Virus record (IMG/VR): IMGVR_UViG_2675903538_000004
Origin: a virus
Lineage: Duplodnaviria; Heunggongvirae; Uroviricota; Caudoviricetes
DNA: 64,000 nucleotides
Strand: one strand, 5' to 3'
Part shown: piece by piece, positions 1 to 64,000 of the stretch
How the letters are laid out: each line of letters starts with the position of its first letter
Numbering within the stretch: the first letter of the stretch is position 1
Translations under genes and position numbers: made by a program
The notes under the pieces: generated by a model
What the model was told of the DNA's origin: nothing
Databases searched by the model: none
The model's input: the letters and a program-made list of their open reading frames with translations, nothing else

Positions 1-501
1 TGCCGCCCTTACGATGTAATTAAATGCAACGTTGCGAGGGCGAGTTTCTGTACCTACATTTCCACTAATTTCACCATAACGTTTAACACTACGAGAGCTA
101 ATAGCTCGTAGTGAGGAAGGCACCTTATGACCGGGTTCGTCCGTTTTAACTATTCCCCCGTCACCGTATGTAGCTAGTATTCCTGGATTTACGCCTTCCC
201 GTGCACTTCCTGCGGCGAGTCCGTCCCCTGTCCATAATTCCATATAGTGTGCATGGTCAAAAATTGTGTGTGGCTGCCAATTAAGCAAAGCGCGGCCAGC
301 ATCCACCCCGCGCCCATCATCCCAACCGCGAATAAATTCTCCCCGTAAATCCGGTAATTTATTGGTGGGGTAGGCTTTTGCCAGTTTGGGATACATTTCA
401 GAAGAAAATGCTGCACCATTGCATTTCAGCCACCCCGTTGGCGGTGTGGCTGAGGGCCACGGAACAGGTACACCAACGGGCAGCGCCGAGCCTTCCCCCA
501 A
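1..501 (-). CDS. tail-fibre receptor-binding cassette 1 (3' end runs off window start)
   Basis: Hand translation of the minus strand from 501 gives GEGSALPVGVPVPWP..GWLKCNGAAFSSEMYPKLAKAYPTNKLPDLRGEFIRGWDDGRGVD...RPRNVAFNYIVRAA with no stop before position 1; same architecture as cassettes 2-6. Not in ORF track because the stop lies off-window. Confidence 0.55.
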   Translation of the reverse strand, partial: MGEGSALPVGVPVPWPSATPPTGWLKCNGAAFSSEMYPKLAKAYPTNKLPDLRGEFIRGWDDGRGVDAGRALLNWQPHTIFDHAHYMELWTGDGLAAGSAREGVNPGILATYGDGGIVKTDEPGHKVPSSLRAISSRSVKRYGEISGNVGTETRPRNVAFNYIVRAA

Positions 502-518
502 ACCAACGTTTTTATGCC
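493..518. other. invertase crossover site A (hix/cix-like, 26 bp, TTCCCCCAAACC-AA-CGTTTTTATGCC)
   Basis: Resembles Hin-family crossover sites (AAACC-AA-GGTTT core); contains stop codon of cassette 2 and TTG fusion codon of cassette 1. Confidence 0.6.
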
Positions 519-940
519 GCCCTTACGATATAATTAAACGCAATGTTACGAGGACGAATGGTTACATAATTAACCCCATCACCTCGTGAAGGCCCTGCAA
601 ATGAAAAACGGGAAAATCCTGGTTGGTTAGAAACAATTTGGTCATAGTTATTGATTGAATGACCAGACCCAATGTCGAAATTACCTCCGTAATGAGAAAA
701 ACTTGTACCATCCTGCCCTGAAAGCAGGGTACGTCCCGCATCAATCCCGCGCCCATCATCCCAGCCACGGATAAATTCACCGCGTAAATCCGGCAATTTA
801 TTGGTGGGGTAGGCTTTTGCCAGTTTGGGATACATTTCAGAAGAAAATGCTGCACCATTGCATTTTAGCCAGCCAGTTGGTGGTGTTTCTAAGGGCCACG
901 GAACGGGCACACCAACAGGCAGTGCAGAGCCTTCCCCCAA
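512..940 (-). CDS. tail-fibre receptor-binding cassette 2
   Basis: ORF track 142 aa; conserved N-terminal LPVGVPVPWP..GWLKCNGAAFSS..LPDLRGEFIRGWDDGRGID and C-terminal RPRNIAFNYIVRAA (P2 H / Mu S-type tail-fibre C terminus), variable middle; TTG start inside crossover site. Confidence 0.7.
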   Translation of the reverse strand: MGEGSALPVGVPVPWPLETPPTGWLKCNGAAFSSEMYPKLAKAYPTNKLPDLRGEFIRGWDDGRGIDAGRTLLSGQDGTSFSHYGGNFDIGSGHSINNYDQIVSNQPGFSRFSFAGPSRGDGVNYVTIRPRNIAFNYIVRAA

Positions 941-957
941 ACCAACGTTTTTATGTG
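932..957. other. invertase crossover site B
   Basis: TTCCCCCAAACCAACGTTTTTATGTG; same orientation as the other sites. Confidence 0.6.
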
Positions 958-1454
958 GCCCTTACAATGTAATTAAAAGCAACGTTGCGGGGGCGCATTG
1001 ATATCCATGCCCCGGTAAAATTATCCTCTGCCGTCCTTTGAGTGCCTGTTATGGAGTTATCTGATGATGCTGGAACATAATCGCTATTATTTCCTGCTTT
1101 AGGATTAGCAGGGTTTCCAACAGTTATAACAGAATCAGCAGTAGCATAAGCGATACCTACTTTGACATTAGTATTCAGATCGTAACCGTAATAATCCTGC
1201 AAAGCTGTACGAATAAATGTTGCAGTCTGACCACTTAGCAATGAACGCCCTGTATCAATCCCTCTCGAATCATCCCAACCACGGATAAACTCACCGCGTA
1301 AATCAGGTAATTTTAACGTTGGGTAAACCTTTGCCAGATTTGGGTACTTTTCAGAAGAAAATGCTGCTCCGTTACATTTCAGCCACCCCGTTGGCGGTGT
1401 GGCTGAGGGCCACGGAACGGGCACACCAACAGGCAGTGCAGAGCCTTCCCCCAA
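951..1454 (-). CDS. tail-fibre receptor-binding cassette 3
   Basis: ORF track 167 aa; same conserved ends, distinct variable core. Confidence 0.7.
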   Translation of the reverse strand: MGEGSALPVGVPVPWPSATPPTGWLKCNGAAFSSEKYPNLAKVYPTLKLPDLRGEFIRGWDDSRGIDTGRSLLSGQTATFIRTALQDYYGYDLNTNVKVGIAYATADSVITVGNPANPKAGNNSDYVPASSDNSITGTQRTAEDNFTGAWISMRPRNVAFNYIVRAT

Positions 1455-1471
1455 ACCAACGTTTTTATGCC
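1446..1471. other. invertase crossover site C
   Basis: TTCCCCCAAACCAACGTTTTTATGCC. Confidence 0.6.
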
Positions 1472-1932
1472 GCCCTTACGATATAATTAAACGCAATATT
1501 ACGGGGGCGGGTTTCAGATGCTGTACGAACTGAGCGAGAGGCGTCGAATGTCCAGTTATAAGCGCCATAACCCTCAATAATTTCCGTTTCCTTTAGGCCT
1601 GTAGATAATACTTGACCATGTTGACTAAATGGCCCTGAACTAAGTACATCTCTAAAAAGCTGAGTACGCCCGAAAGAACCAACAATATTCTGAATTGCAT
1701 CATTCTGTGCAGATAATAAATTACGGCCAGAGTCAATCCCCCGCCCGTCATCCCAGCCGCGAATAAATTCGCCCCGTAGATCCGGCAATTTATTAGTGGG
1801 GTAAACCTTTGCCAGATTTGGGTACTTTTCAGAAGAAAATGCTGCTCCGTTACATTTTAGCCAGCCCGTTGGTGGTGTTTCTAAGGGCCACGGAACGGGC
1901 ACACCAACAGGCAGTGCAGAGCCTTCCCCCAA
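1465..1932 (-). CDS. tail-fibre receptor-binding cassette 4
   Basis: ORF track 155 aa; same conserved ends, distinct variable core. Confidence 0.7.
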   Translation of the reverse strand: MGEGSALPVGVPVPWPLETPPTGWLKCNGAAFSSEKYPNLAKVYPTNKLPDLRGEFIRGWDDGRGIDSGRNLLSAQNDAIQNIVGSFGRTQLFRDVLSSGPFSQHGQVLSTGLKETEIIEGYGAYNWTFDASRSVRTASETRPRNIAFNYIVRAA

Positions 1933-1949
1933 ACCAACGTTTTTATGCC
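1924..1949. other. invertase crossover site D
   Basis: TTCCCCCAAACCAACGTTTTTATGCC. Confidence 0.6.
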
Positions 1950-2404
1950 GCCCTTACGATATAATTAAAGGCAATATTACGAGGACGGTTTTCATTAGCT
2001 GTTGGCACGACACGAGAGGCGTCGAATCCAAGGTCATCGGTTTTGCCTATATCAGTTGTGTTATTCGGAATTCTCGCAGATCGTGTTCCTGCATCATAAA
2101 AAGCCCCTCTGATTGCATCAAAAGACATGCCAATCCCGCCATCTGCGAACCCCTCAATATTTCTTATTGCATCCCCCTGTGAAGATAATAATTGCCGCCC
2201 GGCATCCACACCACGTCCGTCATCCCAGCCACGGATAAATTCACCGCGTAAATCCGGTAATTTATTGGTGGGGTAGGCTTTTGCCAGTTTGGGATACATT
2301 TCAGAAGAAAATGCTGCACCATTGCATTTTAGCCAGCCAGTTGGTGGTGTTTCTAAGGGCCACGGAACGGGCACACCAACAGGCAGTGCAGAGCCTTCCC
2401 CCAA
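1943..2404 (-). CDS. tail-fibre receptor-binding cassette 5
   Basis: ORF track 153 aa; same conserved ends, distinct variable core. Confidence 0.7.
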   Translation of the reverse strand: MGEGSALPVGVPVPWPLETPPTGWLKCNGAAFSSEMYPKLAKAYPTNKLPDLRGEFIRGWDDGRGVDAGRQLLSSQGDAIRNIEGFADGGIGMSFDAIRGAFYDAGTRSARIPNNTTDIGKTDDLGFDASRVVPTANENRPRNIAFNYIVRAA

Positions 2405-2421
2405 ACCAACGTTTTCATGCT
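2396..2421. other. invertase crossover site E
   Basis: TTCCCCCAAACCAACGTTTTCATGCT. Confidence 0.55.
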
Positions 2422-2921
2422 GCCCTTACGATGTAATTAAACGCAATGTTGCGTGGGCGGTTTTCGTTTGCAGTTGGAACAATTTTTGAAGCATCAAGGC
2501 CAATCACTTTTGGGTAAACAGCGCCGTCTGTCCTTTCTGTCACCATACTTCTGACTAAGGAAAAATAACTATTGTTTGTTGAGGGAGTTAAAGGCACCAC
2601 AGCCCCCTTAAACGAGCCTACTGATTCCCATATTGAATAATTTTCAGTATTTACAGTCTTGAACTCACCATAGATATTACGTATGGCATCACCTTGAGCG
2701 GATAATATTGTTCTCCCCGCATCCACACCACGTCCGTCATCCCAGCCGCGAATAAACTCACCGCGTAAATCCGGCAATTTATTAGTGGGGTAAACCTTTG
2801 CCAGATTTGGGTACTTTTCAGAAGAAAATGCTGCTCCGTTACATTTCAGCCACCCCGTTGGCGGAGTGGCTGAGGGCCACGGAACAGGTACACCAACAGG
2901 CAATGCAGAGCCTTCCCCCAA
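2415..2921 (-). CDS. tail-fibre receptor-binding cassette 6
   Basis: ORF track 168 aa; same conserved ends, distinct variable core. Confidence 0.7.
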   Translation of the reverse strand: MGEGSALPVGVPVPWPSATPPTGWLKCNGAAFSSEKYPNLAKVYPTNKLPDLRGEFIRGWDDGRGVDAGRTILSAQGDAIRNIYGEFKTVNTENYSIWESVGSFKGAVVPLTPSTNNSYFSLVRSMVTERTDGAVYPKVIGLDASKIVPTANENRPRNIAFNYIVRAA

Positions 2922-2938
2922 ACCAACGTTTTAGTCTT
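2913..2938. other. invertase crossover site F (outermost, right half degenerate)
   Basis: TTCCCCCAAACCAACGTTTTAGTCTT; left half and AA core conserved, right half diverged; lies 55 bp from the invertase start. Confidence 0.5.
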
Positions 2939-2992
2939 AATCCCTACCTATACCAACGATGTATTTTTAACTAAACAAAGAGGTTGTTTTTC

Positions 2993-3565
2993 ATGCAAAT
3001 TGGCTACATTCGTGTGTCAACAAATGACCAAAACACAGATTTACAAAGAAATGCACTGAACTGCGCAGGATGTGAACTGATTTTTGAAGATAAAATAAGC
3101 GGAACAAAGTCAGCCAGACCAGGCTTGAAAAAGCTGCTCAGAACCTTATCAGAAGGAGATACGCTGGTTGTCTGGAAGCTGGATAGGCTTGGCAGAAGTA
3201 TGAAACACCTTATCACGCTTATAGAGGAGTTGCGGGAAAAAGGTGTTAATTTCCGTAGTCTGACAGACAGTATTGACACATCAACACCCATGGGGCGTTT
3301 CTTTTTTCATGTCATGGGTGCTTTAGCAGAAATGGAACGTGAATTAATTGTTGAGAGAACACTGGCCGGACTGGCAGCTGCACGCGAACAGGGACGCATT
3401 GGCGGACGTCGCCCGAAGTTGACAAAAGAACAACATGAGCAAATAGCGAGGTTGATCGAAAATGGCTACAGCAGGAAACAGTTGGCAATTATTTACGATA
3501 TCGGTGTATCGACGATTTATCGTTATCATCCTGTAGAGAAGCGCCAAACTCAATCTGAGCTGTAA
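2993..3565 (+). CDS. cin: serine DNA invertase (Cin/Min/Hin/Gin family)
   Basis: MQIGYIRVSTNDQNTDLQ..VVWKLDRLGRSMKHL..GRFFFHVMGALAEMEREL..GRIGGRRPKLT: resolvase catalytic domain plus C-terminal HTH; ATG at 2993 preceded by AAAGAGG (track start 2984 is TTG). Confidence 0.95.
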   Translation: MQIGYIRVSTNDQNTDLQRNALNCAGCELIFEDKISGTKSARPGLKKLLRTLSEGDTLVVWKLDRLGRSMKHLITLIEELREKGVNFRSLTDSIDTSTPMGRFFFHVMGALAEMERELIVERTLAGLAAAREQGRIGGRRPKLTKEQHEQIARLIENGYSRKQLAIIYDIGVSTIYRYHPVEKRQTQSEL

Positions 3566-4000
3566 TTCAAATGCCGCGTCGGTGTAATTTATCTTGATAG
3601 AATAGGTACATTTATCGCGCGGCACATCAATTCGATGTATCTAGCGCCTGCTGGCCGCTAATGAAAACTGTTCTCGAAATGTTGTCCCTAGTCCGAGACT
3701 AGGGTATCACCTCTGGAAAGCATACGCAGAACCTTTTTTAACCCAGGGTGTCCAGCTTTTTTGCTGCTCGCCTTATTCGCAAAAATTAGCTCACATCCTG
3801 CGCTTTCAAGTGCTTTTCACTGCATAGCTGTGTTTTGTTCATTTGTCTATATGCGTACATAGCCTATTAGCATATTTTCTGCCCACTATCGTTATTTATT
3901 GCAAGCTACAGGTTTTAATTAACAAAACCAGTGTGTGTGGAAATCACAAAGTGCATACCGTTCTCAAATGTTGTTCAACTTACTGTTGTATAGGTAAAAA

Positions 4001-4264
4001 ATGACATTTTATGTACATATCGTGATGTTATCCCTTCTTGGTGGGGTGTATTCGTATTTGAGTGGGCTATGTGAAAACCGTTACGAGTCTTCATGCAAGA
4101 AATTGCTGGCCGAATGTATTTCCGCCGTACTTGCTGGCTTTATTGGCATGTATCTCGCGGAATATAAGGACATGAATGAAAGCCTTCAGAGCTGCATGGT
4201 TCTTATTTTCAGCGCCAATAGCAGGCTTATTATTGAAGGTTCCAAAAGTCGGTTGAATAGGTAA
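4001..4264 (+). CDS. small hydrophobic protein, holin-like
   Basis: 87 aa with two hydrophobic segments, upstream of lydA; identity uncertain. Confidence 0.4.
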   Translation: MTFYVHIVMLSLLGGVYSYLSGLCENRYESSCKKLLAECISAVLAGFIGMYLAEYKDMNESLQSCMVLIFSANSRLIIEGSKSRLNR

Positions 4265-4338
4265 GTCTCTTATGCAACATAACCGGTTGAGAAGTTACTT
4301 TGCATACCATTACCTCCTGACAACGTAGGAGGGAACTT

Positions 4339-4668
4339 GTGCTTGACACACAGGAATTAGCTCCAGTTGCTATTGCGCTCCTGCTTTCAGTAATTGGTGG
4401 GATAGGCACGTTCCTGATGGATGTCCGAGACGGTCGCCAGTCTGGCAATTTGTTGGGATTGGTTACGGAGATCTTTGTTGCAGTGACAGCTGGCGCGGTG
4501 GCGTACCTATTGGGGCAACACGAGGGCTGGGAGTTATCAATTACGTACTTAATGGTAACGATAGCCAGCAATAACGGTCATGAGGTGATTTCAGGGATGA
4601 AACGAGTGAATATCGATAGCATTCTGAATGTTCTTACAAGTTTGGTGAAAAAGGGAGGCGGGAAATGA
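4339..4668 (+). CDS. lydA: holin (LydA-like)
   Basis: 109 aa, two TM segments; GTG start after AGGAGGG; position upstream of darA matches P1 (from memory). Confidence 0.65.
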   Translation: MLDTQELAPVAIALLLSVIGGIGTFLMDVRDGRQSGNLLGLVTEIFVAVTAGAVAYLLGQHEGWELSITYLMVTIASNNGHEVISGMKRVNIDSILNVLTSLVKKGGGK

Positions 4669-5108
4669 TTGGCTGGGGTGTATGCGTTCTTGCGTTAGCC
4701 TTAGCCGATCGCTATTTGCTAAAACGCAAGGACATCACGCATTTAGAACTTGGTGATGTGGAAATTAAACCGGGTTTCATCCGGGTGCCGTTCAAATACC
4801 GGTCTAAATTCCCGTTTTTGCGCGGCGCAACGGTCAGATATTGGATCCGCGATGTTCAGAAGCCGACGACAGTGATTGAAGGCGAACAACGTTGTTTGAC
4901 GTCGGCTGAACAGGGCGAAAACAGTGAATGGTTGTACATACCCACTGAATATATGGGTAAAGGAGAGCGACTGTGGCATTTCAACGTCATGGTTACGCAT
5001 GGCGACTCGTTCATTAACCCGTTGTATCGGATTTTCCCTGTTACTCAGCAAATCCGCAGAAGTTACGTAATAAATCTCGCACAGGATGTGTCAGATGACG
5101 AAAAATAA
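4665..5108 (+). CDS. lydB: holin antagonist (LydB-like)
   Basis: 147 aa, start overlaps lydA stop; size and position match P1 LydB (from memory). Confidence 0.55.
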   Translation: MIGWGVCVLALALADRYLLKRKDITHLELGDVEIKPGFIRVPFKYRSKFPFLRGATVRYWIRDVQKPTTVIEGEQRCLTSAEQGENSEWLYIPTEYMGKGERLWHFNVMVTHGDSFINPLYRIFPVTQQIRRSYVINLAQDVSDDEK

Positions 5109-5697
5109 GTATGCAACGGTCGATTTTGACCAGGTTAATGAAAAGGGGCTGAAATCCCTTATCGCGGCGATCAATAAAACCGGTGTTACGGTAATTGAGG
5201 TTGACTCCAGCAACCGCGCAACAACGAAAGATGGCGTTAAAGTTAAAACCGCAAAGCTGGTTCTTAACGACGGACAAATTCTTGCCATACAGGTAAACGA
5301 TACTGGCGATATATCGTCTGTGAGGCTGAATGGAAAAGCTATTCCTAACGCTCAGTCGCCGGATATCAAGACGCTTGGTACCGTCATGGGGCAAGCGGCC
5401 CGCAAAAACTCCGCAAAATTCCAGAAATCACTGATCGCCAAAGCGAAACGTGTTGCCAATCCGGTAGACAAGAAACCGGCAGTAAAATCCAACTTTCAGC
5501 GCCTGCAAGAGGCAAAACAGCGGAATGCTCAGGTGGTTGCCGCTTATAAATCAGCGCAGAACTCGGTGTCTTTCAATCAACAGCAGATCACTGATTTGCG
5601 GGCGAAGCTGGATAAGGAGACAGGCCGACTCAATAACGAAAAGGCCCGAAATGGCGAACTCAAACGCCGTCTTAAGCAACTGAAAGCAGGAAATTAA
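5086..5697 (+). CDS. hdf: Hdf-like protein (shares a motif with DarA)
   Basis: 203 aa; shares AxKNSAKFQ motif with the downstream 639-aa protein; basic coiled-coil C terminus. Confidence 0.55.
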   Translation: MCQMTKNKYATVDFDQVNEKGLKSLIAAINKTGVTVIEVDSSNRATTKDGVKVKTAKLVLNDGQILAIQVNDTGDISSVRLNGKAIPNAQSPDIKTLGTVMGQAARKNSAKFQKSLIAKAKRVANPVDKKPAVKSNFQRLQEAKQRNAQVVAAYKSAQNSVSFNQQQITDLRAKLDKETGRLNNEKARNGELKRRLKQLKAGN

Positions 5698-5698
5698 C

Positions 5699-7618
5699 AT
5701 GGAACAGTTCAATATCAATAAAGGGGTGACGATCAAGCCTGGGCTTGACGTGCTTCCCCCGCCAGTGACTGATGATGAATATCGCGCATTAATGGCCGGT
5801 GAGGACCGCTATCTGATGACGGAATCCAACACCCTGGAGGAAATCGAGGCTACGTTCTTCTATGACACGCCGATCCACTGGTGTGCTACGGATTTACTGG
5901 AGGCGATTAGTTCTACTCGTTTGCAGTTACACCGGACCATGCAGGCATTTGTCCGGGCATTGAACCAGAAGCTGAATGGTACCGGAATCTCTGCGGGGAG
6001 TGATAAAACGGGGGATGTGGCCCAGAGCGGCGCGCGCGCGATCGGCGGCGCTGAAATTGGCCGGGCACGTAACGTTAACGGGCTGCCGGTCTTGCCAGCC
6101 ATTATTCCGCTCAGTGATGGTCAGACTATCAGCATTCTGTTTCATAGCCCGACAGCGGAAAACCGGATCACCAATAGCGATACGCTGGTTGCTTTCCAGT
6201 TCTTACTGAATAAAAAAGACGTTACTCACACCGTTGCTCCGATGAGTGGACGTGATATGACGCTGGCGCAGGTCACCATGAAACTTGCCAACCTTGCAGA
6301 GAAAAACTCGGCAAAATTCCAGCGTGCGCAGAAGAAGAAAAAAGCCCTTGTTGATGAAATAACCCAACTACAGGCTGACAGTGACCAGAAAGAGGATGCC
6401 ATGAGCGACCTCGCGGATCAGGTGGCAGCGGTAGAAGGGCAGAAGGCAGATCTGGAGCAGAAAATTAACGCTGTTGCATCGGAAGCGGATTCTCTTTATG
6501 AAGAGAATGAGCGTTTGCAGACGGAGATTGATCAGCTCAATCGCACTGGTGGGCGCGATACCATTGCTCCAGCGGGGATGACTGGTGGGCACTCTCGCGC
6601 GCTGACGGATCGCCTTGCCAGTATCAAAAATCGTATGCATATGGACGGGGAAGTGACGCTCAGTAATGGTGCATCAATGAAGCAATTCATTGGGGGCGGC
6701 GAAGGGTATATCCAGTTAACCGATCCGGATGGCAGCGTATACATGATCAAGGCTAAATCCATACAGGGTGTGGACATGGCAGATGCGATCGGCAAGCTGT
6801 TTAAAGCCTATAAAGCGGGTAATGTATCGGAATACCTGGTCCAACCAGAAGAACATAAACCGGAAAACGTCGAACCTGAACCAGCGGAGGATACCGGTAG
6901 CTCTTCGCCTGAACCAGAAGTCTCTGTAGGTGCATATCGATATGCCCTGCAAATGCGTCCGGCGGCCCCTGGCGCAATACCTGAAGGTAACAAAGCAATT
7001 CTGCCGCGCCCTGATGAAGGTGACCCGTATTATGAATATGCACGCTACGGCATTGCTACTTACGATACCCCGCTTTCTGATCAGCAAATGAGTGAGTACG
7101 ACCTGAAGTTATTGCCTCGCGAGGATTCTTTCGACTTCCTGGCGAAGACACTTACTAATGGTCCGTTTGGCAAATATTCACAAAAAGCTCTGGAGCTGGC
7201 CACCAGCTCACCAGACGAGTTCCGCGTAATGCTGAAAACTCAGTTTCAAAAAACTTTCCCCAATATTGCGTTTCCTGGGGGCGCTGGCACCGAGAAAATG
7301 GTGCAGAGCATGATCAATGCATTGCAGGCCGAAGTCGGTGAGATTCCTCAGCCAGAACCGGCCCCGGCACAGCCTGATGAAACGGTTAGCGAAGCAGATG
7401 CAGAGGCTAATAAAGCCATTGAATATCTCAATAACGTGATGGATATACAAAGCACTGACATGGCGGAGATCCGTAACGCCCGGGGCAATGTCCGGGAAGC
7501 GATTGCAGCCCTTCAGGCTGCCGGACGTTTTGAGGAAAACGAAGAGCTGGTTAACGGCGCAGCTCGCCACCTGGCTGATCTGTTGGTAGCAATCCAGAAA
7601 GCGGGGGTAGCGGCATGA
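5699..7618 (+). CDS. darA: DarA-like antirestriction / head-internal protein
   Basis: 639 aa, same length and operon context as P1 DarA (from memory); start 1 bp after hdf stop. Confidence 0.7.
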   Translation: MEQFNINKGVTIKPGLDVLPPPVTDDEYRALMAGEDRYLMTESNTLEEIEATFFYDTPIHWCATDLLEAISSTRLQLHRTMQAFVRALNQKLNGTGISAGSDKTGDVAQSGARAIGGAEIGRARNVNGLPVLPAIIPLSDGQTISILFHSPTAENRITNSDTLVAFQFLLNKKDVTHTVAPMSGRDMTLAQVTMKLANLAEKNSAKFQRAQKKKKALVDEITQLQADSDQKEDAMSDLADQVAAVEGQKADLEQKINAVASEADSLYEENERLQTEIDQLNRTGGRDTIAPAGMTGGHSRALTDRLASIKNRMHMDGEVTLSNGASMKQFIGGGEGYIQLTDPDGSVYMIKAKSIQGVDMADAIGKLFKAYKAGNVSEYLVQPEEHKPENVEPEPAEDTGSSSPEPEVSVGAYRYALQMRPAAPGAIPEGNKAILPRPDEGDPYYEYARYGIATYDTPLSDQQMSEYDLKLLPREDSFDFLAKTLTNGPFGKYSQKALELATSSPDEFRVMLKTQFQKTFPNIAFPGGAGTEKMVQSMINALQAEVGEIPQPEPAPAQPDETVSEADAEANKAIEYLNNVMDIQSTDMAEIRNARGNVREAIAALQAAGRFEENEELVNGAARHLADLLVAIQKAGVAA

Positions 7619-7980
7619 CACTATCAGCTATTGAGTTAATGGATCTCAGCGATAAGTTGGATGCTCTGATGTCCAAAGCGGCTACCGCGAGTGGCATGGA
7701 GTTGCTGGATATCAGCGATGAAATTGACCAGATCATGCAACAGATGGGGTACGGCGCGTCCGGCGGTGGTAGTGGCGAGGAAAAACAACCTTCGGAACAT
7801 GATGGTGTGCCAAAACTGGTTGCTGATTTCCTGGCTGATAAATTCGTCGATCAGAGCACCGATGCATTTATCGGTACCTTGCAGGATTTGAGTCAATATG
7901 TTGGCACATACATCGACCTGGACCAGGTTAAACAGCACACTGCGGCATGGATAGCCGCCAACATTAAAGAGGCAGCATAA
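7615..7980 (+). CDS. ddrA: DdrA-like acidic protein
   Basis: 121 aa, acidic, translationally coupled to darA. Confidence 0.55.
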   Translation: MTLSAIELMDLSDKLDALMSKAATASGMELLDISDEIDQIMQQMGYGASGGGSGEEKQPSEHDGVPKLVADFLADKFVDQSTDAFIGTLQDLSQYVGTYIDLDQVKQHTAAWIAANIKEAA

Positions 7981-7992
7981 GGCGTAACAGGG

Positions 7993-10980
7993 ATGAGCTT
8001 AAGCGATCAGGTGGTAATGGCCACCAGCATAGAAACGCTGATCGAGCTGCTAAAGAACCTGCCCGATTATGGGCGGGTTTCGTATGTGGTGACAGCGAAG
8101 GGAGACGAGGTAAAAACAGCGTTTGATATCGTCGATGCCTCAGCTCTTTTGGTATCCAATACTCTGGATGGGAAAATTAATCCTGACTATCCCCAGGAAC
8201 TTCAGCCGCGCGACCGGACCCGCGCATCCAGCCTTCTTCAGGTTAACCAGATATCCAAAGATTTGCGGCCAGCTCAGCTTACTGATTCCGGTTTATCCAG
8301 CCATGGTGCGCCAATAATTGGTGAGGACAATGCCGTTGAGTCAGGTAATGGGCGGACCATGGGGATCATTAAAGCCTATCAGGACGGTAATGCGGATCGG
8401 TATCGGGAGTACCTGATTGAACATGCGACCGAATTCGGCATACGGCCTGAAAAGGTTGAATCAATGACGGCTCCGGTACTGGTGCGCCGCCGGTTAACGA
8501 AGGTTGACCGTGTTCAGTTTGCCAAGGACTCAAATATTTCTGATCTCCAGGAAATGGCAGCCAGTGAAAAGGCTTTTGTTGATGCCGACAGCATAACACC
8601 GGCGATGATGGCGTTGTTTAACCCGTCAGAAAGTGGAGATCTGCTTAGCCGCAGTAATGACGCGTTTATTCGCGGATTTATGACGCAAGTTGGTGCCACA
8701 CAGGCGGCTGGCCTTGTAACTGAAGATGGGCGACCAACACGGCAACTTGTAGACCGTATACAAAACGCGATCTTTGCCAAGGCATATAAGGATGCGCGCC
8801 TGGTAAGGATGGTTGCAGAAGAACCTGATCCGGATATGCGTAATGTTCTGACGGCGCTTAATGCGGCAGCCAATGATTTTGTCCAGATGCAGGCTTTATC
8901 AGGAGAAGCGCACAAGCAGGCTGTGACAACTATTGTTGATGGCATTGAGACAGCGGATAGCCTCGATAAAAAGGCGCTGGCGGCATTGAAAGATGCGGTA
9001 GACCTGGTAAGGCAATCGAAGGAGTCAGGCCAGCATATTACCGATGTTATTGCTCAGGGGGATATGTTCAGCGAAACGGCCCCGGAAGTGAAAGCACTCG
9101 CGTTGTTCATCGTCGCGAATAACCGTAGCGCGAAGCGTATGGCCACCGCCTTTAAGTTGATGGCTCAACGTATCAATGATGAGTTACAGCACCAGGGCCA
9201 GGCGCTGGGGGATATGTTTGGCGGCGGCGATGTGTCGTTACAGGATATCCTTCGCCAGGTGTCTCAGGAACTGGAAAACGAAGGCATGCAAGGGATATCC
9301 GGCGGTCTTTTCGAGTCCGTTTCCGGCGGTAGTTACAACGGTGTTGCTCCGTATACCAGTTTGCTATTACATCGGGCATCCGGCATCAAAGACATTATTC
9401 ATCTGATCAGGCTGCTTTCCCGCACAGATCCCCAGGATGAACAGCTTGTACAAGTGCTTGCGCATTTTGTTCGAATGCCTGTTGCCGACGTGAAAAAATG
9501 GTGCCGATTATTCGGTATCAGCAATTCGTTACTTCGCGGCTTGTTAAATCACGCATCCTCCCTTGGGCGCGATGGCTTTGACGAGATAGCGCAGGCGATA
9601 AAAAACGGAGATATGCCACCAGCTATTGACTGGTTTTCCATTCGCCCAACCAGGGTGAAAGCATTCCTTAGCGCGGCGCATTCGGCATCACCATTGGCAG
9701 AAATGGTTCAGAGGTTGTCGCTCATATTCACAGACCATACCGCGTTGGTTGATCTGACTCTGGACGAGATGAAAGAAGCCTCCATTCAGTGGGCCGATCG
9801 ACAAAATGAGGTTAACTCAGACTTCTTGCCAGCATTCAGGAAGGCCGTTAGTAAAGCGGATGATGCCCGTGGAATTCTGAAGGCATTTAAGGCATTGCAA
9901 AGTCGTGTTAATAAACATGTCGGTGATATCGATGGGGTAACGGCGGAAGGCCGGGATATTCTTAAAGAGCACGGCATAACGCCAGAGTTTATTGATGAGA
10001 TCAGGACTGATATGCAGCGTGAGGTCGTATCGTCCCTGCAAATCGTAGCCAGAGCGTTGGCGGATGCTAATCCGAAGAGTGCGGCCATTGTTAACCGGGT
10101 TATTGGTGATATTGAAGCATCGGAGGGCATGGGGGCGCTGAAACTCTTCCTTTCGCGAGCGTTTAATCCTAACGGCAATATTCTCCCTGGCATTATTGGT
10201 GAGGCTAAAAAGTATGTCAGTGAAGAAGAACTTGAGCAGCTTGACCAACTACTTAAGCGATTCTCATATAACCCGCAGATACGCTGGCAAATGAATCAGC
10301 GAAGTATGGGTTCGGTCCACGAGAAAGTGTTATCTGCCATGAACAGTGCGATCGCAAACTCATCCGTATCTGAAGAAAAAGCTCTTGAGTGGGCCGACTC
10401 TTTTATCACAGAAGAAGTGGAAGAAGTCCGCGCTGGACAGAATGGTGGGATAGACCTGCGCAAGGAACTTGCTGATATTTATCGCCTGACCGGCGGGAAA
10501 ATATCGACCTTATCAAAGGTAGTTCACCACCAGGGAAGGGCATATGCAAATCTTAATGGTGTTGTTGCTGTCAATTTGAACGATGAAAATGCAAGTGCAC
10601 TGTGGCACGAGCTGGGTCATCATCTTGAGTACAGTAACCCTGGTTTGTTAGAGAAAGCCCGGTCATTCCTGAAGTCCAATGTTGAAGGGGATAAGCCATC
10701 TTTCGTCAATATCGGTGGGCGTGGCAAGCCTGAATGGTGCTTCAGATCTCGATTGAGTAATATTTATATGGCGAAGGTATACCCGCCAGCCTCAGTAAGT
10801 AACACCGGGAAAATTCGGCAGAAATCACCGACTATTTCCAAAACGTCAGCAACGGAAGTATTCTCTATGGCTCTTCAGTTGTATCATGACAAAGAGGCCG
10901 CTGCCGCATCACTGATGAATGGTGACGGATTGCTGGAACTGTTATTAGGTGTGGCAAAGGAGCTAAATAATGCAGATTAA
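7993..10980 (+). CDS. ddrB: DdrB-like large Dar-operon protein
   Basis: 995 aa downstream of darA/ddrA; size matches P1 DdrB (from memory). Confidence 0.6.
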   Translation: MSLSDQVVMATSIETLIELLKNLPDYGRVSYVVTAKGDEVKTAFDIVDASALLVSNTLDGKINPDYPQELQPRDRTRASSLLQVNQISKDLRPAQLTDSGLSSHGAPIIGEDNAVESGNGRTMGIIKAYQDGNADRYREYLIEHATEFGIRPEKVESMTAPVLVRRRLTKVDRVQFAKDSNISDLQEMAASEKAFVDADSITPAMMALFNPSESGDLLSRSNDAFIRGFMTQVGATQAAGLVTEDGRPTRQLVDRIQNAIFAKAYKDARLVRMVAEEPDPDMRNVLTALNAAANDFVQMQALSGEAHKQAVTTIVDGIETADSLDKKALAALKDAVDLVRQSKESGQHITDVIAQGDMFSETAPEVKALALFIVANNRSAKRMATAFKLMAQRINDELQHQGQALGDMFGGGDVSLQDILRQVSQELENEGMQGISGGLFESVSGGSYNGVAPYTSLLLHRASGIKDIIHLIRLLSRTDPQDEQLVQVLAHFVRMPVADVKKWCRLFGISNSLLRGLLNHASSLGRDGFDEIAQAIKNGDMPPAIDWFSIRPTRVKAFLSAAHSASPLAEMVQRLSLIFTDHTALVDLTLDEMKEASIQWADRQNEVNSDFLPAFRKAVSKADDARGILKAFKALQSRVNKHVGDIDGVTAEGRDILKEHGITPEFIDEIRTDMQREVVSSLQIVARALADANPKSAAIVNRVIGDIEASEGMGALKLFLSRAFNPNGNILPGIIGEAKKYVSEEELEQLDQLLKRFSYNPQIRWQMNQRSMGSVHEKVLSAMNSAIANSSVSEEKALEWADSFITEEVEEVRAGQNGGIDLRKELADIYRLTGGKISTLSKVVHHQGRAYANLNGVVAVNLNDENASALWHELGHHLEYSNPGLLEKARSFLKSNVEGDKPSFVNIGGRGKPEWCFRSRLSNIYMAKVYPPASVSNTGKIRQKSPTISKTSATEVFSMALQLYHDKEAAAASLMNGDGLLELLLGVAKELNNAD

Positions 10981-11278
10981 AATCGCAGCGCCATTAGGTG
11001 GAGATGCCATTATCGAATTTGATGATAATGAAGAAGTTTCCGGGCGTTTAAGCATTATCTCCGGTGACATTACCGAGGACATGATCGCTGAAGCCATAGC
11101 TGGGGCAAATCCCAATAGCTATATGGGATTCGTTAACACCCTTGATGCTCCCGCAAGTGATGTTCTCCGAACGCTGCATCTTTACGCTGGCTGGTTTGTT
11201 GATTGGCCAGCAGTAGATGGTGGCGATGAGGACGACGACGATGATTTTGGTGATCATGTAGACCAGATCGTATATTGA
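10970..11278 (+). CDS. small acidic protein, last gene of dar operon
   Basis: 102 aa, overlaps ddrB stop, followed by terminator. Confidence 0.5.
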   Translation: MQIKIAAPLGGDAIIEFDDNEEVSGRLSIISGDITEDMIAEAIAGANPNSYMGFVNTLDAPASDVLRTLHLYAGWFVDWPAVDGGDEDDDDDFGDHVDQIVY

Positions 11279-11283
11279 AGAAA

Positions 11284-11309
11284 TCCCGCCACTCGGCGGG
11301 ATTTTTTTT
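11284..11309. terminator. bidirectional rho-independent terminator
   Basis: TCCCGCC-ACTC-GGCGGGA hairpin followed by T8; sits between convergent genes. Confidence 0.65.
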
Positions 11310-12090
11310 AATCGCTTTCCACTTCTTCCGTGGTGTTTTCTTGCAGTTCTGTTAATGCAGCACGACATAGGTTCCGGGCATTGGCTATAGCCACACTTTT
11401 GACTTCATCCGTCATCGTGCAGGTAATGTACTGATCGAGTTCTTCAGCGCGGATGATGCTTTTGCCAATCAGAAACTGTATTTGCCAGAGCAGATCGGCA
11501 TCCATAATCAGAATTTCTGCCGGGCCTTCAGGGCCAGCCGGGAAGGAAACATAAGACTGTTTGCCCAGGCCGACAACTCGACAACTTGCTTCAAGAATTG
11601 CGCGCTTGAGGTCTGACTTTATAACGGAAACAGGTTGATTTTCACCAGTGATTACGCCGTTGACATGGAAAGGCATGTAGCTTGAAATACGCTCCACTTT
11701 CCACACGCCAGCAAGCGATCCTTCATGCAGCACAATGGGGGTAACCGCGAGTTTCATCTCACCATATAGCTGCTGGCAGATAGCTGGATTGCTGAATACA
11801 TCTAAAGGCTCACATTCAAACAGCGGCGCAATCTGCATGAGGTCCATCATGGTCATCCCTGGGGTACGAGCAGTAATGAATCTGCGCATACCAGTATCCA
11901 TTGCGCTCCAGATTGCTACACCATGCTTTTTGCTCACTTCTTCAGTAAAGCCAAGGTGGCACATGATGGTTTTTTCGATAGCCAGATCAGAGATCGAAAC
12001 CTTTTCGCCAGGCACACCATCATTATTGATGGTCACTTCGACACTCTGACCATTACGCAGGCGGTATTGAATTGCTTTAGTATTTTCCAC
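11308..12090 (-). CDS. hypothetical protein
   Basis: 260-aa ORF, no recognised domain. Confidence 0.55.
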   Translation of the reverse strand: MENTKAIQYRLRNGQSVEVTINNDGVPGEKVSISDLAIEKTIMCHLGFTEEVSKKHGVAIWSAMDTGMRRFITARTPGMTMMDLMQIAPLFECEPLDVFSNPAICQQLYGEMKLAVTPIVLHEGSLAGVWKVERISSYMPFHVNGVITGENQPVSVIKSDLKRAILEASCRVVGLGKQSYVSFPAGPEGPAEILIMDADLLWQIQFLIGKSIIRAEELDQYITCTMTDEVKSVAIANARNLCRAALTELQENTTEEVESD

Positions 12091-12096
12091 GTTAAA

Positions 12097-12774
12097 TCAC
12101 TCCACTACAAACCAGTCACATGCCAGTAAGTCGCCTACAGAAGGAACCCACGGAACAACTACACCTTGTGCATTTTTTAAGGCGAAATAAGCACCATACG
12201 GAACGAGGTCGCCGGGGAAATATCCCTTAATGGCTTCCATTCGTGCCGGGTACTGTCCTTCAGGAACCAGCCAGCAGAATTGGTTTTCGCCGTTCCACCC
12301 GCGTCGAGCAACTTTCTTGCCATCCTTCAGCCACATCAGCGCGTCAGAAAAGTCGGCTGCTTCAAGGTCGATTTCTTCTTGTGTGGTAATGATGCCACTG
12401 GCAGCAATAGTTACGTCCCTGGCTGTAATGAATGTCACCCCATTGTGACCTTCAATACTGAGCGATACCCCATTTTCGAAGAAGTCGTTAGTCCGACTAA
12501 AGCCTTCTTCAAATGTTTTTTCTGGTGAATAGGACAGAGATCCGTCCTCATAAGCGACCAGATATCCGCCAATTTCTGGTCGGTGTTTTTGCAAAAACAT
12601 TTTATCAACATGGACTTTTACCCCTTCTGGCTCAACGACTTCGATGTTGCAAAAAAGGACCACATCCATTAGGGCGATAATTTCGATATCTTTGATTTTT
12701 GAGGCGCGAACTGTTTTATGGCTTTTGTATTTTGGAAGTGCCGTCAAAAGCTCTTTCGTTGTCATGTTATTCAT
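12097..12774 (-). CDS. DUF2829 (Tad2-like) C-terminal domain fused to an unknown N-terminal domain
   Basis: C terminus ALMWLKDGKKVARRGWNGENQFCWLVPEG..YFALKNAQGVVVPWVPSVGDLLACDWFVVE fits the DUF2829 pattern; ATG at 12774 (MNNMTTKELL) preceded by GAGGAAAG; track start 12942 probably too long. Confidence 0.6.
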   Translation of the reverse strand: MNNMTTKELLTALPKYKSHKTVRASKIKDIEIIALMDVVLFCNIEVVEPEGVKVHVDKMFLQKHRPEIGGYLVAYEDGSLSYSPEKTFEEGFSRTNDFFENGVSLSIEGHNGVTFITARDVTIAASGIITTQEEIDLEAADFSDALMWLKDGKKVARRGWNGENQFCWLVPEGQYPARMEAIKGYFPGDLVPYGAYFALKNAQGVVVPWVPSVGDLLACDWFVVE

Positions 12775-12971
12775 AGTCTTTCCTCTGCTTAAAACCTGAT
12801 GTATTGCGCCTTCAGGTGGGGCAGGAATGTTTTCCCACCAGCGAAAGCAATATCTCGGGGTGTTCTTTTCGTGAAAAGCGCGTGCCATTGCCAACTTTGG
12901 CGTTTGTTTGCGAGTTCGTGCTTTTGTCGGCGTCTGGACCACCGCTTTTCTTTCAGTCGTTTTTTACACAT

Positions 12972-13460
12972 TCAAAACGGAATATCGTCGTCAAAGTCCA
13001 TTGGAGGTTCGTTATTGGCGTTGCTCTGAGGTTTACCGCCACCACTGTATTGCTGGTGGTTTTGAGGTTGGTTTGATTGCCCCCAGCCATTTGAGGACTG
13101 TGAATCGTCACGGCGAGCGCCGATCATTTGCATGGTGCCGCCCTGGCTGACGATAATTTCCGTCGTGTAACGTTCTACACCGGCGTCATCTGTCCACTTA
13201 CGGGTTTTAAGTTTCCCTTCGATGTAGACCTGAGAACCTTTTCGTAAATACTCACTCGCAATTTCAGCAAGTTTTCCGAACAAAACGACTTTATGCCATT
13301 CTGTTTGCTCTTTCTGTTGGCCCGTTTGCTTGTCCCGCCATGATTCATTCGTTGCGATGCTGAGTCTTCCGACCGCGCCGCCATTTGGTATATACCTGAT
13401 CTCCGGGTCTTGCCCCAGGGTACCAATCAGGATGACTTTGTTTACACCGCGTTGTGCCAC
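12972..13460 (-). CDS. ssb: single-stranded DNA-binding protein
   Basis: [25 protein letters not shown] fold..Gly/Gln-rich tail ending DFDDDIPF. Confidence 0.95.
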
Positions 13461-13479
13461 TTATCTTACCTAATAAAAT

Positions 13480-13496
13480 AAATTAATTAGAGCAAT
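13480..13496. promoter_or_regulatory. C1 operator-like site (reverse orientation)
   Basis: AAATTAATTAGAGCAAT, 1 mismatch to reverse complement of P1 operator consensus ATTGCTCTAATAAATTT (from memory). Confidence 0.5.
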
Positions 13497-13630
13497 AATG
13501 TATATCTTTGAAACGTAGCTAACAAGTGATTTGCATTATCCTGTGCCTTCTAAAGGGATCGAGTCAGTCGGTATTGGCTGTGAATGGGTGTTTGTCCTGG
13601 AGCGTAAAAAATTCGCTTATGAGGTCTTTA

Positions 13631-14187
13631 TGAAGGGAAAAACAGCCGCAGGAGGCGGTGCAATTTGCGCTATCGCGGTGATGATTACCATCGTGATGGG
13701 TAATGGCAATGTGCGAACCAACCAGGCGGGGCTTGAGCTGATTGGTAACGCTGAAGGTTGCCGACGTGATCCATACATGTGCCCGGCAGGGGTATGGACT
13801 GACGGGATCGGTAATACACACGGGGTAACGCCGGGTGTGCGAAAAACAGACCAGCAAATCGCCGCTGATTGGGAAAAGAATATCCTGATCGCTGAACGCT
13901 GTATTAATCAGCACTTCCGGGGCAAAGACATGCCCGATAATGCCTTCAGTGCAATGACAAGCGCGGCATTCAATATGGGATGCAATAGCTTACGGACCTA
14001 CTACAGCAAAGCGCGAGGCATGCGAGTAGAAACGTCCATCCACAAGTGGGCGCAGAAAGGGGAATGGGTGAATATGTGTAACCATCTCCCTGATTTCGTG
14101 AACAGTAACGGCGTGCCCCTGCGAGGTTTAAAGATTCGCCGTGAAAAAGAACGCCAGCTTTGCCTGACGGGACTGGTCAATGAATAA
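13631..14187 (+). CDS. lyz: SAR endolysin (T4-lysozyme fold)
   Basis: MKGKTAAGGGAICAIAVMITIVMG signal-anchor then EGCRRDPYMCPAGVWTDGIGNTHG (Glu..Asp..Thr lysozyme catalytic motif); ATG 13631 after GAGG; 185 aa. Confidence 0.9.
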
Positions 14188-14447
14188 ACTCCGGCAGCTC
14201 CGCCGACTTTCGACAATGAAGTTATCGTTGGCGGCGATAGTTTTCGACTCGATTTTCATGGCGGTATATGTGCTCAATGAGACGTGGCCACTGGAACCGC
14301 TATTGTATGCCGGGCTTCGGCTGTGCCTGACATTTTTGAGCATGGCTGCAAGATTGATGCAGCAGAAAGAAACCGCTTCAGATTGTCCACGCCGCGCGGT
14401 GCGCAAATATATGGCACGCAGGCGAAGGCGATAATAGTTAACGAGAA

Positions 14448-14475
14448 CCCCGGCAGCCGCCGGGGTTATTTTTGG
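14448..14475. terminator. rho-independent terminator
   Basis: CCCCGGC-AGCC-GCCGGGG hairpin followed by TTATTTTT. Confidence 0.6.
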
Positions 14476-14478
14476 TGG

Positions 14479-17209
<2,731 letters not shown>

Positions 17210-17275
17210 TTAATTAGAATAATTCGCATCGTGTTTGAACGGAATTTAACACTAGTCACTTGTTAAGGATTACCA

Positions 17276-20200
17276 ATGAACAAGCTATCTATGGGGGTGT
17301 TTCGCTGTTCAAGTGTCAGCGAAATATTGAAATACATTAGGGCAATAACATCTCACCGAGCGCCGATTAGATACGGCGTGGAAAAGGTGGAAGGCAAAAG
17401 CTATGACCGACTACGCCGGGAGGCGAATCAGAAGGCGATAGATTTGCTTAATTCGCTGGTGGACGGCGCGACACTGACAGATGAACAGCGCCAGATCCTG
17501 GCTGGGTACACCGGTGAAGGCGGCATTGGCGGGTCCGTCTCCGAATATTACACACCAAAGCCGATCGCTGAAGGTGTCTGGGAGATCATGAAGCTCTACG
17601 GCGCGGACGTAGGTAACACTCTGGAACCATCGGCGGGAACCGGCGTTTTTAATGAGACAAAACCGGTTGGTACGGTGATGACCGCGACTGAGATCAGCAG
17701 TGTTTCCGGTCGTATAAACCAGTTGTTACACCCGGAAGACAGCGTACAGATTTCCCCGTTCGAACAGCTGGCTATAAGCACGCCTAACGATTCATTCGAC
17801 CATGTTGTGGGTAACGTTCCGTTCGGCGGTCGTGATAACACACGCAACATCGATAAGCCTTACGCAGAAGAAACGGACATGGGTTCTTACTTCATGCTCC
17901 GCATGCTGGACAAGATAAAGCCAGGCGGATTCATGTGCGTGATTGTGCCGCCGTCCATTGTTTCAGGTTCAAACATGAAGCGGTTACGCCTGCGCCTATC
18001 ACGGAAAGCTGAATTTCTTGGTGCCCACCGCTTGCCTACCGGTACTTTTGACGCAAACGGGACCAGTACAGTCGTTGATGTGGTGCTGATGCGCAAACAT
18101 CCGGCAGAGATGGCTGAGAAAATCCCCCTGGTGGATGAAAGCACTCTTGAATCGGCAAATGTGCTTTGGCCAACGTTTATTTCTGGCAAGTGGTTTGAAA
18201 AGGATGGCCGCCGGTTTGTTCATGGCACCCAGGAAAAGGGCTTCCAGGGGCGTATTGAGGTTCGTGCCGACGGTCAGATTGATAACCAGGCTCTTAAAGC
18301 GAAGCTGATTCATCGTTTCGAAAGCCGTATCGACTGGTCTTTGCTCGATATGGCTGAACCGTCACTGACCGCAGACGTTGTTGGTGAAGGGGAAATGCGC
18401 CTGATTAATGGCGTATGGCAAAAATATGCTGGTGGTCGCTGGATTGAAGCTGATGCCGGGAAGGAACTTAAAATTGATGCTGCCAGTTATGGCGCGGATA
18501 GCTGGGAGGCTCTTCAGCGTAACCTGACTACAACAGAAGGCCGTCTCGGTATGACATTTACCCAGATGGCAAATGTCCGCGATAAGTACACCACATCAAT
18601 CAGCGACGATATGGTGCAGCTGGTGGACTGGATTAACAGCCAGCCTGAAAAATACCGTGAACGCTTGTATCGTGGGGCGATGATTGGCCGGATGTTAATT
18701 GAATATCAGGATATGAAGGCCGCCGGGCATAGTGCTGAACAAATCGAACAGCAGCGCCTTTCTCTGGTATCCCGTTTGCAGGCAGAGATTGACCGTTTTG
18801 GTAACCCTGGTCGCGGTCCGATAGCTAAATTATCGGGAAGCGGTGCGCGCGCCTGGTTTGCTTTCCGTGGTGCAATTAAGCTGGATGGCACTATTTCTGA
18901 CGAGCTGACAGGAAAGCTGGTTACGCATGATTCCAGCGCCAGTTATGACTCCACCAGCTATCAGGACACCCTGCGTTATCTCTATAGCGATCTTACCCGC
19001 GATCCAATCCAGCTCGATGATTTCCGCCTTGCGTTTACCGGCGAATTGCCAGCCAGTGATGAAGAGTTGCTTAATTTATTGGCCAGCACTCCTGGTATTG
19101 CGGTTTCACCGTATGGCGGGATTGTTCCGTTCGCCCGCGCCACCAGCGGCGACATTAACGAGATAGTGGCTCCAAAACAGGAATTCCTCGCCACGCTCCC
19201 CGACGGTCCAGTAAAGAACAACGTCCTTAATCAGCTGGCAGCGATCGAAGAGAAGCGCATCAAGACGCCAGCAGAGAATATCCGGTTTAAGCTCAATAGC
19301 CGTTGGTTCGACCGTTCCGTCATTCTGGAGTTTTTGCAGGAAAACGGCTATCCGGATCTGCGCTATGTGCAGTCAGTGCAGCTGGAAGGCGACGAAATGG
19401 TTTCTGACACCTATCACGGTGGTGATGGCCTGTTCGTCGGGCACCGATACGGTGTCGTCCAGCGCAAGGATAAAGAAACAGGCGAGATCCGCTACGAGTG
19501 GGACCGTAAATCAGGTGAAAACGCGACCGGGTTCCCGGCACAGCTGGAAAAGTATCTCAATGGTGCGCGTATCGGTGGCAAAGATAGCGCGACGGCGAAC
19601 GGCTACCGCGAGCAGATGGCACTGCTTGAGGACCAGTTCAATAAGTGGATCAAGACGCACGATCGCTACGATGAACTGGTTGCCAAATACAACGATGTGT
19701 TCAATAGCAATATCCCGTATGAACACTCTGGCGATCCGCTTGGGTTGAAGGGATTAAGCGGTAAGCGCCAGCCATTTGATTACCAGAATAGCGAAGTGCG
19801 CCGACTGTCCGAAGATGGGCGCGGCATCCTGGGCTTCGGCACCGGGCTGGGTAAAACTACGACCGCGCTGGCGCTTGAGGCGTTCAACTATGAGAACGGT
19901 CGCTCCACCCGTACTGCGTATGTAGTGCCTAAATCAGTGCTGGAAAACTGGTATTACGAAGCAAAAGAATTCCTGAGTGAAGAGGCATTCAGTAACTACC
20001 TGTTCGTCGGTCTTGATGTGCTGATGGATGGCGATCAGATTCGCCAGGTGCCGGTGCTCGATGAGAACGGTAAACCTGTTCTTGGTACTGATGGCACTCC
20101 AGTTATGCGCGATGCCCTAAAACTGGCAGATGAAGCCACTATCACGGCGCGGATGAACGCGATCCCGCACTCAAATTACCGTGCAGTCGTGTTTACCAAA

Positions 20201-23200
20201 GAACAATACGCCCGCATTCCGCTACGTGATGACACCGTAGATGAGCATGCACAGGATATGCTTTATGACTTCGTTGCAGCCGGGCGCGTAGCCAGCGCAA
20301 TGGACTCCGACTCCCACCGCAAAGAGGCCGCGCGTCGCCGGGTATTGTCGGAGTATTCAGATACCGGCACCGAAAAAGCAGAGAAGTATCCGTACTTTGA
20401 GGATATGGGCTTCGATAGTGTGATCGCCGACGAAGGTCACAACTACCGCAATAGCTATAAAAATGGTCGCGAAGCGTCACAACTGGCCTATCTGCCCACC
20501 AGCGCGGTGGCGCAATCGGCGCGAGATATGGCAATTAAAAACGCGTACCTGATGAAAAAGAATGGCGGGCGCGGGCCGGTTCTCCTGACTGCAACGCCAG
20601 TCGTTAACACCCCGATCGATGCATACAACATGCTTTCTCATGTTCTGCCGAAGGAATACTGGCAGAACATGGGGATCTACGGTCCTGATGACTTCGTTAA
20701 ATTCTTCGGCAAGACCAGGCTGGAAACGGTACAGAAAATTAGCGGTGAAGTTGAAGAAAAAATGGCGCTGGTGGGCTTTGAAAACCTTGATGCGCTGCGC
20801 GGTATATTCCATCGCTGGGTAACGCTTAAAACGGCGGAAGACGTTAAGGATACCGTGGAGATCCCGGAGCTGGACGAACACCAGCAGGATGCACCACTTA
20901 CTGAAGAACAACTGGCGGCGTATGAAGAATTGCGTCAGCAGGCGGAAGCGGCGGCCAAAGCCAACAATGGCGTAACGACCTCGGTCAATGAAGACGGCGT
21001 GATTGAGCACGAGAAAGCCCGTCCGATCTTCTCAATAATCAGGGATATGGACCGCGTATGTACTGACATGGACCTGTACTATCGCCGGATCACCTATCGT
21101 TTCCTGCCGGAGTACGCCGATGCGGTGCAGCAGCTGGCGGACAGTTTGCCTAAACAAGCCACCAGCGAAGACGACGACAGTGATGATTCAATCACGCAGC
21201 AATCGCAATACTCCCTGATAGATAAGGGCGAGTTTATTCAGTTGCAGGTTCCGGAAGCGTTCGAGCAGGAAGTGAATAAGCGCCTGGCCAGGTTTGGCAT
21301 TGACGAACAGACCGTAACTCACCCCGTTACGCCGAAATACGCGAAGCTGATCGCCACGCTGAAGGAGTTTTTCCCGGAAGGTAAGCAAATCATCTTCACC
21401 GATGAAAAAACGCAGCACCAGAAGCTCAAGCGCATTATCTGCAATGCTCTAAACCTTGAACCTTCAAAGGTGGGGATCCTGAATGCTCAGACGGTTGCCG
21501 AGGCAGGTAAAACCGGTAAGAAACTGAAAGCGGTTAAACCGCCGAAAGAGCTACCGGATGAACCAACAGATGCACAGATAGCGAAATACAACGAGCAAAT
21601 GGCTCTGTATGACGCCTATATCGCGCAGCAAAATGAAATGTCGTTGGGCGGTCTGGAAAAGATTGCAGCCGACTTCCAGGAGGGCCGGACTCCGATCATC
21701 ATCTGCAACAAAAAGGCAGAGGTGGGTATCAACCTGCATCGAGGAACGACTGACATCCATCATCTGACGTTGCCATGGACACCAGCCAGCATCGCACAAC
21801 GTAACGGTCGCGGTGCACGAGTTGGCTCCAACCGTGCAAGCGTTCGCGTTCACTACTACTGCGGCAAGGGGTCTTTCGATGAATACCGACTGAAGACGCT
21901 GAAGCGTAAAGCAGGCTGGATCTCCGATATCCTCCGTTCAGATAAGTCAGAAATGGAGAACGCCGACGCCAATGACATGATCGAAATGCAGATGTATACC
22001 GCGAAGGATGACGGCGAACGTCTGGCAATGATGCAGGTTCAAATGGATAAGGCGAAAGCTGCGAAACGCGCTCGCCAGAAAGAACAGGCTACTATCGACC
22101 TTCAGAACTACATCAAGGCGCAGCACGCAGCTGGTGAGGATGTGGAGGTACTTACCGCTGAATTGGAGCGAAGCAAAGCGGAACTTGAAAAGACCACCGC
22201 CGAGGTAGCTAAATTCAAACAGGCGGTAATGGCCAAAGCAGCTGATAACGCAGACTGGAAAGCCCGCTGGGGTAGCGTCCATCACACAGACCGTATGTTG
22301 TTAGCACAGTATCGCGCGTCGTTGAAAAGCGCCATTCAGCGCAAGGCTAATATCTCTCAGGCCATCTCCCGCTATGAGAAATTATTGAACCGTACTCAGA
22401 AGGCCGCGACGGATATCAAACGCCTGCGCCCGCTGGTGGAGGATGCAATAAATAAAGGCATTCTGGATGTTGATCCTGATCTGGTTAACCATGCGAATGA
22501 GTTCCTTGTTATCGGCGATCGCTCATGGCGTGTAGGCCAATACTATGATTGTGCCGGTGATATCGTTCGCATTAAGTCGCTGGACTTCGACAGCCAGCGC
22601 GCAGACGTGGAGATCATCTTTACCTTCAAAGGCACCAAATCGGGTAACTGGGATGTGAAGACGCTGGATAAACAGGTTGATGTAACTCCCGATGAAGATG
22701 CTGTTATGCAGAAAATCAGTGGTGGCGTCTCCATCGCCGGGATTAACGACATCATTTCCTGTGACGATTTCTACCGTTTCCAGCAGCGCGGCATGATCAA
22801 AATCACTGACTCATACGGCGTTCAGACTACAGAGTCAGGCTATAGCATCGATTTTGTTGGTACCTATACGGACCCACTGAAGCATGCGGTTTACCCGGAT
22901 CGCCGTGACGGCGCGCTGAAGTCGTCAATTGCAAAATGGGTGCTTGGTATGATGTCGGAAGGGAATAACCGCCAGATCCGTTCGGCAGAAACATTCCTGG
23001 TTGAACTGTTTGGCTCCAATTATGGCGATGTAATCGCGTCATACGGAGATACGCTATCCCCTGAAGCAATTCAGGAGAAAATAGCGGATGCGATCGCCAG
23101 AATGCCGGAAAAAACAAGCCAGGGGGCTACTCGTAACGGGGATTCTGAACTTGAAGTCACCAATGCCATTTTCGGTACCAATGAGTTCCGGGCGTCAGAT

Positions 23201-24043
23201 TATGAGATCACCACAGCACAGTTTGGCACCATTGGCATTTACAGCAATAAAGCCGAGATCAAGCAGGCAATGGACGCAGCAAGCGCGCGCATCGCAGCAG
23301 AACGGGAAGCCAATCTGAATCATGCAGTCGCCGCGCTGACTCAATCGTGGGTAACAGCAATCAGGGAGGCCGCCACCACAGGGAAAATCACACCTGCAAT
23401 AGCGGATGTCGTAAACGACGGCTCTAAATTTATGGATGCCTATCAAATGGATGCGGTGAAGTTGCCATCAGCCTATGGTCAACTCAGCTATCGCATGACC
23501 TACAACCTGGTATCAATGTTTTCCGACCTTGCCATCCTTGGGCTGGTGGATCTTAACGAGGTTACGCCGGAATTGCTCAGCATGCGCAAGAATCATGTGG
23601 AGATATTGCAGAGAATTAACACGGTTCTTGCCGGGCGCACCGATGAAGAGAAACAGGCCGACGCTGATCGGATAAACCTAGCCCTTGGCAACATCACGGA
23701 GGAAGAGATTGCCGCCAGAAACGAGAAACAAGAAGAGTTATCATCAATACAGGGTGATGCCACCAGCATAGCTCAGTCTCTTGGTCTGAATTATCGCGTA
23801 TCCACCGCCGACCTGAAGATGATGTACGCACCAAAATTCGCCGCTGGCGAGGTATTTGGGCTTCAGGAAGCCTCAGGCATGAAAGGCGTTCTTTTCCGTG
23901 CGAAAGACGCAATCAAGGCGAAATTCGGCGCTCGCTGGCTGCCAGCGAAGGCGAAGAACAGCGATTTCCCGGGTAACTGGTGGATTATCGAGACAAAACA
24001 CAACGTGGCGGACGTTCTGGCCGTCATCCAACAATACGCATAA
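17276..24043 (+). CDS. darB: DarB antirestriction protein (N6-adenine methyltransferase plus SF2 helicase)
   Basis: 2255 aa; MTase-like VGNVPFGGR motif, helicase DEGH box (VIADEGHNYRN); length equals P1 DarB (from memory). Confidence 0.85.
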   Translation: MNKLSMGVFRCSSVSEILKYIRAITSHRAPIRYGVEKVEGKSYDRLRREANQKAIDLLNSLVDGATLTDEQRQILAGYTGEGGIGGSVSEYYTPKPIAEGVWEIMKLYGADVGNTLEPSAGTGVFNETKPVGTVMTATEISSVSGRINQLLHPEDSVQISPFEQLAISTPNDSFDHVVGNVPFGGRDNTRNIDKPYAEETDMGSYFMLRMLDKIKPGGFMCVIVPPSIVSGSNMKRLRLRLSRKAEFLGAHRLPTGTFDANGTSTVVDVVLMRKHPAEMAEKIPLVDESTLESANVLWPTFISGKWFEKDGRRFVHGTQEKGFQGRIEVRADGQIDNQALKAKLIHRFESRIDWSLLDMAEPSLTADVVGEGEMRLINGVWQKYAGGRWIEADAGKELKIDAASYGADSWEALQRNLTTTEGRLGMTFTQMANVRDKYTTSISDDMVQLVDWINSQPEKYRERLYRGAMIGRMLIEYQDMKAAGHSAEQIEQQRLSLVSRLQAEIDRFGNPGRGPIAKLSGSGARAWFAFRGAIKLDGTISDELTGKLVTHDSSASYDSTSYQDTLRYLYSDLTRDPIQLDDFRLAFTGELPASDEELLNLLASTPGIAVSPYGGIVPFARATSGDINEIVAPKQEFLATLPDGPVKNNVLNQLAAIEEKRIKTPAENIRFKLNSRWFDRSVILEFLQENGYPDLRYVQSVQLEGDEMVSDTYHGGDGLFVGHRYGVVQRKDKETGEIRYEWDRKSGENATGFPAQLEKYLNGARIGGKDSATANGYREQMALLEDQFNKWIKTHDRYDELVAKYNDVFNSNIPYEHSGDPLGLKGLSGKRQPFDYQNSEVRRLSEDGRGILGFGTGLGKTTTALALEAFNYENGRSTRTAYVVPKSVLENWYYEAKEFLSEEAFSNYLFVGLDVLMDGDQIRQVPVLDENGKPVLGTDGTPVMRDALKLADEATITARMNAIPHSNYRAVVFTKEQYARIPLRDDTVDEHAQDMLYDFVAAGRVASAMDSDSHRKEAARRRVLSEYSDTGTEKAEKYPYFEDMGFDSVIADEGHNYRNSYKNGREASQLAYLPTSAVAQSARDMAIKNAYLMKKNGGRGPVLLTATPVVNTPIDAYNMLSHVLPKEYWQNMGIYGPDDFVKFFGKTRLETVQKISGEVEEKMALVGFENLDALRGIFHRWVTLKTAEDVKDTVEIPELDEHQQDAPLTEEQLAAYEELRQQAEAAAKANNGVTTSVNEDGVIEHEKARPIFSIIRDMDRVCTDMDLYYRRITYRFLPEYADAVQQLADSLPKQATSEDDDSDDSITQQSQYSLIDKGEFIQLQVPEAFEQEVNKRLARFGIDEQTVTHPVTPKYAKLIATLKEFFPEGKQIIFTDEKTQHQKLKRIICNALNLEPSKVGILNAQTVAEAGKTGKKLKAVKPPKELPDEPTDAQIAKYNEQMALYDAYIAQQNEMSLGGLEKIAADFQEGRTPIIICNKKAEVGINLHRGTTDIHHLTLPWTPASIAQRNGRGARVGSNRASVRVHYYCGKGSFDEYRLKTLKRKAGWISDILRSDKSEMENADANDMIEMQMYTAKDDGERLAMMQVQMDKAKAAKRARQKEQATIDLQNYIKAQHAAGEDVEVLTAELERSKAELEKTTAEVAKFKQAVMAKAADNADWKARWGSVHHTDRMLLAQYRASLKSAIQRKANISQAISRYEKLLNRTQKAATDIKRLRPLVEDAINKGILDVDPDLVNHANEFLVIGDRSWRVGQYYDCAGDIVRIKSLDFDSQRADVEIIFTFKGTKSGNWDVKTLDKQVDVTPDEDAVMQKISGGVSIAGINDIISCDDFYRFQQRGMIKITDSYGVQTTESGYSIDFVGTYTDPLKHAVYPDRRDGALKSSIAKWVLGMMSEGNNRQIRSAETFLVELFGSNYGDVIASYGDTLSPEAIQEKIADAIARMPEKTSQGATRNGDSELEVTNAIFGTNEFRASDYEITTAQFGTIGIYSNKAEIKQAMDAASARIAAEREANLNHAVAALTQSWVTAIREAATTGKITPAIADVVNDGSKFMDAYQMDAVKLPSAYGQLSYRMTYNLVSMFSDLAILGLVDLNEVTPELLSMRKNHVEILQRINTVLAGRTDEEKQADADRINLALGNITEEEIAARNEKQEELSSIQGDATSIAQSLGLNYRVSTADLKMMYAPKFAAGEVFGLQEASGMKGVLFRAKDAIKAKFGARWLPAKAKNSDFPGNWWIIETKHNVADVLAVIQQYA

Positions 24044-24076
24044 CAGGAGCGCCCGGTTCGCCGGGCGTCGCATAAT

Positions 24077-24517
24077 ATGGCCACACTATCTGATACAATA
24101 AAACCGAATAAAACATATCTTGAGGCGGTACTCCGTACAGCGTTGTTAGGAAAGACAGAAGACGAATACGTTGATTTCTTCCTGTCAGGGCTACGCGGGC
24201 GATTACTGAAAAATCCCCGCCTGTACCGCAGCTATGGTCCATACTGGCCGGAAATTAAAAAATTATTACTGGAGCGCGGTTATGGTAATTTCGGTCGTCT
24301 CGTTGACCGTGACGTTCGCAAAATTTACCGTTATGACCGCCCGGCGCTAACACTCATAGCCGCGACGCTCTACAGCCAGGAGCGTTTTGATAATGGTCAG
24401 ATATACTCAGCCTGGCATTTACTGCCAGTGCCTGAAGAAGTTGACGACCAGGACTATGAGTTTGAGTCTTACGATTTGGAAGTTGAAGCCTTGGCACAGG
24501 CTGGAGAGAAAACTTGA
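24077..24517 (+). CDS. ulx: Ulx-like protein
   Basis: 146 aa between darB and lxc-like gene. Confidence 0.5.
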   Translation: MATLSDTIKPNKTYLEAVLRTALLGKTEDEYVDFFLSGLRGRLLKNPRLYRSYGPYWPEIKKLLLERGYGNFGRLVDRDVRKIYRYDRPALTLIAATLYSQERFDNGQIYSAWHLLPVPEEVDDQDYEFESYDLEVEALAQAGEKT

Positions 24518-24762
24518 AAAAGCGATACTACACAGTAAAGCATGGGACGCTACGAGCATTACAAGAGTTTGCTGACAAGCATAACGTTGAGGTGCGCAGG
24601 GAAGGGGGAAGTAAAGCTCTGCGCATGTACCGTCCGGACGGAAAATGGCGGACGGTCGTCGATTTCAAAACTAACAGCGTTCCCCAGGGCGTCCGCGACC
24701 GGGCATTCGAGGAATGGGAGCAGATCATCATAGATAACGCATTGCTCCTGAATGCTGATTAA
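24514..24762 (+). CDS. lxc: Lxc-like small protein
   Basis: 82 aa, overlaps ulx stop; position as in P1 (from memory). Confidence 0.45.
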   Translation: MKKRYYTVKHGTLRALQEFADKHNVEVRREGGSKALRMYRPDGKWRTVVDFKTNSVPQGVRDRAFEEWEQIIIDNALLLNAD

Positions 24763-24767
24763 GAACT

Positions 24768-24795
24768 CTCCGGCCTAGGGAGATTAGGCCGGAGA
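24768..24795. terminator. hairpin between convergent lxc and SIR2 genes (possible bidirectional terminator)
   Basis: CTCCGGCC..loop..GGCCGGAG 8-bp stem; no strong T-run. Confidence 0.4.
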
Positions 24796-24803
24796 TAAAT
24801 ATA

Positions 24804-26108
24804 CTATATAAACTTAGATATAATATCGTGAATCTGTTGTAGCGGGATTTCTTCCATCTTACTCTTAATAAGAGAGCGGTTAGATGCTGTCAGTGAAGGC
24901 CATTTTGTTTTCCAGGCTAGATATGCTCGCCATGAGTAGCCTGTTTCGTAAGGTTTATTCATATAAGTCATTGAGTGTTCAACCGCATGTATGTATTTTT
25001 TCTCAAAGTTGGTTCCTTTTACTTCAAATAAACTACCGAAATAAATAAGCCATTTTGCCAGGTGTTCATACTGCTCCCATGCGCCAGACTCTTTAGTAAG
25101 ATCTATTTTTTTATCTATTATATCACAAAAAACATTTAATACCTTTTCATCATTCCAGCTATATCCAGATGATGAAATGGAGGAAATGATATGATAAAAA
25201 GAATCCTCTAACTTCAAGAACTCTATTTTATACTCTCTTCCGTTTTTTATTACCGATTTGATTGAGTGCCTCAATTTGTCTTTTATTTTTTTTGCTTCTG
25301 GAATTTTCTTGTTAAGTTTTCTAAAGAAATCAGACACCTCTGTTTTATCTATAACCCTAATCCCAAAGCAGGAAAAATAGTAATCTTTAATAGGTTGCAA
25401 TAGTTTTCCTCGGGAAATAAGGAAAATATTGGAGGACATTACGTTGTCCCGTGAAAATACCTTATATTCATTTATAATCGCCTTGAGGTTCGCGTCACTT
25501 AGAGAATAGCCAAGAATAACAATAGTGTTTTCATGTAGAACTGTGCTTAGTTTATTTGAAAAGTAAGAATTACCATTTATAAATCTGAAATAATCCTCGC
25601 TAGTAACAACCATATCTGATGGGGAGTCTATAGAGCCGTGAACATGGTAGACTTTAACCTCACAATTATATTTTGGAATTGGCAGGCCGGGGGTGATTGT
25701 ACACGTTCGATTCTCTCCAGCCAGTTTTTCTGCTAACTTGTCATAATTTGTCGTAATTACTTTAAATGTGTTTTCTTTGAAAAAGTCTTGAATATATTCA
25801 ATTGATGGATCAAGTTCGATTGAGGCTATGATTTTCTCAATCTCCTGGTAAATATTTTTCCCCGAAAGTATAAATTTTAGTGCAATAACTTGAGCAGCCT
25901 CTTCAAGGCTAAGGTCTTTTGCTTTTCCATCAGGAAATAATTCCTCTTTGAGTGAGTCACCATCCTTCAATAAACCGCACAGTTGCTCCAATAAAGATTG
26001 CCAACTTGGGGCTTTATCATCAGAAACAGCCTTTGAAAATCCAGTGCCTGTAAGAAAGCACAGCCTATGTGTAGCTGCTGCATAGGCAATTTCTATATAC
26101 TCGCTCAT
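24804..26108 (-). CDS. SIR2-domain protein (ThsA/DSR-type NADase-like N-terminal domain, unassigned C-terminal domain)
   Basis: 434 aa; FLTGTGFSKA, TTNYDKL, YHVHGS, ILGYSLSDANL motifs of defence-type SIR2 domains; gene about 35 percent GC against about 47 percent surroundings. Confidence 0.8.
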   Translation of the reverse strand: MSEYIEIAYAAATHRLCFLTGTGFSKAVSDDKAPSWQSLLEQLCGLLKDGDSLKEELFPDGKAKDLSLEEAAQVIALKFILSGKNIYQEIEKIIASIELDPSIEYIQDFFKENTFKVITTNYDKLAEKLAGENRTCTITPGLPIPKYNCEVKVYHVHGSIDSPSDMVVTSEDYFRFINGNSYFSNKLSTVLHENTIVILGYSLSDANLKAIINEYKVFSRDNVMSSNIFLISRGKLLQPIKDYYFSCFGIRVIDKTEVSDFFRKLNKKIPEAKKIKDKLRHSIKSVIKNGREYKIEFLKLEDSFYHIISSISSSGYSWNDEKVLNVFCDIIDKKIDLTKESGAWEQYEHLAKWLIYFGSLFEVKGTNFEKKYIHAVEHSMTYMNKPYETGYSWRAYLAWKTKWPSLTASNRSLIKSKMEEIPLQQIHDIISKFI

Positions 26109-26164
26109 TACTTACTCCATTTACTTATAGTTCTACGGAGAAGTATACCCTAATGCATTGACGT

Positions 26165-26803
26165 TTATAGATAATTTCCTTTTCCTGTTAATACTCCCTT
26201 AGGCACCTGTTTTTGTGCCAGCGTTTGGGTTCCGCGAATTATGTTAATCAGAGGGCTTAGTAACGATGGTTCCTGGCGTGCCTCAACTTCTCCAGCCATT
26301 GCCCTGATGTAGTCTGCGCTGGCAACGTTGTTGTATTCCGTCGCAAAGCAACATAGTAACGTCAGAACATGCTCTGTCGTTATTTCGCTCCAGTTGATGT
26401 TGAAAAATTCATCGCCTTTTTTATCGTGTTCGGAATCGAAGATGCTTTGGTGGAGGATGTATTTGCCGGATTCCTTGCGCGGTAACTTGATCGCTTTCTG
26501 GCGTTCCAGCTCCTTGTAAATCTGCATTGCTTCAATCAGTACCGGCCTGCCGTTCATGAAGGGATCGCGCAACCTTACACGCTGGCCAACTCGACCAGTA
26601 ATAAAGCTGTTTTCCTCTTCCACCAGCACGATAAAACCCTTTTCCTCTTTTTCTCGCAATTCGCGCAGCAGCTGGAGTTCCATGTCGCGGCGGCGTTCAG
26701 GGTAGCTGGTCCGCTCAGCCATTATCAGCTCGTTGTTGATCCATGCAGCAGTCATTGACGCCGGTTTGCCGACGCTCATCGAAACAACGCATATTTTCTT
26801 ATC
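26165..26803 (-). CDS. hypothetical protein (backbone GC; possibly the P1 mat equivalent)
   Basis: ATG at 26803 (MDKKICVV) directly after a hairpin/T-run; track start 26833 translates the hairpin; no TIR or other recognised domain. Confidence 0.5.
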   Translation of the reverse strand, partial: DKKICVVSMSVGKPASMTAAWINNELIMAERTSYPERRRDMELQLLRELREKEEKGFIVLVEEENSFITGRVGQRVRLRDPFMNGRPVLIEAMQIYKELERQKAIKLPRKESGKYILHQSIFDSEHDKKGDEFFNINWSEITTEHVLTLLCCFATEYNNVASADYIRAMAGEVEARQEPSLLSPLINIIRGTQTLAQKQVPKGVLTGKGNYL

Positions 26804-26994
26804 CATAGCGCCCATACAAAAAAGAAAAGCCACCAGCGGCGGCTTAGCAATACAACTGAAGGTAGCGCCCGGTACTCAGACTGTGCCGTCCATGGAATAT
26901 TTGAAAAGGGATCCATCCGTACCGGGCGTGTGATGATTCTGACTCAAGTCACTTGTCAGTTGTCAATCATTTAAGATTAAAAATAATATATTTA

Positions 26995-27555
26995 TTAGTG
27001 CATGATGTTTGCCATTTCATAGGCGTCAGCCAGCAACTCCATCTCTGACTTGTTCAACAAGGTGAATTCTTTCTTGCCTCCTACCACGCCATCGGCATGA
27101 ACAGGGACCAGCCAGGGGTATTTTTCTCTTACTTCAGCCGGTGCTGCATGCTGGTGGTGCCATCTGCAAAGGGGCAATTGCTTTTTGTGACAACCCGGCG
27201 CGGTACGACCGGAGATATGGTGCAGAGACACCTCTTCAGATATTACTCCATGCATGTAGCAGGCAATGCAGGGGAGAGTGCCAAGAGCATTGGCGATAGT
27301 CTGTTCCTCCTCCGTCGGTGTTCGCCCCTTCAAGCCACGAGATTTTATTTTTACCGCACTTTTCCGCGTTTTGCTGGCTGGTGGGCGCTCTTTCTGTTTA
27401 GCGATACGGCGGTCGATAGAATCCCGCATTTTCTGATATTGCGATTCTCGCCAGGCGGGGTCAGCCAACTTTTCCCGTTGCCGAGCGATCGCTCGTTCTC
27501 TGGCTGCCTTCTGCCACTCGCGGCGCTGTTCAAGTTTTTGTTCGATTGTTTTCAT
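26995..27555 (-). CDS. ref: Ref HNH endonuclease
   Basis: MKTIEQKLEQRREWQK..HH..CxxC..H motifs; 186 aa from ATG 27555, matching P1 Ref (from memory). Confidence 0.8.
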   Translation of the reverse strand: MKTIEQKLEQRREWQKAARERAIARQREKLADPAWRESQYQKMRDSIDRRIAKQKERPPASKTRKSAVKIKSRGLKGRTPTEEEQTIANALGTLPCIACYMHGVISEEVSLHHISGRTAPGCHKKQLPLCRWHHQHAAPAEVREKYPWLVPVHADGVVGGKKEFTLLNKSEMELLADAYEMANIMH

Positions 27556-27653
27556 ATGGCAAAAAAAAGGCGGCCTAATGGCCGCCAATGATGTCAAGGA
27601 GTGAAGTAATGGCAACGTCTTCGTAGTTGACAAAAACTGCGGCCAAATTATAG

Positions 27654-27670
27654 CAATCAATTAGAGCAAT
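27654..27670. promoter_or_regulatory. C1 operator-like site upstream of ref
   Basis: CAATCAATTAGAGCAAT, 3 mismatches, core ATTAGAGCAAT intact. Confidence 0.45.
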
Positions 27671-27802
27671 GGTATATATTTTGTTTCTCGCGAATCACAT
27701 TTTTTCACTTCAGTACCTGTGTGCTATACTCCTTCTTGATTGATTGGATGCGGAATACAAACCCGCTCTTTTGTGCAGCCTGGCTCCTTGCCAGGCTTTT
27801 TT

Positions 27803-28114
27803 TTATTTCATCATGGAAGCGGTTAACGCTTTGGACCTTGCTGAACTGATTGAAAGGGCATTGTTTACCTTACCCAGGAGTTCGCCAAATTCCCCCATCA
27901 CTCTAGTAAGCCCGCGCCGCGCTTCCTCCTCCGTTGCATTCATCACAAAATGTTCAGCACTCCGCATGCTTTTAACGGGGAACGCAACAGATATCGAGTC
28001 GATATCAGGCATCCTATCGCTCAACTTTACGGTGACAATGACAGATGGCGACAGAATATTAGTGCTTACAGACAGCACTACATATTTTCCGTCGATGTTG
28101 AAATCCTTTCTCAT
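27803..28114 (-). CDS. hypothetical protein between cre and ref (Cra-like position)
   Basis: 103-aa ORF. Confidence 0.45.
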   Translation of the reverse strand: MRKDFNIDGKYVVLSVSTNILSPSVIVTVKLSDRMPDIDSISVAFPVKSMRSAEHFVMNATEEEARRGLTRVMGEFGELLGKVNNALSISSARSKALTASMMK

Positions 28115-28130
28115 ATGCCACCATAAATAT

Positions 28131-28147
28131 CAAAGAATTAGAGCAAT
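28131..28147. promoter_or_regulatory. C1 operator-like site
   Basis: CAAAGAATTAGAGCAAT, 4 mismatches, core intact. Confidence 0.35.
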
Positions 28148-28164
28148 CATTTACGCGTTAATGG

Positions 28165-29196
28165 CTAATTGCCATCTTCCAGCAGGCGCACCATTGCCCC
28201 TGTTTCACTATCCAGGTTACGGATATAGTTCATGACAATATTTACATTGGTCCAGCCACCAGCTTGCATGATCTCCGGTATTGAAACTCCAGCGCGGGCC
28301 ATATCTCGCGCTGCTCCGACACGGGCACTGTGTCCAGACCAGGCCAGGTATCTCTGACCAGAGTCATCCTTAGCGCCGTAAATCAATCGATGAGTTGCTT
28401 CAAAAATCCCTTCCAGGGCGCGAGTTGATAGCTGGCTGGTGGCAGATGGCGCGGCAACACCATTTTTTCTGACCCGGCAAAACAGGTAGTTATTCGGATC
28501 ATCAGCTACACCAGAGACAGAAATCCATCGCTCGACCAGTTTAGTTACCCCCAGGCTAAGTGCCTTCTCTACACCTGCGGTGCTAACCAGCGTTTTCGTT
28601 CTGCCAATATGGATTAACATTCTCCCACCGTCAGTACGTGAGATATCTTTAACCCTGATCCTGGCAATTTCTGCTATACGTAGCAGGGTATTATAAGCAA
28701 TCCCAAGAAATGCCAGATTACGTATATCCTGGCAGCGATCGCTATTTTCCATGAGTGAACGAACCTGGTCGAAATCAGTGCGTTCGAACGCCAATGCCTG
28801 TTTTGCACGTTCACCGGCATCAACGTTTTCTTTTCGAATCCGCCGCATGACCAGTGAAACAGCATTGCTGTCACTTGGTCGTGGCAGCCCGGACCGACGA
28901 TGAAGCATGTTTAGCTGGCCCAAATGTTGCTGGATAGTTTTTACTGCCAGACCGCGCGCCTGAAGATATAGAAGATAATCGCGAACATCTTCAGGTTCTG
29001 CGGGAAACCATTTCCGGTTATTCAACTTGCACCATGCCGCCCACGACCGGCAAACGGACAGAAGCATTTTCCAGGTATGCTCAGAAAACGCCTGGCGATC
29101 CCTGAACATGTCCATCAGGTTCTTGCGAACCTCATCACTCGTTGCATCGACCGGTAATGCAGGCAAATTTTGGTGTACGGTCAGTAAATTGGACAT
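28165..29196 (-). CDS. cre: Cre tyrosine recombinase
   Basis: 343 aa MSNLLTVHQNLPALPVDATSDEVRKNLMDMFRDRQAFSEHTWKMLLSVCR...; essentially identical to Cre as remembered, last residue N rather than D. Confidence 0.98.
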   Translation of the reverse strand: MSNLLTVHQNLPALPVDATSDEVRKNLMDMFRDRQAFSEHTWKMLLSVCRSWAAWCKLNNRKWFPAEPEDVRDYLLYLQARGLAVKTIQQHLGQLNMLHRRSGLPRPSDSNAVSLVMRRIRKENVDAGERAKQALAFERTDFDQVRSLMENSDRCQDIRNLAFLGIAYNTLLRIAEIARIRVKDISRTDGGRMLIHIGRTKTLVSTAGVEKALSLGVTKLVERWISVSGVADDPNNYLFCRVRKNGVAAPSATSQLSTRALEGIFEATHRLIYGAKDDSGQRYLAWSGHSARVGAARDMARAGVSIPEIMQAGGWTNVNIVMNYIRNLDSETGAMVRLLEDGN

Positions 29197-29614
29197 TTAA
29201 CACTCAGATAATGGTTTTAAGTAAAGTGTACAGGATCGGCTCTGCCTTTACCTGTTTATGGTTCTCGTCATAGAAACGCCAGCGACCGCGCGTGCGTTCT
29301 ATTTTCTCTTCACCGCGCGATAATGACAGTTGGCAACTATCACGATCAAACCCTTTTGCCCGCCAGTAACCACGGTTTTTCTCAAGCTCAAGATGAGTGG
29401 ACACTTTAGCAGCTGAATATCCCATTTTTCACCTCTGATTGATTGGTGGTGCTAAGTGCGCTACGCGAAATCTGGAGCACTAACACTGCCAACATTTCGC
29501 AGATTTTACGTAGCGCAACCTTGATCAAATGATCAAGTGATCACTATTTGACCTGATAAGGTATTGAACTGTATGGATTTACAGGTAAATTGATCATGTT
29601 CAATAACCCTTAAG

Positions 29615-29648
29615 ATAACTTCGTATAATGTATGCTATACGAAGTTAT
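29615..29648. other. loxP site
   Basis: Exact ATAACTTCGTATA-ATGTATGC-TATACGAAGTTAT. Confidence 0.98.
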
Positions 29649-29692
29649 TAGGTCCGAAGAGGAGTTTACGTCCAGCTGCGCATAAAAATCAA

Positions 29693-29709
29693 GAATTATT
29701 AGAGCAATA
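29693..29709. promoter_or_regulatory. C1 operator (reverse orientation)
   Basis: AGAATTATTAGAGCAAT, 2 mismatches. Confidence 0.55.
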
Positions 29710-29774
29710 AATTTTGAGAGAAAAATCCCACTCCACCAGCCAAAAACTGGATTGTTTTTCATAGTTGTTTGACA

Positions 29775-29791
29775 ATTGCTCTAATAAATTA
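29775..29791. promoter_or_regulatory. C1 operator (forward orientation)
   Basis: ATTGCTCTAATAAATTA, 1 mismatch; with 29693-29709 forms an inverted pair upstream of coi-c1. Confidence 0.65.
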
Positions 29792-30029
29792 TAGTTTTGC
29801 CGCCGTTTCGTAATACGACTTTGGATTCACTATTTAATGTGTCTTCAGCGTTGTAGAGCGGCTCAGAAGGAAATGAGCAAACAGGGAAACCTTATACAAC
29901 GGCATTACAGCTATGCATTGCTCATCTTACACACAGCGCAATGTTGTTAGATTACCCCAGCATGGATCATGGGTGAAACAGTAGGTCAGAGCTTCAGGCT
30001 CTGTGTTGTCAATACAGTGAGGCATAATT

Positions 30030-30239
30030 ATGGCTTTCATTCCACCAACCATCGACGACGTTAGACATTGCTCTAACGCTTTATCTGTAGACCCCGCCGA
30101 AACCGACGCTGCCCGCGCCATTGCTGAACACTACTCAAAGATATCCAATCAGGAGTACCGCATCACCCAAGACGACCTGGATGATCTCACTGACACAATC
30201 GAATATCTCATGGCCACTAACCAGCCAGACTCACAATAA
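30030..30239 (+). CDS. coi: Coi-like small protein (C1 inactivator)
   Basis: 69 aa immediately upstream of c1, downstream of operator pair. Confidence 0.55.
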   Translation: MAFIPPTIDDVRHCSNALSVDPAETDAARAIAEHYSKISNQEYRITQDDLDDLTDTIEYLMATNQPDSQ

Positions 30240-30349
30240 ATGCACTAATAAATCTATTATTTTCGTTGGATCCTTCTATAATGGTGGCCAACAACTCCCA
30301 GTGTAATCCGCTGTGAGTTGTTGGCCATGTCAATTCTGGAGGAGGATCA

Positions 30350-31201
30350 ATGATAAATTATGTCTACGGCGAACAACTGTACCAGGAGTTCGTCAGCTTC
30401 AGGGATCTCTTTCTAAAAAAAGCTGTTGCACGCGCCCAACACGTTGATGCCGCCAGCGACGGTCGTCCTGTTCGCCCGGTTGTCGTTCTGCCGTTCAAAG
30501 AAACGGACAGCATTCAGGCTGAAATTGATAAATGGACTTTAATGGCGCGGGAACTGGAACAGTACCCAGACCTCAATATCCCAAAGACTATTTTATATCC
30601 AGTGCCTAACATCCTTCGCGGTGTGCGTAAGGTTACAACTTATCAGACAGAAGCTGTGAACAGCGTCAACATGACCGCTGGCCGCATTATTCATCTGATT
30701 GATAAGGACATTCGCATCCAGAAAAGCGCGGGGATCAATGAGCACAGTGCGAAATACATAGAGAACCTGGAAGCAACAAAAGAGCTAATGAAGCAGTACC
30801 CGGAGGATGAAAAATTCCGTATGCGTGTACACGGCTTTAGCGAAACAATGCTGCGCGTCCACTACATTTCCAGTAGCCCTAACTACAATGATGGTAAATC
30901 AGTTAGTTACCATGTGCCGCTGTGTGGTGTGTTTATCTGCGATGAAACTCTCCGTGATGGAATCATCATCAACGGTGAATTCGAGAAAGCAAAATTTAGC
31001 CTTTATGACTCTATAGAACCGATCATCTGCGACCGCTGGCCGCAGGCAAAAATATATCGCCTGGCAGATATTGAAAATGTAAAAAAACAAATTGCCATCA
31101 CTCGCGAAGAGAAAAAGGTCAAATCAGCCGCATCAGTTACGCGCAGCCGTAAAACTAAGAAGGGGCAGCCAGTAAACGACAACCCCGAAAGCGCGCAATA
31201 G
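30350..31201 (+). CDS. c1: C1 immunity repressor
   Basis: 283 aa MINYVYGEQLYQEFVSFRDLFLKK...; length and N terminus match P1 C1 (from memory); AGGAGG RBS. Confidence 0.85.
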   Translation: MINYVYGEQLYQEFVSFRDLFLKKAVARAQHVDAASDGRPVRPVVVLPFKETDSIQAEIDKWTLMARELEQYPDLNIPKTILYPVPNILRGVRKVTTYQTEAVNSVNMTAGRIIHLIDKDIRIQKSAGINEHSAKYIENLEATKELMKQYPEDEKFRMRVHGFSETMLRVHYISSSPNYNDGKSVSYHVPLCGVFICDETLRDGIIINGEFEKAKFSLYDSIEPIICDRWPQAKIYRLADIENVKKQIAITREEKKVKSAASVTRSRKTKKGQPVNDNPESAQ

Positions 31202-31225
31202 TTTCTATCCGGCATGGTCAATGAG

Positions 31226-32710
31226 TTATTCATTAAGCCATGCCAGAGCTTCATCAACCTGCGCTTCGTCTTCGACGCTAAGCACTTCATCCTGGGGAAC
31301 ATAATCAGCCAGCATAGCGAAACAATATGTATCCCAATGGTCTGGTGAGTGCAGGTTGAGTTTTTTCTTCATATCCTCCTTACTCATCACCTTCCATTGA
31401 CCTGCGGAGTTAATCCCTACAGGGATTTTCGACGCTTCCTCAATAGTTTCATTACCCTTATCCAGTCTCATACGACCAGATTTTACGGCCTCTGCGGCTT
31501 GAACGTTGGCATAAGCACGTTTATCAAAGTACAGGCTCTTATCTTCACGGCTATGCATCTTTTTACCCCAGCGTATACGCTGTACGGTAATACCATAATA
31601 CTCGTACATCAGATCCGCCGTTGCTTTACCCAGGCCATCGCCGTCTATCGCTATGGTGATATTTGGGAATCGCTCAGGATTACATTCTGCGAAAATTTTG
31701 GCGGCAAGCTGCGTTTCTGTAACGTCTGTGTATTCCAGCATTCGATAGTTGATTACACGGCGTTTATTTCGCTGGCCGGACACCATCATGATATTGATAA
31801 CGGACTTATCCCGTCCCGTACCACCAGCAACGTCCACACATGCAAGCCAGCCCCATCCTTTTGCAATCTTGACTTTCCGCCGCGTTGCACGTTCAACCTC
31901 ATCACGTCCAAGAAGGAAGCCATCCTGTGATTTAGGGAATAGGCCGCGTACCTTAATCATGTACATAGGGTTATCACGCCCGCCGTACTCCGCCAGCTTC
32001 ATTTTGATAAAAGCTGGCGTTACCAACGGTGATTCCTCACTGTTAAGCGTGATCGCCGTATAAACGCCATCAGGGTTACCAGGACGCTTGGCCAGTTTAT
32101 GGTGTGTATCGTAGAAATAGCCGCTTGGGCGTGTAGGCTGTGACAGCAATAAGATGCGGTTATCCTGTCCGGTAAGAGCACCGGTGATGATACCGAAAGC
32201 TCTATCACTGACACCGGAGGCTTCATCGATAATATACAGAAGATGATCTGCGTGTTCACCGGCGAGAGCTTCTTCACTTCCCAGACGAAAGCCCTTCGGT
32301 ACTACAGTCCATACACCTTTACCAGTAATCTCATAGAAAGCGGTTTCTGTCAGAACAAAATAATCAGCAAGCCATGGGAAACGGCTGGTGGCAGTAGCCC
32401 AGTTTATCTTGATGTACTTGAATATACCGGTCATTACCTGCTGAATTTTGTTCGCAACGATAATGGCACGGGCACCTGGATACATGATTATGAACAACAT
32501 GATCATGATAGAAGTCATGTCTGATTTCCCGGTACCGTGACCAGACGAAACAGATGTCTTGCTACCCTGTTCCTGCACAGACTCAATAATCAGATCCTGC
32601 TGCCAGGTAGGTGTTTTGCCGAACAAAACATCAGCGGCCGCAATCCAGTCATAACGATATAGCGCCACCAGCTCGCGCCAACGTGGATCCGTTACGCAAC
32701 TTCTGGCCAT
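31226..32710 (-). CDS. pacB: terminase large subunit (PacB)
   Basis: 494 aa; Walker A GHGTGKS; convergent with c1. Confidence 0.85.
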
Positions 32711-33903
32711 TAATCATCATCCCCGTATAGCTTGCGGGTAACTTCTTCGTCTTCCTCCTCGTCTTCGTCCAGGTCTTGTTCCAGCCATGGGTCGTTTGAT
32801 ACACCTTCAGTATCAACATCTCCATAACCGCCTGTATCAACGATATCGGCGATTTCTTCCCTACGCTGCTCAATCCACAATGCGGCATCGGCGCGGCGGT
32901 TGGCGGCCCGTTCTCGCGCAACTTTGTCCAGATCTTCAAGAGAAGGGCCACCGACGGCTGTTTGCCTTTCCTCATCATCGGTATTGGTCTTAGGAGCACG
33001 CAGATCGGCTTTGATTTGCTCCAGCATCAGGGGCGGCACTTTCCCGCCATGCGCCTCGATGAATTCAGCTGCTTCCAGCACTGACCAGTTATTTTCACGC
33101 TTTCGTTCGTATGCCAGCTTAACAATGCCAGCTTGCCCCATAGACAAAGCGTGCTTTTCCGCCTCCCGGCTTTCTTTTCGATAGTTATTCCGGATGCTGT
33201 AAATGGTGTTGATCAGGCTGCTTATCTGCGCGGAACAGCTGTTTAGCATGCTCGCGATACGGTATTCAGGCGGAGTACCTTCATCATCGTCTTTTTGCTG
33301 ATCGCGCATTTCCTGCACCAGGCGAATACACGTATCCCTGGCGTTCTCCAGCATAAGGAGATGAGAAAGAGACTTTTCCAGAAGAGTGGTTTCCAGAACA
33401 TCGGCCCCGGACCGACGCAACATAGCGCGCGCGGCCTTCCGCGCTTCAACGTTATCTATCAGGTAATCGCCAGCTTCGAATTCAAAGCGTTCACCATCAT
33501 CATCCAGGGTGTCGCGTTCCAGGCGATCACGTAAGGTCCGGTGGGCGCGGGTGATCACGTCATGATCATCAGAACGATCATTTATGCGCTTATTCTGGCG
33601 CTTCGCGTTCTCGACTGCGGCACTGACAACAGCATTAACTCTTTGTTTTTCAGCCATTTCAGCCACAATGTGATCACCTGCACGTTGATCATTAGCGTGA
33701 TCAATGATCATGCTTTTTAGTGGTTTTCTGACAGGCTTATTTGGCTTACGGCTGTCCGCTGTTCCGGTGTCTTCTTTGAATGCACGGAGATAACGACGTG
33801 CGGTGTTTGGGTTGAGATTAAACTCGGCGGCATATTGTGCGATGGTGTAACCACCATCTCGCGCCAGGCGAGCAAAATTCTTCTTGTGATCGTCCCAGGT
33901 CAC
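32710..33903 (-). CDS. pacA: terminase small/pac-recognition subunit (PacA)
   Basis: 397 aa, N-terminal HTH-like region, contains pac hexamer clusters. Confidence 0.8.
33552..33710. other. pac packaging site (two clusters of TGATCA/GATC hexamers)
   Basis: TGATCA at 33552, 33564, (C)GATCA 33575 and TGATCA at 33671, 33686, 33698, 33705; lies in the 5' part of pacA as in P1. Confidence 0.6.
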
Positions 33904-33989
33904 TTATGCTTCCTTTCGTATAAAACTCTTTTTGACGCGAGGGTAACGAAAGTCACATGTCAAAAGGCCCGGAACGGGCAAGCAATCAA

Positions 33990-34442
33990 TCAGATACGTG
34001 CGGATGTGGCATTACCGTAATGACGGTGCTGACGGACCACCTTATTGAAAAGTTGACGCGCCATCACCCAAGGCTGGTGCTCCCGGCGTTCCTTTTCGTC
34101 CTGCGTCATATAGAGTTCGTTCTGGAGTTTTTCATCAAACCGGCGCGGAGCGCGGCTGCGGCGAAAGAATTCAGGATTCAGAGAGTGGATCTGAAATCTA
34201 CGTGGGCGTGTACTGTCATCAATCAAAACAGACGAATACTTAGACACAGCGATAGCCTTTAAGCGCAGATAAACATCGCGCTTATCGACATCCAGATGCG
34301 GGTATTCCTTTTCAAGAATTGCTGCGAGATCTTTCGCTGATAGAAGAGATTTAGTGCGGATCATGTAATCCGCAATCTCGTACGATGTTATTCGTGAGTG
34401 ATTTATTTCCATGAAGTGGCGTCCCTGCCAGTTAAGTAACAT
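33990..34442 (-). CDS. lpa: late promoter activator (Lpa-like)
   Basis: 150 aa, position upstream of pacA and C1 operator about 70 bp upstream of start. Confidence 0.5.
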   Translation of the reverse strand: MLLNWQGRHFMEINHSRITSYEIADYMIRTKSLLSAKDLAAILEKEYPHLDVDKRDVYLRLKAIAVSKYSSVLIDDSTRPRRFQIHSLNPEFFRRSRAPRRFDEKLQNELYMTQDEKERREHQPWVMARQLFNKVVRQHRHYGNATSARI

Positions 34443-34512
34443 CCTGTCACCTACTGATTAGCCCATGTCAACTAATCAACGTCGAATATAATACCCTCGA
34501 TTAAAGAAATAG

Positions 34513-34529
34513 CAATACATTAGAGCAAT
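34513..34529. promoter_or_regulatory. C1 operator-like site upstream of lpa
   Basis: CAATACATTAGAGCAAT, 3 mismatches. Confidence 0.45.
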
Positions 34530-34530
34530 T

Positions 34531-35574
34531 TTATCTAACGCTCGACGAATGACTTGTGATAGCGCCGACTCCAAGCGCGTAATCAAAGAACAATCGTTGA
34601 TGCATCGCCAGCCTACCGTGCGTCTTCTCCCAATTATCGCGGTCACGCTCAATATCACGCTGGCATGACTGGCACAGAGGAACAGCATAAATGTCATGCG
34701 CGCATAATCGACTATGACGAACGATATAAGGCGTAATGTGAGCGCCAGCTCCCGCAGCTCCACAGCCACAGCATGGACGGGAAGCCACAAAATCCATGTA
34801 CTCGGGCAATTTTAGCGATTGAAGTTTTGGTATTTTGAAATGCGCCATGCCAGGGTCGGCGTCAACATCCACAGGGCATACTTTTGCACGCATCGGCGCG
34901 GCGCGTTCTTCCATCATCTGAACATATGCTGTAGCGCGATCGTCATACGGGCGAATATCCGCCTCTTTCAGAGGTCCGCTATCCTGCGGAGTAGCCTTCA
35001 TCTTATTTATTGATATGCGGCAGACTTCTTCCGGCATCAGGTGCATCATGTTGCGCATGAAAGCCCACCAGCACAGCTCCTGAATACTTAAATCATGGCT
35101 ATTTGAAAGGCCCATTTCCTGACGGGCGACATCCAGTATCCAGTTAACGCGATTATTGTGCAGCGTTTCTTTCAGCTCATTAAAACCACGCATCCGGTAA
35201 TGGTTATCGTGATGCCAGCACAACAACACCGCGCTATTGTCTCGTTCAGCGTGGACAATATGGTTGTCACACCAACTACGATCTGCGGCCTGGCATTGAC
35301 CCTCTTTCCTACGCAACCACGCCACCAGCGCGTCAATTCCACCAATACGGCGAAACAGTTCATCGCTGTTAAAAAACGGCTGCAACGCCTCATTTGTTGC
35401 CATGGTTTGCTCGGTAACAACGAGGCCGTCTTCCATGTGCTCGATTAACTCACGCGGCACCGGCTCCATAATAAATTTACGGCCAGCCTCCACCAGCTTT
35501 CTGACCTCCTGATCCACTTTGAACGTGGCGAGGCCAAGCTCTTTCTGTACAAAGGGAGTAATTACGGCTTTCAC
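34531..35574 (-). CDS. hypothetical Cys/His-rich protein
   Basis: 347 aa; CWHHDNHY and CCGCG..CxxCQ motifs. Confidence 0.55.
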
Positions 35575-35785
35575 ATCACACCTTTAATCACTGATTGGGC
35601 TTTATCTGCTGCCCGGCATTCTCTGTTTAAGCACAACCATTTCCTGACGGCATAACACAGCAATAGCGGTCCTGACTCCAATTTGCTTACCAACCAGGTA
35701 TTGCTTTACCTTGCGGCGACTCACGCCATCAAGAAGCATCTTTAACGCTTCACGGGACAATTTGTTGTATTTGCGTGCCATTAAT

Positions 35786-36166
35786 CTACTCCGCAGAACC
35801 ATACAATCTACGTAACGTGTCGGCGACAGAAGATACAGATATCTCGCCAGTCGCAGCGCCTACAGTAAGGTCTGCCAGTTCAGGTGAATCAAATACCTGC
35901 ACCCCGTTACGGCGTAGAAATAGCAGCGCACTGTTTAGCGCGGTACGCTTATTGGCATCATTGAATATATGCCCTCTCGCTGTAGCCACCAGGTAGGTGG
36001 CGGAGACTTCGAAAAGGTCGGTGATCTCTTCGTAGGCAACTCTGGCCTGAACTCTCCCGATAATGGCCTCTGCCCTACCCGGATCAGACATTCCCGGCAG
36101 GCCGCCGTAGCGGCTTATATTCGCATCATGAAGCGCAATAAGTTCTTCCGGTGATATATGCCTCAT
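35786..36166 (-). CDS. doc: Doc toxin (Fic-fold kinase)
   Basis: 126 aa [33 protein letters not shown]. Confidence 0.95.
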
Positions 36167-36387
36167 TATCGGTTAACCAGTTCCTTGTTGGTGGAGTCCA
36201 GGGTGTCAAACAGGGATGCAAATTCAGCATCCAGCGCCGCTTTTTTGTAGGCTTCGAAAGTAGCCTTGCTGACAATTACTGCTGGCTCACGGCCTCTGCG
36301 GGTGATTTCAACCTCTTCCCCGGCTTCAACATTGTTGAGCACTTCAGAAAGGTTGCCACGCGCGGTACGGAAGTTAATGGATTGCAT
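36166..36387 (-). CDS. phd: Phd antitoxin
   Basis: [49 protein letters not shown]; ATG 36387 after GAGGTG; stop overlaps doc start. Confidence 0.95.
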
Positions 36388-36459
36388 AAACACCTCGTGT
36401 ACTCGTTATGTGTACACAATTATAAACTTCACAGGCATAAAGCACCAGCACTTTGCAGC

Positions 36460-36849
36460 TTAAATAACCGGACAATCATCAAATTCCCCACTTCGGGCAT
36501 CATTGATGACATGAGTGATCACACCAAAAACAGCATTACTGCCCGTGTATCCATCGTCATCTACTGGTAACGCCTCTTTCTTCCCGGTGCTTAAATCCTC
36601 CAGGTGCTGGCGCGGATACTTCCTGTATCTCTTTATGCGATATTCACCCTCCATAGCGCACACAAGCAGAGAACCATCAACCGGAGTAAGCGAGGAATCA
36701 ACCACCAGCAAAGCACCCTGCAATATTCCCTCACGGTGATGGCTATCAGCTGCCCGCATGAAGTAGGTCGCTGAAGGATGTCTAATTATCTGCTGATCAA
36801 GAGAAATTCGGCTTTCAACATAATCCGCCGCAGGAGAAGGGAAGCCCAT
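36460..36849 (-). CDS. humD: UmuD-like protein (HumD)
   Basis: 129 aa, S24 peptidase-like C-terminal domain lacking the N-terminal cleavage arm (UmuD'-like). Confidence 0.8.
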   Translation of the reverse strand: MGFPSPAADYVESRISLDQQIIRHPSATYFMRAADSHHREGILQGALLVVDSSLTPVDGSLLVCAMEGEYRIKRYRKYPRQHLEDLSTGKKEALPVDDDGYTGSNAVFGVITHVINDARSGEFDDCPVI

Positions 36850-36972
36850 AGCGTTTTACCTCAATGATACTGTTTATTCATACAGTATACATTGAAAAGG
36901 CATAGTTTGTGAAAGCGGGGTTTGTAGGCGCGCCACGCTGGGGGCTAATCACATTTCTCCCCCATCTTGCCG

Positions 36973-37245
36973 TTATTTTTTTGGTGCATCCTCGTTCTGA
37001 TACACCGGATCGCTCCCTTTTGGCAACTGGAGGCTTAACTGCCGATAGTGCCGTAACCGTTCCATGAAATAGGTGCGCAGATTCTCTGGTTGCTCGCGGG
37101 CTACCTGTTCAGCTATGACAGGTATGTTCAATCGCTCTTTGTACGCCACACCGCTGGCAGCCAGATCAACGTTAACCTTATCCCGTTCTTCCTGACTTTT
37201 AGCTGCAATATTCCAATCGTGCATATCAAATCCCATCCAGAACAA
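36973..37245 (-). CDS. hypothetical protein
   Basis: 90-aa ORF. Confidence 0.4.
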
Positions 37246-37673
37246 TTGCGTAACGACTATTATTTAACCAGCAAAGTAACTTTTAATTTTTTTTCTTTTC
37301 CCATTGATTTTTGTGCACAGCTTATCTGCCTTGCCGTGCGCAGAATCAACTTTTTTCTTCCTGATTTATCCACAAAGTTATGCACTTGCAAGAGGGCCAT
37401 TTTCTAAATATTGTGATGTTTCACAAATGAAATGAATTTTGATTAATGAAGATAAGGAGAAAATTTGAGATGCAATCATGACGTTAATAGATAGGGTCTG
37501 CATTACAGACCCCATCCGCATCAAGGAATTAGCCGTTCCCTGATGTTGTTCCGAAAACATGTGCCGTAAGCTCACGTTAACGACTTTCTTTCACCGAATC
37601 CAACTATATAGGGGTTGGGTTTCTACGTCAACGTGAGCAAGTGCTCCTTTACATTTGACAAGGAACCACCTTA

Positions 37674-37811
37674 ATGACTGCTTTTTTTCAGTTCCTGAGT
37701 GCATTTTTAGATGCGCCTGTTATTAGCCAGATTCTGGCGATCATCCTCATCATCGTTTTGATTTTGCTTTTAAGGTCAGTAAAAAATGGAATTATGCACT
37801 GGCTTACTTAA
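37674..37811 (+). CDS. small hydrophobic peptide (45 aa), candidate membrane toxin-like ORF
   Basis: MTAFFQFLSAFLDAPVISQILAIILIIVLILLLRSVKNGIMHWLT; weak AGGA upstream; lies in a 640-bp region without larger ORFs; below ORF-track size cut-off. Confidence 0.3.
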   Translation: MTAFFQFLSAFLDAPVISQILAIILIIVLILLLRSVKNGIMHWLT

Positions 37812-37885
37812 TGTTCAGTGAAACATTAAAATCTCCTTGATGTGGAAACAATCATTTTCTGTATGTGCTGGTGGGTACCTGTAGT

Positions 37886-38248
37886 TCAGCTTTCGTTGGC
37901 ATTTAACTTCGTCTTTGCTTTCTCCACCAGCAACTTCCAGATGCCTATTTCATTAGCAGCCGCCTTGATGGCGGCATAAAAAGCATCTTGCTGATCGTAA
38001 CGCTGAATCTGTTTTTTCAGTTTTGCCTCCACCAATTTAATTTCATTACGTGCTTTCTGAAGCCGCAGCGCCGCCCGGTTACGTCTGTTCTTGTATAGCG
38101 CGTTAATCTCTGATAATTGCTTTAATTTACCAGCCTGACTGCGGATTATCGCCTCTCTGACTTCTGCCGTGCGTCTCATCTGATCTCTTAAGAGTTCACC
38201 GTTTTCGATAATTCTTTCAAGGTGTTTGATGTGATCTGCAACTCTCAT
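37886..38248 (-). CDS. coiled-coil protein
   Basis: 120-aa ORF. Confidence 0.5.
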   Translation of the reverse strand: MRVADHIKHLERIIENGELLRDQMRRTAEVREAIIRSQAGKLKQLSEINALYKNRRNRAALRLQKARNEIKLVEAKLKKQIQRYDQQDAFYAAIKAAANEIGIWKLLVEKAKTKLNANES

Positions 38249-39177
38249 ACTTCACCCTCGCTTGTATCGCCAGCATCCACCAGCGGCAATAAAGCCCTGG
38301 CCATCTTATGAACCAATAGTGCATCAATAATGCCAAGCGTATGCCCCGGCTTAATGTTTAATGCCGCCTCAAGGTGACACCTTTCCAGGCCACTTTTCTC
38401 GGCTTGTTTATGATGATCTGGTGTAATAACGTCGCCCAAAACACGGCTAATTCTTTCTCGTAATTGCTGGGTGCCAGCACACTTGATCGCTGTATCGTGG
38501 AGACGGTTAACCAGTTCGCGATAAACATGCGGCTTAATTCGGATACGTTCACCGGTGACGCCCTTTCCTGGTGCTGGCACCGAACTATCCGGAATATCCG
38601 GATAGTTGCCAGCCTCGTAAGCTACCCGCAGCCAGTGCATGAATGTTTCAGTGGACACACAACCACAGTCCACATCGATTTTCCCGCGTTGCTGTTCCAG
38701 CCATTGCCCAAAATCCAACCTGTAAGTCTTACTTTCAAGTTCATCACCATTGAACTCGACTTTCTGCGACGCTATGAGAGCTGATTCGTATTGTTCGCGA
38801 GTGACAACTGACTGGTATTCATCGCTATCAAGGTCACCAATTGGAAGCTCAATCTCACAACAAAAATTGCGCCCAAAGAAAGTGTCTTTTTTGTGGTCTG
38901 AGCCAAAAGCAAAAGTCGCGCATGGTGCCATTAAATTGACACTGGGTAGGTAACAATAACTCATTCCATCAGGCCACCCGCCGCACTTAGGCAGTTCCTT
39001 CACTAACAAGTCGATAAACTTCATTTTTTTATCATCTTTGCAAGCCGCCAAAGCCATTTGGGCAAGTGCCAATACTTCATCTGCCGTATATCCAGCACCG
39101 TGACCATACATTTCGATACGGGAAATAATCTCTGATATACGCTCTTCAGTGATTCTGGTCATTTCTTTTTGCGCCAT
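38245..39177 (-). CDS. hypothetical protein
   Basis: 310-aa ORF, overlapping stop/start with neighbours. Confidence 0.55.
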   Translation of the reverse strand: MAQKEMTRITEERISEIISRIEMYGHGAGYTADEVLALAQMALAACKDDKKMKFIDLLVKELPKCGGWPDGMSYCYLPSVNLMAPCATFAFGSDHKKDTFFGRNFCCEIELPIGDLDSDEYQSVVTREQYESALIASQKVEFNGDELESKTYRLDFGQWLEQQRGKIDVDCGCVSTETFMHWLRVAYEAGNYPDIPDSSVPAPGKGVTGERIRIKPHVYRELVNRLHDTAIKCAGTQQLRERISRVLGDVITPDHHKQAEKSGLERCHLEAALNIKPGHTLGIIDALLVHKMARALLPLVDAGDTSEGEV

Positions 39178-39533
39178 TTCTTTTCACATTCCTTAGTCCA
39201 TTTTTCAATGTTCATTTTGGCAATATCAGTCATTCCATCACCTAAGAAATACTTTTTCCGGTATGTCTTGCACTTAAACCACACTACAACAGCCACCAGC
39301 CAGAAAATAAAAGGCCATACAGCAATACCAACGACAGCCGCGATAAAGCCCAATAGCCATAAATGAAGCTCTCCAACTTCTGTTTCCGGCAATATTCTTA
39401 AAGAATTAAACAGCAGGCTGAACGAATGGTCGTATGCATTGGCAGTATAAGACATGCAATCCATATAATTAAAGTCATAGCCTGCGGCTGCCGCCCATAA
39501 TGGGCGGTCAAGAAAATGTTTTAGTGTCATCAT
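39159..39533 (-). CDS. membrane protein
   Basis: 124 aa with hydrophobic segment LWLLGFIAAVVGIAVWPFIFWLVAVVVWF. Confidence 0.5.
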   Translation of the reverse strand: MMTLKHFLDRPLWAAAAGYDFNYMDCMSYTANAYDHSFSLLFNSLRILPETEVGELHLWLLGFIAAVVGIAVWPFIFWLVAVVVWFKCKTYRKKYFLGDGMTDIAKMNIEKWTKECEKKWRKKK

Positions 39534-39539
39534 ATAAAT

Positions 39540-39929
39540 TTAAGGTTCAGACCAGTTATCTTCAATAGCAATGCTTAATCTTTGTAGCCATTCTGCTAAT
39601 TTCAGCATTGCTTCTCTTTCGCTTAAACCACGAGGAAAATCATCAAGTGAAATTGTTGGCTTGAAGCCCCCGTAATTATCCATTTCAACAGTCAGATTTT
39701 GCTCCAGCACGGTATTCCTTACGCGGCTATTGTGCCGAAGCAAATATACTGAACGTGATTTATTGGTTTTATGGTCAAACTGATATTCGGTAAGTATCAT
39801 CTGGCTTTTGCCATGACTATTACCTCTCCACATACTTACCTCACTTAATAAAACAACTCCATGCGTAGTTGATGATTTTTTCCCACGTAATATAAATCTG
39901 CACTCCGGCAGTAAAACCAAAGCCAACAA
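39540..39929 (-). CDS. hypothetical protein
   Basis: 129-aa ORF. Confidence 0.45.
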   Translation of the reverse strand: MLALVLLPECRFILRGKKSSTTHGVVLLSEVSMWRGNSHGKSQMILTEYQFDHKTNKSRSVYLLRHNSRVRNTVLEQNLTVEMDNYGGFKPTISLDDFPRGLSEREAMLKLAEWLQRLSIAIEDNWSEP

Positions 39930-40327
39930 TTGCTGAAAAAATCAAAACATTTACTTTTGACATTATAAATTTTCTCTCGGTGTCGTAGGTGATAGCACCA
40001 TAATTGATAATTTAGTGAGTTAGCAGTTCCATTTTTTGGATGATTTCCGCATGAGCATCATCGTTATCAACACTTAACTCGTTTAATGCCTCTCGCACTA
40101 CATCAACTTCTTCTGGTTGGAAGAAGTCATCTCGGTAGTCACCAAATAGAACCGAAACAAGCCTGCCACCAGCAACATCAAGATTGGCGCTAACAGGTGG
40201 CTCTTTGCCATCCTCAAATTCGACTACAAAAGTTATTTTTCCCATCGTTACCACCAGCGACAAATTGAATACAAACCCAGTGCTGCCGCCATCACAATTC
40301 CTACCGTGGTGAATGCTTCAGGCCAGC

Positions 40328-40870
40328 TCATTGATTCACCTCCTGCGGCGGTTCTGGTAGCGGCATCCAGAACAAGGCGTTCCCTAACCACGATAAAGTG
40401 CCGTCGCTCAACTCCACGTATTCCCCTTGCACCTGGCCTGCCATATACTCGCCGTGCTTTGAATAAATTAAAATCCAATCATCTTGAGCGGGCATTCGCT
40501 CACTACAGCTTATCCAACTATCCGGAGTTACCGGAGAGTTGCCATTTACATCGAAGTTTGGCTCTGCGTCCTGAACCAGGAGGATGTAACCATTCTTGGC
40601 AGTATCAAGTTCTAACGCCTCGGTGACGGTGCCGAAATAGCGATTACCTAAATCAGCATCACAAGTGCTTACATCAATGGAAACTTCCATGCCTTCGATT
40701 AATTCTGGCAAGTTGTAAGTTTGGCTTACAGGCTCTGCTTCCAGCGATGCCAGTGCAATTCGTGCCAGTTCTTCCGCTTCTTCTGCTGGCAGTACAACGT
40801 TGCTACCAGGTCCGTATGTTTCGCGCCACTGCTTGATTGTCAGCAGTCGCTCTTTGGTAATAGTGATCAT
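40328..40870 (-). CDS. DUF551-like prophage protein
   Basis: C-terminal W..YSKHGEYMAG..LFWMPLPEPP motif typical of DUF551. Confidence 0.5.
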   Translation of the reverse strand: MITITKERLLTIKQWRETYGPGSNVVLPAEEAEELARIALASLEAEPVSQTYNLPELIEGMEVSIDVSTCDADLGNRYFGTVTEALELDTAKNGYILLVQDAEPNFDVNGNSPVTPDSWISCSERMPAQDDWILIYSKHGEYMAGQVQGEYVELSDGTLSWLGNALFWMPLPEPPQEVNQ

Positions 40871-41148
40871 TTGTTAATCCTCAAAACTTTATGCCCGGGC
40901 GCAAAAGCACGCGTTTTGTCTTTGCTTATTCGCCAGCCATCCTTGCGCGCCTCTTTTGCACAGCCAGCCCATGACGTACCTATATACTCACCGAAGTCTG
41001 GCACTGGATATACACCTTCCGTACACTGGCGGCAGTCACAATAGAGATGCATTGTGTAACTTGCGGCAATAGCCATATCACTCTCCTTTAGTGCGCAAGT
41101 GGTTTTTCCAGCGGTTTTGCGCCGCGCTGGGCTTTTTGCAAAAACCAC
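40867..41148 (-). CDS. hypothetical Cys-rich protein
   Basis: 93-aa ORF. Confidence 0.4.
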   Translation of the reverse strand: MVFAKSPARRKTAGKTTCALKESDMAIAASYTMHLYCDCRQCTEGVYPVPDFGEYIGTSWAGCAKEARKDGWRISKDKTRAFAPGHKVLRINK

Positions 41149-41438
41149 AATCCATCATCCCGTAATATTTCATCAACCCCATCCGTCGGTTGCTGAGTCT
41201 CACCCACTGCCAGACGCCAGGAGCGTTTCTACGAACTAACAGAATCTTTGCCTTACGGTTTTTCATCGCTTTGCTCTCCTGCGTCTCTTTGCTGCTCGTC
41301 GTGCCGCTGCAATACCGGTATGGCGGCGCTTTGGTGCCGGGATGATGTTGTCAGCCATCAGGACATACGGCTTTGCAATTAGCGCAGAAGCCCAAAAACG
41401 AGTCGGGTACGGTAACAAGCCAATACATGCCACACGCA

Positions 41439-41927
41439 CTACTCACCTCCGTTGATGCGAATGCCTGTTGCAATGCTGTTTATGATGCTGTCAGTGCATG
41501 GGGTAGAAAGCTGGGCATCTCCAGCAATTTTCATGACATCAACATCTGCATATCGAATACCGAGGTGTATCAGACCGGCTATACCTGACTTAAGCCGAGC
41601 ATTTTCCATAAACAGATCCTTTGCCCGCTGTTTTTCTGCCTCAAGCTCAACGCGCAGCTTCCCTACCGTTAGCGCAATTTCCTCGTTCTCCTGGTCGCGG
41701 GATTTGATGTATTGCTGGTTCCTTTCCCGTTCATCCAGTAGTGCCAGCACGGTTTCTGGTCCGGCCAGAAATTTGAAGGCGTTGAGCGCATCAATATCCA
41801 CACCGTAATCTTTAAGTTCCTGTTCACTTAACAAATCATCATCAGCTGGCAACATTAACAGGCGTTCCATTGCTGGAATTGCACGTTCCGCCGCCTCACG
41901 CAGTGCCTGGTAATTAATTTCGCTCAC
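41439..41927 (-). CDS. hypothetical protein, paralogue of next gene (Ead/Ea22-like?)
   Basis: N-terminal INYQALREAAERA shared with the 258-aa neighbour (INYQVLREAAEKA). Confidence 0.5.
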   Translation of the reverse strand: MSEINYQALREAAERAIPAMERLLMLPADDDLLSEQELKDYGVDIDALNAFKFLAGPETVLALLDERERNQQYIKSRDQENEEIALTVGKLRVELEAEKQRAKDLFMENARLKSGIAGLIHLGIRYADVDVMKIAGDAQLSTPCTDSIINSIATGIRINGGE

Positions 41928-42700
41928 TGGTTGCCTCCTTTGCGAAGCTGGGCAGCAAAGTCAACTAACCACTCAGTCATTTCAACCTTCCCTACCAGAT
42001 CTGAACCAGGGTGCATACAGCAATCACTCTGCGCCGCTTTGAAATCCTTATACTCATATTCTTGGGCCACCAGATTTTTTGCAGCTTCTATAGCAGCATC
42101 CAATCCCTGCGCCCGCACTTCAGCCAGGCATTTGCGAAACTCGGAAACGTACTGTTCGACGCTCATTCCCCAGCTAAGTGGACATTCATTGAATGTTTCG
42201 CCTTCGTGCTCTTCATCAGGTAGCTCTTTGGTAAAGAACTCACGCTCAATGGCGTGGAGTGTGTCAGCAAAACGACGTAAGTTACTCAAACCTACCGTAA
42301 TGGAGAATTCAGGAGCATCACATCCGACGCCCATCTGCTGATAAACGGCGGTTTTGAAGGCCTTAAGCCCCGCATTCTCCGCCACCAGCGCCGCGAGATT
42401 AGTCTCAAGCTCTGCAATTCGACACATAGCATCAATATTTGTGTCCTCCAGGCACTTAATTTCACCAAGCAGCTCCAGTGCAACCTTTGGGTTGAACGCG
42501 GCAACATGACGAGCGTTGTTCTCTGCATTTTTCTGTCCATCAAAGCCGGTCCATTTGATAACGTCTTCACATCGTTCATCACCGGGCGTGTGCACCGCAT
42601 AAGTACCAGTATCCGTCGAAATAAATGCGACCCATTCGTCTGGTGTTGCCTTTTCTGCCGCCTCACGCAGTACCTGATAGTTAATTGTCATTCTCGCCAT
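41924..42700 (-). CDS. hypothetical protein (Ead/Ea22-like?)
   Basis: 258 aa, shares N-terminal motif with 41439-41927. Confidence 0.5.
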   Translation of the reverse strand: MARMTINYQVLREAAEKATPDEWVAFISTDTGTYAVHTPGDERCEDVIKWTGFDGQKNAENNARHVAAFNPKVALELLGEIKCLEDTNIDAMCRIAELETNLAALVAENAGLKAFKTAVYQQMGVGCDAPEFSITVGLSNLRRFADTLHAIEREFFTKELPDEEHEGETFNECPLSWGMSVEQYVSEFRKCLAEVRAQGLDAAIEAAKNLVAQEYEYKDFKAAQSDCCMHPGSDLVGKVEMTEWLVDFAAQLRKGGNQ

Positions 42701-55323: not shown

Positions 55324-56322
55324 TTATCCGTTACCGCACGACGGTTTCTGCGTGATAAACGTCTCAAGCATCTTTTCCGCAATTGCCGACCAGGTGTGAC
55401 ACTGGACCTTTTCAGCATTTTTCACGCGATCAACGCGAGCAATAACCTCATCCCAATCAATCCGCGACTTGATAACCATATGGTTCACCAAAGCCAAGCG
55501 ATCTGGCGGAAGGCAATCGGGAGGCGTTAATACCAACGCCCCGCACATTGCCGCCTCAAGTACAGTTAATCCAAGGCTTTCGGGATGCGTAACGATAAAC
55601 ACGTCACTCTTACGCAATTCAGCTGCAAATTCGGTTGCTGGCACCGGCGTCCGCCTGTATGGAGTTACCGAAATATTCCCCGGATCAATGGTAACCAATC
55701 CGTCATCAGTCAACGTTCTGGCCTCATACGGAACGGTCAGACGCTGAAGGTTCATAAGGATACTTAAGGAGTGATCAAAACCACTAACATCAAATGCAGC
55801 GTGGTCTACAAAAATACGCAGAACATCGTCCGTTTTGGTTTCCAGATGGAACAGCTCCTGATTCGCTGCCCATCCAACATGTTTGTTAAAACGATTATGA
55901 CGCTCTAACCTGCCGGGATTATCCAGGTACCGCCAGGTATCATCGCGGACAGTAAAAGTAATATCGACTGGTGCCGAATCCAGCATAGAACCGTCATATA
56001 CCTGGGCTACCCATCCAGAGAATCGGCGACACAGTTGCATGCCTATTTCCCTGGGTACCGTAGTAAAATACCTCAATCCTGGTGCCAAAATGGCCTTCGC
56101 AGAACATGCGGTCGCAGCAGTCAACACAGCTTCAACATAATCCTCCGGGCTTTCGACGCCAGGGGAATATGGACGATGGTATTGCAATGTTACCCCTGCC
56201 TCACTAAAGGCGCAGGCCAGGTTATAAGCCCACATTTCCGTATATGTTTTCACATCACTGATAGCTTCAAATTTTCGCCCAATGATCAGGATGTTCATCG
56301 GCTTTTCCTCATTCCATTGCAT
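55324..56322 (-). CDS. GT4-type glycosyltransferase-like protein
   Basis: THPESLGLTVLEAAMCGALV resembles the E-x7-E motif of retaining GT4 enzymes; immediately downstream of ban. Confidence 0.5.
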   Translation of the reverse strand: MQWNEEKPMNILIIGRKFEAISDVKTYTEMWAYNLACAFSEAGVTLQYHRPYSPGVESPEDYVEAVLTAATACSAKAILAPGLRYFTTVPREIGMQLCRRFSGWVAQVYDGSMLDSAPVDITFTVRDDTWRYLDNPGRLERHNRFNKHVGWAANQELFHLETKTDDVLRIFVDHAAFDVSGFDHSLSILMNLQRLTVPYEARTLTDDGLVTIDPGNISVTPYRRTPVPATEFAAELRKSDVFIVTHPESLGLTVLEAAMCGALVLTPPDCLPPDRLALVNHMVIKSRIDWDEVIARVDRVKNAEKVQCHTWSAIAEKMLETFITQKPSCGNG

Positions 56323-57692
56323 TAATAATCCTCTTGCCAGTCAGCACCAGCATAGTTATCAAACCGTGAGTATTGGCCGTTAAAAGCCAATCTCACCGTG
56401 CCAATTGGGCCATTTCGTTGCTTTCCGATAATTACCTCGGCAATGCCCTTCATTTCGCTATCCGGGTGATAAACTTCGTCGCGATACAGAAACATGATCA
56501 GGTCTGCGTCCTGCTCAATTGCTCCTGATTCACGTAAATCTGAATTTACCGGTCGTTTGTCCGCACGCTGTTCAAGCGATCGATTAAGTTGTGACAATGC
56601 CACCACCGGTACTTGTAATTCCTTCGCCAACGCCTTCAGTGAGCGAGAAATCTCGGCAATTTCCAGCGTTCGGTTATCTTGCAGCTCGGGGACGCGCATA
56701 AGTTGCAGGTAGTCGATCATAATCATGCTCAAACCACCATTTTCTTTATAAACACGACGAGCGCGGGAACGAAGCTCTGTAGGTGTCAGGGCGCTTGAGT
56801 CATCAATAAAAATATTCTGCTTGTCCAACAGAATACCCATTGCGCCAGAAACCCGCGCCCAATCCTCGTCGTTAAGTTGCCCTGTCCGAATACGAGTCTG
56901 ATCAACGCGTGCAAGAGAAGCCAGTGAGCGCATCATCAGCTGGTGGCTCGGCATCTCAAGGCTAAAAACCAATACGGGCTTATCGTTACGAACTGCGGCA
57001 TTTTCGACGAGATTCATCGCAAACGTGGTCTTCCCCATAGATGGGCGGGCGGCGACAATGATGAGATCGGACGGCTGAAGCCCTGCCGTCTTCTTATTGA
57101 TATCGGTAAATCCCGTATCAAGCCCCGTTACACCATCATGTGGTCGCTGAAACAACTCTTCTATGCGAGATACCGTTGCATCGAGAATGCTGGCGATATC
57201 TTTTGGACCACTACCGCTCTTTTGTCGTTTTTCAGCTATTTCAAAAACGCGGCGCTCGGCCATATCCAGCAATTCATTGCTGCCCCTGCCATCCTGCGCA
57301 TATCCAGCTTCGGCTATTTCATTTGCGACGGAAATCATTTCACGAACAACCGCGCGTTCACGAACGATATCCGCATAAGCACAAATATTTGCCGCGCTGG
57401 GCGTGTTCTTTGACATCTCCGCAAGGTACGCAAAACCACCGGCGCGTTCTAATTTACCGTTCTGTTCAAGTGCTTCAGCAAGTGTTATCAAATCAATCGG
57501 TTTGCCATGACTTAATAACCTCTCCATCTCACTGAAAATTTCACGATGAGCACTGGTATAAAAATCATCAGCAACTATACGATCTGCAACTTCATCCCAG
57601 CGGCAGTTATCAAGCATTAAGCCACCAAGTACAGCTTGTTCTGCACTAAGGGAATTTGGCATGGATTCAAGAGGGGATGCAGACATTAGCAC
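56322..57692 (-). CDS. ban: DnaB-family replicative helicase (Ban)
   Basis: 456 aa; Walker A ARPSMGKTTFAMN and DnaB N-terminal domain. Confidence 0.9.
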   Translation of the reverse strand: MLMSASPLESMPNSLSAEQAVLGGLMLDNCRWDEVADRIVADDFYTSAHREIFSEMERLLSHGKPIDLITLAEALEQNGKLERAGGFAYLAEMSKNTPSAANICAYADIVRERAVVREMISVANEIAEAGYAQDGRGSNELLDMAERRVFEIAEKRQKSGSGPKDIASILDATVSRIEELFQRPHDGVTGLDTGFTDINKKTAGLQPSDLIIVAARPSMGKTTFAMNLVENAAVRNDKPVLVFSLEMPSHQLMMRSLASLARVDQTRIRTGQLNDEDWARVSGAMGILLDKQNIFIDDSSALTPTELRSRARRVYKENGGLSMIMIDYLQLMRVPELQDNRTLEIAEISRSLKALAKELQVPVVALSQLNRSLEQRADKRPVNSDLRESGAIEQDADLIMFLYRDEVYHPDSEMKGIAEVIIGKQRNGPIGTVRLAFNGQYSRFDNYAGADWQEDY

Positions 57693-57972
57693 TCCACCCA
57701 GGCGTGCTGAATGTCAGATATAATCGGCATACTCAAATCACTCCTAACGATATGAGTCATCACCAGAAAATCAGGATTAATGCGCCGGACTCTTCCCGGC
57801 TGTCACACCGAATCGCCAGGATGGTGAATCCCTTTACCCGAGAAACAACAAACGGTGGCTTGCACATTCCGGCTACCTGGTTCGTTGCCTGAGCTAGGGG
57901 CAAGGTTCCCCCCTTTTAACGTCACCAGACCGCTAACGACGCATGTGCCAGACGCCGTGTTACAACCAAATA

Positions 57973-58048
57973 TGGTGGCCCCTACCGGACTTGAACCGGT
58001 GACCGTGCGATTATGAGTCGCCAGCTCTAACCACTGAGCTAAAGGGCC
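57973..58048 (-). tRNA. tRNA with CAU anticodon (Ile2/lysidine-type or Met)
   Basis: 76 nt GGCCCTTTAGCTCAGTGGTTAGAGC..CTCATAA..GGTTCAAGTCC..GGGGCCACCA; cloverleaf folds by hand; resembles E. coli ileX (from memory). Confidence 0.85.
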
Positions 58049-58075
58049 GGATTACTGCCAATTTTGCTTACGCTT

Positions 58076-58903
58076 TTATTTCACCGGAACAAACGGAACA
58101 GCGGTATTACTGGTCATATACTGCGGTAATGTACCGTTCCATTTGTTGATCGCTTCCAACTCCATAACACCGGGGTTCTGGCGCAGAGCTTCACCACGTA
58201 AACGAATGGCATCAGCTTCGGCCTGGGCTTTTGTGCGAATAGCATCAGCCTGTCCGGCAGCTTCCGCGCGCAGCATGTTGGCCTCTGCTTCACGTTGTTT
58301 GACCTCTTGCTCGCGTTGCAGGGTTTTTTGGTTTGCCGTGACTTTGGCGTTAATACTGTCAATAACTGTTGGCGGGTATTCTGGCTTACCTACATAAGAG
58401 AGGCTCATCACCTGAATGCCGATTGGCGTCATTTCTTCCTGAATGTCTTTAAGGGCTGCATCAAGCAATTCAGATTTGCCACCGTCGATAAATTTGTCGG
58501 TGGTCATTTTGCTGGCTAACCGGTTCAGAGCATCTGCAACCTTCTGGCGTAGATCGGTATCAGTAATATCATCTACACCTTTGCGATAGGTCTGAAATAC
58601 CGTTGTGACTTTTGCTGGATCAACCTTGTAGGCTACGCCGATGTGGTAACCAATGGTTGTTCCGTCGCTCATCTGGAAGCTGAACGGCTCATCGTATGTC
58701 TTCATTTGCTTAAAGGTCGGGAAGATATAAACTTCAGTATTCAAGCCTGTCCAGTAGCGACCAACGCCAACTACTTCACCGATACCTTTATCATCCCCCA
58801 GCTTATTTACTTTGATCCCTACGTTACCTGGCTCTACCCGATCGCATCCGGTCAGACATAAAGAACCCAAAATAATCGCTGCACTAATCAACGTTTTTTT
58901 CAT
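58076..58903 (-). CDS. plp: SPFH/band-7 domain lipoprotein
   Basis: Lipobox LTGC after signal peptide; prohibitin-like core; Ala/Glu-rich C-terminal coil. Confidence 0.7.
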   Translation of the reverse strand: MKKTLISAAIILGSLCLTGCDRVEPGNVGIKVNKLGDDKGIGEVVGVGRYWTGLNTEVYIFPTFKQMKTYDEPFSFQMSDGTTIGYHIGVAYKVDPAKVTTVFQTYRKGVDDITDTDLRQKVADALNRLASKMTTDKFIDGGKSELLDAALKDIQEEMTPIGIQVMSLSYVGKPEYPPTVIDSINAKVTANQKTLQREQEVKQREAEANMLRAEAAGQADAIRTKAQAEADAIRLRGEALRQNPGVMELEAINKWNGTLPQYMTSNTAVPFVPVK

Positions 58904-59120
58904 TAATTAATTTCCTGGTTTTTTCACGAAAAAAGACTACTGCGAAAGCCGGGTAAATGAGCGCGAGAAGGACTCCCAACAATACAAGTATTGTGCTGTT
59001 AGATGAGATCATATTTGGCAAAAGCCAAACATACAGAACCAGTGACACAATCAAACAGAGGACGGCATAAATATATAACCGCACCCATAGCGTTCGACAT
59101 TTGTTCGAATTGTTCTGCAT
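58884..59120 (-). CDS. upl: small membrane protein
   Basis: 78 aa, two TM segments, overlaps plp start. Confidence 0.45.
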   Translation of the reverse strand: MQNNSNKCRTLWVRLYIYAVLCLIVSLVLYVWLLPNMISSNSTILVLLGVLLALIYPAFAVVFFREKTRKLINEKNVD

Positions 59121-59279
59121 CCTCTCACTCCATTATTTAACGAATAAAAAAGCTGCGGTGCCGGGTGCCTCCCGGTGTCCTTTGGCTGGTTATCCACCGT
59201 GGACGGGGAAACAAGGAGAAATGAATGGACTGATATAACCATTTCCCCGCGTGCGCTTAGCCGCATTCACCGCAACGGA

Positions 59280-60048
59280 AAGAGCATTCTTGGTGGACCT
59301 GTAGATTGGGATATGAACCCGTTACAGGAGAATGCTCTTACCTGTTACGTGCTCCGTTTCGTGGAGCTAACGGCGGGTGATCGGGCCGCACCAGGCTGGA
59401 CTTATTTCAGCGTTATGCTCATGCCAGAGAATCAAACTGTGATGGTCGGTGCTGAACTCCGACACAGGGTTGTAGCAAGCCCCGCAAAGCGCGCACTACT
59501 GTAGTTGCGGCACATCAGCCTGTGCATTCACCACAATGTTGAGAACACTGGTTGTCACGCTGCAACGCAACATTTATTCGTAGATTGGGATATGACCCCG
59601 TTACGCCAGTGTTCTCAACGTTGTAGTGCCGGTTACGGTTCCGGCCAGGCCTCTTCCTCAACGGGGTGTTCTCCATACGGACTACCGTTTATTGGTCGTT
59701 CCTGCGGTTTATGTTGTGAAGCCAGATGCTTATCTTCTGGTTGCTTCAAAGAGCTGCACTTCATCACAACGGTAAGAGCACTCGATGCATTTAAGCCAAG
59801 CCCCATAAGGGAGAATGCCCTTACCTGTTGTGTTGTGATGACCGGTGCTGATCTCCGGCTTGCGGTTATTTCAGACTCTCACGGGCGTTTAATTGCCCCG
59901 CCGAACAGCTCTTTTCCGCAATAGCTGCAATGTCTTTCGCGCATCAGCCTGCGCATTCATCACAACGGTAAGGGTACTTCGTAGGGATTCGAACCCTCTG
60001 CCAAGCTCGGCGATCTCCGACGTCGCAAAATACCCTTACCTGTTGTGC
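59280..60048. repeat. structured repeat region: tRNA-like fragment and repeated hairpin modules sharing CCCTTACCTGTTGTG / CAGCCTG(T/C)GCATTCA motifs
   Basis: Recurrent motifs at about 59335, 59515, 59815, 59945, 60031 (and 60471); 18-bp inverted repeat 59537-59554 / 59606-59623; T-arm-like GGGTTCGAATCCC at about 59980 without acceptor stem. Confidence 0.45.
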
Positions 60049-60124
60049 TGGTGCCGATTAACGGAATCGAACCGCTGACATCCTGCTTACAAGGCAGGCG
60101 CTCTACCAACTGAGCTAAACCGGC
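60049..60124 (-). tRNA. tRNA-Thr (UGU)
   Basis: 76 nt GCCGGTTTAGCTCAGTTGGTAGAGC..CTTGTAA..GGTTCGATTCC..CGGCACCA. Confidence 0.85.
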
Positions 60125-60126
60125 AT

Positions 60127-60202
60127 TGGCGATGGTGGATGGATTTGAACCATCGACCCGTTGATTAACAGTCAACCGCTCTAACCGCTGAGCTACACCA
60201 TC
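60127..60202 (-). tRNA. tRNA-Asn (GUU)
   Basis: 76 nt GATGGTGTAGCTCAGCGGTTAGAGC..CTGTTAA..GGTTCAAATCC..CACCATCGCCA; separated from tRNA-Thr by 2 nt. Confidence 0.85.
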
Positions 60203-60870
60203 ACTTGCCGGGTACGTCTCCGGCGAGGGCTTCCACCTCCGTATGCTTTTCGGCGCACCGCGCCCTGGCTGCAATTCGGTAACAGGGGATGCATAACCCT
60301 GGCTTCCAGCGTGATTAGCGCTTTCAGCATGACGGGATATACCCGTAAATTCGTGGAACTGTACCCAAAGTGCTGTTAAGCACCGCTGTTACGCTGAAAA
60401 GAAGACGCAACAGGAAAGGACGCTGACCAACAGATGGCCCCTTCTCGTTCATCTGGTTAATCACACCAGCGCCCTTACCTGTTGTGCCTCCCCGTTCCCT
60501 AATACACAGACGGGGACACTCTGCGGTCGATTTTTTGACGGGGGACGACTCATACCCCGTGGCGTCTGGCTTCTTATGCCGCTACCATCATCAGATCATC
60601 GTTTGCATTTACTTTAATGGTCAGTTTCTAAACCGCCGCAAAGTCGCTAACCATGACGAAAACCCTGAAAAAAACGCCCACCCGAAGATGGGCAAACTGG
60701 AAGCTCGTAACGCACTTCGGTGTTGCCACTTAGGCGTATGGTCAACCTGGCAACTCGGCGTCATGAGGGGGAAGGAGTCACTACCCCGCCATACTTGCCG
60801 CCGCGCCTGTCGCGGCTAACAGCTAAATCGCTCTATAAATCACGATTCATTGATGCGATATTACACTAAT

Positions 60871-60887
60871 AAATTTATTAGAGCAAT
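60871..60887. promoter_or_regulatory. C1 operator (perfect consensus), overlapping a second inverted half (60861-60876)
   Basis: AAATTTATTAGAGCAAT is the exact reverse complement of ATTGCTCTAATAAATTT; overlaps dmt stop; head of the leftward tRNA-plp-ban operon. Confidence 0.7.
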
Positions 60888-62896
60888 ATTGCTATAACGT
60901 CATGAGCAACACCTCGAGTGTCCCCCTTACAAGACACAGAACGTCTGGCAAAAAGAGGTTCCACTCTGAAGCCACTGTCCTGATAAAGTTCTCTGATGTT
61001 TGGCGCGCCACTGTTAGTAATGAGAACCTTTGCACCTCGGCGATGAGCATCCGTCAACAGAGACGCCAGGCGTTTTTGCTCTTCAAACTTAAAGTCATGA
61101 CCGGAATAGTTCGTGAATCCCTCTGTATTTGGGAGCGGTTCATACGGCGGATCACAAAAGATGACATCTCCTTCTCCGGCAGCTTCAATCACCGCAGCAA
61201 AATCACCACATACAAACTCAGAACGCCCTTCCGCACCAAGGAAGGCTTCCATCTCCTGCAATGGGAAATACGGAGTTTTATACTTCCCATAACCGACATT
61301 GAACTCACCGGCTTGGTTGTAACGCGTCAATCCGTTAAAACAATGTCGGTTCAGGAACAAAAACGCCGCTGCGCGATGTAAATCATCATAGACTTGTTTG
61401 TTAAACGCATTCCGTACTGCCAGGTATCCTTCCTGCGTGTTGTAGTCCTGGAAGAAACGATGTGCCAGAGTGATAAGTGAATGCGCCTCGCGTTGCAGAG
61501 TCTTGTAAAAGTTAATCAGGTCAGCATTCACATCATTTAGCAGATTTTCCTGGTATCCGGCATTCATGAAGACAGCTCCGCCACCAACGAAAGGCTCAAT
61601 CAGGCGCTTCCCTTCTGGCAAATAGCGAAAGATTTGTTCCAGAACACCAAATTTTCCACCAGCCCATTTGAATATGGACCGTTCGAATTCTGCCGCTGGT
61701 TTAACTTTTCGCTCTTTTGTTTCACTCCCTTCCTTCTGCCGACATGCAGCCTTGGCAATCCGATCGCCAATCCAGCGCATTACTGGTATCGCCATACTAT
61801 TGCCGATCGCTTTGTAACGCGGTCCGTCAGCTGCAAGCATCGCGGCCTCTTCTTCGCTCAAATCAGGATAGTTTTTGCGAAGGTATGCCAGTTCATCTGA
61901 AGAAACTTTTTTACGCTTTTCCGTAGGGATCAATGTATGTCCATCAGGAAAACCTTGCAGCCTTTCACATTCGACAGGGATAAGACGGCGCATTCTACCG
62001 TCGACGAGCAATACAATTGGTGCTTCATGGTTACATGTCAAAGTTGGTGCCGAATTATCGGTTTTTATCTCAGCCCCTCCTTGCCCATGTGCCATGGCAA
62101 CTATGTTTGTATCATCGCAAGATCTGATAGCGATGTTTGAAGTATATCTGGTAGTTTCCTTCCCCTCGCCTCTGCTCGGCGCAATATTCCGGCGCACGCC
62201 TTCGAACTCAAAAAGTACCGTTGCGGGATCGAGGTCTGTTCGAGCACTTGCGACAACAAACACGCGTCGGCGTCGTTGTGCCACTCCGAAGTATTGGGCA
62301 TCAAGGATTCTCCAGGCCACCTTTCGCTGCGGTCCATAAATACAACCACACTGCGGCCACTTTGGAGCATGGCAACCGGTTTTGCCATCCCACCGCCAGA
62401 ACGCGTTACTTTTTCCTGATTCAGGTCGATCACCTGGTTCAAATGGCGCATCTTCTCCAGCCAATCCGGCAAGGAAACATCCGAAGGCGTTATCTGCCGA
62501 TGACAGGACTCCTGGGACATTTTCCCAGACGATAACTGTCGGTTTGAGGAAGGACTCAGACCGTTTGTCGTCAATTGCATTTGCAAGCTCCACATACTTC
62601 AAAGTTAGCGCGCCGCGTTCATCATCAAGCCCACCACGTAAGCCCGCGATACTGAATGCCTGACAAGGCGTACCCCCGACGAGCACATCAGGGGATTCGA
62701 TTTCCCCAGCCAGGACTTTTTTGGCAAGTTTTGTCATGTCGCCAAGGTTGGCGACATGGGGCCAGCGGTGCGCAAGAACGGCAGATGGAAAAGGCTCGAT
62801 TTCAGCAAACCACGCCGGACGCATACCCAACGGTTCCCAGGCAATACTCGCGGCTTCAATTCCACTGCAAACAGATCCATAGCACAGCTCTTTCAC
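60878..62896 (-). CDS. dmt: two-domain DNA methyltransferase (N-terminal C5-cytosine MTase, C-terminal Dam-like N6-adenine MTase)
   Basis: GTPCQAFS and ENVPG (C5-MTase motifs) in N-terminal half; DPPY motif in C-terminal half. Confidence 0.85.
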
Positions 62897-63798
62897 TGCT
62901 TAGCCTCTCCACCAAGGGCATTTACCAGAGCATCAACCAGGCACGAAATTTCACTGGTCAACAGGAAGAAATCTGCGTCCAGTCGCTGCGCAACATCTTC
63001 ACTATCAATATCAGAGTTCTGCTCAAGCAATTCATCCGCAAATTTGACGCTGGTAAGGCTGAAGTTATGGTCCAGTGTAAATTTAATGCGGTTCTGCCAG
63101 TCGAGTGCCAACTTAGTAACGAGCTTGCCAGCTTCCAGGTGTGTGGAAATTTCATCGCTTCCCAAATCCTGCTTTTTCACTCGGGCAATACCGCCATCCT
63201 CAAGCACTGCCTTAAGTTCTGCCGCATCCCCCATTTGAAATCCCTGTGGAGCACTACCATCACGTACCCAGTCGGTCAGCGTTAATTCAATGGGATTTTC
63301 AACACTCAGGGGAACAACAGGAAGAGAACCCAGAGACTTACGCATAAGCGCGAGCATATCCTCTGCCTGCCGCGCGCTGGCATTGATATAGATACGTTTA
63401 GTTGAACCGTCGTAGATCGCCTGGATAACAGAAAACTTTGAAAAAGCCCGTGGCAGAAGAGAATGCAGAACTTCGTCTTTCAGGGAGTCCTTCTCTGTTT
63501 TCTTCAGTTTACGCGCTTGTTCTTGCTCAAGTTTTTCAATTTTTTCTTGAATAGCTCGCTGGATAACCGGCGGGGGAAGAATTTTTGTTTCGCGCTTTGC
63601 TTCAACAAGGATAAAACCATTTCCATGCATAGCGATAACTTCGGAATTATCACCAAATGGAGATACAAAACCGAACTTGGCCATATCCTGACTACCGCAT
63701 GGCGTGAAAAGGATCATTTTCTTTTTATCTTCTAAGTCGGTCAGATCCGCCTCACGAGAAAGTTTATAAATAGTAATGTTTTTCCAGTGCTTAAACAT
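62893..63798 (-). CDS. hrdC: RdgC-like recombination-associated protein
   Basis: [63 protein letters not shown] closely matches E. coli RdgC as remembered; ATG 63798 ([13 protein letters not shown]), track start 63912 probably too long. Confidence 0.85.
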
Positions 63799-64000
63799 GT
63801 TGTAACCCTTGAATATCAACCACAGAAAGCTCGTCTTTGTAGAAAAAGGCCAGGTTGTGGCACCCCCTCGTTTGAGCGTATGAGCTGGGACCAATTTCGT
63901 TCTTCCAGACAAATGGCTTCAAATCCGTACGGCGAAGCATAAAAACGCGATTTGTTCCGCTCTGATTCCCAATGAGGCAAAAGCCTTCTTTCACCTTGAT

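Follow-up and report, generated by a model that had tools for sequence, protein, structure and literature searches.

A six-cassette array of tail-fibre tips as the probable invertase-proximal arm of a Min-type DNA-inversion system in a P1-like plasmid prophage

P1-like phage-plasmids are vehicles for the spread of resistance genes in the Enterobacteriaceae, with a host range set by the fibre tip. In this study, we analysed a 64-kb stretch of viral DNA (hereafter the window), in which positions 1-2938 hold six silent tail-fibre ends packed in direct repeat beside a serine invertase gene. This region is, very probably, the arm nearest the invertase in a Min-type multiple DNA-inversion system (“shufflon”) belonging to a p15B/P1-like plasmid prophage. 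Position 1 of the window is also the end of a 92-kb draft contig, LOIS01000045.1 (assembly GCA_001607815.1), and falls within a crossover site. Complete plasmids and E. coli genomes gave no match over the full length of the window; the contig was identified by an exact protein match. Because the window begins at this contig end, the constant fibre gene is out of view: neither this gene nor an inverted partner site nor a tfa gene was found in the 64 kb, which bears out an earlier note, made from the same DNA, that the window holds no constant fibre part. The evidence comes from the window itself and from the arrays of related plasmids, in some of which the missing flank can be seen.

Cassettes, crossover sites and invertase

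The units all lie on the minus strand of window 1-2938, with a start-to-start spacing of 439-517 bp and products of 142-168 aa. This confirms the head-to-tail arrangement of six minus-strand units, each headed by a site, that had been proposed before. The cassettes are the following:

1..501, minus strand: tip cassette E, silent; 167 aa, complete to the last residue; collar domain
512..940, minus strand: tip cassette F, silent; 142 aa; collar domain
951..1454, minus strand: tip cassette C, silent; 167 aa, C-terminus VRAT; collar domain
1465..1932, minus strand: tip cassette I, silent; 155 aa; collar domain
1943..2404, minus strand: tip cassette D, silent; 153 aa; collar domain
2415..2921, minus strand: tip cassette A, silent; 168 aa; collar domain

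The only thing missing from cassette E is its stop codon, just past the window and contig edge. Units abut without any spacer, the last codons and stop of one cassette forming the right half of the next site. The sole start codon of the cassette ORFs is a TTG within the crossover site; it has no Shine-Dalgarno sequence, and an in-frame TAA is present 21 nt upstream of it. Scanning positions 1-4300 for promoters and terminators gave no excess over shuffled sequence (9 promoter-like matches, for 8.1 expected).

The site core AAACCAACGTTTT occurs in six exact copies, all on one strand, at 500, 939, 1453, 1931, 2403 and 2920, and no further copy, inverted ones included, was found in the 64-kb window. 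The six sites read TTCCCCCAAACC-AA-CGTTTT…, and their 26 bp are organised as 12-2-12 with a central AA. The 26-mer put forward in the earlier note was recovered in three exact copies, plus two with 2 mismatches, for a chance expectation of 0. The sites are:

493..518, plus strand: crossover site heading cassette E; TTCCCCCAAACC-AA-CGTTTTTATGCC, the right half being formed by the terminal codons and stop of cassette F
932..957, plus strand: crossover site heading cassette F; …TATGTG variant
1446..1471, plus strand: crossover site heading cassette C
1924..1949, plus strand: crossover site heading cassette I
2396..2421, plus strand: crossover site heading cassette D; …CATGCT variant
2913..2938, plus strand: invertase-proximal boundary site, heading cassette A; TTCCCCCAAACC-AA-CGTTTTAGTCTT

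The resemblance to hix, cix and gix noted previously proved to be homology with the annotated cix sites of P1 (cixL and cixR): 15-17 of the 26 positions are identical to cixL and the inner AAACCAAxGT core is common, while dyad symmetry of the window sites is weak (5/12 positions). The left half of the site encodes the protein joint …LGLGEG…. That one 26-bp site precedes each cassette also held for all six, except that the sixth, on the invertase side, has a different outer right half (…CGTTTTAGTCTT). All relatives keep this outer half unchanged, which marks site 2913..2938 as the fixed right-hand boundary of the region that inverts.

Next to this boundary site, three further features were placed:

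2993..3565, plus strand: Min-type serine DNA invertase; 190 aa from ATG, catalytic Ser9 present
3011..3082, plus strand: putative Fis-dependent recombinational enhancer; nt 19-90 of the invertase gene, 58/72 identical to the annotated P1 cin enhancer
3697..3873, minus strand: decayed 5' remnant of a P1-type cin; in-frame stops, lying within a match to P1 at 83% identity

Judging from its sequence, the gene neighbouring the array is an intact serine invertase. Its product contains the Resolvase (PF00239, E 2e-51) and HTH_7 (PF02796, E 3.5e-15) domains, carries Ser9 within the sequence YIRVST, and matches two Gin structures over its full length (3UJ3, E 2e-91; 4M6F, E about 1e-91). The gene points away from the array, whereas cin in P1 has the reverse orientation. 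It had been described as Cin-like, and it does encode a serine invertase with 73% amino-acid identity to P1 Cin, but one that is closer to Gin (3UJ3, E 2e-91). We take the enzyme to be closest to Pin and Min. The protein is identical to UniRef Q05517_ECOLX, and the same sequence is found on at least 1000 contigs. As for the enhancer at 3011..3082, a strict scan of this segment with the Fis consensus returned one clean match (3063-3077) and no pair 48 bp apart; it is kept as a putative enhancer, with homology to the P1 enhancer as the sole basis of the call.

A true cin remnant, decayed, sits beside the intact invertase, which makes the label “Cin-like” a loose one.

In the flank beyond the array, the invertase is followed by the decayed cin remnant, then by lydC and lydA. 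The P1 segment made of the cin 5' part, lydC and lydA is matched at 83% identity by window 3697-4400, in inverted orientation, and members of the DarA, DdrB and LydB families of a P1-like backbone are encoded downstream. The junction between min and the cin remnant was found in 169 of 5,426 complete E. coli genomes, as well as in 158 PLSDB plasmids. The GenBank record of P1 gives two matches to p15B (X62121), the enhancer at 6463-6533 and the cin 5' region at 7147-7408, with an interval of 684 bp, and the same two features are at 3017 and 3701 in the window, also 684 bp apart; the p15B landmarks are those of the P1 record notes and of citing papers, and so are indirect. According to the record notes, p15B also has the cin remnant. 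This spacing of min, cin remnant and lydC supports the p15B Min-like multiple inversion suggested earlier, and supports going beyond mere likeness: by sequence comparison, the locus is of the p15B Min type itself.

Cassette proteins

The phage tail collar domain PF07484 was matched by 6/6 cassettes at residues 10-57 (E ~1e-14). Compared pairwise, the cassettes are 86-97% identical in their first 72 aa, 14-38% in the core and 86-100% in their last 14 aa. The pattern of two conserved ends around a different core, already proposed, is thus found, but N-terminal conservation covers some 72 aa and not 60; the C-terminal sequence is conserved in general, except for one cassette with RAT at its end and two with RPRNVAF. 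The tips are homologous to the T4 gp37 tip structure 2XGF (E 1e-16), with a match in two pieces, at query residues 5-81 (N-terminal) and 152-168 (C-terminal, NIAFNYIVRLA). A short-tail-fibre structure, 9cuy, was matched over the full length of the cassette protein (E 6e-25).

The homology to 2XGF supports the earlier proposal that the modules are receptor-binding ends of tail fibres, and we consider the cassettes as predicted tail-fibre receptor-binding tips. The conserved N-terminus (~72 aa) and C-terminus (14 aa) would build the collar, the variable core being an excursion that would carry the receptor-binding apex. Both cassette ends would then be conserved, and only the middle variable, because the collar pieces are common with the T4 gp37 tip. 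An AlphaFold2 prediction for cassette A, with the six window cassettes as alignment, gave an unusable model (pLDDT 36.5, pTM 0.15).

Arrays of relatives and the case for inversion

All relatives in which both flanks are present have a common layout: the constant gene with its inverted site, cassettes on the same strand, a central segment cassette-tfa-cassette, cassettes on the opposite strand, and the invertase. The constant gene with an inverted site, TTCCCCYAAACCAAGGTAATCAAGAA (20/26 identical to cixR), is present in every relative that reaches that flank (L001-L005 and L013), and its constant part of ~650 aa joins the tip in frame at …VLDYLGLGEGSALPVG…. Six plasmids show six different cassette types joined to the constant gene. 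Site orientation flips once, at the central G-tfa-H segment, in 9/9 loci showing both arms, and a single switch point is exactly the invariant that inversion predicts. This central segment itself was found in both orientations relative to the fixed flanks.

Arrays of the relatives contain 8-17 cassettes, among which about ten types recur in permuted order and orientation. The exact cassette A protein, for instance, is encoded on at least 24 other contigs and, depending on the contig, stands at array position 1, 2, 3, 5 or 7, or on the opposite arm. Outer half-sites keep their context: GGTAATCAAGAA stays at the constant gene, and CGTTTTAGTCTT on the invertase side. The absence of an adjacent chaperone, claimed before, holds for the six window cassettes but not for whole arrays: relatives have one tfa gene, conserved in its C-terminal half, within the central segment that inverts.

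One candidate marker of crossover at the central AA, a cassette-side half-site variant travelling strictly with the cassette type, was not clean across plasmids, because the whole conserved 5' segment is mosaic.

We propose the following mechanism. Each cassette would supply the tail-fibre gene S with a 3' end, without a promoter of its own. The Min invertase, together with Fis on the enhancer within the invertase gene, would recombine a site of the arm with an oppositely oriented one, the partners being the site that closes the constant part of S and those on that side of the array. Everything between the recombining sites would invert, so that a new tip would be fused in frame to the constant part and the remaining cassettes re-sorted. 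Sites in direct repeat, such as those of the window arm alone, do not recombine.

Three other explanations were weighed against this mechanism. The six ORFs might be small genes in their own right, each giving a separate tail-collar protein: every cassette is a complete ORF that could start at a TTG, and PGAP and other gene callers mark separate CDSs, which RefSeq labels “phage tail protein”. We hold this to be extremely improbable, given that the only start is that TTG of the crossover site, devoid of a Shine-Dalgarno sequence and preceded by the in-frame TAA, that promoter-like matches are near the number expected from shuffled sequence, that the same sequences are fused in frame to the constant part in relatives, and that the fold predicted from homology is the C-terminal tip of a trimeric fibre. 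The array could also be a frozen relic, in which switching ended with the loss of the partner site, the constant gene or the tail morphogenesis genes. Against such decay stand an intact invertase identical to the common allele, six intact sites out of six, a contig whose 92 kb equal the full size of P1, and the architecture kept complete by every sampled relative reaching the distant flank. The constant gene is out of sight at the contig end, and defective P1-like plasmids lacking the C-segment or tail genes exist, such as pJIE250-3, which has lost tail genes (PMC6906374), but a contig break inside a crossover site is also what repeats or mixed isomers cause in assembly, and a relic appears improbable.

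The last explanation concerns the route of shuffling, which might be mainly RecA-dependent homologous recombination between the conserved 5' segments (~200 bp) of cassettes in opposite orientation, instead of invertase action at the 26-bp sites. These segments are 86-97% identical, duplicated cassettes are present in L001, and the 5' variant (SA/LE; K-N-V/M-K-A) that precedes one and the same variable core changes from plasmid to plasmid, which indicates exchanges within the conserved segment. As the main route, it is nevertheless very improbable: outer half-sites are strictly tied to their context, the sites are homologous to cix and far more conserved than coding alone needs, and an intact invertase with its enhancer homologue has been maintained. 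Moreover, Min-mediated inversion of p15B was shown experimentally (Sandmeier 1990, as cited in PMC2481393 and PMC6109161). Homologous exchange is probably a slower, second layer of shuffling. Other means of diversification were set aside, the anatomy being explained by the invertase, its sites and the enhancer homologue.

Returning to inversion by Min as the preferred reading, the constant gene and central tfa segment of the present element would lie beyond the contig end. Since six cassettes are found on one arm alone, we infer at least eight in the whole element. The element presumably inverts today, its tips changing the host range, and the cassette order of this short-read draft assembly may be one isomer of a mixed population.

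We tentatively advance a broader view, whose parts, taken jointly, seem to us possible rather than probable: the p15B lineage may have turned a six-tip Min switch into a much larger and still-evolving library. About ten recurring tip types would be dealt out at 8-17 per plasmid, and eight or more cassettes would allow at least 10,000 isomers. Tips would be drawn from P2-like and Mu-like prophages, in which every tip is paired with a chaperone, then stripped of it and packed stop-to-site in the array. The lone tfa would serve all tips in trans, or only its neighbour G, the others folding unaided. Homologous exchange in the 5' collar segment would add the second layer of shuffling, and also tip transfer between plasmids. 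No paper describing expanded arrays was found in the literature searched, an absence which is no proof. 

Apart from this broader view, an expanded Min library is present in hundreds of sequenced plasmids, and particles with eight or more specificities could come from one lysogen. The many “phage tail protein” genes in such records are, on the preferred reading, silent gene ends, for which annotation as separate genes is unwarranted, and assemblies routinely break or misorder at the Min locus. Short, modular tips with fixed joints and no chaperone would also lend themselves to the retargeting of P1-based delivery particles.

Comparison with known systems

The T4 gp37 tip (2XGF) and the cassette tips have in common the N-terminal collar segment and the C-terminal …NIAFNYIVR(L/A)A motif, but the variable excursion of the cassettes is much shorter, about 60-85 aa. 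The Cin/C-segment of P1 and the Gin/G-segment of Mu resemble the present system by their serine invertase, their homologous 26-bp sites with a central AA, the enhancer in the 5' part of the invertase gene, and the switching of the C-terminal part of fibre protein S. They differ by having two sites and two ends of about 500 aa, each with its own chaperone (U, U'), whereas here many short ends (142-168 aa) of gp37-like collar type come with a single tfa per array. The orientation of the invertase gene, opposite to that of cin, is a further difference from P1.

Two-state switches of Hin/Pin type, in P2-like and Mu/e14-like prophages (Salmonella phage MET_P1_103_31, Escherichia phage SKA5), have the same tips with a related invertase alongside; nucleotide identity of prophage tips reaches 91% for cassette A and 89% for cassette D (phage SKA5). 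In MET_P1_103_31 and SKA5, each tip is directly followed by its own tfa, whereas tips of Min arrays have none and are packed stop-to-site. The R64 shufflon (Rci) and the bifidobacterial phage Rin shufflon are alike in that overlapping invertible segments swap the C-terminus of an adhesin or receptor-binding protein, with cassettes placed between the constant gene and the recombinase (PMC6109161). Those recombinases are tyrosine enzymes acting on short asymmetric sites, while here a serine invertase, hix-type dyad sites and an enhancer homologue are found.

The closest system is the Min region of p15B, a plasmid of E. coli 15T-, with which the window shares the P1-like backbone, the order fibre region, min, cin remnant, lydC and lydA, the 684-bp spacing, an invertase facing away from the array, and several sites that each stand at the head of an alternative 3' end of S. 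The p15B region of Sandmeier et al. (1990, 1992) reportedly has six sites in about 3.5 kb. It is said to hold six cassettes in all, whereas six are found here on one arm, and at least eight would be present in the element. The architecture deduced gives 2(N-1)! isomers, that is 240 at N=6, which is the number quoted for p15B in PMC2481393; the Min shufflon is also described in PMC6109161. The system is a real one and exceeds the published p15B example in size, but its kind was already described, and its principle was set by the p15B work of 1990-92.

Cassette array and crossover sites

A repeat unit of ~300 nt was detected by a repeat finder in six copies at 252-2971, with a spacing of 439-517 bp, and ORF calling delimited six tip cassettes, i.e. 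alternative 3' ends of the tail fibre gene S, on the same strand.

Features of the cassette array, its invertase flank and the tRNA genes (window coordinates)
1-501, (-): sixth tip cassette ORF, last residue present, stop codon cut off by the window edge
512-940, (-): tip cassette ORF (ORF call and PF07484)
951-1454, (-): tip cassette ORF (ORF call and PF07484)
1465-1932, (-): tip cassette ORF (ORF call and PF07484)
1943-2404, (-): tip cassette ORF (ORF call and PF07484)
2415-2921, (-): tip cassette ORF (ORF call and PF07484)
2993-3565: invertase gene, Resolvase and HTH_7 domains
3697-3873, (-): P1-type cin, 5' part only and decayed (MLIGYVRI*TNEQNTAMQ*…), flanked by the active invertase and lydC
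57973-58048 and 60049-60202, (-): three tRNA genes, Met (CAT), Thr (TGT) and Asn (GTT)

The earlier note had described an array of six cassettes, each with its crossover site, and this was confirmed by the repeats, the six ORFs and six site cores, with cosmetic corrections only. The 26-mer it proposed as the site was found in three exact copies, plus two with two mismatches (0 expected). The site core AAACCAACGTTTT is present in exactly six copies, on one strand only, and nowhere else in the 64 kb; the sixth site, adjacent to the invertase, differs in its outer right half (…CGTTTTAGTCTT). In the coding sense, the junction between cassettes reads …GTA AGG GCG GCA TAA AAA CGT TGG TTT GGG GGA AGG C…, so that the right half-site makes up the final codons and stop of the preceding cassette (…VRAA*), and the left half-site with the central TT/AA the start of the next one (GLGEG…), in another reading frame. 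Since half-sites are shared by adjoining cassettes, the spacer is reduced to zero and a site plus its cassette forms a self-contained module.

An in-frame TAA lies 21 nt upstream of the cassette, and the sole start codon is a TTG within the site, for which no Shine-Dalgarno sequence was found. Promoter-like matches at the array were not more frequent than in shuffled sequence. Judged from sequence, the cassettes, taken as free-standing genes, look silent.

Over the first 12,921 bases of contig LOIS01000045.1 (GCA_001607815.1; 92,187 bp), the window is identical to this contig. The constant part of S is not visible because the window starts at the contig end, within a crossover site. Each of the eight contigs retrieved with cassette A has an end within the array or close to it; draft assemblies break systematically at this place, as expected of repeats or of mixed inversion isomers. 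Downstream, the backbone is P1-like, with DarA, DdrB, LydB and holin families, and phage P1 has a small tRNA set similar to the one found here. Near ddrB, the segment 12097-12774 (-), corresponding to 148-825 of locus L007, has a precomputed Pfam match to PF11195 (Tad2-like), and its product is a possible anti-defence protein.

Tip proteins and the tail fibre assembly gene

All six cassette proteins match the Pfam phage tail collar family PF07484 over residues 10-57 (E ~1e-14). Compared in pairs, they are only 14-38% identical in the core, against 86-97% in the first 72 residues and 86-100% in the final 14. Cassette A was aligned with the T4 long-tail-fibre tip gp37 (PDB 2XGF) in a two-piece match (whole-sequence E 1e-16), in which residues 5-81 correspond to the start of the crystallised fragment and residues 152-168 to its extreme C-terminus (ENTVKNIAFNYIVRLA). 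It also matches the short-tail-fibre structure 9cuy along its whole length (E 6e-25). In gp37, as Bartual and colleagues reportedly described in 2010, the chain runs from the collar to the receptor-binding head and back, its C-terminus packing into the collar. Such an out-and-back chain would explain why both ends of the cassettes are conserved and the middle variable. Structure prediction of cassette A for this collar-excursion fold gave no usable model (pLDDT 36.5).

The statement of the earlier note that no assembly gene adjoins the six cassettes is correct. In relatives, each array has just one tail fibre assembly gene (tfa). The start codon of tfa overlaps the cassette G stop (TAATG), and tfa changes orientation together with the central segment of the array. 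Tips A and D have counterparts in the P2-like Salmonella phage MET_P1_103_31 (L015 3501-4838, 91% nucleotide identity) and in Escherichia phage SKA5 (L016 3501-3962, 89%), respectively. There, each tip is followed by its own assembly gene, adjoining a two-state invertase; compared with these two genes, the array tfa shows identities of 76% and 51%, its C-terminal half being well conserved. The single tfa may act on G only, on all tips in trans, or be dispensable for most tips. Its coupling to G in translation, and the fact that half of the isomers have it in antisense, would favour a role restricted to G, or dispensability for most tips.

Invertase flank and architecture of related loci

The invertase matches Gin structures over its full length (E ~1e-91) and is 73% identical to P1 Cin. 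Its exact sequence belongs to the UniRef100 cluster Q05517_ECOLX and is found on at least 1000 contigs. When nucleotides 19-90 of this gene are aligned with the annotated P1 enhancer, 58 of 72 positions agree. Further on, an inverted match to P1 at 83% identity spans window 3697-4400 and covers the first ~177 nt of cin, the cin promoter region, lydC and lydA. The cin sequence at 3697-3873 is a remnant, because stop codons interrupt its frame, and it carries a second enhancer-like copy. According to the P1 record, p15B has this remnant too; matches to p15B (X62121) are noted there at P1 positions 6463-6533 (enhancer) and 7147-7408 (cin 5' region), 684 bp apart. The corresponding features lie at 3017 and 3701 in the window, exactly the same spacing, so that on the invertase side the window and the published p15B Min locus are collinear. 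The active invertase points away from the invertible DNA, which is not the case for cin in P1. Shortly after the stop of the active invertase, at 3657-3684 (+), lies a 28-nt relic similar to a cassette 3' end (GCTAATGAAAACTGTTCTCGAAATGTTG, roughly …ANENxxRN…), which makes up an 86% inverted repeat with 1972-1999. This relic may be what remains of the substitution by which a P1-like genome acquired min.

The comparison covered 14 related loci of E. coli, Salmonella and Klebsiella, taken from complete plasmids or long contigs. All nine loci showing both arms share one architecture. Where the constant gene is reached, the constant fibre part ends in the site TTCCCCYAAACC-AA-GGTAATCAAGAA, which shares 20 of its 26 positions with P1 cixR, and is joined in frame to a tip (…VLDYLGLGEGSALPVG…). 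A number k of cassettes follow on this strand, up to a central segment that comprises cassette G, the assembly gene (Caudo_TAP) and the convergent cassette H; beyond it lie the remaining cassettes on the other strand, a fixed invertase-proximal site and the invertase. In loci with both arms, site orientation switches only once, at the central segment; this is the pattern predicted by the mechanism, as inversion between oppositely oriented sites always keeps a single switch point. Arrays contain 8-17 cassettes, drawn from ~10 types that recur in 9-13 of the 14 loci; two of the common types, B and J, are absent from the window.

Across six plasmids, the constant gene carries six different fused cassette types. 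The central segment is found in either orientation relative to the fixed flanks, and an identical cassette A protein occupies position 1, 2, 3, 5 or 7 counted from the invertase, or belongs to the opposite arm, depending on the contig. These rearrangements, read from assembled sequences, point to inversion in nature. In two loci, duplications were observed: L001 (NZ_CP135665.1, 1-10203) has 17 cassettes with several types duplicated, which could result from unequal crossing-over or from an assembly artefact, and in L014 (NZ_LR882977.1) the invertase-holin region is duplicated, with cassette fragments between the copies. In both loci, the extra copies stem either from true amplification or from assembly errors on mixed isomers.

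Inversion model and comparison with p15B Min

Min, a Hin-family serine invertase, would pair two oppositely oriented sites within a Fis/enhancer complex and exchange strands at their central dinucleotide; the DNA between them would invert, fusing a new tip to the constant part of S. It is established for Hin-family invertases that direct repeats, such as those of the window arm on its own, are not substrates. The source element is expected to have, beyond the contig end, an S gene carrying TTCCCCYAAACCAAGGTAATCAAGAA in opposite orientation to the six window sites. Among the loci compared, GGTAATCAAGAA is always with the constant gene, CGTTTTAGTCTT, the outer half-site of the fixed proximal site, always with the invertase, and internal right half-sites always form the 3' end of the preceding cassette; the fixed contexts of the outer half-sites agree with the prediction of the inversion model. 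The proposal of the earlier note, an invertase-driven switch of fibre tips of the p15B Min-like type, is supported by homology and by the architecture of relatives, and on this basis Min-type inversion is very probably the mechanism, the constant gene of this particular element presumably lying beyond the contig end.

A second process is indicated by the 5' ends of the cassettes. Across the plasmids (window 1-2938 and the 14 loci), the conserved 5' segment is a mosaic, with two variants at residues 17-18 (SA or LE) and two at three later positions (K-N-V or M-K-A), and one and the same variable core can follow different variants in different plasmids. This points to homologous exchange or gene conversion within the ~200-bp segment, besides site-specific inversion.

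With G and H always innermost, N cassettes allow 2(N-1)! arrangements, i.e. 240 for N=6, the number of isomers quoted for p15B in PMC2481393. Adding G and H to the six cassettes of one arm, we infer a total of at least 8 for the present element. The locus is common: at a coverage of ≥80%, the 1.1-kb junction between min and the cin remnant was found in 158 plasmids of PLSDB and, among 5,426 complete genomes of E. coli, in 169. Within the limited set of papers searched, no account was found of large arrays, the tip pool, tip sharing or 5' mosaicism. The p15B Min shufflon, described since 1990-92, is presented in PMC6109161 and PMC2481393 as the coliphage paradigm of multiple inversion. The window locus is a member of this family, and what goes beyond the classic p15B description is the array size, the recurring pool of ~10 tips, the 5' mosaicism and the occurrence of array tips in P2-like and Mu-like phages.

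Follow-up and report, generated by a model that had tools for sequence, protein, structure and literature searches.

The window, by which we mean the whole 64-kb stretch of DNA that was analysed, begins with a row of tail-fibre cassettes read on the minus strand, separated by 26-bp sites and followed by the gene for a serine DNA invertase and a cin-like pseudogene (Table 1).

Table 1. Coordinates of the features described in the text, with the basis or description of each.
Feature	Position	Strand	Basis or description
Seventh crossover site, remnant	1..4	+	TGCC = site positions 23-26; rest lost at contig end
Silent tail-fibre C-terminal cassette	1..501	-	167 codons from TTG, running to window position 1; stop off-contig; translation LGEGSALPVGVPVPWP...RPRNVAFNYIVRAA
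Mix-type crossover site A	493..518	+	TTCCCCCAAACC AA CGTTTTTATGCC; one mismatch against published p15B mixMr''N'
Silent cassette, 142 aa, Phage Tail Collar domain	512..940	-	ORF and Pfam
Crossover site B	932..957	+	TTCCCCCAAACC AA CGTTTTTATGTG; identical to published p15B mixN''O'
Silent cassette, 167 aa, Collar domain	951..1454	-	identical copy joined to constant gene part in L011
Crossover site C	1446..1471	+	TTCCCCCAAACC AA CGTTTTTATGCC; one mismatch against mixMr''N'
Silent cassette, 155 aa	1465..1932	-	ORF list
Crossover site D	1924..1949	+	TTCCCCCAAACC AA CGTTTTTATGCC; one mismatch against mixMr''N'
Silent cassette, 153 aa	1943..2404	-	ORF list
Crossover site E	2396..2421	+	TTCCCCCAAACC AA CGTTTTCATGCT; carries TGA stop
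Silent cassette, 168 aa, Collar domain, adjoins fixed flank	2415..2921	-	ORF and Pfam
Boundary crossover site F	2913..2938	+	TTCCCCCAAACC AA CGTTTTAGTCTT; cassette left half plus fixed flank L'; identical to p15B mixMl''L'
Min-type serine DNA invertase gene, 190 aa	2993..3565	+	transcribed away from array; Pfam Resolvase and HTH_7
Homologue of the annotated recombinational enhancer of P1 cin (its nt 19-90)	3011..3082		sequence identity
psi-cin, truncated cin-like pseudogene with promoter region	3701..3962	-	points toward array; 89.7% identical, one gap, to P1 31570-31832

Crossover sites and silent cassettes

Searching with the full 26-mer TTCCCCCAAACCAACGTTTTTATGCC (up to two mismatches, chance expectation 0) returned matches at 493, 932, 1446, 1924 and 2396, all on the plus strand, and the 15-nt core CCAAACCAACGTTTT gave six mismatch-free matches, adding 2913-2938, with 6/6 on the plus strand against 0.2 expected. 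When aligned, each of the six consists of TTCCCCCAAACC, a central AA and a right half, the 26-bp limits being taken from homology to known sites and not from conservation within the window. The single orientation of these sites, stated in an earlier note on this DNA, was upheld: no minus-strand copy of the 26-bp site occurs in the whole 64 kb, and neither the constant-gene type of site (right half GGTAATCAAGAA) nor a site with a degenerate left half turned up in searches of the 64-kb window. The non-palindromic central dinucleotide AA is present in all six window sites and in 123/123 sites of the relatives considered below. The left halves fit the Din-family site consensus, and the right halves keep only GTTT of it, as the published mix sites do. 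Left and right halves pair at 5 of 12 positions in every one of the six sites, site F being no worse than the others, and the right half of site F (CGTTTTAGTCTT) departs from the internal sites in its outer 6 nt only.

The array is cut by the contig end, which coincides with window position 1. The reverse complement of locus L014 (labels of this form denote the loci compared here) is identical to window positions 1-12921, and L014 begins at base 1 of contig LOIS01000045.1. The remnant of a seventh site was recognized from the alignment of window positions 1-40 with 515-554, the sequence directly past the TTA of site A.

Site positions 20-22 read TTA (minus-strand TAA) in sites A-D and TCA (TGA) in site E, and these stop codons belong to the minus-strand cassettes at higher coordinates (512-940, 951-1454, 1465-1932, 1943-2404 and 2415-2921, respectively). 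The proposal that the right half holds the stop codon of the upstream cassette is therefore accurate for sites A-E and does not apply to site F, which has no upstream cassette. Positions 7-9 of the left half are CAA (minus-strand TTG) in all six sites, in frame with the following cassette. The spacings between sites are 439, 514, 478, 472 and 517 nt, and because all of them equal 1 mod 3, every cassette is shifted by +1 relative to its neighbour, in agreement with the claim that successive cassettes lie in different frames.

The position of this TTG bears on whether the cassettes could be small genes in their own right, with the TTG of each as its start codon and the 26-mers as merely conserved gene starts and ends. 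The mechanical ORF list does begin each cassette at TTG, and the RefSeq annotation of related plasmids shows separate CDSs named 'phage tail protein'. However, the codon is TTA, which is no start codon, in 40 of the 123 sites of the relatives; the frame remains open upstream of the TTG across the site (...KNVGLGEG); and the upstream sequence, AAAACGTTGGT, is without a Shine-Dalgarno sequence. Moreover, the cassettes start in the middle of the Collar domain region, without an N-terminal attachment part, and in relatives the tail-fibre genes, 576-950 codons long, have the same cassettes as their in-frame 3' parts. We consider independent translation hardly credible. The TTG singled out earlier is present as described, but it is a leucine codon, two codons past the codon holding the crossover dinucleotide, and not a special fusion or start codon. 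Annotation routinely gets such silent cassettes wrong, presenting each as a 'phage tail protein' gene in its own right that starts at a Leu codon.

The six window cassettes all differ from one another and follow a common plan, in which a Collar domain is followed by a variable tip and a conserved RPRNIAFNYIVRAA end. All six recur elsewhere at 97-100% identity, in other positions and in both orientations, three of them in the expressed position. The protein of the 1-501 cassette is identical in L011, L013, L015 and L017, at other array positions, and that of the 512-940 cassette in eight other loci (L001, L002, L004, L006, L007, L010, L011 and L013), with a 99.3%-identical copy joined to the constant gene part in L004. 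For the 1465-1932 cassette, L008 has an identical copy on the tail-fibre strand, and identical copies on the invertase-side strand are found in L011, L015 and L016. L010, L011, L013 and L015 have identical copies of the 1943-2404 cassette, both orientations being represented and the neighbours differing, and the 2415-2921 cassette is found in 24 public contigs, in varied array positions and both orientations, with a 97.6%-identical copy joined to the constant part in L002.

Correspondence with the Min system of p15B

The Min system, its mix sites (six in number) and the way in which a variable tail-fibre gene is put together were reportedly worked out around 1990-1992 by Sandmeier, Iida, Arber and co-workers for p15B, a plasmid of E. 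coli 15T- (GenBank X62121). When compared with the published mix crossover sites of p15B, six in total, sites B and F match exactly and sites A, C and D are one base off mixMr''N'. These matches and the adjacent invertase bear out the Hin-family type assigned to the sites earlier: they are crossover sites of the Hin/Din family and belong to a tail-fibre switch that works by multiple inversion. The literature describes the Min shufflon as a system of multiple inversions for tail fibres, driven by a serine invertase.

The invertase carries the Pfam domains Resolvase (2.1e-51) and HTH_7 (3.4e-15), is 74% identical to P1 Cin over 186 aa, matches the Gin structures 3uj3/4m6f with E about 1e-91, and is 100% identical to WP_001165547.1 of related plasmids. 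From site F through the invertase and the cin pseudogene to the lyd genes, the window is collinear with the p15B record X62121 at a constant offset, the window coordinate plus 3446 giving the X62121 coordinate at three landmarks. This collinearity, together with the 98.5% identity to Min reported for the invertase of a related plasmid, suggests that the window invertase is Min. The identities to P1, namely 83.1% (3017-3087), 89.7% with one gap (3701-3962) and 99.8% (4282-4848), are the same as those given in the notes of the P1 record. According to such a note, the position of psi-cin, which carries an in-frame stop, corresponds to X62121 7147-7408. LydA, LydB and DarA lie downstream of the invertase, as in P1, and the flank is matched by 848 P1-like plasmid records. 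The enhancer homologue aligns without gaps and at 80.6% identity with the enhancer annotated at 31678-31749 in the P1 record, compared with 64% across the rest of the gene. Under a strict consensus, one Fis-like motif was matched in this candidate enhancer (GCGCAGGATGTGAAC at 3063-3077), of the two expected.

The likeness to p15B thus extends from the crossover-site sequences (two identical, three one base off) to the fixed flank L', the invertase gene read away from the array, the cassette stop codon inside the right half-site, and the enhancer homologue, psi-cin remnant and lyd genes at base-exact same spacing. The isomer type with a run of direct sites adjoining the invertase is also shared, the published p15B isomer having five such sites (order of its Table 4). 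In contrast to the six sites of p15B in total, no fewer than seven direct sites lie on the invertase side alone in the window element, which therefore has at least eight or nine in all. The length of the cassette adjoining L' also differs from that of its p15B counterpart. No evidence contradicting the Min assignment was encountered.

Positions 1-2938 almost certainly represent the silent half, next to the invertase, of a Min-type region of multiple DNA inversion, or 'tail-fibre shufflon', carried by a p15B-like, P1-family plasmid prophage of E. coli. The array belongs to an already known system, Min having been described around 1990, and its discovery value is low, as the window sites hardly differ in any base from the mix sites published for p15B.

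Array layout and junctions among related plasmids

We compared 15 related plasmids or contigs with 123 sites. All arrays with both ends in the fetched stretch begin at an R' site in the constant gene and run in one orientation up to a gap of about 1581 bp, the 1.58-kb segment M, which carries the only tail-fibre assembly gene; beyond M, a run in the opposite orientation ends at L' adjoining the invertase. Where a contig or record end truncates an array, the part that remains fits this layout, without exception. The number of sites per array ranges from 2 to 17, L003 being a two-site version with the same invertase; multi-site relatives have 7 to 17 cassettes, and complete plasmids have direct-site runs of 3 to 11. 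The constant gene part, segment M and any inverted sites of the window plasmid lie off-contig, and its full system is reconstructed from these relatives. Related arrays carry 1 to 9 inverted sites, and several inverted partners are to be expected for the window sites, not the single off-window partner that had been supposed.

The right half of site F is identical in all 14 relatives that reach the invertase-side array end (the fifteenth, L012, stops short of it and was left out of this count) and in p15B. Site F, which adjoins the invertase gene, is indeed the array boundary, but its right half, previously called degenerate, is the conserved fixed flank L'. At the other end of the layout, the tail-fibre gene of L002, L004, L006 and L008 (...SVL(D/E/N)YLGLGEGSALPVG...) continues across the R' site without a change of frame and ends at a stop codon in the site that follows; the constant gene reads in frame through such a site into a cassette, and fusion at the AA core keeps the frame, as had been predicted.

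Inversion isomers, compared between strains, show identical cassettes at different positions and orientations, segment M both ways (L005 versus L006 and L010), and breakpoints at the sites. Where the same cassette is preceded by different upstream DNA (145 site pairs), divergence begins at site position 15 or beyond in 140 pairs; where the same upstream DNA leads to different cassettes (426 pairs), the last difference lies at position 7 or before in 388. Breakpoints between shuffled cassettes fall at site positions 8-14, around the central AA, and the junctions of natural isomers accordingly map inside the 26-bp sites, as anticipated. Polymorphic positions 7 and 19/21 lie on the 'wrong' side of the junction in 5 of the 145 and 34 of the 426 pairs. 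They are unexplained by strict exchange at AA and could reflect point mutation or conversion among 270-bp repeats.

Each site lies within such a repeat, a conserved stretch of about 270 bp (-200 to +65) in direct orientation, and the copies share exact runs of 29-157 bp. Repeats of such length would suit an array that serves as a store of cassettes and is drawn on chiefly by RecA-dependent homologous recombination or by gene conversion, with inversion at the 26-bp sites playing a minor part. The variation in array size among relatives and the exact duplicate cassettes in some records, neither of which is producible by inversion alone, point the same way, as do the few polymorphisms at positions 7 and 19/21 that fail to co-segregate with the flank. 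Nevertheless, we judge this reading very improbable: the breakpoints cluster in the invariant 7 bp AAACCAA and are not spread across the 270-bp repeat; exchange between direct repeats deletes cassettes without changing their strand, yet cassettes occur in both orientations, always within the common layout; and an intact, fully conserved invertase with its enhancer homologue adjoins the array. Homologous recombination probably acts beside site-specific inversion, as a source of cassette gain and loss, and not instead of it. The 270-bp direct repeats are still substrates for RecA-mediated deletion. The protection from deletion that the earlier note ascribed to direct orientation consequently holds against invertase-mediated events, but not against homologous recombination at exact runs of up to 157 bp.

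The cassette order in the window comes from a draft assembly and might not reflect one molecule. The six-site row could in part be an assembly product, a chimeric contig path through mixed isomers whose order and number of cassettes do not exist on one molecule. The window begins at the end of draft contig LOIS01000045.1, exactly within a site; other work reports that such loci break or confuse assemblies, contigs ending or turning chimeric within the arrays; and the exact duplicate cassettes in mirrored positions in the complete records L001, L004 and L008 suggest a chimeric consensus. We regard an assembly origin as unlikely, however, given that the six window cassettes are all different and that complete plasmids have runs comparable to the present one. 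In addition, any real isomer has the cassettes on the invertase side of M in the present orientation, and for this reason the direct orientation is independent of assembly. It is conceivable, though we hold it to be improbable, that the mirrored exact duplicates are real products and not assembly chimeras, and that array size rose from the 6 sites of p15B to 8 or more in the present element, and to as many as 17 in relatives, by integron-like cassette capture or duplication via mix sites. One example of a capture route would be Min recombination, either intermolecular or at direct sites, between P1-like plasmids and prophages that share a cell.

Proposed inversion mechanism and comparison with other systems

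In the mechanism we propose, each small segment is one promoter-less 3' cassette encoding a tail-fibre C-terminus, its 5' end supplying the strong left half-site TTC[CT]CC[CT]AAACC and its 3' end the weak right half-site CGTTTT[TC]ATGCN, with the cassette stop codon inside. Every 26-bp site then combines the 5' end of one segment with the 3' end of another or with a fixed flank, R' within the constant tail-fibre gene part or L' next to the invertase gene, both of which are 3'-type ends; segment M (about 1.58 kb), with the only tail-fibre assembly gene, has 5'-type ends on both sides. Because the flanks are 3'-type and M is 5'-type at both ends, cassettes between M and the invertase must lie on one strand with direct sites, and those between the constant gene and M on the other. 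The direct orientation necessarily follows from this segment polarity and not from a separate protective design.

By analogy with Hin, Gin, Cin and Min, the Min serine invertase, aided by host Fis bound to the enhancer in the 5' part of its own gene, would pair one site from each run, that is, inverted sites, and cleave the central AA/TT, leaving a 2-nt stagger. The intervening block, which would always include M, would be inverted; with the R' site as a partner, a new cassette would be joined in frame to the constant part, and may thereby alter the receptor-binding tip and the host range. Direct sites within a run would not be efficiently recombined by the enhancer-dependent wild-type enzyme. 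Inversion systems have been found to favour inverted over same-oriented sites, and in the case of Hin, only Fis-independent mutants delete and invert equally.

The P1 Cin/C-segment and Mu Gin/G-segment systems resemble the window array in their invertase family (74% identity to Cin and the Gin structure match), in the 26-bp Din-type site with an AA or GA core, in the enhancer, in the window a candidate one, within the 5' part of the invertase gene, and in the joining of a constant 5' gene part to alternative 3' parts; the genomic neighbourhood is also shared with P1. In P1 and Mu, two sites offer a choice of two alternatives, each supplied with a separate assembly gene (U and U'), whereas the Min-type array has many sites, many cassettes and a single assembly gene confined to M. 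Relative to P1 cin, the window invertase gene is inverted, with a cin remnant left beside it. P1-like phage-plasmids, which also spread resistance genes, have tip repertoires far exceeding the two states of the textbook P1 switch, and this bears on their potential host range.

The R64/IncI shufflon (Rci, pilV) and the bifidophage Rin shufflon are likewise built from a constant 5' part and several invertible 3' cassettes, with asymmetric sites and inversion favoured over deletion. They use tyrosine recombinases, however, acting on sfx or 11-bp rix sites, whereas the window enzyme is a serine invertase. A tyrosine-recombinase shufflon of the R64 Rci type was ruled out for the window, on account of the serine-type recombinase next to the array and the Din-type 26-mers that make up its sites. 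The target differs as well, being a phage tail fibre and not a pilus adhesin.

A p15B-type Min region at a contig end

The window carries the silent, invertase-proximal side of a Min multiple-inversion region, or 'shufflon', in a plasmid prophage of the P1 family and p15B type, Min being the serine-invertase system of plasmid p15B (X62121). To compare the two regions, we took site sequences and conventions from a secondary table of Din-family sites, which gives six p15B mix sites (PMC3241671), and from the notes of the P1 GenBank record. The published mixMl''L' (TTCCCCCAAACC AA CGTTTTAGTCTT) is identical to site F of the window and mixN''O' (...CGTTTTTATGTG) to site B, while mixMr''N' (TTCCCCTAAACC AA CGTTTTTATGCC) is one base from sites A, C and D; the right half of the constant-gene site is GGTAATCAAGAA. 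The P1 record also notes three stretches similar to p15B, with coordinates and identities, which we recomputed against the window. The recomputed identities equal those noted for p15B and the offset to X62121 is constant at 3446, so from site F outward the window runs collinear, base for base, with the Min region published for p15B. The Min region of the window is already known in all essentials. In the published p15B isomer, five direct sites lie by min and a single inverted one at the constant gene (Table 4 order; PMC3241671), six sites in all, whereas the array in the window is somewhat larger and continues past the window with at least one further direct site.

The window begins where an assembly stops. 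Positions 1-12921 are exactly the reverse complement of bases 1-12,921 of LOIS01000045.1 (GCA_001607815.1, draft contig, 92,187 bp), which was retrieved through the 168-aa cassette, and since this match reaches the start of that record, window position 1 is the contig end. The end cuts through a seventh crossover site, leaving only its TGCC (window 1-4). The off-window inverted partner of the earlier note is therefore not to be sought just past position 1, where the assembly broke. Assemblies commonly break at such inversion loci, and this one evidently failed to cross the inversion array. A search of complete E. coli genomes, plasmids and phages found none in which at least 80% of window 1-3600 is covered.

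Features of the Min region in the window (sites are given by their first position; the domain scan covered the three cassettes for which a domain is listed)
Feature	Position	Strand	Remarks
Cassette	1-501	-	open frame
Site A	493	+	
Cassette	512-940	-	open frame; Phage Tail Collar domain
Site B	932	+	
Cassette	951-1454	-	open frame; Phage Tail Collar domain
Site C	1446	+	
Cassette	1465-1932	-	open frame
Site D	1924	+	
Cassette	1943-2404	-	open frame
Site E	2396	+	
Cassette	2415-2921	-	open frame; Phage Tail Collar domain; 168 aa
Site F	2913	+	15-nt core match
Serine invertase gene	2993-3565	+	190 aa; Resolvase and HTH_7 domains
Putative enhancer, by homology	3011-3082		homologous to P1 cin enhancer
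Fis candidate	3014-3028		end G and C present, centre C
p15B-like stretch	3017-3087		83.1% to P1, gap-free; X62121 6463-6533
Strict Fis-consensus match	3063-3077		
Truncated cin-like pseudogene and promoter region	3701-3962	-	toward array; 89.7% to P1 31570-31832, one gap; X62121 7147-7408
Second enhancer-like stretch	~3784-3855		within the pseudogene
p15B-like stretch	4282-4848		99.8% to P1; X62121 7728-8294

Crossover sites and the junctions of natural isomers

Searching the 64-kb window with the 26-mer TTCCCCCAAACCAACGTTTTTATGCC returned sites A to E with at most two mismatches, and the 15-nt core CCAAACCAACGTTTT returned six exact matches, adding site F, where the chance expectation is essentially zero. 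All six lie on one strand, in agreement with the earlier note, and share the format TTCCCCCAAACC-AA-right half. No copy in the opposite orientation was found in the 64-kb window, with probes that included the constant-gene site type and a degenerate left half. The spacings (439, 514, 478, 472 and 517 nt) are each 1 mod 3, so that neighbouring cassettes are offset by one frame, as had also been proposed. Each cassette has its stop codon (TAA; TGA at site E) in the next site, at positions 20-22. The proposal that the right half-site holds this stop is thus correct wherever a cassette precedes, but not at site F, where the right half is flanking DNA. This half had been described as degenerate, but it is the fixed flank L' by the invertase gene, invariant in 14 relatives and p15B, which rules out a decaying site. 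Its agreement with the left half, 5 of 12 positions, is equal to that of the internal right halves. Each 26-bp site is embedded in a direct repeat of ~270 bp (about -200 to +65), in which the conserved 3' end of one cassette adjoins the conserved 5' part of the following one, with common exact runs of 29-157 bp.

All six cassette translations contain LGEGSALPVGVPVPWP...RPRN(I/V)AFNYIVRA(A/T). Every one of the six cassettes occurs in other plasmids at 97-100% identity, at different positions and in both orientations, and three are seen joined to the constant part of the tail-fibre gene in relatives. Single cassettes (window 1943-2926) also resemble, at 89-91% identity, the 3' ends of tail-fibre genes from phages of 31-38 kb (Salmonella phage MET_P1_103_31, Escherichia phage SKA5), and of the 5426 complete E. 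coli genomes, 1465 have matches, mostly chromosomal, to the array region; tips thus appear to be exchanged among unrelated prophages.

Recombination junctions were located by comparing all site pairs in 16 loci, two cassettes being taken as the same at 99.5% identity or more over 260 nt. Where the same cassette follows different upstream DNA (145 pairs), divergence starts at position 15, 21 or later in 140 pairs and at position 7 in five. Where the same upstream DNA joins different cassettes (426 pairs), the last difference lies at position 7, 4 or deeper in the cassette in 388, at position 19 or 21 in 34, and four show no difference in the scanned stretch. These comparisons place the breakpoints within the invariant AAACCAA (positions 8-14), central AA included, and hence inside the 26-bp sites, as the earlier note had expected. 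The polymorphism fails to co-segregate with the flank expected from strict exchange at AA in 5/145 and 34/426 pairs, exceptions that are best read as point changes or recurrent mutation, or as short conversion tracts among the long repeats. The only polymorphic site positions across the related arrays and the window's own contig are C/T at 7 and T/C at 21 (TAA versus TGA), and it is these positions that the exceptions involve.

Array layout, site orientation and reading frame

We compared 15 related arrays, from eight complete plasmids (L001-L008) and seven contigs (L010-L013, L015-L017), with 123 sites, in all of which (123/123) the central dinucleotide is AA. A single layout is present in every array with both ends fetched, and arrays cut by a contig or record end show the corresponding part. 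It starts within a long tail-fibre gene, at a site with the right half GGTAAT(C/T)AAGAA (GGTATTCAAGAA in L006), and proceeds through a run of sites in the same orientation to a gap of ~1581 bp. This gap contains the sole tail-fibre assembly gene together with two cassettes in opposed orientation, and corresponds to the p15B M segment. A run in the opposite orientation follows, finishing at CGTTTTAGTCTT beside the invertase gene. As the opposite run comprises 1-9 sites in relatives, several inverted partners are expected, rather than the single one that had been assumed.

Site totals in complete plasmids range from 2 (L003) through 7-10 up to 17 (L001), and in the multi-site arrays one chaperone serves 7-17 different tips. 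The results are of use for annotation, for assembly and with regard to the size of the tail-tip repertoire in P1-like phage-plasmids. The M segment occurs in both orientations (L005 versus L006 and L010), so that in some isomers the chaperone gene runs antisense to the tail-fibre gene or converges with it, with silent cassettes between the two. This assembly gene is present once per array (L002 12429-13040, L005 2814-3425, L006 10140-10751, L010 7765-8376). In the close relative L003 (NZ_CP040920.1, 13869-15671), an identical invertase is accompanied by just two sites, and the assembly genes are another pair, of P1-like type; plasmids with nearly identical backbones therefore carry either a two-site or a multi-site version. 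Whole cassettes duplicated exactly at the DNA level, often mirrored across M, occur in L001 (NZ_CP135665.1; one cassette four times, another three times), L004 (NZ_LR890538.1) and L008 (NZ_AP042698.1). Since inversion cannot create them, they need another source, either real duplication or chimeric consensus assembly of mixed isomer populations.

The layout also accounts for the direct orientation of the sites. Of the two ends of each small segment, one is 5'-type (left half) and the other 3'-type (the stop-bearing right half). Both fixed flanks are 3'-type, and M carries two 5'-type ends. With this polarity, all cassettes between M and the invertase point one way, and direct orientation is a consequence of the system that holds for every isomer. 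The cassette order in the window could be chimeric, coming as it does from a draft assembly, but this leaves the orientation argument unchanged.

In L002, L004, L006 and L008, the tail-fibre gene reads ...SVL(D/E/N)Y-L-G-L-G-E-G-S-A-L-P... unbroken across the inverted site, with its stop within the next site. On the coding strand the crossover dinucleotide reads TT and supplies bases 2 and 3 of a CTT codon, followed by GGT and then TTG; exchange at the core thus preserves the frame, and the read-through confirms what the earlier note had deduced. The in-frame TTG to which that note drew attention is present at positions 7-9 of the left half, but it is simply a Leu codon, two codons past the junction, and reads TTA in 40 of the 123 sites. 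The TTA variants and the open frame upstream rule it out as a start codon and, together with the in-frame fusions, exclude the possibility that the cassettes are independent small genes starting at TTG. RefSeq annotates every silent cassette of the relatives as its own 'phage tail protein' CDS (for example L001 1739-10168, L002 11009-15407), starting at the TTG codon or, where the codon is TTA, at a later start. These separate CDSs are artefacts of annotating 3' gene segments that lack a promoter.

Invertase, enhancer and gain or loss of cassettes

The invertase is 100% identical to the recombinase of related plasmids and 74% identical to P1 Cin, and its nearest solved structures are those of Gin. 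Downstream of it lie genes for LydA-type holins, LydB and DarA, and the 21 kb downstream has matches in 848 P1-like plasmid records, the best at ~99% identity. In the P1 record, nt 19-90 of cin are annotated as the Cin enhancer. Its homologue in the window is gap-free, with 80.6% identity versus 64% over the rest of the gene, and codons for the same amino acid are identical to those of cin at 11/20 positions versus 43/114 elsewhere. It also contains ATTTA, similar to the A/T-rich segments reported between the sites of the Hin enhancer. Because the Fis-consensus scan gave a single strict match, we propose the stretch as an enhancer by homology only, with a putative function.

Wild-type enhancer-dependent invertases strongly favour inverted sites, and in Fis-independent mutants deletion is as frequent as inversion. 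Given this known behaviour, the claim that the direct array is protected from deletion should hold for the invertase route. It does not extend to RecA, since the exact repeats, reaching 157 bp, offer more than enough length for deletion by homologous recombination. The varying array size among relatives indicates that gain and loss of cassettes do occur, and these changes in copy number are probably due to homologous recombination. That the array is purely a RecA-driven reservoir is nevertheless contradicted by breakpoints that cluster tightly, by cassettes that switch strands and by the one layout common to the arrays.

Beyond the invertase gene, the truncated cin-like pseudogene has ~175 nt of coding sequence before it ends, and it contains an in-frame stop, reading ATATAG where P1 has GTATCA. 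Its presence points to replacement of a P1-type cin by an oppositely oriented min.

What the first reader, a model, noticed from the sequence alone, without database searches (positions are those of the whole stretch)
12097..12774. DUF2829 (Tad2-like anti-Thoeris sponge fold) fused to an unknown N-terminal domain
The C-terminal roughly 80 aa (ALMWLKDGKKVARRGWNGE...VPWVPSVGDLLACDWFVVE) fit the DUF2829 pattern. DUF2829 proteins have been reported as Tad2 anti-defence proteins that sequester Thoeris cyclic-ADP-ribose signals. Here the domain is fused to an N-terminal domain of about 140 aa and sits between the dar antirestriction operon and ssb. The same element also carries a ThsA-like SIR2 gene, so it may combine an anti-signalling sponge with its own SIR2 effector.
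Basis: partly seen in the sequence, partly recalled or inferred. Interest (0 to 1): 0.6.

Follow-up and report, generated by a model that had tools for sequence, protein, structure and literature searches.

The report
Tad2 sponge fused to OB domain
A P1-like phage-plasmid gene encodes a Tad2-type "sponge" domain, which probably soaks up bacterial immune alarm molecules, joined to an unnamed small barrel domain that recurs next to several known sponge domains; the Tad2 part is already catalogued, and the partner domain is the new lead.

Summary
Window 12097-12774 (-) is a real 225-aa gene with a good ribosome-binding site. Residues 141-224 match Pfam PF11195 (Tad2-like) at 80 bits against a cut-off of 25. 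The closest solved relative is ModTad2 (46% identity), and the core pocket residues are kept (W160, N161, W209, S212, D215).

The window is a P1-like phage-plasmid. Reference P1 lacks exactly this 684-bp gene. The gene lies downstream of ssb, behind the C1-controlled operator, so early expression is likely.

The "unknown 140-aa N-terminus" is a 97-aa OB-fold domain (PHROG 11049, no Pfam family) followed by a 40-aa low-confidence linker. The OB domain is homologous to the capsid-binding domain of phage L Dec, but lacks Dec's spike and its capsid-contact residues. It belongs to a very large phage family that is repeatedly fused to Tad2, Sequestin and Acb4 sponge domains.

The gene is common: 213 of 5,426 complete E. 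coli genomes carry it, annotated as a DUF2829 protein. A 2025 survey already reported Tad2 in 56% of P1-type plasmids.

The "ThsA-like SIR2" gene exists at 24804-26108, but resembles ThsA only in its SIR2 core.

Verdict: an ordinary Tad2 member in a new fusion architecture. Its ligand is unknown.

The parts
12097..12774 (-). Coding sequence of the 225-aa two-domain protein (stop codon 12097-12099)
   Evidence: ORF list. PHROG 872 matches the full length, E = 4.9e-60. 144 homologs, the nearest 99% identical. PGAP annotates the identical protein WP_001354536.1 as a DUF2829 protein with these limits.
12484..12747 (-). N-terminal OB-fold domain (aa ~10-97), PHROG 11049 type, Dec-like
12364..12483 (-). 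Acidic, Thr/Ile/Gly-rich linker or beta segment (aa 98-137), structure not resolved
   Evidence: pLDDT 46-50 in the full-length model, with short predicted strands. At least two sequence variants occur among close homologs. It does not align to the Dec spike. Net charge -5.
12100..12363 (-). C-terminal Tad2 (PF11195) sponge domain (aa 138-225) of the ModTad2-like type
   Evidence: Pfam 80.3 bits. PDB sequence search: ModTad2 E = 1.2e-20. Foldseek: 9eib TM-score 0.74 (normalised by target length), 46% identity; 8v3e TM-score 0.87-0.89. W160, N161, G162, W209, S212 and D215 align with the ligand-contact residues of SPO1 Tad2 and HgmTad2.
12781..12785 (-). Shine-Dalgarno sequence GAGGA, six bases upstream of the ATG at 12774
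   Evidence: Read directly from the sequence. P1 has a close variant of this ribosome-binding site (GAGAA) and the same ATG in front of isaA.
12087..12770 (.). 684-bp stretch absent from reference phage P1: the gene behaves as a discrete cassette behind a shared ribosome-binding site and ATG
   Evidence: blastn of the window against P1: window 12771-13600 matches P1 locus 5783-6612, and window 11308-12086 matches 4992-5776, so only 6 bases in P1 stand in for 684 here. Junction sequences were read.
12972..13460 (-). ssb, the upstream gene on the same strand (probable operon partner)
   Evidence: ORF list and the SJ46 and P1 annotations. No terminator-like site was found on the minus strand between ssb and the target.
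13480..13496 (-). C1 repressor operator (P1 Ossb/Op21) upstream of ssb
   Evidence: Exact match ATTGCTCTAATTAATTT; 0 matches expected by chance. Identical to the operator annotated in NC_005856.
11308..12090 (-). isaA-like gene (260 aa, PHROG 2326, function unknown) starting 6 bases after the target's stop codon
   Evidence: ORF list. PHROG 2326, E = 1.5e-149. Window 11308-12086 is 93.8% identical at the DNA level to the body of P1 isaA. No Pfam, NCBIfam or PDB match.

Best explanation
The gene encodes an accessory counter-defence protein of a P1-like phage-plasmid.

C-terminal domain. The 88-aa C-terminal domain is a Tad2-family sponge. By analogy with solved Tad2 proteins it should assemble into a homotetramer. 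Pockets at the subunit interfaces, lined here by W160/N161 and W209/S212/D215, would trap a nucleotide-derived alarm molecule made by host TIR-type (Thoeris-like) immune systems, and possibly also cyclic nucleotides. The immune effector would then never be switched on. The exact ligand is open. Candidates, from its closest relative ModTad2, are His-ADPR and 2'cADPR.

Expression. The gene is a 684-bp cassette placed directly behind ssb, in a unit controlled by the C1 repressor. It is probably silent in the plasmid prophage state and switched on immediately after infection or induction, which is when a sponge is needed.

N-terminal domain. The 97-aa N-terminal domain is a Dec-like OB fold from a very large phage family that is repeatedly fused to the Tad2, Sequestin and Acb4 sponge domains. 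Most likely it is a second counter-defence module, either a ligand-binding domain or a helper domain, rather than a capsid-binding domain.

What is shown and what is inferred. Shown: domain identities, residue conservation, cassette structure, operator, prevalence and the fusion network. Inferred: tetramer formation, ligand, timing of expression and the role of the OB domain.
For: - Tad2 identity: Pfam 80 bits against a cut-off of 25; PDB sequence matches to five solved Tad2 proteins; Foldseek top 24 hits are all Tad2, TM-score normalised by target length 0.61-0.89.
- Pocket: SPO1 Tad2 W25/N26/W73/S76/D79 and HgmTad2 W21/N22/G23/W87/S90/D93 are the ligand contacts. W21A/N22A and S90A/T92A/D93A mutations abolish binding in HgmTad2. 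They align with W160/N161/G162/W209/S212/D215, which are invariant in 39 homologs.
- Fusions are compatible with function: an Acb4-Tad2 fusion protein blocks both Thoeris and CBASS (a cyclic-oligonucleotide immune system).
- Early unit: the C1 operator is conserved, the gene is on the same strand as ssb, and no minus-strand terminator lies between them.
- Cassette: P1 lacks exactly this gene.
- OB domain linked to sponges: of 134 non-giant family representatives, 26 carry Tad2, Sequestin and/or Acb4.
- Related phages SopranoGao and LASTA carry OB-Tad2 and OB-Sequestin at a comparable position in their early regions.
- A standalone OB gene sits two genes from a Lockin sponge gene.
- Strongly conserved polar residues in the OB family (H19, K20, K26, K63, H64, D77, Y79, S81, S83, E89, Y92) suggest a functional site.
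- An independent survey found DefenseFinder 'Tad2' in 56% of P1-type and 93% of D6-type phage-plasmids.
Against: - No experiment exists for this protein or any close homolog.
- Second-shell pocket positions differ from both SPO1 Tad2 and ModTad2: SPO1 T65/D67/H71/T78 correspond to N201/Q203/V207/G214 here. Tad2 specificity varies widely, and about a quarter of all sponge homologs tested (across the Acb2, Tad1 and Tad2 families) inhibited none of seven systems.
- Tetramer formation could not be modelled. The full-length model has pTM of only 0.44, with a disordered middle.
- Co-transcription with ssb is inferred. A 197-nt spacer precedes the gene, and the promoter scan is too insensitive to exclude an internal promoter: it found none in the region, not even the ssb promoters annotated in P1.
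- In the window's OB domain two of the family's near-invariant residues are changed (Y79S, Y92F), so this copy may be degenerate.
- Some standalone OB genes lie in head-gene modules.
Confidence: 0.65

Rival explanations
1. Virion-association reading. The N-terminal Dec-like OB domain binds the capsid or procapsid, so the protein either decorates the head or is carried in the virion, possibly delivering a ready-made sponge together with the DNA, in the manner of the neighbouring Dar proteins.
For: The OB domain is homologous to the capsid-binding domain of phage L Dec. Standalone family members lie between the portal and major-capsid genes in Ralstonia phage GP4, and upstream of a P22-type coat gene in metagenome contig L016. 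Some records annotate relatives as 'capsid decoration protein'. The gene is adjacent to the dar/ddr genes, whose products are packaged in the P1 head (this last point is from my own knowledge of P1 biology).
Against: The alignment with Dec stops at residue 96, so Dec's trimeric spike is not matched. Dec's capsid-contact residues K30, Y31, Y71 and E73 align to E31, I32, D77 and S79 here. The main family conserves a different set of polar residues, which Dec lacks. The gene sits in the C1-controlled ssb unit, not behind a late promoter. The OB-sponge fusions in the Lastavirus phages lie in early regulatory regions. The GP4 capsid structure contains only gp2 and gp1. A trimeric decoration protein is geometrically awkward for a tetrameric Tad2.
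Confidence: 0.1
2. Same sponge mechanism, but the target is not Thoeris. The Tad2 domain mainly sequesters cyclic mono- or dinucleotides (Pycsar cUMP/cCMP, CBASS cGAMP/cGG) through the second pocket formed by the insertion between strands beta-2 and beta-3.
For: ModTad2, the closest solved relative, blocks Pycsar through a separate pocket, and HgmTad2 and SptTad2 bind cGG and cGAMP through the insertion. The window's insertion has the same length and pattern as that of ModTad2. Close homologs carry at least three different insertion variants, 40 of type A, 10 of type B and 22 of type C among 120 hits, as expected for a specificity-determining element.
Against: The ADPR-type pocket core is fully conserved and invariant in the family, which argues that it is in use. 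The residues of the second pocket are not given in the texts available, so they could not be checked.
Confidence: 0.15
3. Not a counter-defence protein. It is instead a nucleotide-binding accessory of phage DNA metabolism, consistent with its position next to ssb and with relatives fused to dUTPase and MazG-like enzymes.
For: A dUTPase-Tad2 fusion (P0056) exists in other P1-like elements. The OB domain occurs in a MazG-annotated phage protein. Standalone OB genes lie next to dCTP deaminase, thymidylate synthase and thymidylate kinase genes.
Against: All Tad2 homologs characterised so far act as immune-signal sponges. The gene is dispensable, since reference P1 lacks it. Early nucleotide-metabolism regions are also where anti-defence genes commonly sit.
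Confidence: 0.07
4. An AcrIIA7-type anti-CRISPR protein that acts on type II-A Cas9.
For: HgmTad2 was first named AcrIIA7, and DefenseFinder labels the family 'Tad2 AcrIIA7'.
Against: The original authors of Tad2 note that Cas9 binding was never shown for the DUF2829 protein, and they argue that the family is anti-Thoeris. From my own knowledge, E. coli and Salmonella hosts of P1-like elements do not carry type II CRISPR-Cas. Identity to HgmTad2 is only about 33%.
Confidence: 0.02

Closest known systems
ModTad2 / MoTad2 (Myroides odoratus prophage Tad2; PDB 9EIB, 8V3E)
   Same: Closest solved relative of the C-terminal domain: 46% identity over 87 residues, TM-score (normalised by target length) 0.74-0.89. 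The insertion after beta-2 has the same length and pattern, and the W-N ... W-x-P-S-x-x-D pocket core is the same.
   Different: ModTad2 is a standalone 88-aa protein. The window protein carries 137 extra N-terminal residues. Second-shell pocket positions differ: ModTad2 T/D/A/S correspond to N201/Q203/V207/G214. ModTad2's ligands (His-ADPR, 2'cADPR, cUMP/cCMP; not 3'cADPR) are measured. None is measured here.
SPO1 Tad2 (gp34.65; PDB 8SME/8SMF/8SMG), founding member of the family
   Same: Same Pfam family and fold. W25/N26/W73/S76/D79 are conserved as W160/N161/W209/S212/D215.
   Different: 34-36% identity. The SPO1 protein has a shorter insertion whose stacked F44 residues occlude the second pocket. 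T65, D67, H71 and T78 are not conserved. It is a standalone protein of a virulent Bacillus phage.
Multi-sponge fusion proteins (Acb4-Tad2 of Pasteurella phage Pm86; Tad2-Sequestin; Tal et al., bioRxiv 2025)
   Same: A Tad2 domain joined to a second small phage domain in one polypeptide. The published logic is that domains fused to sponges are themselves sponges. The OB domain found here also occurs as OB-Sequestin, OB-Acb4, OB-Tad2-Sequestin and OB-Sequestin-Acb4.
   Different: The partner here is neither Acb4 (PF13876) nor Sequestin (PF21825): no Pfam hit at E up to 10. It has no Pfam family, so a Pfam-based fusion screen would have missed it. Its function has not been tested.
Phage L decoration protein Dec (PDB 6E3C)
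   Different: No trimeric beta-helix spike is matched. Dec's capsid-contact residues are not conserved. Dec lacks the polar residues conserved in the main family. The genomic setting is early rather than late.
Klebsiella phage SopranoGao gp55 (198 aa) and other OB-Tad2 proteins
   Same: Same OB-linker-Tad2 architecture, 46% identity over 94% of the query (P0098).
   Different: It belongs to a virulent or unrelated 62-kb phage, has a shorter linker and a different Tad2 insertion. Its relative LASTA replaces the Tad2 domain with Sequestin.

Membership tests
Tad2 sponge family (Pfam PF11195 / DUF2829) | Significant full-length match to the PF11195 profile | tested here: met
   80.3 bits against a gathering score of 25, profile positions 2-73 of 73, E = 1.6e-22.
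Tad2 sponge family (Pfam PF11195 / DUF2829) | Tad2 fold (helix alpha-1 plus anti-parallel sheet with an insertion after beta-2) | tested here: met
   In the AlphaFold2 model the C-terminal domain has pLDDT 80-89 outside the insertion. The top 24 Foldseek hits are all Tad2 structures, TM-score normalised by target length 0.61-0.89.
Tad2 sponge family (Pfam PF11195 / DUF2829) | Ligand-pocket core residues (SPO1 W25, N26, W73, S76, D79; HgmTad2 W21, N22, G23, W87, S90, D93) | tested here: met
   They align with W160, N161, G162, W209, S212 and D215. W160, W209, S212 and D215 are invariant in 39 homologs.
Tad2 sponge family (Pfam PF11195 / DUF2829) | Second-shell, adenine and water-coordinating residues that tune specificity (SPO1 I63, T65, D67, H71, T78) | tested here: inconclusive
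   Here they are L199, N201, Q203, V207 and G214, which differ from both SPO1 Tad2 and ModTad2. These positions vary among functional Tad2 proteins, so the ligand cannot be assigned.
Tad2 sponge family (Pfam PF11195 / DUF2829) | Homotetramer with pockets at protomer interfaces | not testable with these tools
   Only monomer prediction is available. The full-length model has pTM 0.44.
Tad2 sponge family (Pfam PF11195 / DUF2829) | Sequesters an immune signalling molecule and relieves defence | not testable with these tools
   Requires binding and plaque assays. No experimental data on this protein were found in the library.
Dec-type capsid decoration protein (phage L) | N-terminal Dec-like OB fold | tested here: met
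Dec-type capsid decoration protein (phage L) | C-terminal three-stranded beta-helix spike that trimerises the protein | tested here: not met
   The hhalign alignment ends at query residue 96 and Dec residue 90, and residues 98-137 do not align to the Dec spike. The only tail-fibre-repeat hit among homologs (P0023) lies in an extra N-terminal extension, not in the linker.
Dec-type capsid decoration protein (phage L) | Capsid-contact residues K30, Y31, Y49, Y71, E73 | tested here: not met
   In the profile alignment they correspond to E31, I32, a variable region, D77 and S79.
Dec-type capsid decoration protein (phage L) | Presence on virions; late expression | not testable with these tools
   The position behind the C1-controlled ssb promoter argues for early expression, but this is an inference.
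Acb4 sponge (Pfam PF13876), considered for the N-terminal domain | PF13876 profile match; three-strand core flanked by helices | tested here: not met
   No PF13876 hit for the protein or for 21 N-domain homologs at E up to 10. The predicted fold is a five- to six-strand barrel, unlike the Acb4 architecture described. A profile of the N-domain searched against all PDB chain sequences returned only Dec and chance-level hits.
   The SIR2_2 domain is present. The PADLOC ThsA profiles and the PDB ThsA chains match only the SIR2 core: profile positions 107-215 of 478, and chain residues about 109-220. The best PADLOC family is candidate PDC-S25. The adjacent 222-aa ORF has no Pfam or PDB match.

The most novel reading that the evidence does not exclude
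The N-terminal Dec-like OB domain (PHROG 11049) has no Pfam or NCBIfam model and about 4,860 representative clusters. It may be a previously unrecognised family of phage counter-defence modules that bind or destroy an immune signalling molecule. It would have been missed by the Pfam-based 'fused-to-a-sponge' screen that discovered Sequestin. On this reading the window protein is a two-specificity inhibitor, and phage L Dec is a derived member re-used for capsid binding.
Probability: 0.3. Interest if true: 0.8.

Novelty: new variant of a known kind. Interest (0 to 1): 0.45.

Why it matters
The Tad2 part adds little. RefSeq already annotates the protein as a DUF2829 protein, and a 2025 survey already counted Tad2 in most P1/D6 phage-plasmids.

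Two things are useful.

1. Reference phage P1 lacks exactly this 684-bp gene, while about 40% of P1-like elements in complete E. coli genomes carry it. This gives a clean natural pair for testing what a sponge contributes to the host range of a transducing phage-plasmid.

2. The partner domain is an unnamed and very abundant OB-fold family that is fused, in different phages, to three of the seven known sponge families. It has a strongly conserved polar site. It is a concrete, cheap-to-test candidate for a new counter-defence family, and it would also give an evolutionary origin for the phage L decoration protein.

Tried and rejected
1. N-domain as Acb4 (PF13876). I recalled a motif resemblance, and Acb4-Tad2 fusions are known. 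No Pfam hit was found at E up to 10 for 21 homologs, and the fold is different. Rejected.

2. Linker (aa 98-137) as a Dec-like trimeric spike or tail-fibre repeat. hhalign does not extend past residue 96. The PF03406 hit in homolog P0023 lies at its extra N-terminus. Rejected, although the structure of this segment remains unresolved.

3. The ssb-isaA junction as a hot spot where different sponge fusions are swapped. The Tad2-Sequestin protein P0061 is on a different type of 90-kb element. The dUTPase-Tad2 protein P0056 lies next to cre, not next to ssb. Not supported.

4. The 281-aa reading from the GTG at 12942, used in the SJ46 and P1 annotations. It has no good ribosome-binding site. Homologs from unrelated phages start at the OB domain. 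The leader DNA is simply shared with P1. The 225-aa start is preferred.

5. SIR2 gene as ThsA. Not met (see the membership test).

6. Consensus promoter scan of 10900-13700. It found nothing, not even the ssb promoters annotated in P1, so it is uninformative.

7. Ligand assignment from residues. The His-ADPR and cUMP contact residues of ModTad2 are only shown in figures and not in the texts held, so they could not be compared.

8. Mapping conserved OB residues onto the 3D model. Model coordinates are not exposed to scripts.

9. Nine giant proteins hit the OB profile through short repeats. They were treated as artefacts.
Full report
**What the window is.** The region around the finding is 99% identical to Salmonella phage-plasmid SJ46 and collinear with phage P1. 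The gene order is:

| Feature | Coordinates |
|---|---|
| DarA-domain genes | 5086-7618 (+) |
| ddrB | 7993-10980 (+) |
| hxr | 10970-11278 (+) |
| isaA-like ORF | 11308-12090 (-) |
| target gene | 12097-12774 (-) |
| ssb | 12972-13460 (-) |
| lyz | 13531-14187 (+) |
| pro | 14479-15528 (-) |
| prt | 15491-17200 (-) |
| darB | 17276-24043 (+) |

Identical copies of the target lie on 91-kb E. coli plasmids CP088789.1 and pMTY13773_p0111. On the latter, NCBI's PGAP annotation pipeline calls it WP_001354536.1, 'DUF2829 domain-containing protein', 225 aa.

**Checking the observation.** The ORF is real. The ATG at 12774 follows a GAGGA Shine-Dalgarno sequence by six bases. Pfam PF11195 (Tad2-like) covers residues 141-224 at 80.3 bits, against a gathering score of 25. 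PHROG 872 matches the full length. A sequence search of all PDB chains finds ModTad2 (E = 6e-20), HgmTad2/AcrIIA7, SPO1 Tad2 and SptTad2.

**The gene is a cassette that P1 lacks.**
- P1 'IsaA' (320 aa) shares only its first 56 residues with the extended window ORF.
- blastn shows that P1 matches window 12771-13600 and 11308-12086, with 6 bases in place of 684.
- Reading both junctions shows what happened. P1 has a close variant of the ribosome-binding site and the same ATG, followed directly by isaA codon 2. The window has that ATG, then the target gene, then TGA-tttaac-GTG, then isaA.
- The IS1 element and isaB of P1 are absent here.
- Upstream of ssb, the C1 operator Op21/Ossb is conserved exactly at 13480-13496.
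- No terminator-like site lies on the minus strand between ssb and the target.

I therefore infer, but have not shown, early C1-repressed co-transcription with ssb.

**C-terminal domain.** The full-length AlphaFold2 model has pLDDT 74.8. The C-terminal domain is confident except for residues 180-190. The first 24 Foldseek hits are all Tad2 structures, led by ModTad2 with His-ADPR (9eib, 46% identity).

Published contacts are W25, N26, W73, S76, T78 and D79 in SPO1 Tad2, and W21, N22, G23, W87, S90, T92 and D93 in HgmTad2. The mutations W21A/N22A and S90A/T92A/D93A abolish binding in HgmTad2. In the alignments these correspond to W160, N161, G162, W209, S212, G214 and D215. All are kept except the Thr-to-Gly change, and W160/W209/S212/D215 are invariant across 39 homologs. 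The SPO1 second-shell residues T65, D67 and H71 become N201, Q203 and V207.

Tad2 specificity is known to vary:
- SPO1 Tad2 binds 3'cADPR and 2'cADPR.
- ModTad2 binds His-ADPR, 2'cADPR and cUMP/cCMP, but not 3'cADPR.
- Tad2_71 binds N7-cADPR and 3'cADPR.
- HgmTad2 also binds cGG and cGAMP.

The mechanism (a sponge) is therefore well supported by homology, but the ligand is not assignable. Close homologs carry at least three different versions of the insertion that forms the second pocket in HgmTad2 and ModTad2.

**N-terminal domain.** Residues 10-97 fold confidently on their own (pLDDT 89, pTM 0.79) as a small barrel with two helices.
- A profile of this domain hits only one informative PDB sequence, the phage L decoration protein Dec (E = 2.3e-5).
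- hhalign gives 94.7% probability over query 5-96 against Dec 2-90, and stops there. Dec's trimeric spike is not matched.
- Dec's capsid-contact residues are not conserved.
- The domain has no Pfam or NCBIfam model and belongs to PHROG 11049, 'unknown function'.
- An exhaustive HMMER search found 4,860 representative clusters at E up to 1e-3, and 2,269 at E up to 1e-10.

**The fusion network.** Among the best 134 non-giant representatives:

| Architecture | Count |
|---|---|
| OB alone (130 aa or fewer) | 54 |
| OB plus other extensions | 54 |
| OB-Sequestin | 11 |
| OB-Tad2 | 9 |
| OB-Tad2-Sequestin | 3 |
| OB-Acb4 | 2 |
| OB-Sequestin-Acb4 | 1 |

Two related Lastavirus phages carry OB fusions at a comparable position in their early regions: SopranoGao has OB-Tad2 and LASTA has OB-Sequestin. 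One standalone OB gene lies two genes from a Lockin gene. Others lie among nin-region or nucleotide-metabolism genes, and two lie in head-gene modules.

The main family conserves many polar residues: H19 95%, K20 98%, K26 83%, K63 72%, H64 89%, D77 95%, Y79 98%, S81 99%, S83 97%, E89 97% and Y92 99%. Dec lacks most of these. The window copy keeps all but Y79 (Ser here) and Y92 (Phe here).

The sponge families recognised in the literature up to April 2026 are Tad1, Tad2, Acb2, Acb4, Sequestin, Lockin and TadIV-1. None is an OB fold. Sequestin itself was found because it is fused to Tad2 and Acb4 in Pfam. A domain without a Pfam model would have escaped that screen.

**How it most likely works.**
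- Shown: a two-domain protein with a bona fide Tad2 domain, an intact pocket core, and a position behind a C1-controlled promoter.
- Inferred: after infection or induction the protein is made early. Its Tad2 domains tetramerise and trap a TIR-derived ADPR-type signal, and perhaps a cyclic nucleotide in the second pocket. This keeps host effectors silent.
- Role of the OB domain: most likely a second counter-defence module. A role as a capsid anchor is the main rival, and is disfavoured by the missing spike, the missing contact residues and the early-gene setting.

**Comparison with what is known, and novelty.** The gene matches 229 PLSDB plasmids, of which 225 are non-mobilizable (those listed are about 75-103 kb), and 213 of 5,426 complete E. 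coli genomes. By comparison, 491 of those genomes carry the P1 pro gene. A 2025 preprint already reports DefenseFinder 'Tad2 AcrIIA7' in 56% of P1-type and 93% of D6-type phage-plasmids. The Tad2 assignment is therefore not new. The OB-Tad2 architecture, the identity of the N-domain and its recurrent association with three sponge families were not found in the library searched.

**The SIR2 claim.** A 434-aa SIR2_2 protein is encoded at 24804-26108 (-), in the island downstream of cre and ref where P1 carries res/mod.
- It matches ThsA, Dsr1/2 and KomC only over the SIR2 core.
- Its best PADLOC (defence-system profile library) family is candidate PDC-S25.
- No match covers the part of ThsA that carries its signal-sensing domain, and no TIR partner was found.

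Nothing links it functionally to the Tad2 gene.

**Verdict.** This is a correct and well-placed observation of a catalogued anti-defence domain in a new fusion context. Interest is moderate, mainly for the testable hypothesis about the OB partner domain and for the P1-versus-P1-like natural experiment.

Noticed in passing
window 12775-12942 and L002 (P1 NC_005856) 4992-5954: The reference annotation of P1 IsaA (320 aa, GTG start) includes a 56-aa leader that in the window lies upstream of a different gene. A near-identical ribosome-binding site and the same ATG suggest that P1 isaA really starts 56 codons later, giving 264 aa.
   Followed up: partly
window 24804-26108 (-) and 26165-26833 (-): A 434-aa SIR2_2 protein (best PADLOC hit: candidate system PDC-S25) and an unannotated 222-aa ORF sit downstream of cre and ref, where P1 carries its type III restriction-modification genes. 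This is probably a defence cargo of the element, and it is not a Thoeris system.
   Followed up: partly
L011 3001-3726 (Logan contig SRR27033075_31): Other P1/P7-like elements encode a dUTPase-Tad2 fusion (P0056, 241 aa) three genes downstream of cre. That is the variable island which holds the SIR2 gene in this window.
   Followed up: partly
L014 5001-5297 and 5603-6145: A standalone OB-domain gene (98 aa) lies two genes upstream of a Lockin (PF26760) sponge gene on a 19-kb phage-like metagenome contig.
   Followed up: no
L004 3986-4261 (Ralstonia phage GP4 gp05) and L016 784-1053: Standalone OB-family genes also occur inside head-morphogenesis modules, between the portal/scaffold genes and the major capsid gene. 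The published GP4 capsid structure shows only gp2 and gp1.
   Followed up: partly
P0121-P0124, P0133, P0143, P0144, P0150, P0184: Nine giant proteins (1,781-4,931 aa) score highly against the OB profile through 8-28 short stretches at profile positions 59-87 (a GGYLV.Y.DGY-like motif). This is probably a repeat artefact. It remains unexplained.
   Followed up: no
window 13480-13496, 29775-29791, 44672-44688, 60871-60887: Four C1-repressor operator sites (ATTGCTCTAATWAATTT, at most 1 mismatch; none expected by chance) mark the immunity-controlled units of the element.
   Followed up: no
window 11308-12090 (-): The isaA-like gene immediately downstream (260 aa, PHROG 2326) has no Pfam, NCBIfam, PADLOC or PDB match. 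Being co-oriented with a sponge gene in an early unit, it is itself a candidate accessory or anti-defence gene.
   Followed up: partly

Follow-up and report, generated by a model that had tools for sequence, protein, structure and literature searches.

A conserved accessory cassette of P1-like phage-plasmids with a possible type I toxin-antitoxin-like organization

The DNA analyzed here (the window, 64,000 nucleotides) is a P1-type phage-plasmid, and the feature under study is a 640-bp gap in it, at positions 37246-37885. Comparison with other genomes showed that this gap is a self-contained accessory cassette, confined to P1-like elements, in which a leader block and a short ORF for a hydrophobic peptide always travel together. 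With a probability that we put at about one half, the cassette is a new type I toxin-antitoxin-like module, in which the toxicity of the peptide and the antisense transcript are putative.

Setting and distribution of the cassette

The gap has a GC content of 0.37-0.43, compared with 0.45-0.53 in its flanks, and the longest ORF within it does not exceed 65 aa, which bears out the AT-rich stretch without large ORFs described in an earlier note on this DNA. The same note placed the gap next to the humD-side genes, and this part requires correction for the immediate left neighbor, which is hot; lxr, located between humD and hot in P1, is missing from the window. The late promoter of hot, LPhot (formerly LP91; minus strand, 37259-37282), has a mapped start site in the P1 and M95666 annotations and lies outside the cassette. 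This region of the genome is one of the eight hypervariable regions of P1-like plasmids (PMC9603915). In P1, phd-doc is found close to the cassette.

The same block was found in 229 plasmids and 13 phages, all of them P1-like. Amongst 5426 complete E. coli genomes, 216 carried the cassette, and 222 of its 223 places were plasmid-borne, compared with 598 genomes carrying pacA of P1; about two thirds of P1-type elements are thus without it. The sequences fall into four clades (P1, P7, D and E) with differing flanks, where one side consists of pmgV, hsdM, H-NS or hypothetical genes and the other of hot or IS903; in P7, the cassette is kept and hot is replaced. Searches of the cassette DNA against 401 Enterobacteriaceae genomes returned chance matches of 23-54 nt only, scans of viral contigs recovered members of the P1, P7 and D clades only, apart from a chance match (L088), and an invariant 20-mer had no match in the genome contigs scanned.

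Conservation is unevenly distributed along the cassette. Between P1 and clade D, identity is 90% in the block 37451-37640 and 72-80% in the peptide ORF; between clades D and E, it is 88% in codons 1-33 of the ORF and 83% in the RNA block. The left edge of the conserved block is marked by a variable spacer (37421-37450), in which clades differ by indels of 13-19 nt and P1 is 37-43% identical to D and E.

The membrane-peptide gene and its folded leader

A 45-codon plus-strand ORF with a predicted transmembrane helix had been pointed out in the earlier note, and it is present at 37674-37811 with exactly the peptide quoted there (MTAFFQFLSAFLDAPVISQILAIILIIVLILLLRSVKNGIMHWLT). Kyte-Doolittle hydropathy averages 3.3 over residues 16-33, and the AlphaFold2 model (mean pLDDT 86) consists of a helix at residues 2-13, a kink at Ala14-Pro15 and a second helix at residues 16-44; together, hydropathy and model fit a single transmembrane helix. 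With a GRAVY of 1.6 and 42-45 codons, the ORF is of the small (less than about 60 aa), hydrophobic kind that is expected of type I toxins.

Conservation of the ORF across P1-like genomes, proposed in that note as a check, is seen in all four clades, where the frame is open over 45, 45, 45 and 42 codons and all five other frames contain stops. Codons 1-33 are free of indels, and a 20-nt deletion in clade E alters the tail only. For these codons, dN/dS between P1/P7 and D/E is 0.31-0.37 (0.45-0.49 for the full-length ORF), and the N-terminal 33 residues, including the motif FQFLSxFLxAP, are conserved beyond mere hydrophobicity. Three further tests were not significant: codon-position bias of substitutions in the ORF (counts 11/8/12), a simulation of ORF survival under random placement of the P1-to-D changes (P open 0.13) and a test of hydropathy retention. 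The coding signal from substitutions alone is modest to weak.

The ORF is annotated as a hypothetical protein in JL22 and in many RefSeq plasmids, and some assemblies carry variants with frameshifted tails (P0001-P0004). A word-based protein search returned two truncated variants, and six hits came from a profile search of 1.84 billion representatives. Five of these were variants of the same locus, one of them revealing clade E. The sixth (P0006, E 6e-5) was rejected, being a repeat protein that matches the C-terminal tail only. Pfam, NCBIfam and PHROG scans of the peptide gave noise only at E <= 10, and no significant match to the PADLOC anti-phage defense profiles was obtained.

Upstream of the ORF, the plus strand carries a leader of about 250 nt with four helices (H1-H4). 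The leader fold comprises 43 pairs with 96.6% of cells paired, and in a covariation sample of four clades only, two-sided (compensatory) changes occur at 3 pairs, compared with 1.1 +/- 0.6 in shuffles, 5 of 500 of which reach 3, and with 0 in slid controls. Translation signals lie in the leader at 37454-37543: a Shine-Dalgarno sequence (SD1, AAGGAG, 37454-37459), an AUG at 37470 that begins a mini-ORF (AUG CAA UCA UGA in P1 and P7, AUG UAA in clades D and E) and a 21-codon ORF at 37478-37543, to which the mini-ORF is coupled or adjacent. SD1, both leader AUGs and their spacing are invariant across the four clades. Changes in the 21-aa leader peptide are mostly non-synonymous, and therefore translation of the leader, rather than its product, would be what matters. 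In clade E, the leader frame continues into the peptide ORF and yields a 106-aa product (P0005).

The earlier note had singled out a hairpin at 37494-37512 (H1), which is present on the plus strand as GGGTCTG-CATTA-CAGACCC, with 7 bp and the loop CAUUA. Its pair 37497/37509 is U-A in P1 and P7, a compensatory C-G in the diverged clade D and an A.A mismatch in E; an extension of H1 is not conserved, and the hairpin can form on both strands. The following helix, H2 (37519-37545), combines an inner stem GGAAU/GUUCC (37525-29/37535-39) with an outer CAUCA/UGAUG and a loop with a UUNR motif. The A-U pair at 37527/37537 is G-C in clade E, again a compensatory change, 37529/37535 goes from U.G to U-A, and the stem is retained while the loop bases vary. 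Between H2 and the next helix, alignments and consensus fold place an unpaired linker (37546-37569) containing the 20-nt sequence CCGAAAACATGTGCCGTAAG, invariant in all clades, which may be a candidate RNA-RNA contact or ribosome standby site.

The rest of the leader fold is a composite helix at 37570-37638, in which H3 (37570-82/37626-38) surrounds H4 (37596-605/37613-22). H3 shows a compensatory change from A-U to U-A in clade E, C-G to U.G in D and G-C to G.U in E, and H4 shows C-G to U.G in E and three G.U pairs common to all clades. In a minus-strand RNA, the wobble pairs of H3 and H4 would turn into mismatches, and it is thus the RNA of the plus strand that folds. Two long-range pairings, GGAGAAA (37456)/UUUUUUC (37684) and an alternative GAUAAGGA/UCCUCAUC inside the ORF, are not relied on here, as their pairs are invariant or changed on one side; one of the two is broken in clade E.

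The start of the peptide gene lies in a hairpin of its own (37652-37676, plus strand; CAUU...AAGG(AACCA)CCUU AAUG), which in the consensus fold holds both a second Shine-Dalgarno sequence (SD2, AAGGA, 37660-37664) and the start codon (37674-37676). P1, P7 and D5 retain this hairpin; in D6 and E, part of it remains. SD2 itself is AAGGA in P1 and P7 and GAGGA in D and E, located 8-9 nt before the AUG in every clade despite differing surrounding bases and a 1-nt indel; the pairing of CAUU with (A/G)AUG is likewise retained, with a change from U-A to U.G. At the other end of the gene, the consensus fold contains a stem-loop across the stop codon (37808-37829, UUAAUGUU/AACAUUAA), with one compensatory pair (U-A to C-G) and one G.U that is valid on the plus strand only. 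It is not a canonical terminator because no U-tract follows it, and a search of the locus for intrinsic terminators of the sense or antisense RNA found none.

Promoters, transcription and a predicted antisense RNA

The sense promoter region begins with two plus-strand DnaA boxes, TTATCCACA (37366-37374) and TTATGCACT (37378-37386), neither of which varies between the four clades; in the annotations of P1 and M95666, 37366-37386 is marked as 'nrdA-like promoter' with 'dnaA box'. Positions 37366-37404 are identical at 38 of 39 positions to a segment 94-162 nt upstream of host nrdA, which was found in 5426 of 5426 E. coli chromosomes, and the cassette copy is oriented towards the ORF as the chromosomal one is towards nrdA. 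By this sequence match, the DnaA boxes and the -35 element are copied from the E. coli nrdA promoter. The predicted sigma-70 promoter of the peptide mRNA (37386-37414, plus strand) consists of the -35 TTGCAA (37386-37391), a 17-bp spacer and the -10 TATTGT (37409-37414). As in the host promoter, the two DnaA boxes abut the -35, and the -35, spacing, orientation and distance to the -10 all match. The -10 reads TATTGT, TACTGT or TAGTGT depending on the clade, with T1, A2 and T6 constant. The promoter matches the consensus at 8 of 12 positions, which is below the scan threshold, and transcription would start at about 37421-37423. A TTGACA at 37655 was considered as a plus-strand promoter right before the ORF and was dismissed for want of a -10; inspection by eye revealed neither a LexA nor an NrdR box.

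Within the leader, a near-consensus sigma-70 promoter (TTGACG-17-TATAGT, 37603-37631, minus strand) points left and appears in the P1 annotation as the predicted 'PupfN'. It matches the consensus at 10 of 12 positions with a 17-bp spacer; six such 10/12 sites, two of them with a 17-bp spacer, occur on both strands of the window (128 kb searched). Both hexamers are invariant in the four clades, and the neighboring positions 37611-12, 37623, 37632 and 37634 vary. An antisense RNA from this promoter would start at about 37594-37597. With its extent set equal to that of the conserved block, the predicted cis-antisense RNA covers 37451-37596 and would be fully complementary to the leader. Folding of this segment gave z = -4.3 (P1), -3.7 (P7), -3.6 (D) and -2.1 (E) for the minus strand, and z = -1.9 (window), -2.4 (D) and -1.4 (E) for the plus strand.

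The cassette region is transcribed in lysogens, as observed in unstranded RNA-seq contigs. In four runs of one study (lysogen-type), contigs with a depth of 73-135 extended from 34616 to 37941, 38001, 38059 or 38259. After the contig end, nothing was covered until 38288-38452 in runs X3-X5, and the stretch of run X2 ended at 38500; the cassette was covered at high depth in these lysogen-like strains and the adjoining pmgV was uncovered. The ragged right end of the contigs, together with the finding of no promoter-like site in 37780-38420, fits plus-strand run-off from the cassette and not read-through from pmgTUV. The 2026 raw-read RNA runs were devoid of P1 and yielded reads of the host nrdA promoter only, and the P1vir RNA-seq literature examined does not mention the locus.

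Type I toxin-antitoxin-like reading and its alternatives

The earlier note compared the layout with type I toxin-antitoxin loci or small phage membrane effectors. The comparison with type I loci holds for the architecture, which is more complete than the note could tell and comprises a membrane peptide preceded by a conserved SD, a folded and covarying upstream RNA and an invariant antisense promoter; it does not extend to membership of a known family, as neither peptide nor RNA matches one. If the cassette works in this manner, a weak nrdA-derived plus-strand promoter, with its two DnaA boxes and -35, would give an mRNA whose leader of about 250 nt folds as H1-H4 and includes a mini or leader ORF behind a conserved upstream ribosome-binding site, while a hairpin would occlude the SD and AUG of the peptide gene. 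The mRNA would encode the single-helix membrane peptide of 42-45 residues. The much stronger, conserved promoter within the leader would produce, in the opposite direction, a structured antisense RNA perfectly complementary to about 37451-37596, and its pairing with the leader may block leader translation or ribosome loading, or lead to cleavage of the duplex, so that the peptide is kept off. A drop in the antisense RNA, through plasmid loss or a stress that shifts the balance, would then allow the peptide to be made, to enter the inner membrane and to cause cell arrest or death.

A more far-reaching version is speculative and, in our estimation, rather unlikely. It holds that the cassette represents an unrecognized type I family of P1-like phage-plasmids, whose toxin mRNA is placed on a captured host ribonucleotide-reductase promoter with DnaA boxes, that the toxin potential is gated by host DnaA and replication status, and that cells would be arrested or killed upon prophage loss, replication stress or super-infection, as a second RNA-based addiction or abortive module beside phd-doc. 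Two points count against a type I reading of the cassette, namely that P1 already possesses phd-doc nearby and that, to our knowledge, no second addiction function of P1 has been reported. Should the cassette prove to be a type I system, its toxin and RNA would form a new family, there would be a clear example of a mobile element that has taken over a cell-cycle promoter of its host, and residual stability or exclusion phenotypes of P1-like plasmids would have a possible explanation. Such plasmids are now important in carrying resistance genes in both E. coli and Salmonella, and about 4% of the complete E. coli genomes contain the cassette. Although P1 ranks as a textbook phage, with phd-doc as the paradigm for plasmid addiction, its reference genome shows this 0.5-kb stretch with three minus-strand ORFs that probably do not hold up in comparison; the re-annotation and the conserved structured RNA would be useful even if the peptide is non-toxic.

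The alternative that we take most seriously, while considering it unlikely, agrees with the 'small phage membrane effector' of the earlier note: the lysogen would make the peptide as a genuine small protein of the inner membrane that is not toxic and that might modulate a host transporter, sensor kinase or protease, take part in exclusion or affect cell division. DnaA-box promoter, folded leader and antisense RNA would then adjust its synthesis, with no toxin-antitoxin behavior. All of the architectural evidence applies equally to such a protein, many enterobacterial single-helix proteins of 30-50 aa are regulators rather than toxins, the N-terminal conservation exceeds what hydrophobicity would require, and a DnaA-tied promoter suggests physiological regulation over simple post-segregational killing. 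What speaks for a harmful product instead is the combination of a strong constitutive antisense promoter with a weak sense promoter and occluded initiation, which would be typical silencing of such a product, the location in an accessory hypervariable region beside phd-doc, and the frameshifted variants in some assemblies, as are often seen with toxic genes. Still less probable, and doubtful in our view, is a functional product that is a non-coding RNA transcribed from one or the other strand of 37451-37640, with a trans or cis mode of action and with an incidental or weakly constrained ORF. The greater P1-D conservation of this block than of the ORF would be explained, the covariation of the structure is the strongest statistical signal, and the coding tests were individually non-significant; however, all four clades retain the ORF start, its stop (or a new stop), the SD and the spacing, even with indels close outside the ORF, codons 1-33 are better conserved than the RNA block between D and E, dN/dS is 0.3-0.4 with the other frames closed, and block and ORF are inseparable.

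Two further readings appear very improbable. The P1 reference annotates the minus-strand ORFs upfO (37260-37400), upfN (37378-37575) and upfM (37591-37704), and were this annotation, which P7 shares in GenBank, correct, PupfN would express these proteins together with hot; the promoter does face upfN, upfO and hot, and the region is transcribed. In clades D and E, however, indels disrupt the frames of upfM and upfN, the P7 upfN is extended to 102 aa, and the shared segment of upfN shows non-synonymous changes only, which coincide with those of the RNA pairs; in addition, hot has its own mapped late promoter and is replaced in P7 where the cassette is kept, and modern gene callers choose the plus-strand ORF. 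Probably, none of upfM, upfN and upfO is a gene. Knock-down has shown upfN and upfO to be non-essential (PMC10695390). Equally remote is a DNA-level element, with the RNAs and ORF as by-products; its DnaA boxes and inverted repeats would bind or titrate DnaA, or control replication or partition of the plasmid prophage. P1 plasmid replication does depend on DnaA and the two boxes are perfectly conserved, but changes of the G.U type are meaningful in RNA only and conservation reaches 400 bp past the boxes, with promoter-like and SD-like logic. Because the cassette is missing from about two thirds of P1-type elements, a core replication function does not apply.

Returning to the type I toxin-antitoxin-like reading, one close precedent is hok/sok (mok) of plasmid R1, in which a weak toxin promoter gives a long folded mRNA with an occluded toxin ribosome-binding site, an upstream leader frame supplies translation, and a strong cis-antisense RNA targets this leader, rather than the toxin start, to control a membrane peptide of about 50 aa. 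The cassette resembles it in being plasmid-borne, with a weak sense promoter, a folded mRNA, a putatively occluded ribosome-binding site, a leader ORF, a small membrane peptide and a predicted antisense RNA to the leader. Unlike in hok/sok, the peptide is without conserved cysteines, neither peptide nor RNA matches the Hok/Gef (PF01848) or Sok profiles, leader ORF and peptide ORF are free of overlap (clade E, with its in-frame fusion of the two, being the exception), no 5'-3' closing helix is supported, and the promoter was captured from host nrdA along with its DnaA boxes.

Other systems share single elements with the cassette; profiles of Ldr/Rdl, TisB/IstR-1, Ibs/Sib, ShoB/OhsC, ZorO/OrzO and DinQ/AgrB matched neither peptide nor RNA, and an Rfam search of 36000-39000 at E <= 1, which included Sok, hok mRNA, Rdl and C4, returned no match. 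In ldr/rdl of E. coli, the 5' UTR is long and the toxin start lies far downstream of the part of the 5' UTR or leader that a cis-antisense RNA covers, as is predicted here for a similarly small hydrophobic peptide; the differences are a single copy on a phage-plasmid compared with a chromosomal repeat, 45 aa compared with the 35 aa of Ldr, and a longer predicted antisense RNA of about 146 nt. The toxin mRNAs of tisB/istR-1 and zorO/orzO are inert through 5' UTR structure, and their antitoxin RNAs act not on the SD but on a standby or loading site some 80-200 nt ahead of the toxin start. The cassette would likewise rely on 5' UTR structure and an upstream antisense target, but those antitoxins are divergent with short complementarity, whereas the antisense RNA predicted here is fully overlapping, and tisB is LexA-controlled whereas the sense promoter here carries DnaA boxes. 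An antisense RNA regulator also exists elsewhere in the genome of the same phage, where the c4 RNA of ant (immI), unrelated in sequence, is released by processing of the transcript that also contains its target and affects the translation of ant.

Distribution and genomic setting of the cassette

The earlier note had described an AT-rich gap (37246-37885) containing stable hairpins and a 45-codon plus-strand ORF, and all of these were found at the coordinates it gave, with a GC content of 0.37-0.43 in the gap versus 0.45-0.53 in the surroundings. The region shares 99.0% identity with phage P1 (NC_005856, 85802-86703, reverse strand) and 96% with P7, the latter from window position 37336 rightwards. 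The conserved accessory cassette within the gap was confined to P1-like elements of Escherichia, Salmonella and Shigella, with 13 phage and 229 plasmid records, and was also carried by 52-54 IMG/VR contigs. It occurred in 216 of 5426 complete E. coli genomes, where 222 of its 223 places were plasmids. No real match was obtained in 401 Enterobacteriaceae species genomes, nor any match to an invariant 20-mer of the cassette across one genome per species. Of those 5426 genomes, 598 had P1 pacA; thus, the cassette is accessory and resides on roughly one third of P1-type elements. Its site is one of eight hypervariable regions of P1-like plasmids (PMC9603915).

Four sequence clades were distinguished: P1-type, P7-type (~97.5% identical), D (90% identity in the conserved block, 58-60% in the peptide) and E (~80% identical). 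The right flank varies by clade, being pmgV, type I restriction hsdM, a hypothetical gene or an H-NS gene; the left flank is hot, replaced in P7 by other small ORFs and IS903. The unit shared among these settings runs from the DnaA boxes (37366) to slightly beyond the peptide ORF (~37830). The most diverged copy, in clade E, adjoins hot on contig L079 (1-12321), an element that also bears VgrG-like, VRR-NUC-like, TsiV-family immunity and H-NS genes and was not found in the phage and plasmid collections searched.

The minus-strand genes of the window run doc, phd, humD, hot, without the lxr that P1 has between humD and hot. In P1, lxr is a 573-bp LexA-regulated gene, and the humD-hot distance is 754 bp there and 124 bp in the window (36849-36973); among clade D plasmids, lxr is missing in some and retained in others. 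A promoter-like minus-strand site at 36913 (TTCACA-18-TATACT, 10/12) is presumably the humD promoter.

Predicted opposed promoters and a predicted folded leader

The plus-strand segment 37366-37404 matches, at 38 of 39 positions, DNA that every E. coli chromosome carries 94-162 nt ahead of nrdA. Its orientation is that of the nrdA copy, and it contains two DnaA boxes and a -35 element, TTGCAA. The older record M95666 annotates a plus-strand 'nrdA-like promoter' with a DnaA box at 37349-37404. At the nrdA distance, the predicted -10 reads TATTGT, TACTGT or TAGTGT depending on the clade, with T1, A2 and T6 kept. The predicted sense promoter is weak by consensus (8/12) and directed at the peptide ORF. 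This captured DnaA-box promoter is the unusual feature of the cassette. Transcription of nrdA follows DnaA and replication status, and by analogy the copy suggests that sense transcription of the cassette may do the same.

After an indel-rich variable spacer (37421-37450), the conserved block (37451-37640) opens with an invariant AAGGAG (SD1, 37454-37459), 10 nt and an AUG. This AUG starts a mini-ORF (P1 and P7, AUG CAA UCA UGA; clades D and E, AUG UAA). Overlapping it or directly adjoining it is a second invariant AUG, the start of a 21-codon frame across helices H1 (37494-37512) and H2 (37519-37545). Changes in the peptide of this frame are mostly non-synonymous. In clade E the frame continues in frame into the peptide ORF, and it was through the resulting 106-aa gene call (P0005) that the clade came to light, in a full HMM search across 1.84 billion protein representatives. 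Five of the six matches were variants of the cassette locus; the sixth (P0006, E 6e-5) aligned through the C-terminal tail alone, in a repeat protein.

The block also carries H3 (37570-37582/37626-37638) and H4 (37596-37605/37613-37622). Across ten sequences, nine of them distinct, the 43 proposed leader pairs were 96.6% paired, with three double-sided changes (H1 U-A to C-G, H2 A-U to G-C, H3 A-U to U-A); shuffles gave 1.1 +/- 0.6, 5 of 500 reaching three, and no slid control gave any. Single-sided changes in H3 and H4 were C-G to U.G or G-C to G.U, and H4 has three constant G.U pairs. These wobbles would be mismatches if read on the minus strand, and an RNA from the predicted antisense start would not include the 3' arm of H3, which is upstream of that start; therefore, H3 and H4 argue for a folded plus-strand RNA, which implies, from these substitution patterns, plus-strand transcription through the conserved block.

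The best promoter match in the region, TTGACG-17-TATAGT, faces the other way (37631-37603, minus strand). Across both strands of the 64-kb window, six sites match at 10/12 or better, and this is among the two of them that have a 17-bp spacer. Both hexamers are invariant in the four clades, amid neighbouring positions that vary. The predicted antisense RNA would begin at about 37595 and cross the unpaired linker (37546-37569), H2, H1 and the upstream ribosome-binding site. This promoter together with ~146 nt downstream of it makes up the conserved block, and the minus-strand fold of that downstream segment (z = -4.3, -3.7, -3.6 and -2.1 in P1, P7, D and E) is stronger than its plus-strand fold (z = -1.9, -2.4 and -1.4 in the window, D and E). 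No terminator for the predicted RNA was evident.

Transcription across the region

Public RNA-seq runs containing the locus provided unstranded contigs. Four runs of one study (X2-X5) had patchy prophage coverage, as expected of lysogen RNA, with one contig at depth 73-135 running from 34616, a strain-specific junction, through doc, phd, humD, hot and the whole cassette, and neighbouring prophage DNA at 0-15. Right ends fell at 37941, 38001, 38059 or 38259; in X3-X5 coverage was zero from there until 38288-38452, and the stretch examined for X2 ended at 38500. No promoter-like site was found in 37780-38420 on either strand. Together with the coverage gap, this indicates that the cassette is transcribed while the upstream pmgTUV operon is silent. 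We infer from these unstranded contigs that the ragged right end is better explained by unterminated plus-strand run-off than by a minus-strand start at a defined site. In a different study, the contig on the right of the nrdA repeat stood at 15-43% of the depth on the phd-doc side.

In lysogen-type contigs overall, the block from doc/phd to hot and the cassette (34616-38000) reached depths of 45-300, by far the highest within the 20 kb of prophage examined (0-15 elsewhere). The 39-bp nrdA copy is a repeat between plasmid and chromosome, and it is the point at which many assemblies, of RNA as well as DNA, break off or branch, their loose ends entering the chromosomal nrdA leader; RNA-seq contigs and reads from P1-free strains branch there too. 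A G+C-rich minus-strand hairpin with a weak T-tail (38332-38350), within the pmgT/pmgU coding region, lies near the ends of high-depth contigs in two runs (38301-38317).

The peptide ORF and readings of the cassette

The peptide ORF (37674-37811) follows a hypervariable decamer (37639-37648), which lies just before its initiation region. Its Shine-Dalgarno (SD2, 37660-37664), AAGGA or GAGGA, stands 8-9 nt ahead of the AUG in all clades, a spacing retained despite a 1-nt indel and altered neighbouring bases, and is predicted to lie in a hairpin in which the AUG is paired as well. In the P1, P7 and D clades the ORF is 45 codons long, against 42 in clade E, where a 20-nt deletion swaps the tail and a new stop follows; the other five frames have stops in every clade. 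A 3' stem-loop spanning the stop codon (37808-37829) contains one compensatory pair. AlphaFold2 modelled helices at residues 2-13 and 16-44 with a kink at Ala14-Pro15 (pLDDT 86). The ORF lacks annotation in the P1 and P7 records and is named a hypothetical protein in phage JL22 and many RefSeq plasmids.

In the mechanism that we propose, a weak sense promoter would drive an mRNA whose long folded leader would bear an upstream ribosome-loading site or leader ORF, and the peptide ORF, with an occluded initiation region, would encode a small membrane peptide; a convergent promoter of much greater strength would yield a structured antisense RNA fully complementary to the leader. By analogy, this predicted layout is a type I toxin-antitoxin design, and we put the probability that the cassette is a toxin-antitoxin module at about one half. 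Closest to it are hok/mok/sok and ldr/rdl, in which the leader is the target of the antisense RNA; also close are tisB and zorO, where the RNA works at a site well upstream of the toxin start. No matching model was found in Rfam, Pfam, NCBIfam, PHROG or PADLOC and, judged by sequence, the cassette is not a member of any of these four families.

The same regulatory cassette with a non-toxic membrane regulator as its product is a distinctly less probable reading, and an RNA-only element, a DnaA element acting at the DNA level and the reference annotation are less probable still. In favour of an RNA-only element, the codon-position counts (11/8/12), the ORF staying open (chance 0.13) and hydropathy retention are each non-significant alone; against it, codons 1-33 have zero indels, a dN/dS of 0.31-0.37 (P1/P7 versus D/E) and, between clades D and E, 88% conservation versus 83% for the RNA block.

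The reference annotation, if correct, would place the content of the gap on the minus strand: the P1 record lists the late promoter LPhot (37259-37282), three predicted promoters and three small ORFs of unknown function, upfO (37260-37400), upfN (37378-37575) and upfM (37591-37704). The frames of upfM and upfN are shifted in clades D and E, upfN measures 102 aa in P7, and changes in its shared part are exclusively non-synonymous and fall at the same sites as the RNA pair changes. On this comparison, the reference ORFs are probably artefacts that go back to the strand chosen in 2004. When upfN and upfO were knocked down by CRISPRi, as in an earlier deletion survey, the region was found to be non-essential for lytic growth (PMC10695390).

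Some public assemblies encode frameshifted versions of the peptide with changed C-terminal tails (P0001, P0003, P0004), and in P0002 it is fused to other sequence after residue 31. Such versions could stem from slippage, from errors in sequencing or from the inactivation of a gene that does harm. The P0001 shift is located in the A-run GTAAAAAATGG, whose A6 run spans 37779-37784 (codons 36-37).

Follow-up and report, generated by a model that had tools for sequence, protein, structure and literature searches.

The phage P1 gene dbn, probably a GT4-type step of a split phage glycan cassette

The open reading frame of 332 amino acids that ends the ban operon in the window (the whole stretch of viral DNA that was analysed, 64,000 nucleotides of IMGVR_UViG_2675903538_000004) is the dbn gene of phage P1; neither the gene nor its place behind ban nor its suggested function is new. 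The useful addition made here is a link to three other P1 genes, pmgO, pmgP and pmgQ, for which no paper connecting them with dbn was found in the literature. Because relatives of dbn adjoin or are fused with homologues of these genes in other phages, Dbn most likely carries out one step in a cassette of phage genes that builds a glycan, together with PmgO, PmgP and PmgQ; in P1, where this cassette is split, Dbn would best be regarded as its fourth member. Taken as a whole, the explanation that dbn encodes the GT4-type step of such a cassette and does not serve replication appears to us probable.

The gene lies as follows:

55324..56322, minus strand: dbn; the longest open reading frame has 332 amino acids, the conserved start is probably Met9

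The listing of open reading frames in the window confirmed the 332-residue protein of the earlier note as an uninterrupted ATG-to-stop frame. Over all 999 nucleotides it is 98.4% identical to P1 dbn (NC_005856, AF234172), which answers the note's question about homology to the P1 gene that follows ban: it is the same gene. The 999 nucleotides are 96.9–98.8% identical to those in 18 phage records, including P1, P7, RCS47 and SJ46, and the flanks are as in P1, with ban upstream and the baseplate gene 5 convergent downstream. P1 Dbn (AAQ14048, P1_gp078), P7 Glt and RCS47 Dbn are the products of the same gene (97–99% nucleotide identity, same neighbours); the copy in the window differs from these three by few substitutions, and the element in the window differs from P1 elsewhere in the operon, e.g., in the stretch between ban and the tRNA genes. 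The P1 record names the gene dbn for "downstream of ban" and describes it as "function unknown, possible glycosyltransferase"; the gene, its place after ban and this guess at its function have been present in GenBank since 2004. The RCS47 copy is annotated as 'putative glycosyltransferase, Dbn', the RefSeq name is "glycosyltransferase family 4 protein", and in P7 the gene is called glt. The full length of Dbn is covered by its match to PHROG 2518 (E 4.6e-240), a family with the label "unknown function".

That dbn is a real gene under purifying selection is shown by its alleles: 70 of the 71 full-length alleles from P1-like loci are intact (47 are distinct), and the median pairwise dN/dS of the P1-like alleles is 0.12. 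The sole non-intact allele, that of P7, carries an internal stop, which explains the shorter glt annotation in that phage.

The earlier note had proposed a GT4-like glycosyltransferase with an E-x7-E signature, located here:

55531..55590, minus strand: putative nucleotide-sugar-binding motif THPESLGLTVLEAAMCGALV, E248-x7-E256, residues 245–264 of Dbn

Neither glutamate of the signature, E248 or E256, varies in 17 close relatives or in 51 diverse relatives that are 25–40% identical to one another, and the same holds for H246, G251 and G261. In the 51 relatives D173-H174 is also invariant and GWAAD (residues 150–154) nearly so. The search with the Pfam profile Glycos_transf_1 (PF00534), which the note had suggested as a check, gave a borderline result: there is a match, but it covers residues 229–315 only and scores 25.0 bits, below the curated gathering threshold of 26.4 bits. 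For the cluster P0001, which is 98% identical, a precomputed match to PF00534 is on record, and NCBI names it 'glycosyltransferase family 4 protein'. By sequence, the motif region is the only part of Dbn that matches Pfam Glycos_transf_1 and glycosyltransferases in the PDB. A close solved relative was not found in the PDB by sequence, neither with Dbn alone nor with the profile of the 51-member family, which retrieved one glycosyltransferase only, via the motif region alone; searches of Dbn with PADLOC and NCBIfam yielded no meaningful match.

The AlphaFold model of Dbn, computed from 17 sequences (pLDDT 88, pTM 0.85), has two Rossmann-like domains. When it was compared by Foldseek with the PDB, the top 25 matches were GT-B enzymes, most of them named members of GT4 (TM 0.58–0.66), the best being GlgM (E 4.6e-10, TM 0.66); further matches are sucrose-phosphate synthase, biopterin glucosyltransferase, MshA, the HY126 transferase, PimB', WaaB and BshA. 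Among viral proteins, the closest fold is that of a Tupanvirus glycosyltransferase (TM 0.76–0.80, E 2e-17). Dbn is thus predicted to be a GT4-like glycosyltransferase, as the note had it; the case from sequence is borderline, that from conservation and modelled fold is good.

With the retaining GT4 enzymes of the GT-B fold (GlgM, sucrose-phosphate synthase, MshA, PimA/PimB', BshA and WaaG/WaaB) Dbn has in common the two-Rossmann fold of its model and the E-x7-E of the C-terminal domain in the context PESxGLxxLEAxxxGxxV. It differs from them in that the identity is just 11–14%, in that it is shorter (332 amino acids versus 360–400) and in that the glycine-rich N-terminal loop is absent. In GT4 enzymes an Arg or Lys, usually in the form Gly-Arg, follows the first strand of the C-terminal domain and binds the diphosphate of the donor. 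At this stretch Dbn reads LRIFVDH, where the invariant D173 and H174 appear to stand in place of Arg/Lys (as read from the alignment). Given this replacement, donor binding by Dbn may be atypical; R224 and R275, conserved nearby, could substitute.

The neighbourhoods of dbn relatives in other phages are what connects Dbn with other transferases. In the E. coli phage EP_H11 homologues of pmgO, pmgP, dbn and pmgQ follow one another in this order, contiguous and overlapping, one of the four genes being unannotated. On a contig with lambda-type head genes (L004) the order is O-P-X-dbn-Q, the genes encoding a member of PHROG 4603 ("alpha-2,3-sialyltransferase", weakly MptE-like), a member of PHROG 2111 (also weakly MptE-like), a DxD protein, the dbn homologue and a member of PHROG 1962 ("glycosyltransferase"); this cassette is placed just before the terminase. 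A further contig (L005) contains the same four families in the order P-dbn-Q-O. The protein P0095 is a natural fusion of a PmgO-like domain of the PHROG 4603 type (residues 22–220) with a Dbn-type domain (residues 219–514), and its locus (L165) lies within head-completion and connector genes and includes also genes for a PHROG 1962 protein and a methyltransferase of the FkbM type.

In six T4-like environmental contigs (L086–L091) the order is gp32-uvsX-x-uvsY-methyltransferase-dbn homologue-two to three PHROG 1962 genes-uvsW; L091 contains in addition genes for a sugar-nucleotide enzyme (cytidylyltransferase/cupin, a sugar nucleotidyltransferase) and a pyruvyl transferase. The pmgQ homologue is the most constant neighbour, adjoining the dbn homologue in nine of the ten non-P1 loci, and pmgP homologues are adjacent in L004, L005 and EP_H11. 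A Dbn-type gene is thus found adjacent to, or fused with, the partner families in unrelated backbones (EP_H11, L004, L005, L165 and L086–L091). The link between all four genes comes from neighbourhood and one fusion and suggests a shared pathway. Counting against a cassette is that in P1 itself dbn is not adjacent to pmgO, pmgP or pmgQ. The methyltransferase partners (L086–L091 and L165) suggest a decorated glycan, and would also fit DNA.

All three partner genes are present in the window at positions 46831–49389, 6 kb from dbn:

48727..49389, minus strand: pmgO, sialyl/ulosonic-acid-transferase-like, likely partner (PHROG 4603 'alpha-2,3-sialyltransferase', E 4.4e-74; weak MptE-like Pfam match)
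48203..48829, minus strand: pmgP, paralogue-like partner with GSGPS motif (PHROG 2111, E 2.7e-132)
47529..48221, minus strand: ppp, lambda-type Ser/Thr phosphatase between pmgP and pmgQ (Metallophos, E 9e-16; PHROG 246)
46831..47532, minus strand: pmgQ, GT8-like DxD glycosyltransferase (PHROG 1962, E 1.3e-127)
50437..50453, plus strand: C1 operator, counterpart of P1 Op82, heading the pmgL-to-pmgQ operon (2 mismatches relative to the operator consensus)

To judge from their sequences, PmgO and PmgP are sialyl/Kdo-transferase-like, and the N-terminal GSGPS...AVNG motif of PmgP is common to WaaZ, an enzyme of the E. coli lipopolysaccharide core (pairwise E 1e-4). The AlphaFold model of PmgQ (pLDDT 88.9) has as top Foldseek matches GT-A enzymes of the GT8 type, namely the Skp1 galactosyltransferase AgtA, glycogenin, LgtC and GlyE; its DxD residues D79 and D81 are invariant, and its YLDxD is common to WaaJ. 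A homologue of ppp was not found in the cassettes of L004, L005, EP_H11 and L165.

The upstream neighbour of dbn and the elements that would control it are these:

56322..57692, minus strand: ban, DnaB-type replicative helicase (DnaB_C, E 1.7e-107; DnaB N-terminal domain, E 2.7e-35; P1 annotation ban)
60860..60887, no strand assigned: two overlapping C1 repressor operators, counterpart of P1 Op72ab (Obanab) (0 and 2 mismatches to the 17-nucleotide C1 operator)
55277..55303, no strand assigned: hairpin between the convergent dbn and baseplate gene 5 (11-bp stem, centroid −17.6 kcal/mol, z −3.25 versus shuffles)

The two overlapping operators, one of them a perfect P1 C1 operator, head the minus-strand operon whose last genes are ban and dbn, in agreement with the C1 control that had been proposed in the earlier note. 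The window contains 13 matches to the C1 operator where 0.33 are expected. Where the operator of the pmgL-to-pmgQ operon lies, the P1 annotation has a late promoter, LPpmgL, and the operator O26; a weaker C1 site with 4 mismatches is found at 49530–49546. Since both operons are headed by C1 operators, the two halves of the cassette would be released together on induction. Co-transcription of ban and dbn is likely, and the P1 record predicts for dbn two internal promoters within ban. The hairpin, which begins 21 nucleotides beyond the dbn stop, is likely a two-way transcription terminator at the end of the ban-dbn operon; a consensus terminator scan did not flag it. RNA-run contigs over the ban-dbn region are long and flat.

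The overlap of the dbn start with the ban stop, also claimed before, holds for the longest reading frame, whose first ATG shares one base with the TAA of ban (TAATG), but not for the conserved start. This is probably Met9 (ATG 56298–56296, with its own GAGGA 7 nucleotides upstream), 23 nucleotides after the ban stop and without overlap, because all non-P1 homologues start at this position (consensus MKILIIG) and because dbn starts there, with its own ribosome-binding site, in P1-like variants in which an extra gene of 101 amino acids separates ban from dbn (L076–L081, L085 and L115). The eight additional N-terminal codons are modelled poorly by AlphaFold (pLDDT 62 over the first ten residues).

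The coupling of dbn to a replication gene was not upheld as a pointer to its function. The adjacency of ban and dbn is confined to P1-like elements and interrupted in some of them, and a DnaB helicase beside a dbn relative was found in none of the non-P1 relatives examined. Because the adjacency is local to P1 and the relatives elsewhere sit in transferase-like cassettes, the helicase neighbour is uninformative on function.

The mechanism that we propose is the following. Dbn would be an enzyme of the GT-B fold and the retaining GT4 type, soluble and located in the cytoplasm. The loop E248-x7-E256 of its C-terminal Rossmann domain would bind a nucleotide-activated sugar, and the N-terminal domain would hold the acceptor, to which one sugar would be added with its configuration retained. 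The other steps on the growing glycan would be catalyzed by PmgO and PmgP (sialyl/Kdo-transferase-like) and by PmgQ (GT8-like). In P1 the cassette would be split, with pmgO-pmgP-[ppp]-pmgQ 6 kb away from dbn and both parts, each C1-headed, switched on jointly at induction. The product, an accessory decoration, would be dispensable under laboratory conditions and have no role in replication. Enzymatic activity, the retaining chemistry and the common pathway are what we infer from sequences and models.

Dispensability agrees with published phenotypes. P1 deleted in dbn forms infectious virions and plates normally (PMC9024508, Table S3 and Fig. S1). The restriction test of a knockout, which the earlier note had called for, had already been published, and its outcome does not favour DNA modification: on EcoA, EcoB and EcoK hosts, which cover type I systems only, the deletion has the parental restriction phenotype and efficiency of plating (PMC9024508). 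In the same study in-frame deletions of dbn, pmgO, pmgP and pmgQ were without plating or antirestriction defect, which counts against the cassette reading, and in a CRISPRi study dbn, pmgO, pmgP, ppp and pmgQ were non-essential (PMC10695390). The main text of the paper on the P1 virion proteome mentions neither Dbn nor glycosylation. One transcriptome preprint lists dbn among the genes deregulated in an hfq mutant.

As to what is decorated, a phage protein or another protein is our tentative first choice as acceptor. We favour it because the cassette of L165 lies inside a head module and because of the analogy with virus gene clusters that decorate virions. Clusters of several glycosyltransferases with this role are known from viruses: they build the capsid glycans of chloroviruses, the fibril glycans of giant viruses and the O-glycans on capsid and tail of mycobacteriophages. 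By analogy, these clusters resemble the cassettes of L091 and L165 in that they comprise several cytoplasmic transferases, to which methyltransferases and sugar-nucleotide enzymes are often added; they differ in that P1 virions have no reported glycan.

An acceptor in the envelope, the second proposal of the earlier note, is possible, if somewhat doubtful. Dbn and its partners would then remodel the lipopolysaccharide core or another envelope glycolipid of the host at the inner face of the membrane, masking the P1 receptor and limiting superinfection or the loss of progeny on debris. The receptor of P1 is the glucose of the lipopolysaccharide core. The four P1 enzymes correspond to the broad types of the E. 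coli core enzymes, GT4-like (WaaG, WaaB), GT8-like (WaaO, WaaJ) and WaaZ-like; PmgP shares its motif with WaaZ and PmgQ its YLDxD with WaaJ, WaaB is among the fold matches of Dbn, and the assignable carriers are all phages or elements of Gram-negative bacteria. However, a specific similarity of Dbn to WaaG/WaaB is absent (probabilities of 5% or less in profile comparisons), and WaaB ranks below several enzymes with small-molecule acceptors among the fold matches. The ban operon is moreover C1-repressed in lysogens, which leaves little time for replacing lipopolysaccharide within the lytic cycle, and the deletions have no reported effect on plating (PMC9024508). The isoelectric point, which might have hinted at DNA or a membrane as the acceptor, is not discriminating (family median 6.6, WaaB 6.3).

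A small molecule or something else as the acceptor is unlikely. Glycosylation of queuosine in tRNA was considered since the ban operon has tRNA genes and the animal enzyme is GT4-like; it was dropped, there being no Pfam match in Dbn to the N-terminal domain of that enzyme.

DNA, the other acceptor named in the earlier note, is very unlikely at best. Dbn would glycosylate phage DNA like the glucosyltransferases of T4 or the arabinosyltransferases of RB69 and HY126 and protect it from nucleases, which would explain its place in a replication operon. The phage DNA arabinosyltransferase of HY126 (PDB 9iqz) is at rank 8 of the Dbn fold matches, and genes for such enzymes are often found in early or replication regions (PMC13326640). 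In the six T4-like contigs uvsY and uvsW enclose the dbn homologue, gp32 and uvsX being found farther upstream, and in P1 dbn follows ban; Dbn shares with the T4 alpha- and beta-glucosyltransferases and with the 5-hydroxycytosine arabinosyltransferases of HY126 and RB69 the GT-B fold and the phage origin. P1 DNA, however, is classically cut by ordinary restriction enzymes. Phage DNA glycosyltransferase systems have an enzyme for the hydroxylated base, whereas P1-like genomes are without it: a gene of the thymidylate synthase/hydroxymethylase family (PF00303) was found neither in two P1-like records that are 96–100% complete nor in the nearest record, G002. Since there is no thymidylate-synthase-type gene for a hydroxylated base, glycosylation of DNA is unlikely, and the loss of dbn leaves restriction sensitivity as in the parent on the type I hosts (PMC9024508). 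The cassettes among head and connector genes (L165) and just before the terminase (L004) do not point to DNA either, and the pyruvyl transferase partner in L091 suits a polysaccharide more than a base.

That Dbn is a decayed, non-catalytic remnant of a glycosyltransferase kept only through its place in the ban operon, as its dispensability in two independent studies (PMC10695390, PMC9024508), the Pfam score below threshold and the internal stop of P7 might suggest, is extremely improbable in view of the intact and constrained alleles (70 of 71, dN/dS about 0.12), the catalytic-type residues invariant across relatives only 25–40% identical to one another, the confident, well-folded model and the retention of dbn in several unrelated phage backbones.

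The preferred reading, dbn as a step of a split glycan cassette, can be extended to a broader one, which we hold to be doubtful. A mobile cassette of four enzymes, two sialyl/Kdo-transferase-like, one GT4-like (Dbn) and one GT8-like, would assemble, in the cytoplasm, a short oligosaccharide attached to proteins of the virion or to other phage proteins, in P1 as well as in unrelated phages of Gram-negative bacteria; some cassettes would add methyltransferases, a pyruvyl transferase or a sugar-nucleotide enzyme. The carriers would be P1, EP_H11, phages with lambda-type heads, a siphovirus of the HK97 type and aquatic T4-like phages. If true, phages of Gram-negative bacteria would gain their first described system for virion glycosylation, and in P1 it could have escaped notice since it is dispensable on laboratory strains of K-12. 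P1 is tractable and single-gene deletions exist, which makes the target of the cassette directly testable in a standard system. A positive answer, be it virion glycans, receptor masking or something other, would give a function to four P1 genes and to their environmental relatives.

From its distribution the Dbn family is a small side branch of the GT-B enzymes, restricted to phages. A phmmer search of 1.84 billion representatives yielded 254 clusters at E 1e-3 or better. PHROG 2518 is present in one of 401 genomes of gammaproteobacterial species, and that genome bears a P1-like element. A subfamily of 520–555 amino acids has a C-terminal extension of about 190 residues, in which there is no Pfam match. 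A first scan of viral contigs found P1-like copies only, and a scan led by a distant member found the six T4-like loci. A narrow scan of genome contigs gave three loci, one of which is a cluster in Brucella pseudogrignonensis.

Phage EP_H11 carries, between two annotated genes, an unannotated open reading frame whose product is clearly homologous to PmgP (phmmer E 2.9e-56). With this ORF the block pmgO-pmgP-dbn-pmgQ is contiguous in EP_H11, dbn standing for the GT4-like glycosyltransferase gene found downstream of the helicase gene ban in P1:

L171 6400-7035 (EP_H11 OP688485 about 42813-43448): pmgP-homologue ORF, 211 aa

EP_H11 also encodes a thymidylate-synthase-family protein (W01 14385-14918, 44.5 bits, in a 357-aa frame), the gene lying about 29 kb from the contiguous cassette. 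Unlike EP_H11, the P1-like records searched with PF00303 (two records 96-100% complete and the nearest record, G002) encode no protein of this family.

On one contig with lambda-type head genes and on two T4-like contigs the dbn homologue is immediately preceded by a gene of a small DxD family, characterized by the motif WIDAD and a weak match to Pfam Nucleotid_trans, of which no counterpart was found in the window:

L004 5423-6004 (lambda-type head genes): small DxD protein gene
L087 6875-7588 (T4-like): small DxD protein gene
L091 7423-8004 (T4-like): small DxD protein gene

Some relatives of Dbn, 520-630 aa long, form a subfamily (P0097, P0104, P0120-P0122, P0138, P0139, P0145 and P0147) in which the C-terminus is extended by about 190 conserved aa, with the recurring motifs YHY...PWP...LWLFG...DL..G...W. 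The extension, which has no Pfam match, could be an acceptor-binding module. A further relative (38% identity) is encoded on chromosome 3 of Brucella pseudogrignonensis (L169, 329407-346189) at the end of a series of seven genes on the same strand, among them a gene for a 734-aa protein whose motif region is GT4-like.

The annotated start of P1 dbn overlaps ban and lies 8 codons 5′ of Met9. In some P1-like elements (L076-L081, L085, L115) ban and dbn are separated by an additional gene, which encodes 101 aa and belongs to PHROG 12809 (unknown function). The start region of dbn in the window was compared with that of these elements:

window 56296-56322: dbn start region, annotated versus Met9 start

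Since the insert-bearing elements begin dbn at the Met9-equivalent codon, the annotated P1 start may not be the one in use. An internal stop codon is present in only one of the 71 full-length dbn alleles compared, that of P7 (L002, AF503408 75040-76038), which is why P7 glt is annotated shorter, with a downstream start.

Between ban and the tRNA/small-RNA region the window element has two open reading frames at the place where P1 has plp, upl and tciABC:

window 58076-59120 (-): two ORFs, 275 aa (lipoprotein-like) and 78 aa (membrane)

The 275-aa product carries a signal peptide with a Cys, and its tail, rich in Ala, Glu and Gln, looks like SPFH/band-7. At 58057-59154, 724 letters differ in the RNA-run contigs from other P1-like strains.

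Follow-up and report, generated by a model that had tools for sequence, protein, structure and literature searches.

A probable C1-controlled array of tRNAs and structured RNAs, including a previously undescribed RNA family, in a P1-like phage-plasmid

Background

Stable RNAs other than tRNAs are known from phage tRNA transcription units. In T4, species 1 and 2 (rnaC/rnaD) are small structured RNAs that belong to such a unit and are freed from it by processing. Other small RNAs are encoded by prophages, among them STnc100 and PasD, which are related to each other; the Pas sRNAs were discovered by Hfq RIL-seq and validated by northern blotting (doi 10.64898/2026.05.13.724894). The phage tmRNAs listed in 2014 were those of mycobacteriophages and Bacillus phage G (PMC4131195).

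In this study, we compare a locus of a P1-like phage-plasmid with these systems. The window, by which we mean the whole 64-kb stretch of DNA that was analyzed, is 98-99% identical to RCS47. P1 itself is a textbook phage, yet a stretch of ~1.7 kb in its early ban operon has stood under two doubtful protein annotations for twenty years. In the window, we find tRNAs, long hairpins and repeated structured units in that place. Our analysis leads us to favor, with some reserve, the reading that they make up one non-coding RNA array under C1 control, the precursor of which would give rise to tRNAs and stable small RNAs, including RNAs acting in trans and a tmRNA-like RNA acting on ribosomes or SmpB, and which would be rebuilt by recombination at its junctions.

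Results

Structured RNAs between the C1 operator and the first downstream genes

A perfect 17-mer C1 operator, ATTGCTCTAATAAATTT at 60871-60887(-), heads the unit, as an initial annotation of this DNA had stated, and a partner operator with two mismatches lies at 60860-60876(+); the homologous site of P1 is annotated Obanab/P1ban. From this P1-type repressor operator, ~1.75 kb of structured RNAs without a protein gene extend to the first downstream genes (Table 1). The array comprises two tRNAs, five long hairpins (H), three members of an RNA family that we call X, and a tmRNA-like module coding for a tag, with X units alternating with the five near-perfect H hairpins.

The initial annotation had placed tRNAs and structured repeats, with no convincing ORF, in a single C1-headed transcription unit. 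Every element that it described is present, and structured RNA within a C1-controlled tRNA unit is supported; the tmRNA-like module inside 59121-60870 had been overlooked. The tci genes are indeed absent here, their place being taken by a 78-aa membrane ORF and an SPFH/Band-7 gene. The name upl/plp given to these two genes was mistaken, as the SPFH gene and the small membrane protein are a different module. Both ARAGORN and Rfam recover the three minus-strand tRNAs, of which the CAU tRNA lies beyond that interval. The Rfam scan that had been proposed returned, besides the three true tRNAs, matches below threshold to STnc100 and tmRNA_permuted.

Table 1. Features of the array and its surroundings (positions in the window)
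Feature	Position	Strand	Basis or remark
Bivalent C1 operator (Oban)	60860..60887	minus	overlaps ban-operon promoter
Terminator-like element, strong GC hairpin then U7	60675..60694	minus	terminator scan
Non-coding modular RNA island	59145-60870	minus	untranslated front of C1-repressed ban operon
tmRNA-like module	60481..60667	minus	5' block, tag frame, two H-type pseudoknots
H_E (CACAAC-AGGUAAGGGCGCUGG ... CAGCGUCCUUUCC-UGUUGCG)	60400..60491	minus	MFE -48.4 kcal/mol, z = -5.9
X0, degenerate spacer ending in P3-like hairpin (GCCGGAGACGUACCCGGC) directly before tRNA-Asn	60203..60399	minus	sequence reading
tRNA-Asn(GUU)	60127..60202	minus	ARAGORN and Rfam, 74.5 bits
tRNA-Thr(UGU)	60049..60124	minus	ARAGORN and Rfam, 73.4 bits
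H_A, tRNA-like, no anticodon arm	59967..60048	minus	inverted repeat I8; fold z = -6.1
X1, full X member	59832..59966	minus	R1 81.3 bits, E = 4e-20
H_B	59771..59831	minus	~23 bp counting flanks, z = -5.75
X2, reduced/degenerate X-type spacer	59621..59770	minus	R1 only 12.5 bits
H_C (18-bp inverted repeat of the initial annotation)	59537..59620	minus	inverted repeat I1, 23-nt arms; z = -7.1
X3a, full X member	59436..59537	minus	R1 69.6 bits, E = 7e-17
X3b, spacer ending in hairpin + CACGUAAC	59345..59435	minus	sequence reading; module boundary in relatives
H_D	59277..59344	minus	inverted repeat I3; z = -8.1
X4, divergent X/STnc100-like unit	59145..59276	minus	R1 30.1 bits, E = 6.5e-6; fold z = -3.6
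CAU tRNA	57973-58048	minus	ARAGORN and Rfam; outside interval 59121-60870
Spurious ORFs equivalent to P1 upl (59313-59504) and plp (59505-59924)	59175..59924	plus	coding tests failed

The upl and plp annotations

The P1 record (NC_005856) places upl and plp within the repeats, on the same DNA as the array and on the opposite, plus strand; the annotation reportedly stems from Lobocka et al. 2004. RCS47 carries it as well, intact ORFs of 109 and 139 codons are present, PHROG families exist for the upl ORF, and one plus-strand frame has just 4 stop codons in 909 nt, all of which would suit a plus strand that encodes Upl and Plp proteins. However, so low a number of stops does not reach significance (P = 0.057 over six frames). 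In P7, D6, SJ46 and three plasmids of 91-99% identity, the equivalents of the two ORFs are interrupted, frameshifted or missing. Substitutions in the region are distributed 17/21/23 over the codon positions, with no third-position bias, and all four indel runs (4/4) have lengths of 1 mod 3, so that every indel shifts the frame. Pfam has no match for either ORF, and RefSeq annotates nothing at this region in hundreds of plasmids and genomes. In P1, plp has a TTG start and runs antisense into tRNA-Thr, the C-terminus of Plp varies with module content among relatives, and the predicted upl promoters sit inside tciA, which is absent here.

We reject upl and plp as protein genes on the grounds of the broken frames, the missing codon-position bias and the missing Pfam match. 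Two functional proteins on the plus strand seem to us highly improbable, and the annotations in P1 and RCS47 are almost certainly artefacts. The initial annotation had likewise taken the ORFs here to be probably not genes, and had added that annotated, intact frames in relatives would speak against its RNA reading; P1 and RCS47 do have such frames, but these fail in P7, D6 and SJ46.

Long hairpins and tRNA-like fragments

All five long hairpins are more stable than shuffled sequences (z = -5.8 to -8.1; 0/200 shuffles as stable). Their stems, spanning 20-25 bp counting flanks, are still perfectly paired though their sequences differ. The motif CACAACAGGTAAGGG occurs exactly three times, always on the minus strand, where shuffles lead one to expect 0.05 copies: at 59818-59832 in H_B, at 60033-60047, and at 60472-60486 in H_E. 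The initial annotation had reported these copies, and the one that it saw directly abutting tRNA-Thr begins 2 nt past the end of the tRNA. Its 18-bp inverted repeat is real and longer than claimed, with 23-nt arms (59529-59551 / 59606-59628) that are 91% complementary. The T-arm-like GGGTTCGAATCCC within an inverted repeat is also present, enclosed by arms at 59967-59979 / 60028-60040.

In this last structure, H_A, a 15-bp stem surrounds a canonical T-arm (GGG-UUCGAAU-CCC) as well as a small hairpin, but no anticodon arm. With a T-arm and a D-arm-like hairpin at the top of its long stem, it recalls the bacterial Y RNA YrlA, in which a long stem bears a tRNA-like module; the Rfam YrlA model, run on the window, matches the true tRNAs only and not H_A. 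T-arm fragments occur in weaker form in H_C and H_D. For all three hairpins, ARAGORN and the Rfam tRNA model give no tRNA call even at E <= 10, the only calls being the three true tRNAs. We therefore rejected H_A as a tRNA or Y RNA, for which neither ARAGORN nor the Rfam models give support.

A covarying RNA family

X is a real structured-RNA family, previously undescribed, with strong covariation. In a unit, a 9-bp closing stem leads through an AAU linker to a hairpin whose GGCUGA loop is invariant; a hypervariable insert then separates this hairpin from a second one, which has a AGAUCAGCA loop. The latter hairpin stacks back on the closing stem, giving a cloverleaf-like topology with the insert at the place of the tRNA anticodon arm. 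We defined the family by an alignment (A1) and a model (R1). The matches of R1 to X1, X3a and X4 are all full-length, with the closing stem and both hairpins in register, and the opposite strand of X1 reaches just 9.2 bits. X0, undetected by R1, is 97-99% conserved among P1-like elements. Within X2, the part X2a (59713-59770) retains the closing stem and a P3-like hairpin and is 83-95% identical to unannotated DNA in Klebsiella, Salmonella and E. coli phages.

Across 43 diverse X units, pairing holds in 96.9% of cells and both sides have changed in 12 pairs, which is equaled by 0/500 shuffles; when the partners are slid by 1-3 columns, pairing drops to 28-52%. The P2 hairpin, in units gathered via P3, covaries as GCGCA/UGCGC, GCGAA/UUCGC, GCCCG/CGGGC and GCCGG/CCGGC. 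The loops of both hairpins are invariant, and covariation is thus uninformative on a putative loop-loop (kissing) contact between them. The literature search found no paper containing the X motifs.

We found more than 300 viral and bacterial X loci across Proteobacteria. Two viral scans and one genome scan gave at least 120 loci each; the last of these extends over Gamma-, Beta- and some Alphaproteobacteria, and an exact 23-mer recurs in different proteobacterial classes. X1 is conserved at 96-99% across hundreds of unrelated prophages, and an element of that identity is present, though never annotated, in 856/5426 complete E. coli genomes (16%). Of the X units within 300 nt of a tRNA, as located with nhmmer anchors, 28 are on the same strand versus 1 on the opposite strand.

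The breakpoints among P1, P7, D6, SJ46 and plasmids are the module boundaries that we had drawn by eye, and relatives of P1 vary in entire modules and in additional tRNAs (Ser, Tyr, Arg) in the same slots. The comparison with P1 and P7 suggested in the initial annotation gives this coincidence of breakpoints and boundaries, together with upl/plp frames that P7 does not conserve. Its idea of a recombination scar fares well in one respect, in that the region bears the mark of recombination at its repeated junctions and module swaps match the breakpoints. Its other idea, degenerate tRNA copies, holds for some pieces that are tRNA-like, but the repeats are mostly the covarying X family and long hairpins rather than decayed tRNAs. 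We consider it improbable that the repeats are simply functionless debris of decayed tRNA genes and of scars between tRNA cassettes. The T-arm fragments, the tRNA-Ser, tRNA-Tyr or tRNA-Arg in the slots of relatives, the swapping of whole modules and the degenerate state of X0 and X2 are what such debris would leave; against it stand the compensatory changes and invariant loops of X, the conservation of X1 across unrelated prophages, the 23-mer shared between classes and the intact pairing of H stems of differing sequence.

It is less probable still that the elements act as DNA, either as sites of recombination or cassette exchange or as signals for single-strand initiation. In favor of such a role, module exchange falls exactly on the junctions, which are inverted repeats. 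However, the non-Watson-Crick pairs in X helices are 17 G.U versus 6 A.C, the orientation is strictly that of the tRNAs and surrounding operons, the relatives STnc100 and PasD have been detected as RNAs, and in the adjoining tag frame it is the peptide that is conserved.

Relationship of X to STnc100 and PasD

Judged by sequence and predicted structure, X is a distant relative of the prophage sRNAs STnc100 and PasD. These are likewise prophage-encoded and share the architecture of X: an AAU linker joins a closing stem containing GGUG/CACC to a 5' hairpin, and beyond a variable middle a 3' hairpin of CCGG type lies by the closing strand. The hairpin sequences and loops differ. R1 aligns genuine STnc100 over its full length (19.2 bits). 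The Rfam STnc100 model (RF02076) scores X4 at 37.8 bits, under its gathering threshold of 47, and does not match X1 or X3a even at E = 10. STnc100 has its own linker and terminator; X1 and X3a instead lie inside a polycistronic array and have no terminator of their own, so that their release would depend on processing. X is abundant and highly constrained, is in no Rfam family, and links the Hfq-associated STnc100 and PasD to a much larger family. We also considered a GcvB-like or AgvB-like sponge, as CACAACA and CUUACCGUUGUGAUG resemble the GcvB target and the GcvB R1 region; this candidate was rejected (Rfam AgvB, no match at E = 10), and the likeness is accounted for by the X and H junction.

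A tmRNA-like module

Upstream of the tRNAs in the array lies a module with a conserved 5' block (GUUUUCG...GCGACUUUGCGG...UUUAGAAACUGACCA..UAAAU) and a start-less frame of 10 codons at 60606-60574, GCA AAC GAT GAT CTG ATG ATG GTA GCG GCA TAA, which reads ANDDLMMVAA and then stop. An in-frame UAG is found 8 codons upstream, with no ATG, GTG or TTG in between. After the stop come two H-type pseudoknots (~60526-60560 and ~60489-60525), the helices of which both covary at fixed offsets through compensatory changes. Homologues of the module are present in 292 phage records and have 15 distinct 10-codon tags, all A-N-[DE]...[AV]-A then stop; the tag is conserved as a peptide, with alanine codons varying synonymously between phages.

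For the comparison with tmRNA (SsrA, including the permuted two-piece form RF04321), we used what we take to be the E. coli ssrA sequence. The resume context (UAAAU, then GCA AAC GAU) matches, the 5' block resembles the D-loop region of tmRNA, and a start-less frame of hydrophobic residues and Ala before the stop and the two pseudoknots are common to both. Unlike tmRNA, the module is only ~190 nt long, and a search at the module for an alanine-type tRNA-like domain found no G3:U70 acceptor stem, T-arm or in-register 3' CCA; nor is there a G3:U70 in the H or X stems. Rfam tmRNA_permuted gives 22.6 bits in the window, 33.4 in Bp4 and 29.2 in Akira, all short of the threshold of 47, and ARAGORN calls no tmRNA in the window or five homologous loci. 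Our literature search on tmRNA-like RNAs in phages yielded no relevant paper.

Several lineages keep the fixed order of hairpin, tag module, hairpin and X, which suggests one ribonucleoprotein, with the tRNA-like part coming from H or X after processing. We tentatively entertain a bolder proposal, although we would not call it probable: P1-like phage-plasmids and many unrelated phages (N4-like, Vi01-like, lambdoid and several siphoviruses) may encode a working miniature tmRNA with its own degradation tag, alongside tRNA-shaped X scaffolds with variable cargo, and these would blunt or take over host ribosome rescue and tRNA-directed defences. If the module were used in trans-translation, phage-encoded tmRNAs would reach well beyond mycobacteriophages and Bacillus phage G, with a new angle on how phages handle stalled ribosomes or defences that cut tRNA or mRNA.

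Discussion

The most likely reading of the locus is a single precursor processed to stable small RNAs that act on host translation, a function that we infer. Upon derepression, one long precursor would be made and cut into tRNAs and several stable small RNAs. RNase III would cleave the long H stems, and the tRNA-like ends would be the substrate of RNase P, RNase E and exonucleases. The X RNAs would act in trans via their variable inserts, like their distant relatives STnc100 and PasD, and the tmRNA-like RNA may act on stalled ribosomes or SmpB. Recombination at the repeated junction (...CACAAC, hairpin, GUUGUG...) would rebuild the array. Such RNAs would resemble T4 species 1 and 2 as stable non-tRNA RNAs co-transcribed with phage tRNAs, a likeness of setting. 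The published P1vir RNA-seq studies that we read do not resolve this region, and a search of P1 RNA-seq papers for small-RNA data found none.

An alternative is a role of X and H in cis, in which they would work by antitermination or attenuation, in the manner of put, nut or boxA, and let RNA polymerase reach ban through a long untranslated leader that bears terminators. Solitary X units do occupy the leaders of operons, lying downstream of a cI-type repressor or in the stretch from the antiterminator Q to the holin gene. Of 256 X units, 45-49 have a boxA-like UGCUCU, GCUCUU or CUCUUU in their upstream 60 nt, usually in the form (C)AGUGCUCUUUCC and abutting the closing stem. The closing stem of X4 precedes a U tract and competes with H_D for the same strand. 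Yet a 9-mer test over all loci, in which the X closing strand was paired with the upstream copy, did no better than its downstream control, and we therefore claim alternative pairing for P1-type arrays only. Most X units have no adjacent terminator, several copies occur in tandem, and late operons with Q should need no such device. The boxA-like bases take part in the pairing of H stems, where their changes are compensated; in the window, UGCUCUUU occurs in 2/5 hairpins and is base-paired there. We thus regard a cis-acting role as unlikely.

Several points count against the favored reading. X1 and X3a lack terminators, X0 and X2 are degenerate, and the tmRNA-like module shows no recognizable alanine-accepting tRNA-like domain. 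The closing-stem strand of an X unit can also lengthen the neighboring H hairpin instead, an extension that the whole-region MFE fold favors. Moreover, the strong predicted terminator stands upstream of the whole array, ~190 nt past the promoter and adjoining the tmRNA-like module. At the other end, a U6 tract comes after the X4 closing stem, and X4 is likely the 3' end of the RNA array. The area of the upstream terminator-like hairpin bears the label 'dicF-like region' in P1.

An unannotated RNA island of a model phage

Between the C1-controlled promoter and the SPFH gene of this P1-like phage-plasmid lies an RNA island that has gone unannotated in a model phage and contains a widespread RNA family, X, new within the literature searched, and a miniature tmRNA-like element. 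The repeat region is non-coding; its long hairpins (H), its X units and the pseudoknots of its tag module are real structures; the array that they form is modular, its elements are widely distributed, and they run in the direction of the C1-controlled operon. The initial annotation, which had suggested degenerate tRNA copies, processed small RNAs or a recombination scar, was partly right: the content goes beyond decayed tRNAs to a new RNA family and a tmRNA-like element, and is the more interesting for it.

Gene order of the locus

Phages vB_EcoM-813R1 and RCS47 match the interval 59100-60900 at 98-99% identity, and P1 matches 87% of its length at 97.6%. The suspected lack of tci genes is borne out, as tciA, tciB and tciC of P1 stand where the window has a 78-aa membrane protein ORF and an SPFH gene. 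This SPFH pair had been taken for upl/plp, wrongly: in P1 those two ORFs are annotated on the other strand, within the 900-nt repeat region. A strong terminator-like hairpin lies ~190 nt past the C1-controlled promoter, ahead of the tRNAs, ban and the whole RNA array; P1 labels this area 'dicF-like region', and Rfam returned no DicF match there. In the P1-like Escherichia sp. MOD1-EC7003 (L297), the ORF upstream of the array encodes a 1013-aa Dmt methyltransferase with an intein-like insertion straight after its GGTPC motif (CFTAGH ... VVHNC), containing a LAGLIDADG-like stretch.

Features of the locus, in minus-strand order
Feature	Position	Strand	Remark
dmt	60878-62896	-	first in minus-strand order
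Bivalent C1 operator and ban operon promoter	60871-60887	-	perfect 17-mer, after dmt
Gene-free stretch, ~670 nt		-	between C1 operator/promoter and tRNA-Asn
Intrinsic-terminator-like hairpin	60675-60694	-	followed by U7
Tag module	60481-60667	-	start-less 10-codon tag, then two covarying pseudoknots
Tag frame	60606-60574	-	ANDDLMMVAA*
tRNA-Asn	60127-60202	-	
tRNA-Thr	60049-60124	-	
Gene-free stretch, ~900 nt		-	between tRNA-Thr and 78-aa membrane ORF
plp counterpart	59505-59924	+	ORF
upl counterpart	59175-59504	+	ORF
78-aa membrane protein ORF	58884-59120	-	
SPFH/Band-7 gene	58076-58903	-	Pfam PF01145, E = 1e-30
CAU tRNA	57973-58048	-	then ban

upl and plp are not protein-coding

The upl and plp frames are broken, shifted, truncated or missing in P7, D6, SJ46, Ro157c2YLVW and three plasmids, in DNA otherwise 91-99% identical. 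The 61 distinct substitutions in the region show no codon-position bias (17/21/23 at positions 1/2/3), and each of the four indel runs causes a frameshift. Pfam has no match for either ORF, the predicted P1 upl promoters sit within tciA, a gene missing from the window, and RefSeq leaves the same DNA unannotated in hundreds of plasmids and chromosomes. The last third of Plp differs wholly between P1 and the window because P1 lacks two modules of the array. On this evidence we reject upl and plp as genes. The P1 plp annotation overlaps tRNA-Thr. Stop-codon scarcity in one frame is not significant (P = 0.057), and a CRISPRi screen scored both upl and plp non-essential (PMC10695390).

A modular array of hairpins and spacers

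Each element described in the initial annotation was found in the sequence, and its observation as a whole is confirmed: the repeated motif, as the 15-mer CACAACAGGTAAGGG, has three exact copies against 0.05 expected, the inverted repeats are real and extend further than stated, and the T-arm-like GGGTTCGAATCCC is enclosed by a 13-15 bp stem. Read on the minus strand, long hairpins alternate with spacer units, with a repeated junction (borders as slashes) ...CACAAC / AGGUAAGGG ... CCCUUACC / GUUGUGAUGAAUGC..., and the five hairpins H_E, H_A, H_B, H_C and H_D fold with z-scores between -5.8 and -8.1.

Module borders drawn by eye are exact breakpoints among relatives. The order 3' of tRNA-Thr is H_A X1 H_B X2 H_C X3 H_D X4 in the window and RCS47; H_A X2 H_C X3 H_D X4 in P1 (without X1 and H_B); H_B X2 H_C, tRNA-Ser, X4' in P7 (without H_A and X1); H_A X2 H_C, tRNA-Ser, X4' in D6; and H_A X2, an H_C/H_D hybrid, X4 in SJ46, where X3 is lost. 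The same slots hold additional tRNA-Tyr and tRNA-Arg(UCU) genes in other plasmids. The tRNA-Ser(UGA) of P7 (L004) and D6 (L005), at 1638-1724 (-), is missing from the P7 record annotation, and the D6 record has all three tRNAs on one strand where ARAGORN calls them on the other.

More broadly, a hairpin stem of at least 12 bp lies directly upstream of X at 167 of 271 loci versus 9 of 150 shuffled controls, and 17 of these 167 loci carry T-loop-like motifs, about five times chance expectation by hand estimate. The SSU5-like Salmonella plasmid pSTM_Phi (L011) has an unannotated 2-kb array with a tag module, H hairpins, X units, tRNA-Asn, tRNA-Ser and a tRNA-Thr-like gene (1870-1999, +); the latter keeps acceptor, D and T arms, has ~70 nt in place of the anticodon arm, and scores 46.7 bits across 130 nt with the Rfam tRNA model.

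We infer that derepression would yield one precursor, processed to tRNAs and stable small RNAs; RNase III could plausibly cut the 20-25-bp H stems, and RNase P and RNase E the tRNA-like ends. The strong terminator upstream of the entire array is a problem for this precursor model, whose main rival is a cis-acting antitermination role for the array.

The X family

X1, X3a and X4 are built alike. The 5' strand of a 9-bp closing stem (NNNNNGGUG ... CACCN'N'N'N'N') leads through the linker AAU into a 5-bp hairpin whose loop reads GGCUGA; after a hypervariable insert, 30-100 nt long, comes a second 5-bp hairpin with loop AGAUCAGCA, the closing strand following directly 3'. Scanning viral contigs with either conserved hairpin (at least 120 loci per scan) gave ~200 X units combined, with inserts nearly all different. 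An alignment of 43 diverse units has 96.9% of its cells paired, versus 87.5% for shuffles and 28-52% for slid partners, and 12 pairs have changes on both sides, a number reached by 0 of 500 shuffles. Six of the nine closing-stem pairs covary, as does the first hairpin among units gathered via the second. Closing strands were initially found by complementarity; since they always adjoin independently conserved hairpins, the pairing is not a selection artefact. The closing strand also competes for pairing with neighbouring hairpins, which is a difficulty for the inferred mechanism. The excess of G.U (17) over A.C (6) among non-Watson-Crick pairs and the co-orientation with nearby tRNAs (28 on the same strand, 1 opposite) both point to an RNA read in the minus-strand sense of the array.

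The covariance model of the family, R1, matches X1 (81.3 bits), X3a (69.6 bits) and X4 (30.1 bits) and nothing further in the 64 kb. For 15 X loci Rfam reports no family at threshold, the sole link being STnc100, whose model matches X4 below threshold; R1 in turn aligns full-length to the genuine STnc100 of Stx2 phage PA2 (19.2 bits). The prophage sRNAs STnc100 and PasD are relatives of each other; Hfq RIL-seq revealed the Pas sRNAs, and northern blots confirmed them (doi 10.64898/2026.05.13.724894). By analogy with what has been proposed for these two, X RNAs may act in trans through their inserts.

X1, at 96-99% identity, is carried by 856 of the 5426 complete E. coli genomes and occupies 715 chromosomal places, where it lies in an unannotated leader with a cI-type repressor gene on one side and yfdP on the other. 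Solitary units in viral contigs come after S24-type repressors or Q antiterminators and ahead of lambda-S holins, and ~14% of X units lie within 300 nt of a same-strand tRNA. At least 120 bacterial species share the first hairpin's exact 23-mer, among them Enterobacterales, Pseudomonas, Burkholderiales, Neisseriales, Xanthomonadales and a few Alphaproteobacteria.

In L118 (~3943-4056, +), L047 and L112, the variable insert consists of tRNA D-arm and T-arm sequences, with an internal Rfam tRNA match of 34 bits in the L118 unit; L047 also carries a Proteo-phage-1 RNA (Rfam, 76.8 bits; 3205-3282, -) ~125 nt upstream of a same-strand X unit. The motif (C)AGUGCUCUUUCC, 8 nt identical to the rrn boxA core, often abuts the 5' side of the closing stem (e.g. 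L325, L026, L056), and related hexamers occur in 45-49 of 256 upstream flanks (60 nt).

A tmRNA-like tag module

The tag frame (GCA AAC GAT GAT CTG ATG ATG GTA GCG GCA TAA) is directly preceded by UAAAU, with an in-frame UAG eight codons upstream and no ATG, GTG or TTG between that UAG and the tag. Homologues of the ~190-nt module, annotated almost nowhere, were found in 292 records from widely differing phages, among them P1-like phages, Ackermannviridae, N4-like Gamaleyavirus, several siphoviruses, an Aeromonas phage and lambdoid HK633, where the module sits between Q and the holin gene. All keep the 10-codon frame, in fifteen variants that include ANDDVVLMAA, ANEEMYLAVA, ANDEQFLAVA, ANDNTFLAVA, ANDEKFALAA and ANDNQYLAVA, and alanine codons change synonymously. 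Straight after the stop, at fixed offsets, come two H-type pseudoknots with compensatory changes in all four helices, one of which reads CCGA/UCGG, GUCG/CGAC, CCAA/UUGG, CCAG/CUGG or CUAG/CUAG. The order hairpin, tag module, hairpin, X unit is common to several lineages; in P1-like elements this X unit is the degenerate X0.

The Rfam permuted-tmRNA model scores the resume region at 22.6-33.4 bits (threshold 47), ARAGORN called no tmRNA, and searches found neither an acceptor stem with G3:U70 nor a recognisable tRNA-like domain in the module. A 2014 census placed phage ssrA in mycobacteriophages and Bacillus phage G only (PMC4131195). The tag RNA may act on ribosome rescue. In phage Bp4 (L340), odd tRNA-like genes stand on either side of the tag module (1010-1081 and 1373-1451, +); the ARAGORN 'tRNA-Ala(cgc)' is without G3:U70, and the 'tRNA-Cys(aca)' has a T-arm that scores 15.5 bits against the 3' end of the tmRNA model.
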